Both the position numbers and the translations under genes were made by a program. A DNA stretch of 64,000 bases from Lama guanicoe (lineage: Eukaryota). The notes beneath the pieces were generated by a model that did not search any database, was not told the DNA's origin, and saw only the letters and a list, made by a program, of their open reading frames with translations. The first letter of the stretch is position 1; each line of letters opens with the position of its first letter. The stretch is from contig MU053758.1 in assembly GCA_013239625.1 (NCBI GenBank), positions 1-64,000 of the forward strand. Direction: 5' to 3'. Positions 1-64,000 of the stretch are shown in pieces.

Positions 1-339
1 CTAGGCCCTAGGCCACTGCCAGGGAGGCCTTTGTGGACTTAACCATAGGCTCAGGACCCTGGGATGCTCTGGACAGTGTCTCCCCACTCCGGGTGCGTTG
101 GATGCTGGGTGGGGGAAGGGAAGGACAATATTGTTACCAAAGTCCCTTGAGAGCTAGGACCACAGGGAAGGGTTGGATTTAAAGAGGCTGCAGTTTTGCC
201 ACAGCCAGAAACACAGCCTAAAGCTAGGGAGGAGCGAGGAAGAAATACTTCCATTTCTCTCCCACTCCATCTTCTACCAGTGCCTCCCATTGGCCTAATG
301 TGGCTGGAAGTCGCTGGCAAGTGAGCTGAGTTGATGCGG

Positions 340-447
340 NNNNNNNNNNNNNNNNNNNNNNNNNNNNNNNNNNNNNNNNNNNNNNNNNNNNNNNNNNNNN
401 NNNNNNNNNNNNNNNNNNNNNNNNNNNNNNNNNNNNNNNNNNNNNNN
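340..447. other. Assembly gap
   Basis: N run. Confidence 1.
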
Positions 448-599
448 ACATAGCACCTCTTTACATCTTTACATCTAAATGTCATCTCCTCACGGAGGCC
501 TCCTTGACCAGCTTACCCAAAACAGACCCCTTATGTCAGACACTATTGGTTGTAATTCCAACATCCGTTCTCCCTTGCATCCTGTTCCTTGCTAAGCAG

Positions 600-1125
600 A
601 ACCTTAATTTTGATTTGTTAGTGTGTTAGGCAGTCATGTGGTTGAGAAGTCAGCCTCCCCAGTCCCAGAGGTTGACTCTTGGCTCATCAGATTCCAACAC
701 GGCTATTCCATTCCTTTGCCAATGACTGGTTTATGGCACATGATACAATTCTGCCGAGTAACACATAGAGGGATGTCTGATTGGGTGCTTCTGGGAAACT
801 TTGCCTCACTCTTATACAGGGGCCCAAAAATATGACATGCCCTTTCCCTGCCTCCTGGCCTTTGGTTACTGCTGTGTGAGAACATTAAGCCTGGACCTTC
901 TACAGTCATCTTGTGACCTTGTGGGGGCAAGCATGAGGACAAAAGTCAACATCTGAAGATGGCAAAGCTGAAAGATGGATATATTCTGCATCTCTGATGG
1001 CCTTGTGAGCCACTAAATTAACCAGCCCCAGGACTTGTTATTTGATATATAAAGATATGTCTCTTTATTGTTCAAGTCATTTGAGTCCATATTTCTATTA
1101 CCTGCAGTCAAAACCTTCCTTACTG
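600..1125. mobile_element. Ancient MaLR solo LTR (MLT1-like)
   Basis: MLT1-type motifs such as gaagatggcaaagctgaaagatgg and ttacctgcagtcaaaaccttccttactg; subfamily not resolved. Confidence 0.55.
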
Positions 1126-1189
1126 CTTCACTGTCTTCCTATTGCCAATTTTTTTCCTTTATGAAGTTTGTCAATATTTCATATCATTT

Positions 1190-1350
1190 ATTCCTTTGTG
1201 TACTTGTCTTTTGTCTGCATATACCACCCTCCTGTCATCCCAGGATGTAAACTCCATGAGGACAGGGGCCTTCTCTGTCTTCTTCATCACTGTATCCCCA
1301 GTGTCTAGCATGACACAAGAAGCCTCCAATGTATATGTGTTAAATGAATG
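1190..1350 (+). mobile_element. L2 3' end fragment
   Basis: gtaaactccatgaggacagggg...tgtatccccagtgtctagca...aaatgaatgaa, typical of the L2 tail. Confidence 0.65.
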
Positions 1351-2619
1351 AAGAAAAAAAGATGTTCGTCTATAATTATTTGCTATAATTACCACCCCTC
1401 CCACGTTGGCTCTGAGCCTGGAAGTAGAATCAACCTTTGTTTAGATATTACATACAGATCACACATTCCCACACTTTGGAAAAGCACAGGCTATGAGATT
1501 AGCCATACCTGCCATTTATCAGCTGTGTGACTGTGAGCAAGTTACTTGACTTCTCTGAATCTCCATTTCTTCATTTCAAAAATGGTAATATGAAAATAGG
1601 ATTAAATAAGATTATGCATTTATGAAACAACTGGTCCACAGTCAGTGTTCAAGATGTATTTGTTCTCATCTCCAATCTGCACACCTGGCTGGAGGGGAAA
1701 ATGGTCTGTGTAGCAACAGATTGGGCCCCTCCTGAAGCTGGTGCACCAGCGATGCTCTGCCCCTAATCTTTGCCTCAGCACAATTAACTTCTTCCTAGAT
1801 ACCCTCTTCGGTATCCTCATCCTTCATCCTCACCATCTCTCCGACTACAACGAGCCCAGGTCCACAGGATGCCCTCATGTCACGTGAGCTTTCCTGCTGC
1901 TTTTGCTTCCCAGGACACAACACGGGCAAGTGGAAAGAACATAAGGTCTTAGACCTAGAAGACGTGTGTTCCCATCCAGTCTGGCTCTGATGACATGAGT
2001 GACCACGAGCAAGCCACTTAACCTCTGAACCTCAACTTCCTTATCTGTAGTGGGATAATAGGTTGTAATGATGCTCAAGTGGGATGCTGTAGGCACACAG
2101 ACTTGAAAATTATAATACATATAAAACTGGTTTCTTTTCATATTTTCAACATTCCTGCTAGTGAGGTTGGAATAGAAGCAGACATACTAAGGCTATTCTT
2201 GACACATTCCAGAGCATCCTGCCTTGTGTTTCCTGGCCACAGTCTTCCTAACCAGCCACTTCAACACCCTTCATTATTCATTCATTCAGCAAATACTTGT
2301 TGAGTGTCCACCGTGTGCCAAGCACTGTTGTATGTTCTGGGAATAGAACAATGAAGACAACAGACTAAACATTCAGGTCTCACAGGGCTTGCATTCTGGT
2401 AGGCAGAGGAAAAGACTGTGGGCAGTTAGGGCAAACTCTTATACAACCTGAATAGTGCTGCCATGCACGTCTCTGGTCATTTGATTGTACCAAGTGGGGA
2501 CAAAGAAAGCAGACAGGGAGGAGAGGAATGCAAGAAAAAGAAGTTGAAAGAATCCAATCATACTAAAATCCAGAAATGGCCTTGGTTTCACTAAAATTAA
2601 GTGTCCATACACCAGTTAG

Positions 2620-3550
2620 GTAGTATCTCAGCTAAGAATGCAAAATCTGAATCTAATCATGAGGAAACATCAGACGGATCCCAGATGAGAAACACTCTTT
2701 TTTTTCCCCTCCTGTTTTAATGTGATAAAAGACAAAGAAGGTTGAGGTCAAATTAAAGAAGACTAAAGAGATATGAAAAATTAAAATGGTACCTAATTCT
2801 AGACTGCATCCTGTATTTGGCAGGGGGAGATTGCTATAAAGTTCATTATTAGGTCAAGGGAAAAAATGGAGGGCAGAAGGTAGATTAAATTTATACAGAT
2901 TGTATAACAGGATGTCCTTATTGTTAGAAAATACAAAGAGAGAAAAGGGAAAGAGGGAGGGAGAGAAGGAAGGAGCAATTGATAAGCTTCAAAAATTCAT
3001 AAACAGAAACCTCATTTAAAATTGAGTTGGGAGGCCAGTAGGGCGAAGTTTTCACACCCTACCAACAGGTAGAGATCCAACAGGAAGAGATACCTTGGTA
3101 TCTCCAAAGGAAGGCTACTAGATTACTATCCAGCAGGAGGGAGAAAAAATTTCTCCTTGCCTGAATTTCTCCTTGCCCAGCAACAACCCAGCCAATAAGA
3201 GGCTGTCACAACTCAGCCAATGAAGAGCCACTACACTTCTAACTCCCAGTTTCCTCCAAGTCTTTGTTTATAACAGCCCCTCCCAACTCCCCCTTCTCCG
3301 CTATAAAGGAAAGGTCCTCTCCTTTGTTTGCAAACTTGTCTCTGGGTTGCCATAGTTTGCATGTTCAGAGTCTGAATTCTTTGCTGTTCTCAAATGAACC
3401 CAATTTGCTGGTAAGATAACTGGCTGTTTTATTGTTTTAGATCAACAAAGCAAATAGAACAAATTGTTAGCAACAGATGAATTTGAGTAAAGATTACACT
3501 GGTTTTTTGTGCTATTCTTGCAACTTCTCCAAATAAGTCTTTAAAAAACT
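2620..3550 (+). mobile_element. Old L1 (L1MC4-like) 3' fragment interrupted by an LTR
   Basis: aatctgaatctaatcatgaggaaacatcagac and gtgctattcttgcaacttct motifs flank the LTR. Confidence 0.6.
2977..3447 (+). mobile_element. ERV solo LTR (boundaries approximate)
   Basis: Two CCAAT boxes (~3192, ~3217), TATAAA at ~3302, ends in ...gatcaaCA, and splits the L1 fragment. Confidence 0.55.
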
Positions 3551-4029
3551 CTTTTTTCCCACGGGACCCACACTCTAAGACCAGCCCCTTTGCTAAATTA
3601 GTGCATGACCCTGAATGAATCCCTTCCTCTCTCTCGGTCCCATTTTCTAGTCCAGAGGGTTTCTAAGGTTCTTTCTGGCTCTAGCAATCAATGTCCCACA
3701 ACACAGGTCGCTTCTGGACAGGGCTTTTGGAAAGAAGACAGCCCCTCCGTCTCTTAGCCCACAAGTTACTTCACCACTACTTTCTCCAGGGTGCTCACCC
3801 GTCCTCTTTCATCGGCCATAAACTTGCCCCTGCCCAACCCTGCCACCAACCCGCAGGCCCAGCCCCTCTTTCTGAGTGCCTTAGGGCCCATCTTCTGGCA
3901 GGCTGTAGCAAGGATTCAGGACAGGCATGTGCATTAATCCCCCAAGAAACTCCAACCCCCAAAAGGCTTTGGGACAATTTCTGGGCATTTAGTACCACCA
4001 AAGAGAAAAGGCTTTTCAGCGTGGGCCTG

Positions 4030-4700
4030 CTGCTGCATGGCTTTTTGGGAATTGTAGTTCATCGTTGAAGAGTCGGGGAACTAGGCTAAGGGGACAAGCC
4101 ACCCTTCCCAGAATGCACAGCGCTCGCCCCCACCAATCCAAAGTGCTGATCTTGGAAGGAGGGCGGGGAAGAGGAGGAGCTGCCCGGCGCACGCGCAGTA
4201 TGTGTGGCTGGGGAATTCTTGTCGAAGTCAGAGTGGAAGCCAGTGAGAATGGAGCGGGGAGCTCGCGGCCCACGTCCTGGCGTCTCTTGCAGACCCGGTC
4301 TGCACTCCCATTCGCATGAAGTTTGGGCGGGCGGGGTGCATGCGTGGGTCCACCTCGGGCCGGAAGGGTAGGGAGTGAGCCCAGGAGGAGCCAGGGGTTG
4401 CGTAGAGTAAGGTAGGTATATATGGGGACAGGGTGAGGAATAATCCAGAAGCTGTGTAAAAAAAGGAAAGGCTGATGGGGACTGGGTGTTCTGGTCTCCG
4501 GAAAGAAATATTTAAGTGCAGGGGGAGAGATCAAGGTAGCCTGAGAAGTTGCGGTCTGGGGAGGAGGGGCGGGGAGACTGAAGTGGACGCAGACGACGGG
4601 GTGGGGCAAGACAAAGTGCGGGGGTAGATTCTAGCGAGGTCAGCAGTACTCCCGCCCGCCCACCCCCGCTCCAGGGCTCTCCCTCGCGGTGCAGCTATTG
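4030..4700 (+). promoter_or_regulatory. PHB1 CpG-island housekeeping promoter
   Basis: CpG-rich. ACTACAATTCCCA on the minus strand at 4046-4058, ZNF143/SBS-like TTCCCAGAATGCAC ~4105-4118, CCAAT 4133-4137, GC box 4161-4168, NRF1-like GCGCACGCGCA 4187-4197. Confidence 0.85.
4197..4242 (+). other. PHB1: PHB1 non-coding exon 1 (start approximate)
   Basis: AGTATGTGTGGCTGGGGAATTC...GTCAGAGTGGAAGC resembles the recalled human PHB 5'UTR; followed by gtgaga donor at 4243; lies inside the CpG island. Confidence 0.75.
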
Positions 4701-4759
4701 AGAATCTTCTCGCCCATTTGTTCTTTTTTTTTTTTTAATGGTTAAATGTGTAAACTTTA

Positions 4760-5030
4760 CCTTTTAAAATTTTTCTTCTTAATTGAAGTATAGTCAGTTT
4801 ACAAGATTATGTTAGTTTCTGGTGTACGGCATGTTTCAGTTATACATATATATAATTCCTTTTATTATTCTTTCACTAGCTCCCTGTGCTATACAGTAGG
4901 ACTTTGTTGTTTATTTTATATTTAGTCGTGTGTATCTGCAAATCCTGAACTCCCCCAATTTATCCCCCTACACGCACCCCGCCCCCCTTTCCTGGTAACC
5001 ATAAGTTTGTTTTCCATGTCTGTGAGTTGC
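4760..5030 (-). mobile_element. Cetartiodactyl-type L1 3' end fragment in PHB1 intron 1
   Basis: aattgaagtatagtcagtttacaa...ggtaaccataagtttgttttc, the reverse complement of the L1 tails at 27.9 and 29.7 kb. Confidence 0.8.
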
Positions 5031-5726
5031 CCGATTCTTTCTTGGTATGATAGCCCCAGAATGTCATCCAGCTCCTGCTTCCATGATAATAGGTCGTTCT
5101 TATACCTGATGTGAGAAGCAGTGTGGTGAGGAGTTGAGCTGTGCTTTCCAGAATTTGACCCCCAGGTTCTAATCCTGGTTGTTCACTCAGCTGTGTGATC
5201 TTATGTTCCTCAGGTTACCACTCTGTGTGCCTCAGTTTCCTCACCTGCAGTGATCTTCATAAGGGTTGGTGTGAGGATTAAATACACAAATTGCTGTTGG
5301 AAGACTGCCAGAAATAAAAGTTAGCTATTTTGCTGTTGGAGTCACATTGTTTTCTGAACCAAAATCACCCAGAACTAACTACACAGCTTCTCCCAGGGCC
5401 TACCTGTCCAGGAGGTGGGAAGGTGGTTTGGTTTGGTGCTAAGGTCTCTCTGGGTATCAAGTCCATGCCTCCTTCCCCTTTTGAACTAAGTGCCCCAGAC
5501 CCCTTTTCTTAAATGGTAGAAAAAGAAGAAAGCAGAGGAATTGATAATACACGTTTACAGGCTGCAGAGTGTTATTTATGAAATGTCCTTCAGTGGATGA
5601 TTCAGAGCCCTCAAGAGTGGGGGAAGAAATAGCCAGCAGAGAGAGAGGGCTTTCTCTGAGGATTTGGGGATCAAGTTGCTTTGTTTGTTTTTCCCCCCTT
5701 AGGTGTGAGTGGGTCCAGCAGGAGAC

Positions 5727-5814
5727 ATGGCTGCCAAAGTGTTTGAGTCCATCGGCAAGTTCGGCCTGGCCTTAGCCGTTGCAGGAGGCGTGGTGAATTC
5801 TGCCTTGTATAATG
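5727..5814 (+). CDS. PHB1: PHB1 exon 2 coding part (exon starts 5703; ATG at 5727)
   Basis: Acceptor ttcccccttAG at 5701-5702; gacATGG; encodes [29 protein letters not shown]; donor G|gtaagg at 5815. Confidence 0.97.
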
Positions 5815-8800
5815 GTAAGGTCACTGCCCTTTGCCAGGCGATTTGTATTGGTCTGCAGAGCCCATGTGACACTCCTGTTGGCAGCCGCAGTTTGTGAATA
5901 TGTTTGTGACCAAGAGGGCTCACCTACTGCCCTCCTGCGCCATGTGGCTGCCTGGTCATCAGAGCCTCTGTCCTTGTAGCCATAGATTCACTCAGAACCT
6001 TTATTCACAAAGAGCCTCCCAGCCTACTTGAATGTTTCCAGCTGCTCTTGTTAATTTAAAGTCATGCTGCACCCCCCAAATGCTGCAAGAGGGAGCCAGA
6101 ATTTGGCTGGCCAGCTGAAATGAAGATCTCGTTTGTTCTCTTCTGCCTGTGTTTGGAGCAGCAGGGGCTTTAGACCTTTGGTGACTTTGTCCTGAGCAGG
6201 CGCTTTGGTTCTGCTATGGTTGGGTTGTTCCAGAGCAAATATCTTTGAGATGCACTGCCCAGCTTTTACCAGTGTGGCAGTGGTTCAGGCCGGCTTTTCT
6301 TCCACTTTCGCGTGTGACCTCAAGCAAGTTGCTTCCCCCTCCCTAGGCCTCAGCTTTCTCATTGGTCAGGCAATGGGGTTGCACTTGTTTTTTGTCTGAG
6401 ACCCCCTCTAACTTTGATGGTCTCTGACTTTCACTGTTGGAAAGCAGCAGTAGATTGACACACCTCGAGTGTGACTCTGACAGGAGGATTACTTTCAGTG
6501 GGAAGATAATTTGGACCAACTATAAAGTCCAAAAGGGCAGAGAAAGAAAGCAGTTGGTCAGAAAAGCCTGCTTGGCTCCTGTAGCACAGGTTTATACCCT
6601 GATCTTTTTGGCCACGCCTGCATAGCTGGACAGTAATCACCATCACTAATTCCTCTCTGGATCAACAAGACAGCTCCATAGCCCCTTAAAACCTTAGAGA
6701 AACCAGGCTATTGGAAAGAAAGAGTGGGGCCTTCCAAATTTTAGGATTGCCATCGTGAGGGTGCTGCTTCTGGGAACACTGGGTTAAACTGGAACCGGGA
6801 AGGGATGTGGTAAGAGTGAAGACCTTGGTGGGTTTGGAAAGAAGTTTGAGGAGGTGATTCCTGGAAATGTGTTGGTAGGAGTTTGGGGATGGGGTGGTTA
6901 ATCAGAAAACTAGCAGCCAATTGTTTCAAGGAGAAAGATGCTGAAGATCCTGTGACCAGAGTCCTTGGGAAGACACATGGGACGGCAAGTGGTGGCTTAG
7001 TTCTATACCTGTTTAGAAGCCTCTAGAGACCAGAAGTGTGAGAAGACAGCAGGAGAGGGGAGACTTAATAAGTAAACGGAAAGCATCAGGGATCTTTTAA
7101 AGACACGGTCATTTTGGTTAAAGAGTGAGGGGATTTTTCTGACCCATCATTATCCTTTGTTCCTAGTGGATGCTGGACACAGAGCTGTCATCTCTGACCT
7201 AGTGGAGTGCAGAACATTGTCGTAGGGAAAGGGACTCACTTCCTCATCCCTTGGGTACAGAAACCAATTATCTTTGACTGCCGCTCTCAACCACGTAATG
7301 TGCCGGTGATCACTGGTAGCAAAGGTAAGGCGTGCCTGTGGGTCAGGTCAAGTAGAGAGTGTGGAAGGGGTGCTGTGGGATCCAGAAGGAGTTGAACTTC
7401 AGGTAGTAATAATTCCTGGCATATTTTTCCTGAAGAGTTTTATGTGGCTTCAGAGAAAAATATTCAGGCATGCCTCAGGGGTACTGCAGGTTCAGTTCCA
7501 GACCACCGCGGAAAAACAGATACTGTGATGAGGCGACTTACGTGAATTTTTGGTTCCCAACGCACACAGAGGTTCTGTTGACCCTATACTGTAGCCTATT
7601 AAGTCTGTAGTAGCATTATTTCTAAAGAAACAATGTACATACCTTAATCAAAAAAAATTTATGGCAAATAATGAAATAATGCCATTTGCAGCAACATGGG
7701 AGGACCTGGAGATTATCATACTAAGTGCAGTAAGTCAGGGAAAGACAAATATCATATGATCTTCCTTGTATGTGGAATCTTTAAAAATGATATAGATGAA
7801 CTTTATGAAACAGAAGCAGACTCACTGACATAGAAAATGAACTTATGGTCACCAAAGGGGAGAGGAGGAGGGATAAATTAGGAGTCTGGGATTAACAGAT
7901 AAACACTACTACATATAAAACAGATAAACAGCAAGAACGTGCTGTACAGCACAGGAAACTATATTCAGTAATTTTTAATAACCTATAATTGAAAAGAACC
8001 TGAAAAGGAACGTGCATATGTATAACTGAATCACTTTGCTATACACCGGAAACCAGCAGCAGTGTAAATCAACTATACTTCAATTTTTAAAAAATACTTT
8101 GTGGCTAAATATGCTAACCATCCCCTGAGCCTTCAGTGAATTGTAGTAGTAACATCATAGATCTCTGGTCACAGATCACCGTAACAAGTATAATAATAAT
8201 AGAAAAGTTTGAAATAGAGCAAGCATGACCAAAATGTGACACAGAGACATGAAATGAGCAAATGCTGTTGGGAAAATGGCACCAATAAATTTGCTTGATG
8301 CAGGGTTGCCATAAGGCTTCAGTTTGTAAAAATGCAGAGTCTGTGAAGCTCAGTACCAGGTGTGCCTGTGTTCTTAAGACAGACACACAGTATACAAATT
8401 TGGAGAAAGGCACAAAGCTGTCTTTCCAGAGTTATGTAGTGATCCAGTTTTAAATAAATCTCAACGTGCCTCGTTCCCTCGGTGGACCCTTCCCAGCGGT
8501 TCTTGGTCCCCAGGGTGACTGGAAGCCAATCTGCAGCCGTCCTATTTGCCTTCATAGCTGACTTACCCTTTGCCTTCTTCCCAAGGCCTCTGTTTCCAGC
8601 CGTGCTGCCCTCACACTGTTATCTCCCAGGCCTGATGGTGTCTGATGTATCACTGGATGCCCAGTTAGAGCCTCACATGAATCACTGTTCTCCCCTACCC
8701 TGCGCACAGGGTGCACGGGCAGTGAATGGAACATGGCACCAATAAATTTGCTTGATGCAGGGTTGCCACAAACCCTCAGTCTGTAAAAATGCAGAGTCTA

Positions 8801-11800
8801 TGAAGCTCAATACAAGGTGTGCCTGTGTTCTTAAGACACACACACAGAGCTGTACACATTTGGAGAAAGGCGCAAAGCTGTCTTTCCAGAGTTACGTAGT
8901 GATCCAGTTTTAAACAAATCTCAGTATGCTTCTGCTCCCCTGGTGGACCCTTCCCAGTGGTTCTTGGTCCCCAGGGTGACTGGAAGCCGATCTGCAGCTG
9001 TCCTGTTTGCCTTCACGGCTGACTTACCCTTTGCCTTCTTCCCAAGGCCTCTGTTTCCAGCCGTGCTGCCCTCACACTGTTATCTCCCAGGCCGAGGCCC
9101 ACATCCTTGAGGGCAGTCTTGTGTCTGATGTATCACTGGATGCCCAGTTAGAGCCTCACATGAATCACTGTTCTCCCCCACGCTGCGCACAGGGTGCACG
9201 GGCAGTGAATGGAACGGCAGGTGCTGGCTCCGCGGCGCTGTGTCTGCAGCAAGAGGAGGGGTGCGTGGATGTTGCTGCTTCTCAGCAGATGTTTGCTTTC
9301 TGTGATGGTGCCAGGCTTTGTGCGGGGTCGGGGGGTCGGGTAGGTCAAAGATGGCTAAATTGGGGGCCTCTAGGGGCTCTGTCTAGATAGGGAGATAGAC
9401 GTGTGAACAGGCAGTTAGCGGGGAGTGGGGTGAGGACGGGAGCCAGGGTCGTATGGCGTGTAGGGGAGCAGAGGAACGTGTGGCACTTGAGAGTGAGATG
9501 TGCTTTGTGCCGAGGAGGGGAAGGGTCCGTTGGCATTGCCTGGTCTGTCCTGTCGCTCTTGGCCAGGGACAGGAAGGAGCCTCCTGTGAAGGCTCTGACT
9601 TGCCTACTGCATCAGAGGAAATCAACAGTGGGGTGAGGTTAGTGGAGAACATTCATATTTTAACTTAAAAGCCTAGTCCTAAACTTCCCGCTGCTTTGGG
9701 ATTTCTCTCTCTACTACTTTGCAGTTGTTCTAAGGATGCATGATGCACCTGTCTACAAAACTTGATAGAAGGAGGTGGAGGGTATAGCTCAGTGGCAGAA
9801 TGCATGCCTAGCATGCATGAGGTCCTGGGTTCAATCCTCAGCACCTCCATTAAAATAATAAATAAACGTAATTGCCCCCCCCGCCCACACCCCCACCCCT
9901 GTGGGAACTTGGAGAGACCAGGGACTGGTGTGTAAACACTTCCCACTTCAGTGCCTGGTTCAGAACTCATCTCATGGGCGCTTGGTCCACGCTGTTGATG
10001 GCCGCAAGCAAGCTGTGCGGTGCGTTAGCTGTGAATTGTCAGGGGAAGTTGTTCCTCCCTCCCTGGGTCCTTTGACTGGGCCACGTAATGAGAAGCGGCC
10101 TCTAGATGAGCTGATAACCCCTCACATCTGTTGCACATTTGCCAGAGTGCTTTTGTATCTGTTTCCTCCTCCAGTTTGTCCCAGCGTGCCTGGAAGGCAG
10201 ATGCAATCATCCCCATTCTCACAGAGGAGGAAATGAGCTGAGATGGACTAAGGCTTAGTGAGGCCACGTAATTAGTCCGCAGCAGAGTTAGGACAGCAGC
10301 CAGGCCTGGGACTGCACTGCTTGTCCAGTCCCGAGTGGACTGTTTCCACTGGGCCCACGATAACCTCTCGGGGGCACATTCCTGCCTTGGGCCACATTGA
10401 CCAGGCCTCGGAAAGGCCTTACCCTAGAGTTCTTGGCATTGGCCTGTTTTCTTAAAATATTCAGTGTTCCAGACATTCCATAGCACCTGTTAGACATATA
10501 ACCTGAATTTGCTTGTATCAGAGGGCATTCAGGACACACTGAGTAGCTGTCATCACTAGAAACCTTGGAGAAGTTTTTACCTCTGGTGCGCTGCTGGATT
10601 CTCTACCAAGGAAACCATGCGCATGTGCTCGGCACCCTCTACGATGGGATAATCAGCAACTTATACATTGTAGCAAATTGGGGCTAGGAGAAGTCATAGA
10701 AGGCTACTGTGGTTTTTATTTTTAACTCCAGCATTTGTCCCCTAAGATTTACAGAATGTCAGCATCACTCTGCGCATCCTCTTCTGGCTGGTTGACAGCC
10801 AGCTTCCCCGCATCTTCACCGGCATCAGAGAGGACTGTGACGAGCACGTGCTGCCGTCCATCACGACAGAGATCCTCAAGTCCGTGGTGGTGAGTGAACA
10901 GGGCCTCCAGGAGACCGCTGGGTGGCAGGAAGAGCTCGGCGGTGGGTGGTTGGGAGAGGGCTGGGATTCCGCATCCTTGTTATCCTGACTGGCTCCTCTG
11001 CCCTCCTCTGGAATTAGGCTCGCTTTGATGCTGGAGAACTGATCACCCAGAGAGAGCTGGTCTCCAGACAGGTGAGCGATGACCTCACAGAGCGAGCAGC
11101 AACCTTTGGGCTCATCCTGGATGACGTGTCCTTGGTAAGAGCCACGGGGAGCCTGTGGAGAGGGGCAGCAGCTGTGTAGGTTCCTGGCTCCACTTCCGGG
11201 CAGACACATCCATTCCTAGACGTGAGGCTTGTAAACATCAAACCTTCTTGACAGTATGAAACAGTCTCTTTGGGTTTGTTTTCAGATGGGGGTTTTTACC
11301 TCCCCTGTGCCACAGACATTTTTCTTCTGATTTTTTTGGCCCTACCCGGGTGGTTCGTAACCAATAGATTTTTCACCTTCCGCAAACTGTTTCCCAGAGC
11401 TCCCTGGGAAGTGACGTCTTGTTAACCCCGTTGGACGCAGGCAGACACTGCCTGGTAGAGACTAGAGCACAGCGTGGGTAGGCTTTCTCCCTCGCACAGA
11501 CCTCCCAGCCTGAGCCCTGGGAATCTCCTGACACCTGGGGTCTGAAGCTCAGTGAAGCGAGCTCTGGGAGCTCCCCAGGAAAGGTGACAGAGTGTGAGTG
11601 AATGGTTCTGTTCCCCGAAGCCTGGTGCAGAGGGAGGGCAGGGACGTCTCCGAGGCATAAGCTATCCTCTCGAGACTGGTGTGTGTGTGTGTATGACACC
11701 TGATGCCATGATGCAGGCAGCAAGCGGTGCAGGCAGGGTAGCGCTTCAGAGTGAGGAAGGTGAAGGGAAGGGGTCGTGTTTCTGATTCTCCGGGAAAAGT

Positions 11801-14800
11801 CATTTGGAGTGATTTGTTCGGGTGGTGAGGAAGGTGCTTCCTGTTCAGTTCTGTGCATTGCCCGGGAAAGGCACTGTTTCCCGCTCCGCATCTGTGCAGC
11901 TGTTTAAACAGTCCCCGGCACCCAGCTCTAACCCGGGATCCTGCTCCACCCTTGCAGCAACTGCCCGCCCGCAGCGAAGGGCTTGTGGGCTCCCTCTACT
12001 GGCGAGACGCCAGGCTGCAGCCACTTGGCTCCTGACCAGAGCCGTTCCTCAGGCTCTCCTGCTTAGTGTTCACCTGAACTCCTCGGCTGTGAGAAGAGGC
12101 TAAGTAAAACCTAAGGAGAAGCGTGGCATTTTGCTAGACTTTAACCACATGCTCCATTCCGGGGAAATGCGGGCTGACCACAAGAAACCGTATCTGAGAG
12201 GTGTGAGAAGAAAGTTAGATTTTTGTGGGGAATTTGCTGCCCTCAGCTGGCCCTTTTAGAAAGAAATTTTATTCCTTAATTACACATTTCATTCTCATTT
12301 CTCAGGATTGTATATTCTTCCCCCAAATTCGAACAAGGGTCCAGAAAGGGAGCAGGCAGAGAAGGAAAGCTGCAGTCTAAGAGTTAGGAGTGTTATAAAT
12401 TCTGGGAGACAGTGGACTGGGACTTACTCTGGGAGAAGTTTGGGCTCCTCATATGTTTTTAAAAAGCATATTGGGAGATTGGGAGGATGGGGGAAGAAAT
12501 GAAACAAGTAGAATTTGATAGCAAAACCAATGCTGTTCACTCCTTTCTTTCTTCCTTCTTAATAAAAAGCTAGATGAATAAATTACCCTAGACAAGGCAT
12601 TGGGGTGCTGAGATCTGCTCTCATTGTTTGCGTTGTCACTATAGATGGTCACTTCGGTGAGGTCTCCGTCACTCACTTTATTAGGGAAGGTGTATGCATA
12701 ACAGAATTTTAAAACTTCATCCTAAGCAATAGCTTTACCTGCCTTCCCTTTCTTTTAAACTCTTTACCAGAAGCACTCACACATAGGGAATAGCATGATT
12801 TGCAAGATCATGGTTTGGAAATCTCTCTCGTCCTCTTCCTGTTTTGTGGCGGAGGTGCTGTGAGAAAGAAGTGGACTGGTTAATCCATAAGCAGAGAGCA
12901 TCACGCTCTTGAATCCCTGAGAACCAGCTGCACCCCTCACTCTCAGGCTCAGTTTTCCATCTGACCTCTCTGGGGGCTTCAGACAGGCCATCACAGGACC
13001 TTGGAAGAGCGCTAGTCAGTGGTGGGGTCCTGGCACCCACAGGTCTCCTCCCTAGGGAGGTGGTCAGTTGGAGTAGATACCTTCTGGTGCCCATGGGCTG
13101 TTTCCTACCTGAGAGGGACAGAAAGATGTACAGGAGCCCGTGGGGCGGCCGAGGATTCCAGGCTGTGGACTCAGTTTGGACGCAGACGTGGAGGTGGAAG
13201 GGTGGTCTGGCCTCACGATGCCTCCAGCTGCTGGAGCCATTGCTGGCTGCCCCCTCCAGCGGCCATGGGGCCTTAGAGCAGCACTGTCTCAGCAGTCACA
13301 CCGCTTCGTCTCGCGCTCACTCTGTCCCCTTAGATGCATCTGACCTTCGGGAAGGAGTTCACAGAAGCCATAGAAGCCAAGCAGGTGGCTCAGCAGGAAG
13401 CAGAGAGGGCCAGGTTCATGGTGGAGAAGGTGAATGCGCGACCAGATGGCAGGAGCCCCCTCACTTTCTTCTGTGCTCAGCCTCCCCGTCTGCTGGGTGG
13501 CCTGGAAATTCATCATCTGTCATCTCTGCTTCCGGGATCATCGGAAGGGGACTGAAGGGACTGCTCTCCTGCAGTTGGTTTCAGAGTCTTTGGGGCCTCG
13601 TCGGGGATATGTGAAGTTATGTTCCTAAATCACTGAAGGGTGATTTTTTTTCCCCAGTTCCCTAAGATCAAAAACACTCGCCCACAAATAAAAATGTTTC
13701 TTCTGGAATATTTTCAGCTTCACTGGGAAGTCATTTTTAACTGCGGTGACACAGTGAAAGCTGACAGCAAAAAGGATCAAACGTTGCGCCAGATGCGCTA
13801 TCGTCACTGGGGTTTTTTAAAGCACTAAACCCATCCAGATGTGTCGGGGTGTGCTGGGACAACGTGTATCTGCACAGAGCCTGGTCTTCGGGTCTTTGCA
13901 AAGGTGCATTTATTTCTTGTAACCCCCTCTCCCCAGCACTAATTCTCTTGGAGTTGTATTCCTAATCCAAGGCACTTTAGTTCTTAGAATCAGGAAAAGG
14001 AAATATATGGCTGGGCATTTAACTTTAGAGACTATAAACTCAGTGTGAATGGAGACTTTTTTTTCCTCCTTTTTCCGCCTACCTCCAGCACCTCGAACAC
14101 GTCCAGAACTGCGCCTGGAGATCGGTACCAGGTGCTCGGTAAACATTGGTTGAGTGCGCCGTCCCAGAGCCTCATTGAACAGCTCTGTGTCCATTTCAGA
14201 GAGGCTTGCTCCTCTCCTCCCGCGCTTGTGAAGGTCGCGCATCGCAGATAGATACCCTCCTACTGACGAGGGAAGGGGAAGCCTGAGGGAGCTTGTTCTG
14301 GGTGCCTGAGTTCCTGGTCAGGAACCAGTTTAGCTCACAAGCAACCTGAGGGAGCGTCACGTGCCTGCTGCTCCTCCTCAGCTGTGCTGACTTCGATGCG
14401 TCACTTTGACTTGGGACTGGAGAGAAGGATGAGTCTGAGGACTGATTCTCCCTTCCTTTCTCTCCTGCTTTCCTTGGCCTGGGATCCTCCTGGCTCAGAG
14501 TAAGGTGGCTGGGCTGGGTTGCTGTTAATATTATTAAGGAGTTTGAAATAAGACAGCTATTCATACAGCCAACAGAAACGTGCCCCTACGGCGGTGAGCA
14601 GTGGACATTACATGAGAGAGGAGGATTACTAACCCCTTCTGGAGGGGGAGGTAAATGCCCAGAGGTCCTTCAGGACCCAGTGAGGCTGCCTAACCTGGTC
14701 CTCTGGAAGCTGTAGCCCACTGTCCAGCGCCCCGAGGTGTGATCTTGGTCCCTCTCTGCCTCCACTCCGTAGGCTGAGCAGCAGAAGAAGGCAGCCATCA

Positions 14801-14985
14801 TCTCTGCGGAGGGCGACTCCAAGGCCGCGGAGCTGATCGCCAACTCGCTCGCCACCGCAGGCGATGGCCTGATCGAGCTGCGCAAGCTGGAGGCCGCAGA
14901 GGACATCGCATACCAGCTGTCCCGCTCTCGGAACATCACCTACCTGCCCGCCGGGCAGTCGGTGCTCCTCCAGCTGCCCCAGTGA
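5727..14985 (+). CDS. PHB1: Prohibitin 1, multi-exon CDS join(5727..5814,7167..7324,10747..10889,11018..11134,13334..13429,14773..14985); frameshifted in exon 3 as assembled
   Basis: Exon translations reproduce prohibitin from [21 protein letters not shown] to [18 protein letters not shown]. All introns are GT-AG. Exon sizes are 88/158/143/117/96/213 nt versus 88/162/143/117/96/213 expected for the 272-aa protein. Confidence 0.97.
7167..7324 (+). CDS. PHB1: PHB1 exon 3, 4 nt short (frameshift near 7199-7202)
   Basis: Acceptor cctAG and donor AAAG|gtaagg. Reads [11 protein letters not shown], then after a frame change [40 protein letters not shown]. Length is 158 nt rather than 162. Confidence 0.93.
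7465..8368. mobile_element. Internally deleted Tigger1-type DNA transposon with a nested L1
   Basis: Terminal inverted repeats CAGGCATGCCT and AGGTGTGCCTG; Tigger1-like gttccagaccaccgc and ccaaaatgtgacacagagacatgaa. Confidence 0.8.
7666..8087 (+). mobile_element. L1 3' fragment inserted in the Tigger element
   Basis: aatgaaataatgccatttgcagcaacatgg...aaatcaactatacttcaat; imperfect flanking duplication aaaaaatttatggc / aaaatactttgtggc. Confidence 0.85.
8276..9215 (+). repeat. Tandem duplication of a ~460-480 bp unit in PHB1 intron 3 (8276-8732 and 8733-9215)
   Basis: Both copies start ATGGCACCAATAAATTTGCTTGATGCAGGG and end GGGCAGTGAATGGAAC. Confidence 0.95.
9774..9890 (+). mobile_element. tRNA-derived camelid SINE (Vic-1-like)
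   Basis: GGAGGGTATAGCTCAGTGG A-box, GGTTCAATCC B-box, A-rich tail. Confidence 0.85.
10747..10889 (+). CDS. PHB1: PHB1 exon 4 (8 missense differences from the canonical protein)
   Basis: Encodes (D)[47 protein letters not shown]; 143 nt; acceptor cctaAG, donor GTG|gtgagt. Confidence 0.95.
11018..11134 (+). CDS. PHB1: PHB1 exon 5
   Basis: Encodes [39 protein letters not shown]; 117 nt; acceptor ttAG, donor TTG|gtaaga. Confidence 0.97.
13334..13429 (+). CDS. PHB1: PHB1 exon 6 (3 missense differences)
   Basis: Encodes [32 protein letters not shown]; 96 nt; acceptor cccttAG, donor AAG|gtgaat. Confidence 0.96.
14773..14985 (+). CDS. PHB1: PHB1 exon 7 coding part to TGA stop
   Basis: Encodes [70 protein letters not shown]; acceptor ccgtAG. 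Confidence 0.97.
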
Positions 14986-15107
14986 GGCCCGCCCGCCTGC
15001 TCCTCCTGGGGCAGCTGGACCACCGCCCGATGATCCTCCACACCACCTTCCTTCCGCCCCCGCCCCAGAAATCACTGTGAGACTCATGATTGGCTTCAAG
15101 TGAAGGA

Positions 15108-15113
15108 AATAAA
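15108..15113 (+). terminator. PHB1 proximal polyadenylation signal
   Basis: AATAAA about 120 nt after the stop codon, with T-rich sequence downstream. Confidence 0.75.
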
Positions 15114-15882
15114 AGTTAGATCACCTCAGATCTGTAATTACTGTATCTAAACTGAAGCTCTTTCATTCTTATTTCCATCCCCCTTTTTATCCCCCTCCCT
15201 ACCAAAAATTGCCAGGTGCCTCCACAGACCAGCCTGGCTCCCGTCTTCGGCCTGCTGGCGCGCAGCCTAGGTGCTGGCAGTTGGCAGAAGGAAGGCAATG
15301 CTGTGTGTGTGACGAGCTGGGAGCACAGCGGGCAGCCGTGTAGCCTCCAACCTGTGGTTTATTCACAGTTGGAGGAAGATGGCACACACAGCTGAGCTGC
15401 GAACACAGGCCTCAGTTTTCTCTCTGCACAGACCGAGCTGAAGGCAGGTGCTGGGGAGGCGCAGAGGGGAAGCGATCTGTCTCTTGCCATCAGGCTGATT
15501 CTCTAACTGTGGGGCCAGCGGAAGCAGGTGTGTACAGACAGCGAGGTTTGAAGAATCTGCCCTGTGAAGGTGGGTGGGCCTGATTTGCTGCCCCCCCCCG
15601 GGGTCCTAAGACTGGAATGGACTTGGCTAGTGAGAGAGCAGGCTGGACCGAGATGTGAGTCCTGGAGACTTCCTCTCCGCCTCCCACCTTGGTGTCTCAA
15701 ATACCCGGTGGAATTCCAGCTTGAAGGATTGCATCCTGCCGGGGCTGCACATGCCTGCCAAGGACATGCGCATCCTGCGTTCCTGGCCCCCTCGTTCAGA
15801 GACTGCCCTCCTAGAGGGCTCTGTGCCTGTGCCTTGAAGGAAACAACCACAAGAAGAAAAGAGTGGTGTGTAAACCGCTGTC

Positions 15883-15888
15883 AATAAA
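15883..15888 (+). terminator. PHB1 distal polyadenylation signal
   Basis: AATAAA about 900 nt after the stop, followed by GT-rich gggtttgttttgtgg at ~15919-15933. Confidence 0.8.
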
Positions 15889-18800
15889 TGACACCCAGAC
15901 CTTCCAGCTCAGTCTTCCGGGTTTGTTTTGTGGGAGTCATGGGATTAGACCAGGACAGTCTGGCACTTTGTGTGTGCACGTGTTTGTATCACCAGCTAAG
16001 ACAGAATCTCCAGCAAGGCAGAAAATGCTTTGCTTTCAGAAAACACTTCGCGCCGTGTTCTAGCCCCGTCCCCAGCCTGAAATGAATCTCAGTGGTGTCG
16101 GGTGAGGTTTGTCATGACATGGCACGTCTTAGGAGGTGAAGGTGGGTGGGGGTTCGTCAGCTTCCCCCTTGTGGCTTTTGGTGCCACTGCTCACTGGGAG
16201 TTGTGGGCCCACCCGCCAAGCAGACAGGAGTGAGCAATCCATACCAAATACACGTGTGCCGGAGCCCTCCGCGCGCTCTGGTTAGACGTCCACATCATTA
16301 GCCGGCTTCGGGTGCCCTTCCTGTCGTAGGCTTAAATTGCTTATTCTGCTTTGCTTTGATGAGGAAATGACCTGGCATTTGAAGGGAGGCCAGCTTTATG
16401 CATTTTGAATGGTGGGAGGACCTACAATTGAGCAATGATCCATGCAAATCACCCACCCCAAATCCTTTTAGGAACGAAACAGAACGTGCAGTGAGCTCTC
16501 ACGTTGACTGCTTTAACCTCTGCTCTCAGGTGAATCCCTGGCTCACCACCTGGCCCACCACCTGGCCAAGGAGAGTGGTCTCTTAAGAGAACTTCGCGGG
16601 CTGGTCTCTGACCTGGATTCTGCATTTCCTTCCCCAGAGTGATAGGGCCAGCTGTCAGCTGGGAAAGGTGGGGACGCATGCGCACATTTGGGGTGGGCTG
16701 GGGGCTGAGTTCTCCCGGTGCTGCGCCCTGCTCTCCTCCCAGGGCCTCTCTGCAGGGATCTAGTCCCTTCCCACCCTGGTGAGCACTCAGACCAGGGTGT
16801 AATGGGCGCCTGACCCTCGGCTGGACCTCTCACCGAAACCTCATTCTCTGTGGTGCTTGGCAGGCCTCCCAGCTAGCCCCCGTCCCCGCCGCCTCCCTGG
16901 CGTCGGTCATCCCAAGGTATCTCCTCCCGCTTGGGCTTCTTGCTGTAAGAGTAGTGAGGCCTGGTAATGGTGCGGTGCCTGGACTCACAGAGCGTGTGAC
17001 GGCTGCAGCAGAAAGAGCCTGATTCCTAAACAGCTTCCAGACCAGCTTCCCCTCGGCCTCCCTCCTTCCCTGCTGCTTACTGCTTTGGACACCCTTGGGG
17101 GGGCGGGAGCAGGAGGCTCCTCTCTTCCCCAGGCCCTTTATAAAAACGCAGTTGTGTTTCATGCCTTTGGCAGGAGATTGGGTTTCCTACCCAGGTGTCT
17201 CTCTCCGGCTTCTGGGTTCCCTCTGCCTTCGGGTCAGCCCTTCAGCACAGGCAGGCAGGTTCCTGCTGGTTTCGCCTGTAGCCTCCCCACCACGACGGTG
17301 CCAGGGGCAGCCGGGGGGCCTCCTTCTGCCTTGACTTCCGCCAAGTAATTCTCTTCACAAATGTTCAAGGGCTGTTAACTGGCTAACTAGCCCGAGTCCC
17401 CTGATGGCCTCCGGGTTCCTCCAGAAGCTGCCACAATGGGCCTTTATCAGCTCGGGATTCTCTGGGCCCCGATCAAAAGCCCTGGCCTGGCCTGGCCAGG
17501 GAGGGGGCTGAGCGGGGAGTATCTTCGTCCTTCTGTCCTTTGGTCAGGCTGAATAGCTCCCTTGTTCAGGCTCCGAGGGTCACGGACTAGGAAGGCAGTG
17601 GGCCCTGGATGGGGAGGAGGAGAGAAAAACCCTCGAAGGGTTGCTATTTTCCTTAAACTGCTGCTAGTTTTACACAAGTTCTGCCACTGTGGACCGATGA
17701 GGGAGGAGCTGTGCTGTCATCCCCGGGCGGGTCGATTTGAAGGACAGAGAGAGACAATGGTAACTTCATACCTGGCTTAGCAAATGCTGTTCTAATTGCT
17801 GGTCCGGCCTCAGCAGGGGGACGTGCGGTTAGGACCTCCCCTCAATCTTTGCCATCCGCCAATCTTGTGGGCAAAGTAGCGCACCATGACAGAAAGTAAC
17901 CTGGGTGAGAAGGTCGCAGGAGGCTGCAACTGATTTCCCTGTCTTTCCTAGGCGTCCTGCCCATCCTGAACACCGCTCCAAACTTCATTTTTCTAAAGCA
18001 GATCTCATCCTCTTCCTGTTGAAAAACCTTCAGAGGCCACTCCTCCCTGGCTTAAAGAAGGGGAAATGTCTCGTCCCGGCATTCAAAGCCTTCCGCCTGC
18101 TACCTTTCTAGTCCACCCAACTCTACTTTGCCTTCACCAACCTACCTAGTGGCTCCTGTGGGGTGGGGAGTGTTTGAAAATGCAGGTGGAAAGGGGCAGC
18201 GGCTCCTGGCATTCGGTGCTGGGGAGGGGAGGTGGCAGGGATGCTATGAGACCTACTTTGTGTGGGACAGACTCTACAACAACAAACTGCCCCCAAAGTA
18301 ATGCCAGTAACATCCCCCCTTTGGAAATACGCTCCAAACCGAGTTCCTCGCTCTTGTCTGCATGTCCCCCATACTTTCACATCAGCCCCTGTGCGCACAG
18401 TTTCATCCCAGACAGACCTTCCCCCACATTTCCCAGGTCCTGATGTCCCCCATCCTTTGAGTGCTAGCTGAGACTCTTTGTCTAACACGAAACTTCCGCT
18501 GATGCCCGCCTCCCCCATCCATTACCTCTCCCTTGCCTGAAATCTTGATCCACGTTCCCAAGAGGCACTTAGCGCTCTCTTGGGTTGCAGTGTGTGTGTG
18601 TGTGTTCTCCCTCCTACCCTACACGTATGGAGGGCAGGATCTTGATGTGATTCAATGTTCTCCCTTCTTCCTTCCCCAACCACCCCCTAAGCTTTTCCCC
18701 GAGTCAAACCTGCCTGGCTCTTGGTGGGAGTTACTGAATGTCTGTCAGGTGAACAGATGAAGGAATAGAGACACAGGACTGAGGTTAGACGTGAGGGCTG

Positions 18801-19546
18801 GAAGTCCAGGCCCTTGAGTTCTCCCACGCCATTATGTTAAGTTGCCTCAAGCTATTGTGAATCAGGGTCCAGCCCAACCCATCGGCTAACGTCCCACCCT
18901 GAGCCACTCCCCAGTCTCATCACCCTCCCGCTTCCTGTGGCTGCCACGTGCAGACTCTCCCCTCGCTACCGCCTGCCCACAGCTCACCCTCTCCTCCTCC
19001 GTCTGGAACACCTCTCCTCCCTCATTCACTCAATCCCTGTCCCCCTCTGTCTCAAGCCCAGCTTAAAATCCCTCGTCTCCAGGAATTCGCCTGTGGCTCA
19101 CCTCTTCCCAACTTCCCTGGTGCATAAGGTCTCCCTTTATTAAAAAGGCGTTAGCTCTGGAACTCTGGCAACACAGGAGTTGAGAACTGAACAAAAAAGG
19201 GAGTGAAGAGGCCTGCCCCAGCTGGTAGAGGCTGGGATGCTTTGGCAAGGCCAGTTGCACATGGCTGGAAAAGAGAATGAATGGAAATGTTCTGGCCTGG
19301 GGAAACCAGTTTATAGTTGAAAGAGAATGCCTTTGCCCAGGACGCTGGGTGGAGAGGGAGGAGGGTATCTTTCCAGCAACCTCCACTCAAGCTACTTCAG
19401 AAGAGAAAGTGAAGCTGAAAGGGCAAGGCTACTTTGGAGGAGCTTAAAGCTGTTGTCATCCTGGGAAGATAGGACAGACCACCTGGATTAGCCAGAAAAG
19501 CCTTTCATCAATGCTCTAAGTTTGGCTGAACGAGCTGCAAGCACTT

Positions 19547-19850
19547 GGGTTGCAAACTGTGGCTTCGGACCACGTGCAGCTCGCTTCTGGGTTGTGCACA
19601 GCTCACGAGCCAACGGTGCTTTTCACACTTTTAAATGGCTGGGAAAAAATCAAAAGAATACTATTTTGTGACCCATGAAAACCATACAGAAGTCAACCTT
19701 CAGTGTCGGCGAGTCAAGTTCTGCTGGACAAGAGCTGTGAGCGTTTGCATGACACCAGCAGAGATAACAGCTGCAACCAAGATCACACGGCCTGCAAACC
19801 CTGGAGTATTTGCTCTCTGTCCCTTTATAGGAAACGCCTGCTGACCTCTG
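19547..19850. mobile_element. hAT-Charlie MITE (MER58B-like)
   Basis: gggttgcaaactgtggc start, aaaaatcaaaagaatactattttgtgac core, ccctttatag...tgctgacctctg end. Confidence 0.65.
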
Positions 19851-21009
19851 ACTTAAGGGGATTAGGTAGCCTCGGAGAAAGGAAGAACCCTGGGATTTGG
19901 AAGTCTCCAGCACCAAGGAGGGCTGAGGGCTTTAAGTCAGATACAGTGTAAATGTCACCCGAGTCCTTGGGTGTATCTGTGTCTGAGGCTGTAGTGAACT
20001 GAGAAACAAAATCACCCTGCGGCCGACACCGTCTGTTCTCTGTGGCTGCACGTGGTTCTGAACCAGGCAGAAGGTGGGAACCCGGGTAGCAGATGGATGG
20101 GAATCAGGAAGGAAGAACCCAGTGGCCCCCTAGAGGGCTGAGGATCTCCAGGTCTGGGGTAAAACCTCTTCTTTTCCACCCCACTGTCCTCCAGGAAGGG
20201 TTTGCTGCTGGACGGTCCTTCCCAAGCCAGGGGAGGCCGCCACCAAGGAAGGGAGCCCATTGCATCAAGGACTCCCAGAAACAGGAGCCTCTGGGACCTT
20301 AAGCCTCTGGGTAGAGGAGTCTCTTGGTTAAGAGCATGTCTGTCCCAAACAACCAGAGACCCCAAGGGAGCGCACAGATGCTCCTCCTTGTGGATTGTGC
20401 CAAACCTAATCTGCTCCAGGTGCTCAGCAGCAGGTGAGCCCGGCCGTCTCTGACGAGTGACCTCTCCTTTCCCTTGCTTGCCTCCGCCAGCCCCCTAGAG
20501 TGAAATGCCGTCTCCCCCTCCCATGTCCATAACCCCCCTGCCGCACTCACTTCCTCCTTTCCTGTCTAACTCCACCCGCACTGGACTCTCAGCAGCACAG
20601 GACTGAGCAGGAGGCTTTCAGATCCTCGGGACCCACCCCTTCATTTGGAGGAGGAAGGGGAGGAGACTTGTCCAACGTCCCAAAGGGTGCAGGCGGCAAG
20701 GCCAAGGGTGGAATCCAGGTGTCCCCACTGTCTAGTGCTGTTTCCACCCCGTCTCTCAGCTTCCGGAGGGCTGCCTGCCCTGGAAATCCTTTGCACTCAG
20801 AGGTGGGCGAGTGCGTGTGGGGTCTTCATTCCTCTCATGAGCGCACGTCCATCCCCAGCTAGACCATAGCAGGTGGGAGTCAGAGACAATGTCTGCTCCG
20901 TAAGGCCCTTCACGCCAGGGAACTGCAGCAATCTTTGCTGACTCTGTGAAACTCCGAGCTGGCCTGGACTTCCCAGACTTCTCCCTCCAGAAGGCAACTA
21001 AGTTTGTAG

Positions 21010-21235
21010 AAAGAGCATGGGTTCTAGAATTAGAACGTTTGTGTTTGGATTCTGACGCTGCCACTTACTAGCTTGGGAGACCTTGGGTAAATCACTTAAC
21101 AACTTCTAGCGTCCCTTTTTTCTTATCGAAACCAAGGGCGTGAATATCCACCTTGCAGTGTTAAGGAGTTGTGGAGATGAGAGATGTGAAGGCATTTGGC
21201 AGGGCTCAGCACACAGTGGGTGCTCAAAATACTCT
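21010..21235 (+). mobile_element. MIR SINE
   Basis: ctgccacttactagcttgggagaccttgggtaaatcacttaac MIR core. Similar MIR fragments at ~1500, 1950, 5150, 26150, 36560 and 48600. Confidence 0.65.
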
Positions 21236-24200
21236 GTGCCTGTCCCTATTTGTTTTCTAAGGGGCTGCCTGCCTCTCCCTAAACGTCAGAGTCCAGGAAA
21301 CTTCTTTGGAATCCTGAGATAGCAGCGGGCATCTTTATGCCCCTGATTCCATGCCAGCTATTGAGAAGGGAGCTAGGGACCATCATAGGTCTGACCCTGG
21401 TTGATTCAAACAAGAAGTTGTAGGAGGAGTTGAGTCCTGGGCTCCTCCTCCCAGGACCCCAGATGTCTTGGGACACATGACTTGATTTAGCATTCAGGAA
21501 GCTGTGTTCCTGCCTCTTTTGAGGGTGGGGGTACAGACTGGCTGGGCAAATTCCAAAGTGCGTTCTGTACAAAGAATTTGTGCAAATCCCTTCATAGTTC
21601 CAGGTCTCTAGTTCCCCATCCTTACAATGAGGGGTAAACCTCCCAGTGGTTTGCCAGCCTAGCTCGGAGGAATGTTGAGCAGGTCCTGCGGGGCTCATTC
21701 CCCTGCTACAGCCAGAGCAGTGTTGAGTTTAGCAGTCTTACAGGAAGGCCTCAGTCACTGCTGTCATTCAAAGAAAGGGCTCCACAGCTACGGAAGTGTG
21801 AAATCCCCTGACCTGGAAGCTATTCTCAAAAAAGTTCCTTTCATCTCGCAAGGCTGTTTCAGGCCCAGCCCGGCGAGGCTGTAGCCTCTCTTCTCCACCA
21901 GATGGCAGCAGCCTGCCTGCTGCCGCGGGTGCCAGGCTGCGTTAAGTACAGGATGTTCAGAAAAAGATCCCAGGGAAGGGACTAGGGGGACGTTAGCACC
22001 AGCTCTGAGGCTAAGCAAATAGATCGAGGTGACCCTCTGCAGACGACTTCCTGATACAGAACCTCCTGGGCACCTGTGCTTGTAAATATACCAAGTGTCC
22101 TGCCCCAACCACCAGCCAAACTGGTGCTACCCGTCTCTCTGCCAGGTGGGAGATGGCCACTAGCGCAGCTTTAACTCTTTCTGAAACCAGGGAGGCTCTC
22201 AGGGTGCTGGATACTCAGGCTTTGGCAGCCTGAGGTCAGTTTGGGGAGCCCACCCAGTTGTTGATGAATTGGGAGTCACAGGGGACATCAGATTCTCCTC
22301 TGGAGGCCCCAGGAGTTTCTTTCCACTTCCCCAAACACTCATGAGGAGGAACAATATCAAATCTGCTGGACTTGGGGGTGGTTTGACCTTTCACCTTGTA
22401 GATGCTGTATGAGTGAGCACATCTGAAAAGGGCAAGTGTCACGTACACAAGTTGGGTTGGTCCATTCATTCATCTAACAATGATTATTGAGTACCTACTG
22501 TGTGCAGTCGTGGACTAGAAGCTTCAGGGGATTGGAAGATGAATCAGACACAGGTCCTTTATAAAGAGGCGAATACGACTCAGTCCAAATGGCAGGTGAT
22601 CAGGTCGTGTCTATTGAAGTCATATTGTATGTCTTCTCCCTTCAGATTTCTGTTTCTTATTGTTTGGTTCAGGTCAAAAATTAAATGATGAGGCCACGAA
22701 ATGGGGGAAGAAACAGGGAAAGGGCGTGGTAGAAAGGAAGCCAGAGACCATGCAAATGTTTGCCATGAGGAATCCACAAAGCGGAGGTCAAATGGGCCCC
22801 ACTGTGACTGACGTGCACAGACCTTAGAGCAAAGCACTTTCCCCATCTTCTCCCATCGACTTTCCTGAAGTATTTGTGATCCTAGCTCTCCAGTTTCCTC
22901 TTGCAAACGCACACTGCCTGGTTCTTTAAATTGGCTTAAAAAAGAATATTTATTGGTTTGATACTTTTTCTTTTAAATGATACAGAGAAGTATAAAGGAT
23001 AAAACAGAATGGACCATAACCCATTGCCCACAGGTGATATTTAAATATATATATCAGTATCATATACACATCACTTAAAAATGCAAATAGTACAGGAAGA
23101 TACATAATGAACAGTGAGTGTCTTCCCACCACTTTTCTCCCACAGTTCCTCTTCCCAAAATAACCACTGTTATTTATTTTTTGTTTATTAATTGCCTTTC
23201 AGGAAAAAAAGCCATGCATTCAGGAGCGCATACTTCTCCAAGCCCACATGAACCTGTCCTCTGCTGTCCTGGTTGTTTACAGAAAAGGGATCCCACTGTC
23301 CTGTATCTTGCTATTTTCATTTACTGAAATACCTTGGACATCTCACCACCGTGGCACAAACAAACCCGCCCCCTTCTTTTTAATGGCTACAGTGTTTCCC
23401 CTGGTGCGGATCTATCATGTTTTGTTGTCACCAATCGGCTTTTGGAGGATTTGGTGGTGGTTTTCATGTATTTTGCTGTTGCAGACAAAACCACAATGCT
23501 TGCTGCTTGATTTTTCAAAGGGTCCAAGGATCTCTGCATAAGATTTCCCCACAGGGCAAAAGAACTGTGCCCAGGGTCCTAGGAAATCATCTTTGGGGTG
23601 AGGGGATAGCACTGCTTGAGCCCCTTAGAGCTGCCCAGATGCTTCGTATTATGAACGTGTGACTCTGACTCCTTTGGGGAAGTTGTTACTTCACCCCCTG
23701 TTCCTGCCAAGCTGGTATGGCTGCTACCAGGCTAGCCATCCAAGTGTGGCTGCCCCGGGATGGGTCCTCAGTCTGGAGTCTCAGCCGGTTGAGGGCTTGC
23801 TGGGTTGGCTGGTGGACTCCCTGGGACTCTTGGCTCAGGCTGGGGCTGCTCTGCTTAGCTGGTGTTCGTGGCTGCTCTGAGATTCACAAACAAACAGGAA
23901 GCCAGGCCACTTCCTCCTTGCTGCGGCTGGTCCCCCGTCCTTATCTCCCCCTTGGCCCAGAGGGGAAGGGGCAGCCCAGGATTCACAAGGCAGCTTCCTG
24001 GCAGAGGTGGTAGGGGAGTTCTGGGCCCCATGGCCAGGAAGGGCTCCCCAGCTCTGTGCACCTATTTGGCACACAGCTGGGACAGCCTTACTGAGAATCA
24101 GAGTGAGGCTCCAATCTCTCCCTTTCAGGAAGCCTTTTCTAATAAAGCCTACCCTGTCTGGATCCCCCTTACCCCTTTGGTTCTGAGATGGAGTTCTTTC

Positions 24201-27200
24201 GGACTTGTAAGCAGCTCTCTGGGTGTTTGTGGTGGGAGAATGTTTTCTCCCTGAAGGCAGCACCCATGTTTTCTTCTGCCTGTTTCCAGTACCCACCAGC
24301 ACGGCACTCTGTTCATGGGGGATGCCCAGTAAATGTTTGTAGACTGAATGACTGACCGATTCCAAAAGGGTTGCCAGAGAAGAAGGGAGACAGGACAGGG
24401 TTGCAGTCCTGGCTCATGGTGGGGACAGAAGGCATCACTGCTCCTGACTGACCCGGACCCTGGGGCAGCTGAACAGTGGGGAGCGGTGGGGACAGTTAGG
24501 AGAGACTGAAGCCGAAGTGTGGCTAGGGTGGAGGCCAGAGATGAGAACTAGATATTCTGTCTAGTCCACAAGTCCTGAAGGCCCACTAGACCACAGGGAA
24601 AATCAGTTTCCTGGTTTTCAATCAGTAATCAGTTAGTTACTATAAAACTTAGTAAGGGGGGGTGCCTTTTTTTTTAAGGAATTAGAATTTTGAAAACACA
24701 CAGCCAACATAAAAACAATGCTGAATATATTTAATCCTCGCTGCGGTGACTCAGAGGGCGCAGTAGGATACGGCGGTGCCCGGGGCGGTCATTACGACTA
24801 TCAATTACCTTGAGAACATTAGCCACGGGCCCAGCCACCTGCAGTGAGTCACTGTCAGTTGCTTAAAAAAAAAATCTCGGCTATCAACTCACTTAGTTGC
24901 CACTGTTCTCTTTTCAAAGAAAGCTGAGCGCAGAAACCAAACTTAAAAACAAACAACAATAACCAGGAAACCCTAAAAGCCCAGTTATCTTCCCTCAGCA
25001 GTCGGTCTGGGCTTCAAACAAAAGTTCCTCTGTTAAGCACCTGTGGGGCCGAGGAGCCTGCGCGCTGCGGGGTTGGAGACCGTCTGGATGAGGACGGAGT
25101 GATGGGGGGTCAGGCTGGGGCCAAGGTGGAACTCCAAGCAGGAAGGGCTGCCTGGCTGCGGAGACCTACAACTGCTGTCACAGGAGGGTGGGGAGGGGGT
25201 GGGAGCCCCTCCTGGAGCTGGGTCTCCAAATCTGCAGAGATGGAGCAGACCACGGCCCAGCAGCTCCCCTGATGCCTCATCACGTGGTCACACAGGTGGA
25301 CTGAGAGGTGACCCTGGTGGCCTGATGAGGTTCCAGCGCTCCTTGATTCTCACCTGGCTCCATATACAGTCTCTCAGCATCACGGCAGGGTCAGCTCCCT
25401 CCGTGCCCCGTACAGTTTCCAAAGCTTCAAGCAATGGCCAGTTTAGGATATTTACTCCAGAAGCAGAGAAGAGAGAGTTGAACAGAGATGGTAAAGGGGG
25501 AGGGCAAAGGCTGTGCCCAGCAGTGAGGCTGCAAACTCCAGCCTCCAAGGCTGGCAAACCACCGCCAGCAGCCCTGCCTAGTCCCCACCGGACAGTAAGA
25601 GGTGAGTGGAAACTTCGGGTTAAAAATACCCAGGCTTGTTGCAAAGAGAAAGAAGAACAGGAAGGAAGTGTGGGGAAGCAAGGCAGAATAGACAGAAAGC
25701 CCCAGAGAAGGAGGATGAGACATTATTAATGGCCAGGAAGTTGATCAGGTAGAACAGGTGGAGAACGCCCTCCAGGTGCCTGAGGGGCTGGTGGGCTGTG
25801 GGTGGGATCCCCGGCATGGCTCAGGCAGACCCTCCCAGAGAAGTGATCTGGACCCACTGAGACTAGGATTCAGATCCCCGCAAAGAGTCTTGGCCCAGGA
25901 ACGGAGTGGCCAGGCAGCGGGCCTCTCCTAAGGAGAGTGGGGCTTGGGTGACCAGAGGGAGACTGTCGTGTCTGTCATTCTCTCTTCGGGGAGAGAGCCA
26001 CTCGGCCCCACCACTGGGCAGGGTGGGAGGGTGTTCAGCGGGCCTTGGAAACAGCAGGCACTCTCATGGAGGAAAGAGAGCAGAGAGAAGGCTGCTGAGG
26101 TGGCATGGCACCGATCAGAGCTCTGGATCCGGGTTGCTGAGCTCCATGACCCTGGACTGACACGAAGCTTCTCTGTGCTTCAGTTTCCTCATCCGTAAGA
26201 TGGAGATGCCAGGAGTGGCGACCTCATGGTGTTGTAATATGGGTTACGTGAGTTACAATACCCAAGGCTTCTAGAACAGGACCTGGTACCTAGTATTGCT
26301 TTTTAAGAGTTCACCATCAGAGGTGGAGTAGTGGGCAGTGAAGGAGATGGGTGGGAAGAAGTTTCTAACGCCTCATGTCAATGGAACAGCCCTTCACAGG
26401 AAGACTGCCCCACACCAGGCTAGGAGGGAGCAGAGGACGGGAGGGGATAGAAATAAGATAAGTGTTCAGGAACCAACATCTTCAGGAGAATACAAACAGC
26501 TAATCAGTCACACTTGAGCACAACACAAGAGAATTTTGTACCAAGTGCTAGTCTGCAGGGAGATGGAGTAACTTCCTCTGCCTTCAGTGTTTGGAAGGTG
26601 CCGCTGGACTTTGAAAGTTAAGTAACACAGGTCAGCAGGCCGAGAAGAGGGAGGATGGTGTTCAAGGTGGCGGCTCCCAGGTGGTTGACTGGGGATTGGG
26701 AGCGGGGAAGGGGCTTGGGCGAGAACAATTTGGAAGGATTTGGATCCTCTGCCAAGAGTTTGAACTTTATCCATGAGGCAAATGGCAAGACTAGGGAGCA
26801 GGGAGACCAAACCAGACTTGTGTATTCGAAAGAATTCTCTGGCAGAAACATGGAGGAGACACGAGAGGGGAGAGAACAGTTGCAGGGAGGCCAGTGGGTT
26901 AAGTGGCCCAGGAATGGTCAGGGCCAGAGACACCACGGGGAGGGGCCTTAGAAAGTGGGCTCATTTGGAAGGATGGCAAGTTGGGGGGGGGCGCTGACTG
27001 TACGGTTTCCAGTCTGGGCAACTGAGCATTTAGTGGTGTCCTTATTAGAGACAGGGAATCAGGGGAACAAAGTGGGCTTGACAAAGAAGGCTTTAGAAAG
27101 GGTGAGCTTGAGGTGGCTGAGATAGCCAGAGGGTGTCGGAAAGAGGAAATAGTAGTGATGGAAATGAGGTGGGGTCGCAGAAGACTCCCTTCAGACTAAA

Positions 27201-27460
27201 TCAAGGAAGCGTGGAGGCTGAGCCATGGGCCAGGGGTGACATATGGGGTCTGCTGGGGGAAACAAAGGGGCTGACAGGCCTCCCTCACTCCCCAGTTCAT
27301 GGCTAGAAAATTGCAAAGGGTCACAGTTTGTACAATGCCTGGTTAAATGACATTGTGGATTACAGTATCTAACTTGAACTGAATTAACCTTCACAAAATG
27401 GACAAGGGGGTTAAAAAGATTCCTGTAAAGACATTACAGGTTAAAGATCACCCTAATTCA

Positions 27461-28189
27461 TGGGAATGTAAATTGGTGCAGCCACTATGGAGGACAGTGT
27501 GGAGGTTTCATTAAAAAACTAAAAATAGACTTACCTTATGATCCAGCTACCACACTCCTGGGCATATATCTGGAGAAAACTATAATTGGAAAAGACACAC
27601 ACAGCCCGATGTTTACAACAGTGCTATTCACAATAGCCAAGACATGGAAACAAGCTAAACGTCCATCAGCAGATGGCTGGATAAAGAAGTTGTGGTACAT
27701 ATGCACAATGGAATACGACTCAGCCATAAAAAAGAATGAAATAATGCCACTTGCAGCAACATGGTTGGACCTAGAGATTATCATATTAAGTGAAGTAAAT
27801 AAGACAGAGAAAAACAAATATCATATGATGTCACTTACATGTGGAATCTTCAAAAACAAAACAAATTTAATTTACAAACCAGAAACAGATTCACAGACAT
27901 AGAAAACAAAACTGTGGTTACCAGGGGGGAATAGTCAGGGGAGGGATAGATTAGGAGTTTTGGATTAACAGATACACATTTACTATATATAAAACAGATA
28001 AAAACAAGGACCTGCTGTATAACACAGGGAACTATATTCAATTTCTGGTAATAAGCTGTAATGGAAAAGAATCTGAAAATACATAAATATGTATGTATAT
28101 GTATAACTGAATTGCTTTGCTGTACACCTGAAACTAACATTGTAAATCAAGTACACTTCAATAAAAAATAAGAATTATTAAAAAAAAAA
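27461..28189 (+). mobile_element. 5'-truncated L1 with poly(A) tail and 14-bp target-site duplication
   Basis: L1 ORF2 C-terminus/3'UTR ([23 protein letters not shown]); TSD ATCACCCTAATTCA at 27447-27460 and 28190-28203. Confidence 0.92.
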
Positions 28190-29242
28190 ATCACCCTAAT
28201 TCAGCAAGCACCAGCCCACTAGAAAAGAGCAAAGCTGGCACTTCTCACACGAGTTCTTTGTCAGCCCCATCATCAGTTAAAACAGGGACAATCTGATTAG
28301 GTCTAACATGATGATGGCCACAAAACTTTTTTGTACGTGCGTGTAATTTGTAATTATGAAGGTGACTATTTGAAATGTGAGTTACACTTCCCACCATTGT
28401 TATAAACAAACCTTGCCCAAGTATATATTGTGTCTTGAGATGTGTAGACAATTTGTAAATAATTGAACATATATAGAGGCACATGCTCAAATGTTATTAC
28501 TGATACTGATGGGATGTAACTTCTCAGTATGGGAGTTGTCATGTCACACAGGATTGGATTTGGGGGAAAATTCTTGAGTCGTAGGTTTCGGGTCCCAGAG
28601 CACCAACTGGTTTCCTACTTTATCAGTTCCACACATCTGAAACACTGTGTATTACATTTACCTCTTAGAACAAAGGATGCTTGTATTCAAAGTGTGGCTG
28701 CAATGGCTCACTTTTCTTTCATCGCCTCAGCCCTTCTCTTTCCTCTGGAGATGAGGGAAAGATTAGCTGAGCTCCCTGGAGAAAAGCATTAAGTAAATAC
28801 AAGGTGCTGCAGAAGTTACTGTTACTATTATTAACAACACTAATAGGCAGCAGCAGTGAACACTGTTCCAAGGTGTTCCCATAAGGATCCAGGTGAGAGG
28901 TTTCTAAACACATCCAACCACTCATCTCTTACCACCACATGAATCCAGGGGTCCTTCTGGTGTATGAGTCCCATGGGGCATGGAGGCTGCTGGGGCTTAG
29001 AAACACTGAAGCCCCCACGGGATGGGATTGCCATTCTCTGAGGAAGGAGGAGCTCACCTCCTGCGAGGCAGAGTCCAAGATCAGGCTGGACCTGAGTACT
29101 GGTTGAGGAAAGCCTCCTGCATGTCAGCCTAGGAGCCAATGCCAGGGAGCTAATGCCTTCACCGGACACTTGGGTACCTGCATCCCACTACCCAGGAAGC
29201 TGGAGAGAACACACATGCATAAAATTTTACATTAATTATTTT

Positions 29243-29950
29243 TGCAGCTGTTATGGAAGCAGTTTGGCAATTCCTTAAAAAATTGAAAATAGACTTACCC
29301 TGTGATCCAGCTATCCCACTCCTGGGCATATGTCCAGAGGAAATTCTAATTTGAAAAGATACATGCACCCCAATGTGCATAGCAGCACTATTGACAATAG
29401 CCAAGACAGACATGGGAACAACATAAATGTCCATCGACAGATGATTCAATAAACGAGTTGTGGTATATATGTACGATGGAATACTACTCAGCCATAAAAA
29501 AGAATAAAATAATGCCATCTGCAGCAACATGGATGGACCTGGAGATCCTCATACTAAGTGAAGTAAGCCAGAAAAAGAAAGAAAAATACCATATGATATC
29601 ACTTATATGTGGAATCTAAAAAAAAAAGTCACAAGTGAACTTATTTACAAAACAGAGACAGACTCACAGACATAGAAAACAAACCTATAGTTACCAGGTG
29701 GGAACAGGGTGGAGAGGGATAAATTGGGAGTTCAAGATTTGCAGATACAAACAACTCTATATAAAATAGATAAACAACAAGGTCCTACTGTATAGCACAG
29801 GGAACTATATTCAATACCTTGTAATGGCCTATAATAAAAAAGAATATGAAAAGAAATATATATATATATATATACATGTAAATGAATCACTATGCTGTAC
29901 ACCAGAAATTAACACAACATTGTAAAGCTACTCTACTGCATAACAAAAAT
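29243..29950 (+). mobile_element. 5'-truncated L1
   Basis: gatccagctatcccactcctgggcata...gcagcaacatggatggacctggaga...tatagcacagggaactatattcaa. Confidence 0.9.
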
Positions 29951-31619
29951 TACTTTTATTTTTTCAAAGCACATTTGTGTGGGAATGGTGGAGATGATTA
30001 TTTGCCATCATTTATGCCCAAAATGTTTTTATGGAGTATGTGTCATGGATGCAGGGAGCTGTACTAGGCGGACACAAAGGTGGGGACCTCAGCACACTGC
30101 TAATCCCGTGGACAATTAAGGTGCACACAACCACAGTACAGGGTGGACCCAGGGGCTTGAGAGGTTCAGACAGAGAGGAGCCAGCGTTCCAAGGTGGGAA
30201 GAGAGGCACAGTCCTGGAGGCAAAGACCCCTGGCCTGGATCTCAAAGGCTAGGAAGGCCTGGCCAGATAGAAATGGAGGAAATGACACCCCCAAAGGAGG
30301 ATGGAAGCCGCAGGATGGAAAAGCCTGGGGTACGTATGACCAACAACGAGTAGTCACGTTCGCATGGCACCTAGAGGGTAAAGAAGAGTGGGGTCGGAAA
30401 AATGCATTTGAACCAGCCTTTCATCAGCCACATGCTGGACCACGAGATTCAGGGTTTATCTTCAGTAAGCAAGGGGGAACCTCGGAAAGTGTAGGGGCAG
30501 GTGAGGCAGGGAACTCAAAGAAGTTAAAAACCAAACAAAGTTTGCCCAGAGTCCTATGGCGAGTTAATTTGTGGTCCAGCCAGGACTTGAATTCAGATTG
30601 GTATTGACACAGGCAGAGCACCTGGACGTCACACTGACCAGACAGATGGGTCTGTGGGAAAGCACTTCAGGCCAGGGGCAGGCAGGTTTCTCGGGGAAAC
30701 CTGGAGCCCAGGTTCCAAGGAGCCAGGTGTCCTCCCCTGCTGCTGGCTTGGGTCTTGTCAAGCTCAATCTTCCCATGGAACCTGGGTGATGGATGAGCCG
30801 GTGGCTGGACTGCAGTCCTTGGGAACCCAGATGGGTTGGGCTGGGAATGGCTGAGTGTGGGATCGCTTCAATAAAACGACGGGAGAGGAGCCCTCGAAAT
30901 GTCCTGGGGTGTGGGGCACGCAGGGCGTGGGGCCCCGCATTCCTGGATGGTTGAGACGCCACAGCTGATGATTATCATTATTATTCCTGCTCTGGCTTCT
31001 CTGAGCTTTCATCTTCCAGGACCCTGCCTTGCTGGCTGGGCGTCACCAGCTAGCAAGGCCTCCTGGGATGGAGTGGGGCAGGGCGGGCGGCTCCTGGCTG
31101 CAAGGGAACACACATGATGGCGGGTTTCTTCCCCAGTGAGCTCAGGGACTTTCCTAACCCTGGAAGCATGGGCAGAATTTCTCAAGGGGGAAACGGAGGC
31201 ACAGAGCAAGGGCATGACTTGACCGAGGTCCTGGGGGACCTCCGTCTCCTGCCAACCCCTACTGACTAGACCACATTTATCCTTCCCCAATTGGAGCAGA
31301 TCTTGTCGGCCTGGAAGAGAGCCAGGGAAGGTGTGGATCATAGAAGAGAGAACTGGGTTGGGTCCAGGACGACAGAACTGGTACCCTCTTTGCCAGGTGC
31401 TTCGGGCATCATGAGGTCAGGCTGCTGGTTTCGCGTCTCTCTGGATGGTCCTTCCTTATGGGTGGAGCTTCTCCAAGCCCCTGAGGGAGGCCAGTGCCAC
31501 AGACGCAGCTGGGCAAAATGCCCCGCTCTCTCCCATCAGAGGCAGAGGCTGCACTCAGCACCCTGGAGAGGAAGAGCCAGGCCAGAGGCAGAGGGCCAGA
31601 CGATGGCTCAGAGACAGGG

Positions 31620-31625
<6 letters not shown>

Positions 31626-31662
<37 letters not shown>
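31626..31662. repeat. (GT)n microsatellite
   Basis: About 18 GT units read directly. Confidence 0.95.
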
Positions 31663-31665
<3 letters not shown>

Positions 31666-32387
31666 ATTTGCTAACGCCAGGCTTTCGTTGGTGACATGTC
31701 CCTGCCTGCCCAGATGAGATCAAAGAGAGAAAGACTGACTAGGAGGAGATGTGAATGACAACCTGACGACTGGGGCTGGGGTAGGGCAAGGGGGCCACTG
31801 AGTAGATGCCGGCCGGCAGTGGGGAACCCAAGGAGAAGGGAGGGAGTGGCCCCACCAGCTGAGGCTGAGACCCAGCTGATAGGTGCTAGACTCACGTTCC
31901 CCATTTGCGCTGTCCATCTAGAGAGCAGCGATCTTTGACTGCATCTTCTGGCTTCTAGCTGAGGTGGGACAACATGGAAGAGAGGCTGAGGACGTTGGAG
32001 GAGAGAAGTCAGTCAACAGGGCTTCGGGACCTCCACAAGTTCTCACCTCCTCAGTGCCTCCCAGAGTCGGCCAACCAGCCAAGCTCTCAATTTATCAAGA
32101 ATTTAATAAGTAGCTACTCAAGGTGCTGTGCTTGGAGCCTTGGATGGAGATGCCTCAGGTGTGGCGCTGCCCTCAGGAGACGCTCTCTGGAGAAAGACAT
32201 TTTCCTGTTTGGTTTCGGCCCCACTTTACACAGGGCAATGCCAGCATCCTGGGCTGAGTGCCGAGGCATCTTCTTCCTCCCTGGCCATTTGTGGCCGTGA
32301 GCTCAGGCCCTCGCTTCTGTTTCAACCGCCAGCTCTGAGTTCACACAGGAGCAACGCTCCTGGAATTCTTGCTGCTTTAAAAAAAAT

Positions 32388-32550
32388 CTCTTTTAATTGA
32401 AGTGTAATTAATTTACAATGTTAGTTTCAGGTGTACAGCAAAGTGATTCAGTTATACATATACATACATATATATTTTTTCTTTTCAGATTCTTTTCCAT
32501 ATATTTTATTACAAGAAATTGAATATGGTTCCCTGTGCTATACAGCAGAT
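32388..32550 (-). mobile_element. Short L1 3' end fragment
   Basis: ttttaattgaagtgtaa...caggtgtacagcaaagtgattcagttatac...ccctgtgctatacagc. Confidence 0.8.
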
Positions 32551-34466
32551 CCTTTCTTACCACTTTCTTGACACTCACCTGGCTGAAACATTCACCCTTC
32601 AGCCACCTAAGTCATTTTGTGAGCTTGCCACTAGGATTAGGCTGCTCCAAGATGCACTTTTTCCAGGGACCCTACCCTATTCCAGACCAAATACACCCTG
32701 CAATACCCGCGCCTGCCTCTTCCTCCTGTCCATGAGCTGAAGAACCTCAGTGTCCCCTGTTGCTTGGCAGAGACACCTGGAATTTGGGGGCTATTTTCCA
32801 AAGCCCTCCCACTCATTTCTAGCTCTTTTTATTACCTATCAGTGTCCCTTCCTGTGCCCCCATCTAATAGTGTAACTCTACGTCTGGACCAGAGCAGAGA
32901 GCTCTTTAAGGGAATCACTTCCACATTTATAGTTGGTTTATTCAACAAATATTTACTACCAGCTGCTGTGTATCAGGCGCTGTGACAGGGACTGAGATGG
33001 CTCTGATGGTGACAACGGCAGACAGGCCTCCTGTCCTGGGGAAGCCCATGAACCAACAGGCAGGACAGACACTAATGATGAAAATGGGGCATGCGGTCTG
33101 ACTGGACAACCACCTAGGGTCCCTGGGAGTCTGGGCATTTTCACCGTGTCCTCAAATACCTCTTTTACTTCCTGCCTGGATTCTTTGCAGAGTGTGCCGT
33201 GCTGGGGGGGAGTGGAGACTGTTCCAACAGGATGTCCACATGGTAAGACCCGCAAGGCACCAGCTCCCAATCTGTTCTCCCCCGAGATGGGGGCAGGGGA
33301 GCGAGGCCCCACCCTTCTTGAATTCAGTCTCTTAAGGAAGTGGACACAGGGAGCAGGGACGGAATTAAGAACCTAAAACTCCACGTACAAACAAACCATT
33401 TGGGCAATGAAGCTGAGAAGGGCTGCAAAAGGCATTTCCCAATTTCACTGTGCTGGGAAGTACCAGATTCCGCCACCTCTCCAGAAAGCAGCCACCTTGT
33501 TGAGGATGAAATCCACACTCTGCTCTGTTCTCTGACTACATTGCCCGTGAGAAGTGGTGCCCCTGTGTTTCATTTTGAAACTTGTCCATGAATGAAGGCT
33601 CTAACCCCTCACGCAGTTGTTGGATGTTGAGTCAGTGTTTAAGCACTGTAATTGGCATAAAAGTCCTCCAACTGTCTAACCAAGACAAGACACTGCAAGT
33701 TCCACCCTCTGGCTCATTTGCTGCCCTCTGTGGAATGGGGAAAACAAGAAAACTCCGAGTGTTTTCACAAAACTTCTATAAAACTAACATGATCACGTGA
33801 AAGGCCTTTGGATCTGATGGCCTTCATTCTAAGTGTCAGTATTCCATATGGAAATTTTTTTAGAGGAAGTGATGGTGGGGGTGCGGGGGTGGGGTGGAGG
33901 ACAGAGAGCTCCCACCTGCTTGAATATAAGCCTCTGGGGTGCTTTCCTGGAACTCTCTTAGGTGGGGTTCTCTCCCCGCTTTGGTGCCTCTGTCACCCTG
34001 GGGGTGACACTCCAGGTTGTGGAAGTGGAATGGGCCCCAAGAATGCTGGGGGGGGCGGGGGCGGTGCTGGCATATAAAATGCAGTGATGGAGCTTTCCTT
34101 TTTAGGTGTGTCTGGTAGAAATGAAAGTGGCTTGAGCTCTAAAACAAGAAAAGCATTAGAGAAATACAGTTTTCAAAGGCTGTTGCCTTAAATTTGTGGT
34201 AGTTTCCTAAATCAAGGGGTAAATTCCTACATTTGAGTTTCTTTCCCTTCCTTCTTCCTCCCTCCCTCCTTCTTCCTCCCTCCCCTTTTCAATGGGAACA
34301 CCTTCCTCTTCTCTCTTCCAGCCTCAGTTCTACCATTTCTTTTTTTTTAATTGAAGTATAGTCAGTTACAATGTGTCAATTTCTGATATGTCAATTCTAC
34401 CATTTCTACCATCCTTTCAGGTGGAGCTACAGGCTCACCTCTTCCATGCATGTTTCCCATCCCATC

Positions 34467-34645
34467 NNNNNNNNNNNNNNNNNNNNNNNNNNNNNNNNNN
34501 NNNNNNNNNNNNNNNNNNNNNNNNNNNNNNNNNNNNNNNNNNNNNNNNNNNNNNNNNNNNNNNNNNNNNNNNNNNNNNNNNNNNNNNNNNNNNNNNNNNN
34601 NNNNNNNNNNNNNNNNNNNNNNNNNNNNNNNNNNNNNNNNNNNNN
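34467..34645. other. Assembly gap
   Basis: N run. Confidence 1.
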
Positions 34646-34649
34646 AGCC

Positions 34650-35065
34650 CAGGGCACGTAATAGGACTTTATTGAGACCTCCATTAGTCTTTTACTTCTC
34701 ATTACACATCAGAGAATTCAAACAGGAAAAAACATTCGTAAGTGTAATAAATGTGAATAAGCCTTCCTTTATACACCATCTTTATGCAACCACCATACAC
34801 ATCAGAGAATTCCTGCTGGAGGGAAACCTGTATCTGACGTCCGCGGGAGAACCCTCAGGTGAGTCTGGAGGCTTGGAAGGCACATGTGACTCAGTGTCAC
34901 AGAGCTCAGTTACAGAGAAGGTGACTGTGGGGAACCCTCCTCTCAAGACGATACCCAATATCGGCGTGTACATTAGAGAGAACCATGAATCCAAAGAATG
35001 TGGAAGAATTTCCCTCAGGGTCTTCACCAACCAACATCAGAGAATTTACCCGAGAGTAAAGAGCA
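34650..35065 (+). pseudogene. Decayed C2H2 (KRAB-ZNF-type) zinc-finger array remnant
   Basis: Three CATCAGAGAATT (HQRI) motifs. Translations: LITHQRIQTGKNIRKCNKCE*AF (stop 34758-34760), HQRIPAGGKP, KECGRIS...QHQRIY. Stops and frameshifts present. Confidence 0.75.
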
Positions 35066-35905
35066 GTGTAGATGGGGATACAGCAGGGAGGGGAAGCGGC
35101 CACAGTTCCTGTCTTTGGTGCAGCTTGCCTCTAGACCCATTTCCCAGCTGAAGAAACTGAGACTTGGAGAAGAAGCATTGTATACCGCGGGTACAAATGG
35201 AATATTACAAAACTTTGATTAGCGCCTTTTCTTTTTGAATTTGAAACACTTCCATGTCTGCTTTCCTTTGTCTTCATCTCTCAGTAGAGAAGGGAAGGGA
35301 TGATGCCCCCAGTGCTTGTTATCGATGGAGAAATGGGGCTGGGGAAGCTGCATCACTGGTCCAGGGCACAGGTCATGAAAGGAGCTCTAGTCTCTGGAGA
35401 ACTTTATTTGATGTGCTGGGCACCTTGCTAGGTGCTGGGGACTCTGCTAGGTGGAAAGAGAGGTCCTGTGCCCTCAAATAGCTTATAATTCAGGAAGGGA
35501 ACAGATGGGTCCTTAAAATACGGCTTTGATGGGAGTGCACATGAAATGTGGCAGAGGCATGAAATGCAGGAAAGGAGCCCTACGTTCCTTTGGGGGAAGG
35601 AGGAAAAGCTTCGCAGAGAAGGTATTGTTTTAGCTGAGACATAAAGGATGAGGAGTTTGCCAGGCAAACAAGTGAGAAGAGGGTGTTCCAGGTGGAAGAG
35701 ACAGCACAAGCGAAGGCATTGACGTAAGAAAGGACATGGCCTGCTGAGGATCCTGACGAAGTTCAGTGTGTAGAGCATGGTGGGGGTGGGAGTGGGAGTG
35801 GGGTGGCCATGAGCTAACAGCTAGGCAGTCAGCCAAGGGGAAGAGAACATGAGGCCCTTAATTGCCTTGCAAAGCAGTTCAGATTTCCCTTTAAGCAAGG
35901 GGAGC

Positions 35906-36388
35906 TGTATTAGTTTCTGGCTGCTGCTGTAACAAATAAGCACAAACCTAGTGGCTTCAGACAACACAGGTTTACTGACAGTTCTGGGGTCAGAAGTTGC
36001 ACGGAGACAACATCAGGGCATCAGTAGGATGTGTTCCTCCTGGAGGCTCTTGGGGAGAGTCAGTTCTACGCCCGCTCCAGTTTCTAGAAACTGCCCACAT
36101 TTCTTGGCTCATGTTCTTCTCCCATCTTCAAAGCCAGCAGCCACACCATTCTGCCCCCTGCTTCCATGGTCACATCTCCTTCTTGGACTCTAATGCTCCT
36201 GCCTCTCCTTGAAGTACCTTTGTGGTTAGATTGGACCCATCGGATAATCCAGGCTAAGGTCCGAATTTCAAGATCCTTAACTTAATCCCATATGCAAAGT
36301 CCCTTTCACCAAGGTAAGGTAACATATTCACAGGTTCCAGGGTTTAGGATGTGGACATCTTTAGGGCTCCATTAACCTGTTTATCACA
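35906..36388 (-). mobile_element. MaLR solo LTR (MLT1D-like)
   Basis: TGtattagtttc...gctgtaacaaa...catcttcaaagccagca...gtaaggtaacatattcacaggttccaggg...atcaCA. Confidence 0.8.
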
Positions 36389-36410
36389 GAATAAGCCACT
36401 CAAGAATTCT

Positions 36411-36500
36411 TTTTTTTTTTTAATGGAGGTACTGGGGATTGAACCCAGGACCTCATGCATGCCAGGCATGCACACTACTACTGAGCTATACCCTCCCCAC
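36411..36500 (-). mobile_element. Camelid Vic-1-like SINE with TSD
   Basis: Reverse-strand A/B boxes and poly(T); TSD CTCAAGAATTCT at 36399-36410 and 36501-36512. Confidence 0.9.
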
Positions 36501-37394
36501 CTCAAGAATTCTGAGCAGGAGAGTGGGGTGACGGAATTGGAGTTCTGGGCAGTATAGCATTATGGTTAAAAGAGCAGGCTTAGGAGTCTGACTACCTGGG
36601 TTCAATCCTGAGCCTGCCACGTGAGACTTAATGTGACCTTACATCGTTTCCTACTTCATTTCTCTCTGTCTCGGTTTTCTCATCTGTGAAATGGAGATAC
36701 CTACTCAAAGAGCAGTTGGAAGGACTGCCTGGGATAAGAGGTAAAACAGGACAGTGGAAAGTACTCAATAAATTGGGAACATCTTGGTGCCCAGTACGTG
36801 CTGAGAACACAGCCTAGTCAGGAAAAAGACATTCATGGTCAATGCCCCACAGAGCAGAACCTAGCTTCATAGGGGGTCCATTTCCACAGGACCATCAACA
36901 CCCAACACGATAGGGAAGGAGGTCCCCAGGCACCAGGGGATTCTCTGGCACAGGAGGAACATGCAGCCCCTGTGAACGGCACCATGTTTCTCAATGGAGC
37001 ACTCACCCCTTCCTCTCTGCTGGCGAAATGAAATGAGGGACGGAAGTTGCCCCTGTCTGTTCCCACTCTCAGCTGGGGGTCCATCTGAGTGCTGGATAAT
37101 ATTAGAGAGTAGGTGGTGTTCTGTCTTAAGCTTTCTTCCCTGAGATCTCTGTAAAGACAAAACAAAACAAAAAACTGTTTAGTTTGACGTGGGGCCAAAG
37201 ACTCCGCCACATCTAGTGTGATGGTAAGTGTGCTTCTCAGAGTCGACGGGCACCTGGTCTGGGGTTTCTTGCTTCCCTATCCTCTCTGTCTCTGCTTCCT
37301 AGTTCCAATAAACCCAAGCTATCAAAGTATCTCCCTCCTTCCTGCTGCTTTTCTTCTCTAAGGAACTCCAAAAAAAGTGGCTATGGATCTCTTT

Positions 37395-37490
37395 GAGATT
37401 TACCAGCAAGTAGATAAAATACAGGACACTCAGTTAAATTTGAATTTCAGATAAGTGATGAATAATTTTAGTATGTCTCAAATGTTACTA
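37395..37490. mobile_element. MER53-like hAT MITE half
   Basis: agataaaatacaggacactcagttaaatttgaatttcagataa. Confidence 0.6.
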
Positions 37491-40400
37491 TATGATTAGT
37501 ACTACTTTCAAAACCAGATTATTTGACTAACCAGAACATCCCATTCCCTAAATTCACCATGTAACACTATGTATGTTCTTTGAGGCAATTAACAAGGTCA
37601 ATTGGTATTGAAAGTTCCAGGACCTTCTTACAGGTGACTTTCTTTGTAGTAACACAGGGAAAGGAGGGAAGGCTATGGCTCTCGAGGGATGGCAAGGGTC
37701 AGAATAGTGAGGACGGGCCCTCTTATTTCCTTGACATGAATGGTGATGGCACTTCAGCTGTGACAATTTCTTCTCCTGCCCACCTCTGAGATTCAAAGAC
37801 ATTCAGCTCCTCTTCATGAATGGGGCACATAATCCCTGCTACTCCACAACCTAAGGGTGACCAGCATATCTGTTCTATTTAACTATATCGAGATCTCTTT
37901 GATCTTGACTAGGATAACGATGCTGACTCTTACCATCTATGGGATATGAAGGAAAGTCTGTCTTCAGATTGGGTGTGTATAATTTGCAGTCACTGTTACA
38001 TGAAACACACACAGGAAAGTATGGTTGAAATCTGCCAGGCTAGTCACTGTTGATACTAAGGTTTGCTTGAGGTTTGGCTCCCAGGCGCCATCCCATGTGA
38101 CTGCTCCAATCTAGAATGACCCTCCTCTTCTTACGCACCTCTAGCCCTCACTCCAAACTTCCCTCCTTGTTCTGTGGGGGGCAAACACCTGAAGTCCTCC
38201 AACTTACCTTGTCTGCTGGTTGAGGCTCAGCCCTGCCACCAGTTAGGGCTTCCAGCAGATGGCCACTTCCAGGTCATCTCCAGGCCACTCTCCATGCAGC
38301 ATACTGTGCAGTCTGGTGCTGTCAGGCGGGACTTGAGATCTCCCATCGAAGTGGTTTAGCCATCTAGTTAGCCATCTGGTGGACTCCTACGTTTCTGTAT
38401 GCGCCCCTTTGAAGCATTATTTCAGACTCTAAATAAAGGCAAAAGATGGTACCGTTTATGGAAACGTAAAGGAGCCCTGGATTTTACCCCTCTGTGTGTG
38501 AACCAACCTGCCAGCCAAGGGCAAGAGTCTGAACCGCACAGGATTAACTGTGTCCTCTTTCACCTCGGTTCCTTCTAGAAAAATGTGGCCCTGAGGGGCC
38601 AGGGGAATTCATGACTTCATGCCTAACAAAGCTCCAGGAACAGCCTGCTGCAGACAAGGTCTCATTATGGTTAATTGCTGTTATTATTGTTGTTGTTGTT
38701 GTTCTTAGCCCAGCTCCTGTGAAAAGCTGCCACAGCTTTGCTGACCTCAGGTCAGGGCTTTCATTAATGCCTCTTCTGAATGCCAGAGGCCCCAGGCACC
38801 ACATTCGTGCCCCCACGTGCAGGCTCCACCTCCTCTGAGCTCCGCTCACAGGGTCTTCTCCACCACCAGATCTTCCCAGTCCCTCCCTGGAGTGGCCCCA
38901 TCATTCTTCAATCCTGCTAGCAACGCCAGCTCCCATTCCAGCCCCCTCGCTCCAGATATCTTCACCCTCCCCCTTGCCGCCCCTCCCCGTACCTTCCCTT
39001 TTCTGCCGTTTCCCAGCCCCCCAACACAGTTTTTGGCCCAAATAGTTCTCCACGGCTGAGTCTTCTGCGGGGTCATGAAAGCTAAGAGAGGGTTCCCTGA
39101 GCCTCGTCCTTTCCCCTTGCAGCCCCCATGTCTTGCACTGCATCCCAGGTCTCCGATCCCACCTCCGTGAGAACTTTGGGCCTGTTCTTCAGGTGGCGAG
39201 GCCGGTTGGGTGGGTTGGCTGGTTTAGGGTTACGGAGTTTGGCACTAGCTCACAGCCCCGTGCAGCTGCCTTCTTTAATTAATTAATTCCAATTTTTAAA
39301 AAACCATCTCTTCAATTGGACCTCAGTGCATGCCTCTGGGGCATATGTGACATCAATTAAAGACAGCAATTAATCGTGCTGCCTAAAAGAATCTCTGAGC
39401 CTTTTAAAGACTCAAACGCAATCGGGCCTAACTGCCCTAGATCACTCTGCTGTAGACAGACCCTGAGGCAGCACCCCCAGGGTAGGAACTGGGTGGCAAC
39501 AGTCCACTTAGAGATGGGAGATGCTGTCCTGTTGTGGGTGACTCCCTCAGCGCCCATGCTCCCTAACCCCAGGGTTCCTCTTGGCCTTTGCTTAGATAGC
39601 CAGGAAGCTAAGCTATTGCAGGTAGTGTGGTGGCCTGGTTTCTCTGAGGTAGGACCAACGTCCCTCAAATTCCAAAGCCCACCTCTCCACTGTCCTAACT
39701 GATCATCTTGCATCGATAAAGATGAATTGCAGGACCTCTAACAACAGGACAGGGACTGAGTTGATCTGTCCTTCCATCCATAGAGATGGTTGACATAGGG
39801 TTAGCGAAAGCTTTCACAGCGGTTTGAATTGGGAAAATGGTTAAAGATGTTGCTTGAGGGCAGAGGTGATTTCTTTTTCTATTTTTTCAAAGAAAATGTA
39901 TTTCTTTTTGAGAGGGTAGTTAAACATCCACTAGCAACCTTCCTGATCTCTGAACACTTCATATTTGCTTATGCTAAAATGAGTCTATGAGCTTGCAGTG
40001 AGGGGGTTGCATTTTCCTGCCCACCCTGGGTGGGTGGGAGACAGGCAGCCACCCCCTCGAGGCTCAGGGCTGAGCAGGAGGGCGCGAGGGAGCCAGCATG
40101 CTCTATTGGAGGAAGTTTTATCAATTCGTTACATCTGCTAGTGGACACTCGTCCCACTTAGAAGTGGAATTACCACTCAGGACTCTTGGAAAAGGTGGGG
40201 GTAATGGGAAGGGGTTTAAAGGAGCAAAACCCAATCCTTCGGAGGCCTGCATCTTCGGCAGACCAAGGGACCCAGAGATGCAGCATGGAGGAAGCTCTCC
40301 CTCATCTTGAGGCCACCATCTTGCCCCCAGGACCAACCCTGCCCTCCAGAAAGGATTTCTTAATGGTCTTTGATTCCCACCTTGCTCGACAGACACTTGG

Positions 40401-43400
40401 TAGAAGCTTCAGGAAGGATGATAGAACATTGAAGACAAGGAGGGGAAGAGGCATGCAGCACAGCTACAAATAGTTTTCCATGTGCAAAGCAAGTAGGCAG
40501 ATGGGACTGGACTAAAACCTTAGCCTCACTAACACTGTCCTTTCTACTCAATTGGAATTAAAAAAAAATTAGTAGGCCAGGTAAACATGACTTTCCTTAT
40601 CTATTTAACTCATTTATTTATTGGCATAGGTGAGTTGACTGTGACTCACTTTTGTCCCTTTATGTTTGCCAGAGTCGTGGCTGTCCATTTGAGTCCAAAC
40701 TTCCAGAGAGCAGAGACCACATCTGTTCAATTTGCTTTGTATGGTGTCCAGCAGAGGGCTGCAGTATCGTGTCACAGAGAAGTGCTGGACTTGGACCCCA
40801 GGGACCCAGATTTTACTTCTGGCCATGTTACCCTTAAAATCTGGACCTTGGTTTTAATTTGCTGTTAAAAAATAGTGGGAAGAACATTTCCTGCCCTTCC
40901 TACCTCCCAGGGTTGAGGGGAGGAGTAAATGAACTACTGGAGAAGAAAGACTTGTATAAATGGTCATATACCTGTTGCTTTGAAAAAATTATAAAATGCA
41001 TTTTGATGACAAGGACACCAGAATGATCATACTCCAAACTCTGAGATGTTTCAAATAGAAGAGGTGATGTACAGAGATCACAGCTGTAGGGAGCTGTGAA
41101 CCAAATGGTGGGTCCAGGTTACAGCCAAAACCAAGCTTGAGATGGAAGTGACACTGGCTGTCTCAGTAGCCTCCCTCATCTCTATCCCCAAAGCAAAACA
41201 GCTCTACTCACAGATCTGGTCTTTTAGTGAATCCTCTTTTTTTCTTCTAGAGCACCCTGGCATTCATTTTAACTTTTCACTGGAATTTAAGTGGGAGTGG
41301 TGGGAGCTGAGGGGGCACAGAATGAAAGTGCCCACGGACCACATTCCTTTAAGACTGTAAATATACATACACACATGAGCGCATGTGTGCATCTACAGAC
41401 AAGCCCTGTGGCAGACAAGCCAAGAGTCCAGCTCTCTGGGCTGTCTCTAAACACTATCACTTAGAGATATGAGGGGGGGAAAGTGAATACAAAAGGAGAG
41501 ACCAGGACAGCTTTATCTACTCTGTAGAAGGGGCAGTTTCCTATAGCAAGGGCTTGGAGATGAGAATTAGATAGTAACTCTTAGGAAAAGAATGAAATTA
41601 CAAGGTATTAACAAACACAGTCAGCTTTCTAGAGTAGAATCCTAGGTATCAGATCTGGAAGGTTCTAAGAGTTATATAATCCCCTCTTTGCACAAAGCCT
41701 CAAAGATGAAGTGATTGAACAAAGGTCACAACACTACAAGTATAAGGACCCAGAAGGTCATGACCAAGCTCTGGCCCCAAGTCTGGTACAGCAGGACGGG
41801 GTTATATTAGTTAATGAGTTGGTAGGGAGCCACGGCCACTGCCCCTCCATAAGTAAGTGTGTTAAGAACTATTATTGACTAGGGGTACACCCCTGAAAAC
41901 TTGGGGAGCAAAGAAATGCAGTGAATAGGGAGTTTGTACCAGGCCATCAAGCTCACCTTATAGAAACCAGATAGCTCTGCTGCTGTTTCAGTTAAATCTG
42001 TGAAGGTTTTCAGAACTGTCAAAGTATACAGAACTTTTTACTAAAACTTTTAAATTAAAAAAAAAATGGGTCCTGTTGATTTCCGCCCACCCTTATTGAA
42101 AAAGTTAGTGAGGAACTATCCGGGGCCGGGAAACCAGGATGACAGAAGACTTGACTTTCAACAAGGCCAGTGTGGGTGCTAAGCCCTGCCTGCCATGACT
42201 GCTAAGCTGTAGTGCCCGCAGCTGAAGAAGGCAGGCTGACTGAGGGCAAACGCCCTCTTCTTGTGACATGTCAAGTGATGACGCCCTTCTCTTGGTAGGT
42301 TCTTGAAGGGTAAGAGTTAAGTGGGAGCAGAGGAACTGGGATCACCTTGCCAGGCCCAAGGTCTTCCAGAGAACCAGTCACCAAGGCTTCAGATACATCA
42401 GGCAAGTCCCAGGGTCCTGGAGAGAGAAAGGAGGGGGGAAAAACATGAAATAAAGGAGATGCAGTCTTAGAACTGAATATTAAAATTATTCTCCCTCACA
42501 TGCCAAGACTACTTGTTTTCACCCCACAGGAATATGCAGTCATTCTCTACAGCCTTTCAAACCCTCTGAGAGGACAGCACCCTGGGACTTGGAAGACCGG
42601 GTCCTGTTTTGCCTCCACAGTTGACTGGACTTGGTGACTTGGGCTGAGCCCATACACCTACCTTGGCCTGAACTTCCTTCATTGGGAATACCACCTGTCC
42701 TACCTGCTTTGTGGGGGTGTTGGATGATCTGATGAGATAACGGACAGAACCTCTCTGCAAAAACCGTAAAGCACTCCTCGAAGGGCAGGTAACCATACTA
42801 CTATTCTAATTACTAGAAGCCCTTCAGAGGGTTGGCCTGTGGGTAGAGTCCCAGAGATTTGGAAGATCACCTTGTTTCCTTAGCCATCACTCTGCATACC
42901 TCCCTTCCAAACAGGTTGGCCCTCACAATCAGAGGGTGGGGAATGGATCAAATGTCCGAGAAGGCAAAGCTAGACATCTCAGTCAGATGTTCTGGGCTCA
43001 CTGTCCCCCATAGATGCCAAATTCTTTTTCACATTGAACCTAAATTTTTCCTTATACTACTTTATGCTTATTTTCTCCTGTTCTGCCTGAAGATTTTCTC
43101 CTTGCTGAAATATGGTACCATTTTTAGTGTTTATCCATGGAAGACACTCACTATTGAAGAACATGACCCACAGCTACTAAATTGCAATTCCTGGGGTCTG
43201 GAGTCCAAGTGTAATTAAATCCAATCATCAGTTTTTGGAAGGAGCCAAGGATAGAGTCAGTCCTTGAATCCCTTTATAAAGTTTCAGTCTCCTCCCTAAC
43301 CTTTTCCCAGACTCAGGTTATTTTACTTCCCACAGGAATTTCTTTTGGAGGTGCTATTTTGGGGAGAAGTAGCTGCATCTGAATAGAAAATGTTTAGAGA

Positions 43401-44589
43401 GGTCAGCCTCAGTGCAGGAACACTTGTTAAGTGTGCTTTAAATAACGGAGAGAGAATAAGGAGTTTCAATTACGGTAAGATTTGGAAAACATCAGGGAAA
43501 TTTGGTTTATGATGGGAAAGGTCGTGCCTTGGTTCTACTCCACGCTAGGCCTTCACCTTGCCTTGTTCATTTCCCCTCTCTGTAGTCCAAGCCCTTTCAA
43601 TTATGGACACCCTCTCTTGGCTCTGAACTTGGATAAATGCTACCTTGTTAGCTAATAATACCATTAATTATATTAATGATTAATAGCTAATTAGTCATAA
43701 TGCTGTAATACTTAAATGGAGGCTTCCTTTCTTTCAGCAGCTCTGTCTCAAGCGCACGTGCATGCACCACCCCCCCTTCCCTATTCTTGGCCACAGAACA
43801 AGTGCGGCTCTAAATTTGTTTTTCTGACCACTTCAGCAATCTCTAAATTTCTCCAGTTTTTATTAGCTGTCCCATTCATCTGGCGAATGACCATACTGCT
43901 TATATTTTGCCTTTTATTTCTGTCCTGTCACTCACACTGCCTTCCAGTAACGAGACCAGAGTCAAGATTTTTTTTTTTAACGTATTCCATAAACCAAAGT
44001 CTCATTTACTTTCTAAATCTCACTTGGGCCTACTTTTCTACTTTGGCCCACCTTCTTCACCTCATCTTTCCCAAATCCTAAACTGTCCCCTACTTTGTGG
44101 AATCCCACCCCACAGCCAGCCCAAAGCTCCCTCCCACTCTACGGTTTGGCTTACTTTCAGCAACCACGCCCCCAGACCCCAGGAGAGCGGTGCGCACGCG
44201 CACTCCATGCCTTTACCTGGGCGCTCGGGAGTGGGCGGAGTAGGGGAGGCGTGGGTGGAGCGGGAGTCGGCGGTTACGACGGCGGCGGAGCTCTCACGAA
44301 GTGGCAGGAGGGAGAAAAGGTACGCCGGGGCCGACCCCGAGGGCTGTGCATGCGTGCCGCCGCGCCCAGCGGCCGAGATGCTAGGGGGTCGGGCGGAGGG
44401 AGGGAGGTGTCGGGCTCCCTGTTGGGCGGGGGTGCCGGCGAGGGAAGGGGCCGCGGGCGCGCGCGCGCTCTCGCCGCTTCTCGCCCTCCTTCCCTGCCCG
44501 CCTCTCCGCACACAGAACCGCACACGCACACCCCCTCCCCTGCCTCCCTCCCCGCCCGTCGCGCGCCACGTCGGCCCCGCTCGCCCTCG

Positions 44590-44639
44590 CGCGCTCGGAA
44601 GGCAGTCGCGAGACGTCGGAGCGGCGGCCACGTAGCGCT

Positions 44640-44671
<32 letters not shown>

Positions 44672-44840
44672 CGCCGAGGCCGGGTCTGCGGAGCGGCCCG
44701 CAGGACAGACGTTGGGCGGGGGGGAGGGGCCGGCCCGGCCGTCGGTTGTTACTCGAGCGCCTCGGCTACAGGCCCCCCGCCGCAGGGATGGACCCCCGAG
44801 GCGGCGGTCGGGGTGGCGGAAGCGGAGGCGGCCGGCCCGG
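44590..44840 (+). other. ZNF652: Probable non-coding exon 1 of ZNF652 (start approximate); intron 1 runs beyond the window end
   Basis: Strong donor CGG|gtgagt at 44841 inside the CpG island, with a CGG repeat in the leader. The gene name rests only on recalled PHB1-ZNF652 same-strand synteny; no ZNF652 coding sequence is in the window. Confidence 0.65.
44641..44670 (+). repeat. (CGG)10 trinucleotide repeat in the putative 5'UTR
   Basis: Ten uninterrupted CGG units read directly. Confidence 0.95.
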
Positions 44841-45614
44841 GTGAGTAGGGGCCCCTGCCCCCCACGCACACGCCGCAGTCGCTGCTGCGCCCCTGGCAGC
44901 AGCCCTTCCTCTCCGCCACCCGCCGAGCCGACCGGGGCTCTGGGCGCCGGGTTAACCCTTCGCCGAGGCAGCTGCGTGCGCTAGGCCGAAGCAGCCCCCA
45001 TTCGGCGGGGAGGCCCCGGGCGCTGCGCTCTTCTGGTCCCGAGCCTGGGCCGGGGGCGCCCGCTTCTGCCCCTTCGTCCGCTCCTTCCCGGACTCGAGCT
45101 GGGCTCCAGTTTTTCAGAGTCCGCTCGCCCCGAGGCCCAGGGGGAGGCCGGGGTTGCACGGGTCAGCGGGCCCAGGGGAGGTTTGCACCGGTCGTCCTGC
45201 GAGCATTCTCCTGCCCTGCAGCTAGTGGCTTGCACCCACTGCCTCCCCTGCCCTGCGGTTGCGCCCAGACCTCGAACCGCCGGGAGTATTGTGCCTCCCT
45301 AGATAAAATGCATCTAGTGTACACCCGCCCAACACTCACCCAGAGGGTAATGCAGACCTTTCTCCACCCCCGCCTCCTCTTCCCCTCCAATCAGGCTCTG
45401 CTTAAGATACTTAAGATTCTTAGATGGGAGCCACTAAAGGTAGTGACACCCCAGTTACATCTGTACAGATCATGTCCATTGTCGAGGGATGTCTCCTGTA
45501 GAAATGATAAATGCTCCTACCTCACCCTCGAAGACCGTCTTCACGATTTAAGATCCCATATGCTCTTCTTGAAGAGGGCCAGTCTTTGATCACATCTAGT
45601 ACATCTCTCCCCCA

Positions 45615-45637
45615 ACACACACACACACACACACACA

Positions 45638-45684
<47 letters not shown>
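45615..45684. repeat. Compound (CA)n(CT)n microsatellite
   Basis: Read directly. Confidence 0.95.
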
Positions 45685-48600
45685 ATCTCCCCCTCTTCCT
45701 CTCTCTCTCTTCCTTCCTGATTGCCGAACAGTCTCTGTCATCGCGGATCCATTGTCAGGAATGGCTTGTGCCAATCAAAGGAATGTGTTTTTGCCTTTGG
45801 AGAAGGGTGCTTTCCACAACCATGTTATCAGGACGTTGTTGTGTGAGTCTGTCTTTGATTGTCCGCAGATTGTCCCCCTGTTCAAGCATCATTATTACAG
45901 TTGTTTCCCTTATATGCATCTCTTGTGGACCCTCAGTAATACCTGAGTGATGCTTTTTTTCCCAGTTAATTACATACATATGCTGTGTGGGAATTTCATT
46001 TATTTTGTTGTAATGTTTAACATCTATGGTCAAGCCATAGTAAATACATAGGGTAGTATTTTGGGAACAATGTCTGTATATTTTTTTCCAGCGATGGCTA
46101 GGTCCGTATTGTTCTGGGAATGGCAACTAGCACATGCTTTCTTGACAACATGTGTATGCTTAGGGAATGAAGAGCTGCTGTGGCTGGCATGTGTGAGTGT
46201 ATGCCCTGAATGCAGGTGATGTTCCCATATAGGGCTGATTTGAGAGTGGTGTACTGTGAGAGGGCTGGCAGGTATCTTGGCTGTTTGTATCAGGACCTGT
46301 GCACATGTATTCAGGTAGATACTACCTTTAGTGTAATTTTGTTTAAAGTGTTCACTGCTGAGTTTTAGGGATCCTGGAAATATCTAGTTCTTAACCTTCC
46401 TTTGGGGTCATGGAAACCTTTAGGGCCCTCTTCTCAATAAAACAGACGCACATAATTTTGTATGCAATTACAGTCATCTTGAACCTGGTCCTGGGACCTC
46501 AACTTAAGATCTGTATTATGCAAAAGTGAAAGGAATTTGAATTTTGTGTTTTGCTTTGTTTTGTTTTTCTGTTAAGGATTGGCATAACTTTGGTCCTGAG
46601 CAGTAAGCAGCAAAATAGATTAACTATGTATCCTTGTGTTTTGTTCTTTGATTACAGTTAGACATTTGTAAGGCACCATTTTCCTATCTTCCAGTAGAAA
46701 GATGTATGTGAAAGTTTCAGAAAAAGTTAAAACTGGAGTCAAAATAACTTGGTCTAAATCTGACCAAGTGATAATGTATGTTCCTTGCACTATATTCTAA
46801 ATGTAGCAGATTTCAGCAGGGGTTTCCATGGTCTGTTTTATGGTGCCTATCTGGAATCGTTCCGTGTTGTTTTAGGTTGATCTGATCTCTTAAGGCTTTA
46901 TCATTCCTGTAGTAGAGTACCTGCTCCGTGAAGATTTTTCAGCTTTATTAAATATGATTTCATGTCTTTATTCAGGGTGATATTACCATCAGAATCATCC
47001 ATTTAAAATTTTTCTTTTAATGGAAGAATTTTAATTATAATTAGGGAATTCAGTCTCCATGTTTGAAATCTAGAAGTAGGCATGAGTATTGCACCATTCT
47101 ATCGGTAAGCAGGGGATAAATATCAGCTATTCGTTAAATCCCTCTGCATCCAGCCTTTGCCTTTTGATCATATTTAAATCAAGAGACATTTCTTCCAGTG
47201 TGTGATAGTGTTGTGGACAGTGATATAAAAGAAGCACAGTCCCCAGCTCTCCAGGAGCTTGTAGTTCTGATGATATTTTTCACTTGAAGAATCCTTTGGT
47301 GACTTCTTTTTTTTTTTTTTTTTCATATTTTGAGGCTTCTGAGAGACCAAGGAATTTACGGCATTAACAGCTTTTTGGAAGGCAAGGGAGCTTTGGAATC
47401 TTGCATAGAACGTGTTTTATACACCTGAAGAATAGCATTTATTCTAATAATTATGCAGTGTACCTATGAAGTTTGAAAGCACGCTGAGATGGCAAATACT
47501 GCATTTTTTATTATCTAATAAACATGACTGAAGTGGCTTATATTATAGGTTATATTTTTTTGTTCATGTAGTGCCTAAGGTTTTACTGTCAGAAATTATT
47601 TGCGTATCCTCAACCCAAACTGTTTCAAAGTTGCAAAAATGTTACTTTTCTTTGTCAGCATAGTATAGTGACAGATTGTTAAAATCTCAGGGGACAGCAT
47701 ACTTCCTTGATTTAGTATTGCAGAACCTCTTGTAACCAGTCACTTACCTAGTTAAACACCCACACACCACAGAGCAGCTGATCGTGTAACTCGTATGACT
47801 GTGAGAACAGCATTCTCTCTGCCAGATTCAGAGCTTGGAAGCTGGAAAACAATTGCATAGCAGTGAAACACTTAAGGAGTAGTGGTGCCAGCAGCTCGCT
47901 CTCATTAGTACAAACAGCTTGCTTTAGTTTTTTGTTTTTTTCAGCGCTCTTCTTCAGACACCCTTCCCTTAGGAGGGTTCAGATCAGCAGCTCCTACTCA
48001 AGGGAAGCAGCACTGACTTTCTGCAACTGTGGCCTCAAGATCTGATTTGTGACACCCAGAGCTGTATTCCATTTCTCAGTATGGGAAGTAATCTTGTAGT
48101 GTGGTAAGAAAATACTTTTCAAGTCTGTAGAAGAAAGTTGATTAGTAATGCTGCTGATGTGATTTTGTTTTTGAATGTCTGGATCCTATCGAAGTAAACT
48201 GTAAAGGTGAACTGTTTTTAAAAATCACTCTTTTCTCAAGAGTTTTAGAAAATTTCGCCAGAAGTGTGAATATGCTTTTGAGTTTCATTTCCCTTGTTCT
48301 AAAAAGTCAGTTGAGAGACAGCCAACAACAAAAAAACCCAACTGTGGATTGTCTTCTATTTTGAGCCATAGCCTTTGGAATTAGTTATGCTAAAGAAGGT
48401 GACTGCATTTCCTCATTAGGAACTCCTGGGTCTTGTGCTATGGTTTAAGGTATATTTTTCTCATCTCCTGTCATCATTTCAGACTGTTAGCCCTTGGATT
48501 TACTTTGATGAAGGTGAGCCGGTGTTGCAGTTAGTGACGGTAGCTGAAGGGGGATCTGGGAAACAACCCGTCTCCCTGGAGCCAGGCAGAGCCGGGTTTG

Positions 48601-51255
48601 ACTAAAGCTCCATTGGCTTTCTGGCATTGGACAAGTCACCTTGACCTCTTTAGCCTCAGTTTCCTGATCAGCAGAGTGGGATTTGTTATGAGGATTAAAG
48701 ATAATATATGCAAACTGCTGGAACCATTCCTGTCGTATATACATGTTAAGAACTCAGTAAAAGGTAGCATGTGAGTGACGTGGGAGTGAAACTACAGATC
48801 ATTTTGGCTTACAGGATTTAGAGGTCTGGTGCTGCGAGCTGCATACTCTCGTTTGTGCAGATTTGGGACGAAAAAATTGCAAATATTTGACTTGGAGCAC
48901 ACCTAAGTCTTGCAGGTGCAGTGTGCTTATTGGAACTTTGATTTGTTGCTCTGTGGCTGGCTGAACTTGGTGGAGACAATAAAACTTAGCTCCAAATTCT
49001 ACAGTGTTACCCACAGGCTGTGCTTGTTTTAAGCCTATTCAGAGCTTATGCGGTGAAAGGGGTGTTTTAGGACATTAACGTAGCTCAATGAGTTCTGTGT
49101 CCAGGGTTGAATCACGTGCAAAGCCTTGTGTAAATTTTCATGGTTAATGCAAGCCATGAAGTGCTTGGTAGAATCAGTGAAGACATCAGATGCTGCTTCT
49201 AGTTAATCTGTTTGTTTATACAGCAGTTATCTTTGATTTTTGAAAACACTTATGAACATTGTTTTCTTAAAGGATTCCCGTTTCCCTTCTGATCGTAAAC
49301 TGTTATTAGGGCTATAAGTTTGAGTGCATTAGGCATTTTTGCTTTGGTGGGTGAAGGGAAGAAAAGCAAGTTCCCTTTACCTGTCAGATTTTATCAGCTC
49401 TTCACTTTGGGCCTATACCTTTAGATTGTGTATATAGTTCCTAGCCTTGTTTTTACTCAAAAAGGGAGTTTTATGGTGAAATATGACATTTTTTTCCTTT
49501 TTTAAACATATTTCAATAGAGTGGTTACTTTGAAAAGTAGATTCAAGGACATGTATATAGGTTTATTCAGTACATAGAGCTTTTAAAATAGAATTTCTTG
49601 GGCTCTATAGAATTAAATTACTCTTGTCATTTTTGCAAAATATCATTTTTCAGTGATAAGTCCATGAACCCACAATAGTTAGCTAGAGACTTTTCAGGTA
49701 AGGTAGACACATCAGTATTGCATTATTAGCATTTACCTCAAGGGAATCTGCTAAGCCTTCTTTTCTTTTATTATTGAGCCACCTAAGGGCTTCCTGTCAG
49801 TGGAATCAGTATTGGATTGCTGATAAAGAGGGACTGGCAAATAATGGTCTTAGACTTGCCTTAGATTTTGCAGAACACTTGAAAAAACAGCCTTGCCAGA
49901 ATGTGTAATAGCAACAGCACTAATGCTGTGTGTGCCCAGACTGACTAACAAACACAATTTAGGTGATTGAGTTACATTTTTTTTTCCCTCAACTATAATA
50001 CATTTTGGTAAGTAAGCTTTTTCTTGGGAGGGGGTGCTGTGTTTTAAAATTATTTTTTCCAGTTTACTGAGTCAAATGGTTTAGCAGATAGCTAGTTGCT
50101 TCTTTCGTTTCTTGGTAGACCAGTCAGTGTGTGGTGAGAAGGAATTGTTGGAAGAGAACAGAAATGGAAATGATGCAAAGAATGGCTCCTTAGCCGGATT
50201 TCTTGGTCTTACTATGCAGAGGGTTATAACTAGCTGGATTTCACAAAGGTATATAGTGTCAGGTGATTCCTTTAGTCTTTAATGCTGCTGAAGTATATAG
50301 TCTTTAACACATTTATACTTTTCAGCTTTGGAATTTTGATTCAGCTTGGAGAATTCAATGGAAAATAACTTCTTAATTACCTTATGTAACCTATAAAATG
50401 AGATTCATAACTAGGCCCTTATGAATTGTTTTCACCCTTTTGAATATATCACCTTAACATGTCTAGAGCAGTATCAGTAGCCTGTCAATGTTGAAATACA
50501 CGGCAAAGTGTTGTTTTGTTTTGTTTTTTGAGAGGGTGGCAAGGAGAGTGTTTATATTCTCAATTTTGTGGATTAACCTGTGTTTTATCCCAGTTCCTGT
50601 GACCCAGATGCCCAGGGGCTTTTCCCGTGTTAATATCCTAGAAGCTAGGGTTTGCAGTTCCCTTGCCTGAAAGATCCTCCTTGTAGGGAGTCTTCTTTCT
50701 AGCACACCAAGCATATAAAGCCATTTAAATTAACTCAGCAAAAATTTGGGAAAAACCTAAATGTTTATCAGTATAGAATTGAATAAATACGTTATGATAT
50801 ATTCATGCAATAGAATGTATTTTATATAGCTACAAAAAAGAATGAAGCAATATATACTGCTGTGGAAAATCTCTAAGCTATATTTAAGTGTAATGCAGTA
50901 TGTACTCATTTGTGTTTGGCTTATAAGATTCATCCGTATCATTGTGTATAACAGGAATTAGTTTATCTCATATAATACTCCATTGTATGCATATATGTAG
51001 TTTATTTCTCTATTCTACCATTGATGGACATTTGAATTGTTTCTGGTGTAGCTATTATGAATAATGCTCCTCTAGTCACTGTATTCTCTTCTGTACATAA
51101 AATTTTTGATCCTTCAAGCATATATCTACTAAGGATTTTTTTTTAATTTAAAAAGTATCCCCCAACTGATCCATAGGAAAATTATAATGACCTATTTCAA
51201 ATTAAATATTGAAATATTCAGTGTGGCAAAGCAATTTTAAACCATTTTTTTTTTT

Positions 51256-51547
51256 NNNNNNNNNNNNNNNNNNNNNNNNNNNNNNNNNNNNNNNNNNNNN
51301 NNNNNNNNNNNNNNNNNNNNNNNNNNNNNNNNNNNNNNNNNNNNNNNNNNNNNNNNNNNNNNNNNNNNNNNNNNNNNNNNNNNNNNNNNNNNNNNNNNNN
51401 NNNNNNNNNNNNNNNNNNNNNNNNNNNNNNNNNNNNNNNNNNNNNNNNNNNNNNNNNNNNNNNNNNNNNNNNNNNNNNNNNNNNNNNNNNNNNNNNNNNN
51501 NNNNNNNNNNNNNNNNNNNNNNNNNNNNNNNNNNNNNNNNNNNNNNN
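51256..51547. other. Assembly gap
   Basis: N run after a poly(T) stretch. Confidence 1.
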
Positions 51548-51825
51548 ACACAAAGTTTTTATTAGCGACTTGAAAAACTTACTTATACTTAAACTTAAAT
51601 ATAGTTAACTTTGTCTTGAATATTTTGAAGTTTGGTAGAGCTTCCAACCAGTTGGCTGGTGAAATGTGATTCTGTGTACCCATGTACTGTAGTAACTGCT
51701 GAGGTATCATTGTTTCTATTAAAAACTGCATTTGATCAGATTTTTTGCTTTAATTACAGTAATGCCATTTCCCCCCTCCTTTTGCCCAAATATGGAAATA
51801 ATGATTAACATATAAACCTGTAAAT

Positions 51826-52040
51826 TAGTGGTTCTCAACCAAGGGCGATTTTTGCCTTCAGAAGTCATTTGGCAATGTCTGGAGACATCTTTGTCACCAG
51901 TGGGGCTCAGGGTGTGCTACTGGCATGTCATGGGTAGAGGCCAAGGATGCCGCTAAACATCCTGCAATGCACGGTACAGCCCCCCACAACCAAGAATTAT
52001 TGGGTCAAAAATGTCGGCTGTGCTGATTCTGAGAAATCTT
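51826..52040. mobile_element. MER20 DNA transposon
   Basis: agtggttctcaacc...tttggcaatgtctggagacat...gggtagaggccaaggatgccgctaaacatcctgcaatgcac. Confidence 0.85.
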
Positions 52041-54049
52041 TTTGGAAAGCAGCTTCACTAAACTGATGCTACCTAGTACAGGTAGCAATTTTAGCATTGG
52101 CTTTATTAGATTTAGCATGCGAAACTCAGTAGTTTATCTAGTCTAGAGAAGAAATGAGCTAGGTAATTTTCTAAATAGTAATAGGATTTTAAATATGAAT
52201 ACTAGTTTTAGTATAAGGTTTTTTAATTGGCTATTTATAGTCTCCTAGTGGGTAAAGCCAGATTATTTTGGAATACAGCTTTTATATAAAAAAGTTATTC
52301 ACAAAGAATAAAAGTCCCTCTCCCTCTCTCTCTCTCTCTTTCCTCCCCCTCTCTCCCCCCCATATATATATATAAAATATAAGAAAAACTTTTAGGAGTA
52401 TAATTTTTTCAAAAGCAGATACATTTTTACTTTTATGATACTAATGTGTGTCTTGCTCTGCTCTAATAAAAGAAGACATTTGGTTGTTTGACATAAGGTA
52501 TATTTAAATCTTGTATAATATGGTAAGTTAAAAAAAACCTTAATATTTCTAAGTGAGAAAATGGTTAAATTGAATATGGAAAATACATGTATGGTAGAAA
52601 AATCACCTATTTTCAAATGGCTAGTTTCCTCTTGTCAGGTTATAGTAAAGAAGGTATACACTTCTGCATCCATTTTAACTTGTCAGGAATTATAACAGTA
52701 CCCAAAAGATAGTTTGTTCTGCCTTTCAGTCTCTTCAAGCTTTTCATCACCTCAGATGGAAAGTGAGATTTTTTTTCTTTAAAGTTGACTTATGTCTCTA
52801 AGGTCAGGTGATACAGTGGGTACTAAAAGACATGTCCACAGAAGCCAACTGGTGCAGAGTTGGACTGTTCTAAATCTAGAACTGTTGTTTATTTCCCTAT
52901 AGCACCGTTTTTGAAACTTTTGGACCATGATCCACAGTAAGAAGCAGTGTGTGCGTGCCCACATGTGTTCACTCACATACACACCCGCACCCACAACTGA
53001 AACAGGAGCTTCATGAAACAGTACTTACCCTTACTATCTGTGACACAGTCTGTTATTTTATTCTATTTCATTTGGCAAAAAAAGTTGAATTGGGCCAGGC
53101 AGTTTGAAAATCACTGCCCTAAGCTGAGCTTAACAAAACTGATTTTCTTGAGGTAGATGCTAAGCAAATGTTTACTGGATCAAATTGGGGTAGGAAGAAT
53201 GATAAATGCTGTGCTTAGGGGTATGAGTTTAAAATAGAAAGCTAAGAAATGTGGCATGAAGAAAATCATCGTATTTATGACCTCACTTATTCCATATAGA
53301 GCAGTAATTCTTAAAGACCTGAAACTCCGGAAGGGTTAAGTTTGGATCCTCATTTTGCTTAGCATTTGAGCTATGTTCTTCTAAGGAATAGTACACTTAC
53401 TATTGCTAAATAAACACACACAACACGTAAGCACTGTCTACCTGTTTATTCATTAAGTTGGATAGAATTGAGGGGACTAATGAATATATACAAAGAGATT
53501 TTTAATAAACTCTAGAGCATAACCTTTAACACAGAGCCTGGTTTAAACAACAATGTACTTGTGTAGAGTGGTACAGAATAAAAATACATCAAGGACTCAG
53601 TAGTGAATTTTTTACTTCTGTGTGAAAATCAGACTCTGGGCTTGGACTGTATTTCAGAGATGGCTCTCAGAAAAGCAGTTGTCAGAACCTAGTTCTCCAA
53701 AAGGGCAAAACTTAAAAGTTCCCTGGTTGGAGTTGTCTTCCATTTCTATACCCAAAGTTATGTATACTATGTGTATGTCTATATTTTATTTGTCTACCAT
53801 TTAATCCTCATAGAATCCTTTGAAGTAGGTATTATCCCCATTTTACCAACAGGGAAATTAAGACAAAGTGAGGTTATGTAACTTGCCAAGTTGAATGTAT
53901 TCTTTTCTTGGCATTGAGATTTTTGTAAGAAAAGACCCATCAAATCATTCTATTTTGCTAATTGAAAAATTAATTTTAGAATTGAATTTAAAAATTCATA
54001 AGTATTTCTGGCTTTTAGAAACCAGAGACTGAGTAAGTAATTTGTTTTA

Positions 54050-54700
54050 ATTTTTAAATTGATGTACAGTAAAATGGACATTTTGGCATATATACAGCAC
54101 TTTGAGTATCAGTACCTGTATAGATTCATGTAACCACTGCCACAATCAGAATACAGAATAATTTCATCACCCAAAAACTCCCTCCTGCAATCCCTTTGCA
54201 TTCACACTGTTCCCCACCCTCCACTCTGGTGACTGTTGATCTGTTGTCTCTGTAGTTTTATCTTTTGGTGAATGCTATATAAATGGGATCATTCAGTATG
54301 TAACCTTTTGAGACTGGCTTCTTTCACTCAGCATAATGCCTTTGAGATTCAGCCAAGTTTTCGTGTGTATCAGGTTTGTTCCTTTTTATCGCCAAGTAAT
54401 ATTCCACTTTGTGACTGTACCACAGATTGCTTATTCATTCACCAGTTGAAGGACATTTGGATTGTTTCCAGTTTTAGGTGAGTCTAAGTTTACACTTCTC
54501 CAGAGTAAACACCTAGGTATGGGATTGCTTGGTCACATGGTGTGTATGTTTAACTTTAAAGGAACCAGCCAGACTGTGCTCTGTGTACTCTTTTGCATCT
54601 CACCAGTAACACTGCAAGTCCCATTTGTTCTGCTTTTTTGCTAACACTTGATATTGTTAATATTTTTTATTTTAGCCGTCCTAATAGCTATGTAGTAATA
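54050..54700 (-). mobile_element. Old L1 (L1MB/MC-like) fragment
   Basis: gattcatgtaaccactgccacaatcag...gactggcttctttcactcagcataatg...gaaggacatttggattgtttccagtttt. Confidence 0.75.
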
Positions 54701-57700
54701 ATTCATTTTGAGTCTTATGACTAAAATCTAGGTGGTAGGCCCAGCTCTGCCATCAACTAGCTGTTGATTTTACAGGAACCTTGTAACTTTTTTGGGCTTC
54801 TTTCTTACTTCATCTCTCATATAATAGAAAATATTGAATGTGTCGTAAGTTCTCTTGCAGCTCCTCAGTTTGTTGGTATGGAGAGAAATCCTTGGCAAGA
54901 GGACAGATTTGTCTTGGTTGTGCCCCCCAAAAATCTATTGACTGATCTTATCTAAAGTACAAACAGTATAAGCAATATACATATTTATAAATAGAATCCA
55001 TATGAAATAACTTGATATTTATAACTATAGTTTAGCTCTAGCTAAGCATAATAATACTGTAACATGTGTCCATCTATAAGCTAAAATTATACACCTAATG
55101 TTACGGTTAGCATTGACAACCTAGAGTCTTTTGATGTTTTTATAACCGTTTGTTAGTTTTCTAGGGTTATAGTCTACAGTAAGTTTAATAACAGATATTT
55201 CATCATTTTCAATCGTGATTGGGGATCACTTTTTAAGGTTACATATTTGGGTGCTTGTCCTTAATATCTGACTTGAGTGTGAAATAAATTGCTTCTATAT
55301 AACATTATTATTTTAATAGCTTCATTATTTTTCTAAAAAATTATACATGCTTATCCAAAATTATTTAAGGATTACAGAAAAATATAAAGGAAAAATAAAA
55401 GATCTCCTCCCCAACCCTTAACCCTCTCCTGAGATATCTCTCAATAGGAGCTTATATATGCATAATTGTATGTACCTAGTTATACATAATGAGATTGCAT
55501 GCTTCCATTCCCACAATGTTCTTTAGTCTTTCTTTTTTTTTAATGTGGACATACTTCTGTGTCAGTTAATATAAATCTATGTCGTAATTCAGATGGCTAT
55601 GTGGTATGCCAGTGTCTGTGTGTACCATTATTTGTTTCAGGTTTTTGCTATATTAAACAGTGCTGTTATGAATGCCCTTGTATACACATCTTTTTATACC
55701 TGTGTCATTAACAACTAATGGGGAATTCTTGAAGGCTGGGTCCCAAAATACACATACTTCACACTTCGGAAAATAGCGCTGAATGGCTCTAAGGAAGGTT
55801 ACTCCATATTGACACAGCATTCTGAGCTGTAGTCAGCCATGCCAGTTGATGTCAGAAGTCAGTCAGGTTACCTTGGCATTTGCCAGCTTAAGATTGAAGC
55901 CATAAAACATATCTAAACATGTTTGTACATGGGTCCTGCTGAAAAGACCCAGCCCATTTGCTAATTGATAGTCTTTACTAAGTAAACTTGAGAGTGTTTA
56001 AAAATATCAAAGTTTTAAAAAGTCAATTAAAAAAATTCACTTTTGAGAAAAACTAATGAAGCAACTCACATTTTTGATTCAAAGAAATCTATTAATGTTG
56101 ATTACAGCTCAATTTATGTTACCTTTTAAGTGCTCTTTTTTAAAATTAAGACATTTAGAATTTTGGAATAATTTTAGATTTACAGAAAAGTTGCAGAGAG
56201 AGTACCCATATATATACCACTTCATCCAGTTCCCTTATTGTTGAATAAAGTCTTACATAAACTAAGAAATCAGCACTGGTACATTACTATCAGCTTAACA
56301 CCGGACTTAATTCAAATTTCACTAGTTTTTCAACTGACATTCTTTTACTATTTGGAAATATCCTAACTCAGGCTTTTAAACTATATTCTTAAGCTTGAAT
56401 ATCTTTTCATAGATTAATTTTAGTCATACATTGTACATATGTATGTACTATATATAATGTATCTGGATCTTTATATTTGTTTAGACAGATTTGTCTTTGA
56501 CGTTATTGTCTTCAGAAGTTATCTCTTGATGTTCACAGACATTCAGCCAAGTCCCTTTTAGGGTAGGGTTGAAGATCTTTTCCCCCACCCCCATGTGTCC
56601 ATGCAGAAACAAGATTTATAACATCATGAGTGTAGCTCTTGCACAGTGGTACCCTTCTCAGTAGTTACCAGTCCCTATCTCCAGGAGCACATGGGAAATA
56701 TCTGCCTTTTGTTTACTGGGAAATTAACTTCTGCCAAGTGGTTTCACTGTCTACAGTGTCTGGTTCTGAGAGAATATTAGTATTAGGCAGTTCTTGTAGG
56801 AGACAGAGCTGCTGATCTTAAGGCAGAGTTCTATTATATATAGGGTAGTACTTGGATATCTTTCACTCTGCACTTACTAATACAAAGAATCCCTCCCGAG
56901 GCAACCCATGGCATCCAAACTCACTATATTAGTTTGAATCATTTCTTGAAACAGTTTAGTTTATGGAAGAGAAGGAAGAAATTTGCAACATCATATACAT
57001 ATGGACTTTTAAAATCACTTTCCTCCCAGCTTAAATGGAACTTCTGAGTATTCCCCCCATTAGCTTACACTTCTTTTAAAAGAACAAAAAAGTCCTCCTA
57101 AGCATTCTAGGAAACAAAAATGGTGGTCAAGAAAAGCTTCATGAAGAAGGTACTTAAGCTAGGTCTTGAAATACGGCTAGGATCTTATAGTCATATTGGG
57201 GTGCGTGGTAGAGGGGACAATGAGTAGGTAAAAGGAAAGAATGACATAATCAAATGTTTAAGGGTGGAAAAAATCAAGATGCATTTGAGAAATAGCATGA
57301 GGATGTTAGGTGGGAGAGGAGGACTTTGGGAGCCAAGACTGAAAAAGTCAGTTGGGTTCAGATGGTGGAGGGCTTTTGAATACTTTGCTAAGAAGTTAAT
57401 ACTTTATTCCAGGGCTCAAGAAACCAATAAAGGTTTTGTAGCTAGGGAGTTACACGATCCAAATTCTTTAGAAAAAAATGTATTTTAGATGATCTCTGTG
57501 TAAAGTGATTTGAAAGATGGAGGCAGAATGACTGCTGTAATCTGTGTATGAGGTGATTAGGGCCTAAACTGGGAGGTTATGTAAGCAGTTAGAGCAGGAA
57601 GGACAGTTTTTAAAAATAGGACTTGTTGGTTCATTAGACATTGGGGTAAGGCAGAGGGAACAGCCAAAAATGAACATGTAGTTGGAAACATGAGGTCAGA

Positions 57701-58610
57701 GACTGTAGCTACTTCATTTGTATCTTCCATAAACTTGACCATAAAATAAGAACTTAAAAATCAGTAGCATCCTAGAGCTGAGGAAAAGTATGTAGCATTC
57801 TTGTTTTAGAAACAATGAAATGTGCAGTTTAGAACTAAGAATACATGATATTTGCTAACTCAGGATGAAGGGAGCAAACCAGGGAAGAAGAAGGTAATTT
57901 TTCTTTTAATGGTAAGAACCGTTACCATGGTCTGTGCTTACATCTGATTTTGATACAACGAAATGCTTCAGCCCATTGTGCTTAAGGTAACACAGCGCCA
58001 CAGCACTGACAGAGTAAGAAGAGAATCCTGGTTACCTCATAGTACAGCCAGCTTAGAAAACCATCTGAAACGGTCTTCCGCTTACCCTTAAGCCTCTCTC
58101 CTGTAAACATGCATGTACTTTGTTTGGATAATGGTTTCTTGGTTGGACCTGTATATATGAAGGTAGCAGAGTATACTGTGTAGTGAGTCAGCTGGAGAAC
58201 ACATATAAAGCAGCCTTAATTCCAGTTCTTACTAAAACAATGGCTGCGTACTTAAGAGCAATCAGATCTAAAACCCTACCTGATCTACATGGTAAGTTCC
58301 ACATGAAGACAAAAGTTTTTGGTTCAGTTTTTTGTCCTGTCATTGAAAAATTAGAAGCTTAATGAGTATCTGGGATACAGTAGTGGATACTATCTAGAAG
58401 GCTGGATTCTTATCTCGACTGATGATCTCACCAGGCAAGTTGTTTTACTGCTAACAAGTTTAACTTTTCTTTTATACTTTTGATCATTGTGTGTTGGCAT
58501 ATTTTGGGATTAAAGTTTTATTAAACCAGAAATATATCATATTGCTTACATTATAGTTTTTAGAGGTATGAAATTCAAGTTGTGAAAAGAGAAAATTAAA
58601 TGTAGTCATA

Positions 58611-58760
58611 GGGGAAGGGTATGTCTCAAGTGGTAAGCGCATGCTCAGCACCCAGCAGGTCAGAGGTTCAATCCCAGTACCTCCTCCAAGCAGAAATCAA
58701 TGAATAAACCTGATTACCTCCCCCTCATAAAATGGACAATACAAGCCCAAAGCGCATGCT
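58611..58760 (+). mobile_element. Camelid Vic-1-like SINE with TSD
   Basis: ggggaagggtatgtctcaagtggta...ggttcaatcccagtacctcc; TSD TTAAATGTA(G/A)TCATA at 58596-58610 and 58761-58775. Confidence 0.85.
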
Positions 58761-58999
58761 TTAAATGTAATCATAATACGTATGGAGGGATTTTCAAACT
58801 ATATTTTACTTCTTTTGTAATTCCTAGTCATATCAAAACGTTAATGTAGAATCAATTATAGTTAATAGAAAATATTTTTTTCTTCATTGTTGGCAAGTTA
58901 TAGTGACCTATATGTTTCTAAATTATGTTATTTTTAGTCTTTCAAAGGAAGTAATACTGCTTTTGAAAACAATCTTTGATATTATAGGATTCTCAAATA

Positions 59000-60080
59000 T
59001 AAAAAAGAAAAACAGTATAATATGCCCATCTCCCAGCTTTAACAATTATTAACACATGGCTAATCTTGTATCTGCCCTCACTATACCCCTCTCCCTTCAG
59101 TTACTTTGAAGCAATACTAGACATCATATCATATTATTTATGGGAATTCTTTTTCAAAAATGACAACTAAATACCATTTTTACACTAAAAAAACTTCTGA
59201 ACATCATTAAGTATTCAGTTAGTGTTTATACTTCCCAGTTGGCTCATAATTGTTTTTCAGTTTGTTTTTCCAACATTTAGACACAGGCTGGAATGTTGAA
59301 TTAAGGTCCAAAGAAGCGTGATTGGTAAATATGTCTGTTAAGTCTCTAAATCTATAGGTCCTCCTTGCTTTCTTTTTTTTTTTCTCTCTCTCTCTCCTCC
59401 CCCTGCCCCCCCCCGCCCGATTCTTGTCTTTCTTTTTCCTTGTCGTTTTTGTTGAAGAACCCATATCATTGGTTGTATAGTTTTCAGTAGTCAGGATGGT
59501 GCTGATTGTATGCACGTGGTATCATTTAACATGATCCTCGGTCTCTTTTATTTCCTGTAAATTGGCTTTTAGATCTGCAGGCTTGATCAGATTAAGATTC
59601 ACTTTTTCTCATATGTGTGGGGCCAGACTAATTGGTGGTGGTCTGTAATTCTACCAGGAGACATATAGCGCTGGTTGTTTCTTTTTTGGTACTGTTATCG
59701 ATCACTGATGGGAAGAACAGTTTTATTTTCCTTAAGGTACGTATCTGATAGGAATGGCAGGCTAAATGCTTGATTCTTGCCCTACACTTAGCAGTTTTAA
59801 AAGAATGAGTTGGTTCTCTTAGTATCCTCTAAAGGTGACCATTGTATTTAAGCTTATTTGGTGTGTTTCAACCCACTACTGTTATTAATCCTTGTTGATA
59901 CTCAGTTGTCCTATTTTTATCCATTAGGAGCTTATCAGCCTGGCTTCTGAGTCTTTTTGACACAACCTTGGTGGTCTTTGAGAGCTTCCTTGCTTTCCAT
60001 TATGATAAAATGTTCCAGACTTACGTGTTTCCTGTCCTGTTTCCTTTTAGTGGGAAATAATCTGGACCATAATATGTTCT
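59000..60080 (-). mobile_element. Old L1 (L1MC4/5-like) fragment
   Basis: cccagctttaacaattattaac...ttactttgaagcaa...aaaatgttccagactt...tccttttagtgggaaat. Confidence 0.55.
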
Positions 60081-60322
60081 CAGTACTGAGCTAGACACAG
60101 ACTTGGAATGTTGTCAAGTAGTATTTTAGAAAGAACTACCTGTTCTCAGGGGGCTTATAGTCTTTAAAGTTTTTATTTTTTATTCATTTGATTTATTTAC
60201 TTTGTATACATTTTGATATAATAAAATCAGATTTTGATTTTTCCTTATTTGATTAAAGCAGATCTTTGGTTTTATTGTATGACAGGTATATATCAGAATG
60301 AGATGAAGTTCTAAAATAAGTT

Positions 60323-60477
60323 TTTTTAAAATTTGTTTTTAGTTTTTTTCTTGGGGGGAGAGGGAGGTAATTAGGTTTATTTCTTTCTTTATTTTTAGAG
60401 AAAGTACTGGGGATTGAATCCAGGGCCTCGTGCATGCTAAGCATGCGCTCTACCACTTGAGCTATAGCCTCCCCCTC
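60323..60477 (-). mobile_element. Camelid Vic-1-like SINE with TSD
   Basis: gtactggggattgaatccagggcctcgtgcatgctaagcatgcgctctaccacttgagctata; TSD AAAATAAGTT at 60313-60322 and 60478-60487. Confidence 0.9.
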
Positions 60478-60625
60478 AAAATAAGTTACTTTTTATAATT
60501 TGAGAAAATATAATATATAATAAAAATGAATAAAATGAATTTAAAAAAGATAAAACCTGGAAATGATACATATTTTACAAACCTATTGGCATGTATGTAC
60601 AGTAGTATGTTTGGTTTTGCATAAA

Positions 60626-60752
60626 TGGGTAACCATATGATTTATTGTCCAGGATGGGAGATACGTGAGAGGGGCATTATTAATAATTACTCTGGGAGAA
60701 ATAGGTATAAACCAGGACCTTGCCCAGCAAAGTAGGATATATAGTCACCCTA
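60626..60752. mobile_element. MER81-like hAT-Blackjack MITE
   Basis: Inverted ends gggtaaccatat / atatagtcacccta, with a tattaataattac core. Confidence 0.7.
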
Positions 60753-63168
60753 TTTATTTGGCAATATTGTGAGTTTTCTGAGACCAGGGAGCGTATCTGT
60801 CATGCTCATAGTTATGTCTGTGGCACCTCACCCATGGTAGGTGCTCAATTTGTTGAATGTTACTAAAAATCTGCTGATATTTTGAGGCTTGGTGTAGATT
60901 TAAGTGTTTTTTATGCTTAGTTAAATTATGTTTGCACTTTTTTCCAACTGTCTTTCAGCAACACTTGCATCTAGAAGATCTTACGTATTGAATCTGAATA
61001 GATTTGATGAATTCATTTAGTTTTTAAGTTCAGGATTAGTTTCTTTGTTTATTACAGAGATAGTACATTTTTGTTGTAAAAATACTAGAAGCTCTAGAAT
61101 TACCTCTTTACCAGCAATCCTCATCTTCAGTCCCAAAAAGAAGTGTTTTATCTTCTGGCTAGATTTTATTTGAAGGGTTAAAAGAGTATAGCAGTTATAT
61201 ACTCAACTATTTCTTCCTCCCTCGGAATCCCCTCTCATTGTCCTTTTAGCCAGCAGGCCTTAGTTTCCTCTTCTTATAAAAGAGATTAACACTTATTTGA
61301 CAGGAACTTTGTAACTCTTAGGTAAATGTGGGGTTTTAGTGGGGAGAAGCTGGGAAGGAGGGAGCAATTACTTGAACAATGTTTCTGTGATCAAAACTAT
61401 CTTTGGTTGCTCTAGTCACATTTCTTAAGGATATTGCCAAAAGTAGGTGATAGAAATTTTGCATTGATGTGAGCCAGTGTGAAAACTGTGATTTCGGTAA
61501 GGGAAGTATATTTAAAGCTATTACAGTAAAACCCCACACTGCTAATTAAAATCTTTTCTTCAGTATAAACAGATGAAGGGGAATTAGTCTTCATCATATG
61601 TCCCCAGGCCTTTGACTGGGCAACCTGCTTGGTCATGTTGTCTCGATTGTCTTGCTCACTCACTGGATTTGGTTTATGACAAAAGTATTTAAAAACAAAA
61701 CAAGCAGGCAGGCAAATATTTATTCAAGTTTTTGACCGATTACATTTATTTATAGCATATATTGTGAAGAGCTGTGGTTTTCTTTAGATTAAGGAAAGCA
61801 TAGTGTAAAAATCATCCTCCCCGCATAAATGTTTCCTCCACCTACTCACTCATTTGTCTGCAAGCCTGGAGTCTGTTCACTTCCTCTTGGACTCATAGAC
61901 TCATTTTTTTAGACATTCCAGTGCAGTTAAAATATAAATGTCTAAAGTGTGTATTGTTACTAATTAATTTATTTTATACCCTTAAAGTAGCTTCTCTCGG
62001 GCTTATGGGGAGAGAGTGTCTTGGAACAAACAGGTTGTCCACTCAGAAATGTGGATGTTTGGGATTTTTGTCTCATTGAAATATGCAGTCATTCACAGTT
62101 CAATATAGAGAACCACATTTTGGGAACTGGTAGTTAAGAATTCAGCTTTCTCTGCTCAGGTTGTTACTGACCAATTATTGGGCCACAGAGCAGATAGCCA
62201 AGAATAATTTTGCTTGATGCTGAGGGATTTTTGCTCCTCACAAGCAGGTTGTTAAATTGCCACATGTACTGCAGTTGAGTCTTGAGTTAAAATTGTAGTG
62301 TTATGTCACCAATAACTAACAGAAGCTTGTCAATATCATACGTGGATACGTGTTTGCATGTGTTCTTAAGGACCGTGCTTTTCCGCCCTTAAACTGAAGA
62401 GTTGAGATGTATTGATTTTTTTTTCTCCTCTGTTTTACCTGTTATCTGGCATTTAATGAAAAAATCTTGCTGGAAAGTTGCAGATCCCTTGAGGGCAACA
62501 AACACTATACTCAAAATGAAACTAGGTTACTGTTTCTGCAACATGCAGTGGTTTGTATCAAAAGCTGTTTTGGTCTTAACTTTGAAATTATCCCCCTTTC
62601 TTTGAAGTGGTCATATTTTAATTTGGAGTGGTTTTAAATTTTAGAATTTCCTGAAGTGAACATTAAAATGTGTTAGCATGTTCTTATGTGGGTGTTGTAC
62701 ATAAGTCTATAGAAAGCTTATGTCCAGTTAGCATATTTCTTCAGCAAAACCAAAGGGGAAAAATACTTCAGAATATACTAAACACTTGAGACTATATTAA
62801 AGACTGAAAGTGTTTTAAAAGGGTATTCCAAATGATTTTAGGTAGCTATATTATAGATTTCCTTAGCTTTTAAAAAAACTGAAATTTTTTGGTTTAGTAC
62901 TTTGTGTTTTAGTATTGGAATCGTCTTCGTAGTATAACCAAGAGAAAATTAGGCACTTTTCATTGGCTTTTTACAATGACTACTTATTGTAATATATAAT
63001 CTTTTTTCTTTTGGTTGATATGTTCTGCAATGAGGTAGAGCTTAAGATTGTGTATTTATCATACTTTTTCTTCTATATGTAATTTTTTAAAGCTTAGTGG
63101 ACTAACCTTCTACTATAATGAATTCCAAAGTGTTTTCTTGTAATGGAGTTTGGTGTGTGTGTGTGTGT

Positions 63169-63235
63169 NNNNNNNNNNNNNNNNNNNNNNNNNNNNNNNN
63201 NNNNNNNNNNNNNNNNNNNNNNNNNNNNNNNNNNN
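63169..63235. other. Assembly gap
   Basis: N run. Confidence 1.
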
Positions 63236-63298
63236 TAAAGCTTAGGGACTAACCTTCTACTATAATGAATTCCAAAGTGTTTTCTTGTAATGGAGTTT

Positions 63299-63299
<1 letters not shown>

Positions 63300-63335
<36 letters not shown>
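63300..63335. repeat. (GT)n microsatellite next to an assembly gap
   Basis: Read directly; a partial copy lies at 63153-63168. Confidence 0.9.
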
Positions 63336-63338
<3 letters not shown>

Positions 63339-64000
63339 GTAAAAGGTGTTCCTTCCCACCAGCATTTAAACACACTCAGGTCTGTCTCGTCTTTAAAAAC
63401 TGAACTCAGACTTGTTCTCCATTTGGAGTCCCATTCTAGCTTCCTCTCACAGGAGAGGCCAGTGGGTTGAGTAGACTCCACAGCTAATGAGTGGTAGCTC
63501 TGGAAGTCGGCCCAAGTCTGAGCCCTTAATCATTATACTACTTAACTCAGGACGGCTGATTTTCCAGGGAGAAGGAGGCTCTGGAAGGACAAGAGGGCCT
63601 TCATGTTGAGGAATTATTTGGCCACTAAATTTAGTAGTCACTCTTCTGTGTCTTACTCAGTGTTACAGTAGCATTTGATATAGTTGACCAGTTCTTCTTT
63701 CTTGAAAAAAGTATTTTTTTTAATCTCTTGGCTTCTGTGCATTGCAGGTGAGTGTTTTTGTCTTATATCAGTGTTAATTTCTTCTCTCTTCTTTGTTGGC
63801 CTTTTCTCTTCTGCCCTTTGGGTGCCCTAAAGCTTTCTTTTCTCTATACTGTCTTCCTAGCCCTCAAATTTGAATTCTTTCCGTGTGCTGCTGTCTCCCA
63901 AATATATAGCTCCAGTCCTGACTTCTCCCTGATTGTCACACTCTTCTGTCCAGCTGACTACTTGACATCTCTGCTTAGATGTCTAATACGTATTTCAAAC

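Follow-up and report, generated by a model that had tools for sequence, protein, structure and literature searches.

Does the window, as we call the whole analysed stretch of 64,000 nucleotides of Lama guanicoe DNA, carry the working gene for prohibitin 1 (PHB1; SPFH/Band 7 family, Pfam PF01145), and what has made its exons so unequal? The original prediction described an exon-by-exon mosaic, with exons 2, 5, and 7 pristine and exons 3, 4, and 6 resembling those of a pseudogene, and attributed the latter most readily to overwriting from a retrocopy. The window copy was compared here with the other PHB1 copies of the same assembly and with protein models. The features discussed below are listed in Table 1.

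Table 1. Features of the PHB1-like locus in the window (positions in the window; comparisons are with the copy on scaffold C6403 where indicated).
Feature	Position	Strand	Description
Multi-copy duplicated unit within the window	1-36155	+	From BLAST maps
5' part (promoter, exons 2-3, introns)	455-8385	+	93-95% identity to both other copies throughout
Promoter / weak CpG island, partly decayed	3900-4800	+	38 CpGs vs 45 in C6403
PHB1 exon 2, coding part	5727-5814	+	Exon start 5703; 88 nt; 2 synonymous and 1 UTR change vs C6403
PHB1 exon 3	7167-7324	+	158 nt instead of 162; 4-nt deletion after 7199, causing a frameshift
Local tandem duplication	8271-9215	+	Units 8271-8732 and 8728-9215
Patchwork region	9875-23400	+	190 substitutions in 13.5 kb vs C6403
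Diverged patch 1	10564-10847	+	End of intron 3 and most of exon 4; 19 substitutions, 8/19 intronic
PHB1 exon 4	10747-10889	+	143 nt; 8 missense and 2 synonymous changes vs C6403
PHB1 exon 5	11018-11134	+	117 nt; 1 synonymous change; within a near-identical block
Diverged patch 2	13248-13657	+	End of intron 5, exon 6, start of intron 6; 38 substitutions, 31/38 intronic; 2 indels
PHB1 exon 6	13334-13429	+	96 nt; 3 missense and 4 synonymous changes vs C6403
PHB1 exon 7 including stop codon	14773-14985	+	0/213 nt differ from C6403
AATAAA poly(A) signal	15108-15113	+	Found in the window copy and in the C6403 copy

Coding capacity of the window copy and its relatives

Scaffold C6403 of the same assembly contains an intact, intron-containing PHB1 (819 nt when spliced, 272 amino acids, canonical AG/GT borders throughout), and its reading, which equals the canonical PHB1 protein, served as the reference. 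It was cross-checked against three protein models: the translation equals P0017 apart from R41W, which is peculiar to P0017, the camel model P0008 over exons 2-5 and 7, and pig P0010 over exon 6.

Against this reference, exons 3, 4, and 6 of the window copy (158 + 143 + 96 = 397 nt) have 15 missense changes and the frameshift, and exons 2, 5, and 7 (88 + 117 + 213 = 418 nt) have no amino-acid change, just as had been claimed. The missense changes are F39S, D47N, E52K, and R72Q in exon 3, which has 3 synonymous changes besides; N89S, R97W, P98L, A100D, S109G, G111R, Y114C, and R117H in exon 4; and T171M, V183I, and V199M in exon 6. Nei-Gojobori counts, from which codons 41-43 were excluded, gave 15 nonsynonymous and 11 synonymous differences for exons 3, 4, and 6, and 0 and 3, respectively, for exons 2, 5, and 7. 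The probability of such clustering, previously put at about 2e-5, was reproduced ((397/815)^15 = 2.1e-5) and becomes 4e-4 when multiplied by the 20 ways of choosing three of six exons. Exon 7 is indeed untouched, and the word pristine holds for exons 2, 5, and 7 at the protein level, but not for the DNA of exon 2, where 3/114 nt have changed like their surroundings.

The five coding-region introns have AG at every acceptor and GT at every donor. Splice sites and poly(A) signal were thus rightly described as intact, but the promoter is not fully so: 11 CpGs have been lost to TpG or CpA in the window, compared with 2 in C6403, whose CpG-island promoter is better preserved, and the GC box beside the CCAAT box has disappeared. 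When the frame is read through all exons, a stop is met at codon 49 instead of the 272-codon open reading frame of working PHB1, and it is most likely, as far as the sequence can tell, that the window copy makes no PHB1. A transcript that skipped exon 3 would have an open frame of 218 codons. The 15 missense changes, counted against a reference on which C6403, camel, and pig agree, depart from the near-invariance of the mammalian PHB1 protein. Single-exon translations are too short to be judged on the Band_7 profile (20.9 and 22.7 bits against a cut-off of 23.6 bits, with exons 4 and 7 giving no match); P0017 scored 122.7 bits. The pairwise omega of exons 3, 4, and 6 is 0.39, a value of about 0.5 being expected if constraint acts on only one of two lineages. 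This omega, the promoter CpG losses, and the transitions and CpG substitutions make up the pattern of change predicted for a neutral lineage.

BLAST maps placed the locus in a much larger unit. Positions 1-30968 are colinear with C6403:36849-1, that is, over about 31 kb including introns and flanks, and positions up to 36155 are colinear with C9403:12488-1, a scaffold that carries a third, partial PHB1 copy. The upstream edge of the unit lies near C6403:39194 and C9403:22355, and homology to C6403 continues beyond the coding exons for about 5 kb on the upstream side and 16 kb on the downstream side. The duplication is longer than 35 kb and present in at least three copies, all three of which are found at scaffold ends. 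C9403 and an orphan contig, C38634, have the same 4-nt deletion in exon 3 as the window; C6403 lacks it. Because of the intact C6403 copy, the third copy on C9403, and the shared duplication of more than 35 kb, the window copy is, on these comparisons, an unprocessed, duplicated PHB1 pseudogene (a paralogue) and not a working gene. Its introns and flanks are colinear with the parent copy, an intact parent is present (with an N gap in its intron 3), and the frameshift, the 15 nonsynonymous and 11 synonymous differences, and the decay of promoter CpGs indicate disabling mutation and relaxed constraint. It is neither intronless nor homologous only as far as the mRNA ends, and unlike processed PHB1 pseudogenes, of which a fragment on C3616 is an old example, it keeps the five introns of the coding region, all bordered by AG/GT, together with colinear flanks.

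The linkage across the PHB1 exons of C6403 rests partly on scaffolding, the N gap (C6403:19837-20571) lying at the place that matches the join in the window described below. Exons 4 and 6 each occur only once in normal form in the assembly. PHB1 being an essential gene, these normal exons must lie in cis, which places both mutated exons together on the other copy. Synteny was also considered as a guide to the ancestral copy, but NGFR-type TNFR repeat matches at 784 kb on C6403 are about 760 kb from its PHB1 copy, a distance that does not settle the matter.

Identity between the copies along the unit

Throughout the 5' part, the three copies behave as three near-equidistant lineages: among 3,992 columns free of gaps, 105 set C6403 apart from the other two, 93 set C9403 apart, and 94 the window, with a single column in which each copy has its own base. 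Local switches occur toward the end of this part, where the window equals C6403 in 8001-8250 and C9403 in 8251-8385. The assembler kept these copies, 5% apart, separate over the 8 kb of the 5' part; paralogues were thus not simply collapsed.

A different picture was obtained for the patchwork region. There, 145 of the 190 substitutions fall within 11 patches (2,361 bp, or 17% of the 13.5 kb; 3-10% diverged), and the other 45 are spread over the remaining 83%, in which the window and C6403 are 99.6% identical (0.40% difference). Transitions account for 140 of the 190 substitutions, and 68 are at CpG. A run of perfect identity of 1,401 bp (13725-15125) contains exon 7, and a small diverged cluster follows the poly(A) signal (15126-15179, 7 differences). 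Such a patchwork of near-identical and diverged stretches does not fit the uniform decay of one locus, in agreement with what had been argued from the exons. The patches reach into introns and intergenic DNA, 8 of the 11 lying in 8 kb of non-genic DNA downstream of the gene, and of four exons only two are reached by a patch (p = 0.39 in a circular-shift test). The patches take no account of exon borders, and the mosaic is not tied to exons. Selection that would keep diverged patches at damaged exons was rejected on the same figures.

An older fragment (C1600:248957-250153, hereafter the 249-kb fragment) served as an outgroup. Over 85 intron columns of patch 2, the window alone differs at 7, the 249-kb fragment alone at 7, and C6403 alone at 9, that is, a three-way star, and in the neighbouring block the window equals C6403. 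Since derived bases are found in both copies of patch 2, the divergence is old and does not reflect sequencing error. The 249-kb fragment was tried as the donor of patch 2 and rejected, for of the 20 differences between the window and C6403 in 13241-13400, 11 group it with the window and 9 with C6403; by these counts it is an equidistant third lineage.

Targeted searches with 9870-15250 found exactly two copies in the assembly and one near-identical orphan contig of 268 bp. No third version, diverged throughout, was found in the assembly, which otherwise has only two old partial pieces of this region (the 249-kb fragment and the C3616 retrocopy), and the old patches can therefore be flanked only by near-identical blocks.

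The contrast between exons was also found outside this assembly. P0153, an independent, NCBI-style model from Camelus dromedarius, shares four of the eight exon 4 missense changes with the window, has four private changes in exon 4, and has a pristine exon 5. The shared changes show the mutated exon 4 to be genuine DNA from an old lineage, and the pairing of a decayed exon 4 with a clean exon 5 occurs twice, in the window and in P0153. P0153 predicts the exon-3-skipped kind of product and, like P0135 and P0008, is one of the PHB1 models in camelid assemblies that skip exon 3 or exon 6. No other protein model with the mutated exon 4 was found above 89% identity among 116 proteins, and P0153 used as a query retrieved only itself at high identity among the best 120 of 5,033. 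Exact-word scans of metagenome contigs, with a word from the mutated exon 4 and another from a near-identical block, gave 0 matches and carry no weight either way.

Possible origins of the patchwork

The copies, their contents, and the patchwork are present in the assembly. We infer that the patchwork is present in the animal's DNA rather than in the assembly alone, and likewise in which direction sequence was exchanged. The choice does lie, as the original prediction held, between an assembly artefact and real gene conversion.

On balance, the comparisons favour a pseudogene that was homogenised with the working gene, its old sequence surviving in patches. An old pseudogene lineage would have drifted neutrally, acquiring the 4-nt frameshift, the 15 missense changes, and the promoter CpG decay. 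Later, everything from about 8.7 kb to past 23 kb, the 3' two-thirds of the copy, would have been made nearly identical to the working copy by exchange between paralogues, through interlocus gene conversion and/or a later re-duplication, with short stretches of old pseudogene sequence persisting between the homogenised blocks. Exons 4 and 6 would happen to fall in stretches that escaped homogenisation and exons 5 and 7 in stretches that did not, which would give the appearance of an exon mosaic at the level of the gene; exon 2 would belong to the old 5' part and have only silent changes by chance. Tracts of high and low identity that alternate beyond chance and a relationship among copies that changes along the sequence are consistent with interlocus gene conversion, by which short stretches move between paralogous loci, so that copies are not independent along their length (PMC3790853, PMC4467073). 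The window would invert the usual situation, in which converted tracts are short and their surroundings diverged: its converted fraction would be 83% of 13.5 kb, with small remnants. An unparsimonious feature of this reading is that eleven small old patches in a 99.6% identical background call for several rounds of conversion or for one more donor.

The main rival to homogenisation, less probable in our view but a serious possibility, is mixing by the assembler: the animal would have a working PHB1 besides at least one diverged pseudogene copy with introns, the scaffold of the window would be a chimera of pseudogene contigs and working-copy sequence joined during scaffolding and gap filling, and its combination of exons would exist in no molecule. 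Several traces point this way. The copies are at scaffold ends, and the N gap of C6403 coincides with a join at 8732 in the window, where about 460 bp are duplicated in tandem and C9403 has a single unit. Unit 1 is C9403-like (99.1%), though the neighbouring 5' part is only about 95% identical to C9403, and unit 2 has C6403-like diagnostic bases. The whole is probably, from this composition, a gap-fill join between paralogue types, resembling a failed merge, and makes the linkage of exons 2-3 to exons 4-7 insecure. Six of eight orphan contigs are 100% identical to scaffold interiors, which indicates gap-filled sequence between 6.3 and 9.9 kb. The orphan contig C33721 carries a third variant of a near-identical block, one seen in neither scaffold, and ends exactly at a branch point, suggesting that the scaffolds are somewhat more alike than the reads. 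Position at scaffold ends and gaps, combined with gap-fill traces, is a mark of false duplication or of chimeric scaffolds. For older assemblies, PMC9516828 names gaps between duplicated pairs, wrong gap-filling, and discordant read pairs as such marks; the window resembles the cases described there in having duplicates on different scaffolds, near gaps, with gap-fill traces and exons misplaced between models. However, mixing should have left a 3' pseudogene diverged throughout somewhere in the assembly, and none was found over 9870-15250; in the 5' part, the assembler managed to keep apart three copies that differ by 5%; the blocks were not simply pasted, as they differ by 0.40% with derived bases on both sides; and the dromedary model P0153 has the same contrast between exons 4 and 5. 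Public reads were also listed: among 24 runs, 20 contain part of the stretch and 14 half or more, and the sampled words of the stretch reach 0.75 in the best DNA run and 0.34 in the best RNA run, values that fit a species divergence of about 1% and a missing part alike.

An unlikely alternative, false duplication of one locus, would have the 3' parts of C1600 and C6403 be one stretch assembled twice, as two haplotypes or through redundant assembly, with the 5' pseudogene part wrongly attached. C6403 terminates at the equivalent of 30968, short of unique downstream DNA, C1600 starts inside the unit and has the downstream flank, the background difference is only 0.40%, and the join at 8732 is suspect. 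But allelic noise cannot account for patches that are 3-10% diverged and contain exons 4 and 6 in mutated form; such patches require a second real template, of which the assembly has no other, and if the two versions were alleles, one PHB1 allele would have 11 missense changes in exons 4 and 6. Unlike the false duplications of PMC9516828, the copies here are 5-6% apart over 8 kb and carry pseudogene-type mutations, a divergence far beyond haplotype differences, so that some of the duplication, at the least, is real.

Processed PHB1 pseudogenes exist in other mammals. The reading of the original prediction, that exons 3, 4, and 6 of the true parent were overwritten by one of these, whether during assembly and polishing or by gene conversion, would account for changes that cluster in whole exons, and one old retro fragment is present. 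It has become very improbable, however, because the exon 4 and exon 6 patches include the intronic substitutions listed in Table 1 and similar patches occur in intergenic DNA. All 26 candidates of a whole-genome protein search were scored, giving 18 matches, and no young retrocopy or intact retrogene of PHB1 was among them. The intronless copy with the same variants that had been anticipated was searched for in this genome, and the only intronless piece is the C3616 fragment (codons 2-135; C3616:6840642-6840934 and nearby), which is 69% identical, lacks the 4-nt deletion, and matches the window at 8 and C6403 at 14 of 24 discriminating sites. The further suggestion that this lineage is losing, or has lost, its parent PHB1 and that another copy, such as a retrogene, has assumed its function could draw on a locus with a frameshift and 15 missense changes amid intact splice sites and poly(A) signal, but has next to no probability left: since the PHB1 of C6403 is intact, has its introns, and retains more of its CpG-island promoter, the parent is not lost and no rescue by a retrogene is needed, nor was an intact retrogene found.

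Consequences for PHB1 in camelids

The PHB1-like locus of the window should be annotated as a duplicated pseudogene and not as PHB1; the essential gene has not been lost, and the unequal exons are a commonplace side effect of duplication in the DNA or of how that DNA was assembled. The exon-skipping models P0135, P0153, and P0008 show that trouble with annotation is already visible in camelid assemblies. Should the patchwork be an artefact, it would serve as a case study of paralogues that, mixed at scaffold ends, yield a convincing exon mosaic.

Several human unprocessed pseudogenes exchange sequence with their working parents, namely those of the pairs CYP21A1P/CYP21A2, GBAP1/GBA1, and SBDSP1/SBDS. 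Like these, the window copy has introns, a segmental duplication, disabling mutations, and alternating identity; unlike them, its parent is PHB1, at least three copies exist, and the mosaic is known from an assembly alone. To our knowledge, only processed pseudogenes are known for PHB1, and a narrow search of the literature found no published description of this duplication. If the patchwork is real, it would be a clean non-human example of sequence exchange between a pseudogene and its essential parent, and PHB1 would become one of the few genes whose unprocessed pseudogenes are close enough for conversion.

A bolder and rather doubtful reading is that camelids have a lineage-specific cluster of three or more PHB1 copies with introns, in which ongoing conversion keeps a frameshifted pseudogene 99.6% identical to the working gene over most of its 3' half. 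If this were true, the exon-3-skipped product might give a variant prohibitin-like protein, and the pseudogene would be a standing reservoir of 11 missense variants, embedded in near-perfect homology, that could be copied into PHB1, a CYP21A2-like liability for an essential gene that encodes a mitochondrial scaffold.

Structure and decay of the PHB1-like locus

The PHB1-like locus of the window is an unprocessed pseudogene within a multi-copy duplication, and an intact gene is present elsewhere in the same assembly. The splice sites and poly(A) signal described as intact in the original prediction were recovered, all intron borders being AG/GT with AATAAA downstream. As a PHB1 reference, the exon 7 translation was used to query database proteins, which gave mammalian PHB1 matches; those compared were P0017 (272 aa), P0008 (Camelus ferus isoform X2, lacking exon 6), and P0010 (pig). 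Exon 3 of the window lacks 4 nt after position 7199 and carries F39S, D47N, E52K, and R72Q, exon 4 carries N89S, R97W, P98L, A100D, S109G, G111R, Y114C, and R117H, and exon 6 carries T171M, V183I, and V199M; the spliced reading meets a stop at codon 49. Exons 2, 5, and 7 contain two, one, and zero changes, respectively, every one silent. The claimed split, with 15 missense changes plus a frameshift in exons 3, 4, and 6, none in the other exons, and an untouched exon 7, was thereby reproduced, as was its chance probability of 2e-5, which becomes 4e-4 once the choice of exons is allowed for. Nei-Gojobori counts were 15 nonsynonymous and 11 synonymous changes in exons 3, 4, and 6, and 0 and 3 in exons 2, 5, and 7; pairwise omega in the former was 0.39, the expectation being 0.5 with one lineage constrained and the other free.

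Features of the PHB1-like locus and of the sequence around it
Feature	Position	Strand	Remarks
Coding exon 2	5727-5814	+	Borders AG/GT
Coding exon 3	7167-7324	+	Borders AG/GT
Tandem duplication (~460 bp), unit 1	8271-8732		99.1% C9403-like
Tandem duplication (~460 bp), unit 2	8728-9215		With C6403-type bases
Patch	10564-10847		19 substitutions, including 8 within intron 3
Coding exon 4	10747-10889	+	Borders AG/GT
Coding exon 5	11018-11134	+	Borders AG/GT
Patch	13248-13657		38 substitutions, including 31 within introns 5 and 6
Coding exon 6	13334-13429	+	Borders AG/GT
Coding exon 7	14773-14985	+	Borders AG/GT
Poly(A) signal AATAAA	15108-15113	+	

The promoter, also thought to be intact, proved otherwise: 11 CpGs have become TpG or CpA, against two in the copy on scaffold C6403, and a GC box adjoining the CCAAT box is gone. 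Such decay is typical of a silenced copy. The six exons of the C6403 copy splice to 819 nt (272 aa), with AG/GT at all borders, and its protein is identical to P0017 apart from P0017's own R41W, to camel P0008 across exons 2-5 and 7, and to pig across exon 6; an N gap (19837-20571) within its intron 3 is a caveat on this intactness. About 760 kb from this copy, C6403:784172-784531 holds three TNFR_c6 repeats in a single 196-codon open frame, NGFR-like as judged from the domain alone.

Among the 24 public runs listed, the share of sampled words of the stretch was at most 0.75 in a DNA run and at most 0.34 in an RNA run. Three RNA-type runs, one merely guessed to be RNA, contained about one third of the sampled words of the mostly intronic region 5700-15000, which suggests that RNA contigs include intron sequence from one of the copies. 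Scans of metagenome records for host contigs gave no hits. Further downstream, window 44000-45200 is a strong CpG island (GC 0.63 across 44-46 kb) whose open frames are long and GC-rich, one containing a poly-alanine run; it probably represents the 5' end of the following gene.

Copies of the duplicated unit and the retrocopy question

The assembly searched comprises 2.05 Gb in 55,231 contigs, the scaffold that begins with the window (C1600) being 3.94 Mb. The window exon 3 region found intron-containing matches in scaffolds C9403 (98%) and C6403 (91%) and in the small contig C38634 (321 bp, 98%); exon 3 is normal in C6403, and the 4-nt deletion of the window is common to C9403 and C38634. Scaffold-end mapping showed window 1-30968 to be colinear with C6403:36849-1, and window 455-9628 and 30369-36155 to be colinear with C9403:12488-1. 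As C9403 is colinear with these two segments only, its copy lacks exons 4-7. From this colinearity, the duplicated unit exceeds 35 kb and has at least three copies, all of them terminal on large scaffolds. In the third copy (C9403:1-12488; L010, L011), window-equivalent 9628 is joined to about 30.4 kb, the joint lying inside the primary 466-bp contig C44465, and window-equivalent 1886-4294, upstream of the promoter, is also missing. The likeness of C6403 and C9403 extends to about C6403:39194 and C9403:22355, after which they diverge. A narrow literature search found no published account of PHB1 being duplicated in camelids.

When P0017 was searched against all six frames of the genome, with 26 of 26 candidates scored, 18 matches resulted; these lay in six exons each of the window and C6403, exons 2 and 3 of C9403, a relative at 52-53% on scaffold C2396 that is presumably PHB2, an exon 6 fragment (C1600:248938-249024), and one intronless piece on scaffold C3616. 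The latter (C3616:6840642-6840934 and nearby; L046) is an old processed PHB1 pseudogene without introns at the exon 2/3, 3/4, and 4/5 joints. Its codons 2-135 are contiguous and 69% identical to the window and C6403 copies alike, it lacks the 4-nt deletion, and at 24 sites discriminating these copies it is C6403-like at 14, window-like at 8, and neither at 2. It is therefore excluded as the source of the window variants, and the proposed check for an intronless copy sharing them was negative, since the genome search gave only this unfit donor. Any reading that invokes overwriting by a retrocopy, as originally favored, or loss of the PHB1 gene has at most a negligible probability.

A patchwork of near-identity and its age

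Patchy near-identity of the paralogues accounts for the unusual exon pattern. Window 455-8385, where exon 2 is part of the diverged 5' stretch and shows silent changes only, is 93-95% identical to C6403, and long identical stretches are absent. In a three-way alignment (3,992 gap-free columns), C6403, C9403, and the window differ alone at 105, 93, and 94 columns, respectively, and all differ at one; which copies resemble each other switches locally. The three 5' parts represent three real lineages. Over 9875-23400, the window and C6403 differ by 190 substitutions (140 transitions; 68 at CpG), of which 145 fall within 11 patches covering 2,361 bp (17%) with 3-10% divergence; the remaining 45 correspond to 0.40% outside the patches. 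The longest perfectly identical run (1,401 bp, 13725-15125) has exon 7 inside it. Downstream of the gene are eight of the 11 patches, and only two of the four exons located here overlap one, a number that circular shifts equal or exceed 39% of the time. Since the patches occupy introns and downstream DNA and overlap exons at chance level, the exon-by-exon look is chance sampling of a patchwork indifferent to exons.

An isolated older PHB1 fragment (C1600:248957-250153, minus strand; L012/L013), containing intron 5 and the first two-thirds of exon 6, was used as an outgroup for the window and C6403. It lies inverted on the same scaffold, 235 kb downstream, and is about 77% identical in its far part and 92-96% over the 430 bp immediately preceding exon 6. 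Across the 85 intron columns of patch 13248-13657, private bases numbered 7 in the window, 9 in C6403, and 7 in the outgroup; in the neighboring block (231 columns), the window equals C6403 and only the outgroup differs (10 columns). The diverged patches are thus old, real sequence, as the substitution types, the omega value, and the promoter decay also indicate, together with a database protein. Among the matches listed, that one protein resembles the mutated exon 4: P0153, a Camelus dromedarius "prohibitin-like" model, in which N89S, S109G, G111R, and R117H recur alongside four changes of its own, while exon 5 is clean. The sequence encoding its tail is homologous to window 3790-3903 on the reverse strand, which points to inverted neighboring copies in its source assembly. 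Camelid PHB1 models are irregular in the database: P0153 and P0135 (also C. dromedarius) skip exon 3, P0008 skips exon 6, and the P0135 reading continues into intron 5.

Homogenization or assembly

We lean, with modest conviction, towards real homogenization between PHB1 paralogues as the origin of the patchwork. Targeted assembly searches over 9870-15250 revealed no diverged version of the blocks, the near-identical stretches between patches; the matches were only the two scaffolds, a 268-bp orphan contig (C33721), and two old incomplete pieces, namely the fragment near 249 kb and the retrocopy on C3616, so that no such version was available for displacement during assembly. Three copies at 5% divergence were kept separate by the same assembler, and the blocks are not fully identical, a 0.40% difference persisting; both points count for a real mosaic. 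That one locus was assembled twice is improbable. The assembly holds a single normal exon 4 and a single normal exon 6, which must be in cis in an essential gene, and therefore the mutated exons 4 and 6 also belong together.

Against these observations, several marks speak for a mixing of paralogues by the assembler, which we consider the main alternative, though less likely. Each PHB1 copy is located at the end of a scaffold, six of the eight orphan contigs match scaffold interiors at 100% identity, which is a sign of gap filling, and the two units of the tandem duplication at 8271-9215 are of differing paralogue type. C33721 has two bases absent from both scaffolds and stops a single base short of the first position at which the window and C6403 differ. 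Such marks fit published criteria for false duplications (PMC9516828). At the duplication site, which coincides exactly with the change of the window from diverged to near-identical relative to C6403, C9403 has a single unit and C6403 a gap; the duplication resembles an unsuccessful merge during gap filling. The two odd bases of C33721 (1-268, aligned to window 9874-10141) are adjacent, and this contig suggests a third near-identical version of the 3' part, either a further copy or an allele. The tandem duplication, gap-fill, and scaffold-end marks make the joining of exons 2-3 to exons 4-7 in the window insecure; no gap and no orphan contig falls within the patchwork of exons 4-7 itself. The PHB1 pseudogene of the window would carry more weight if exchange with the essential gene is real and ongoing.
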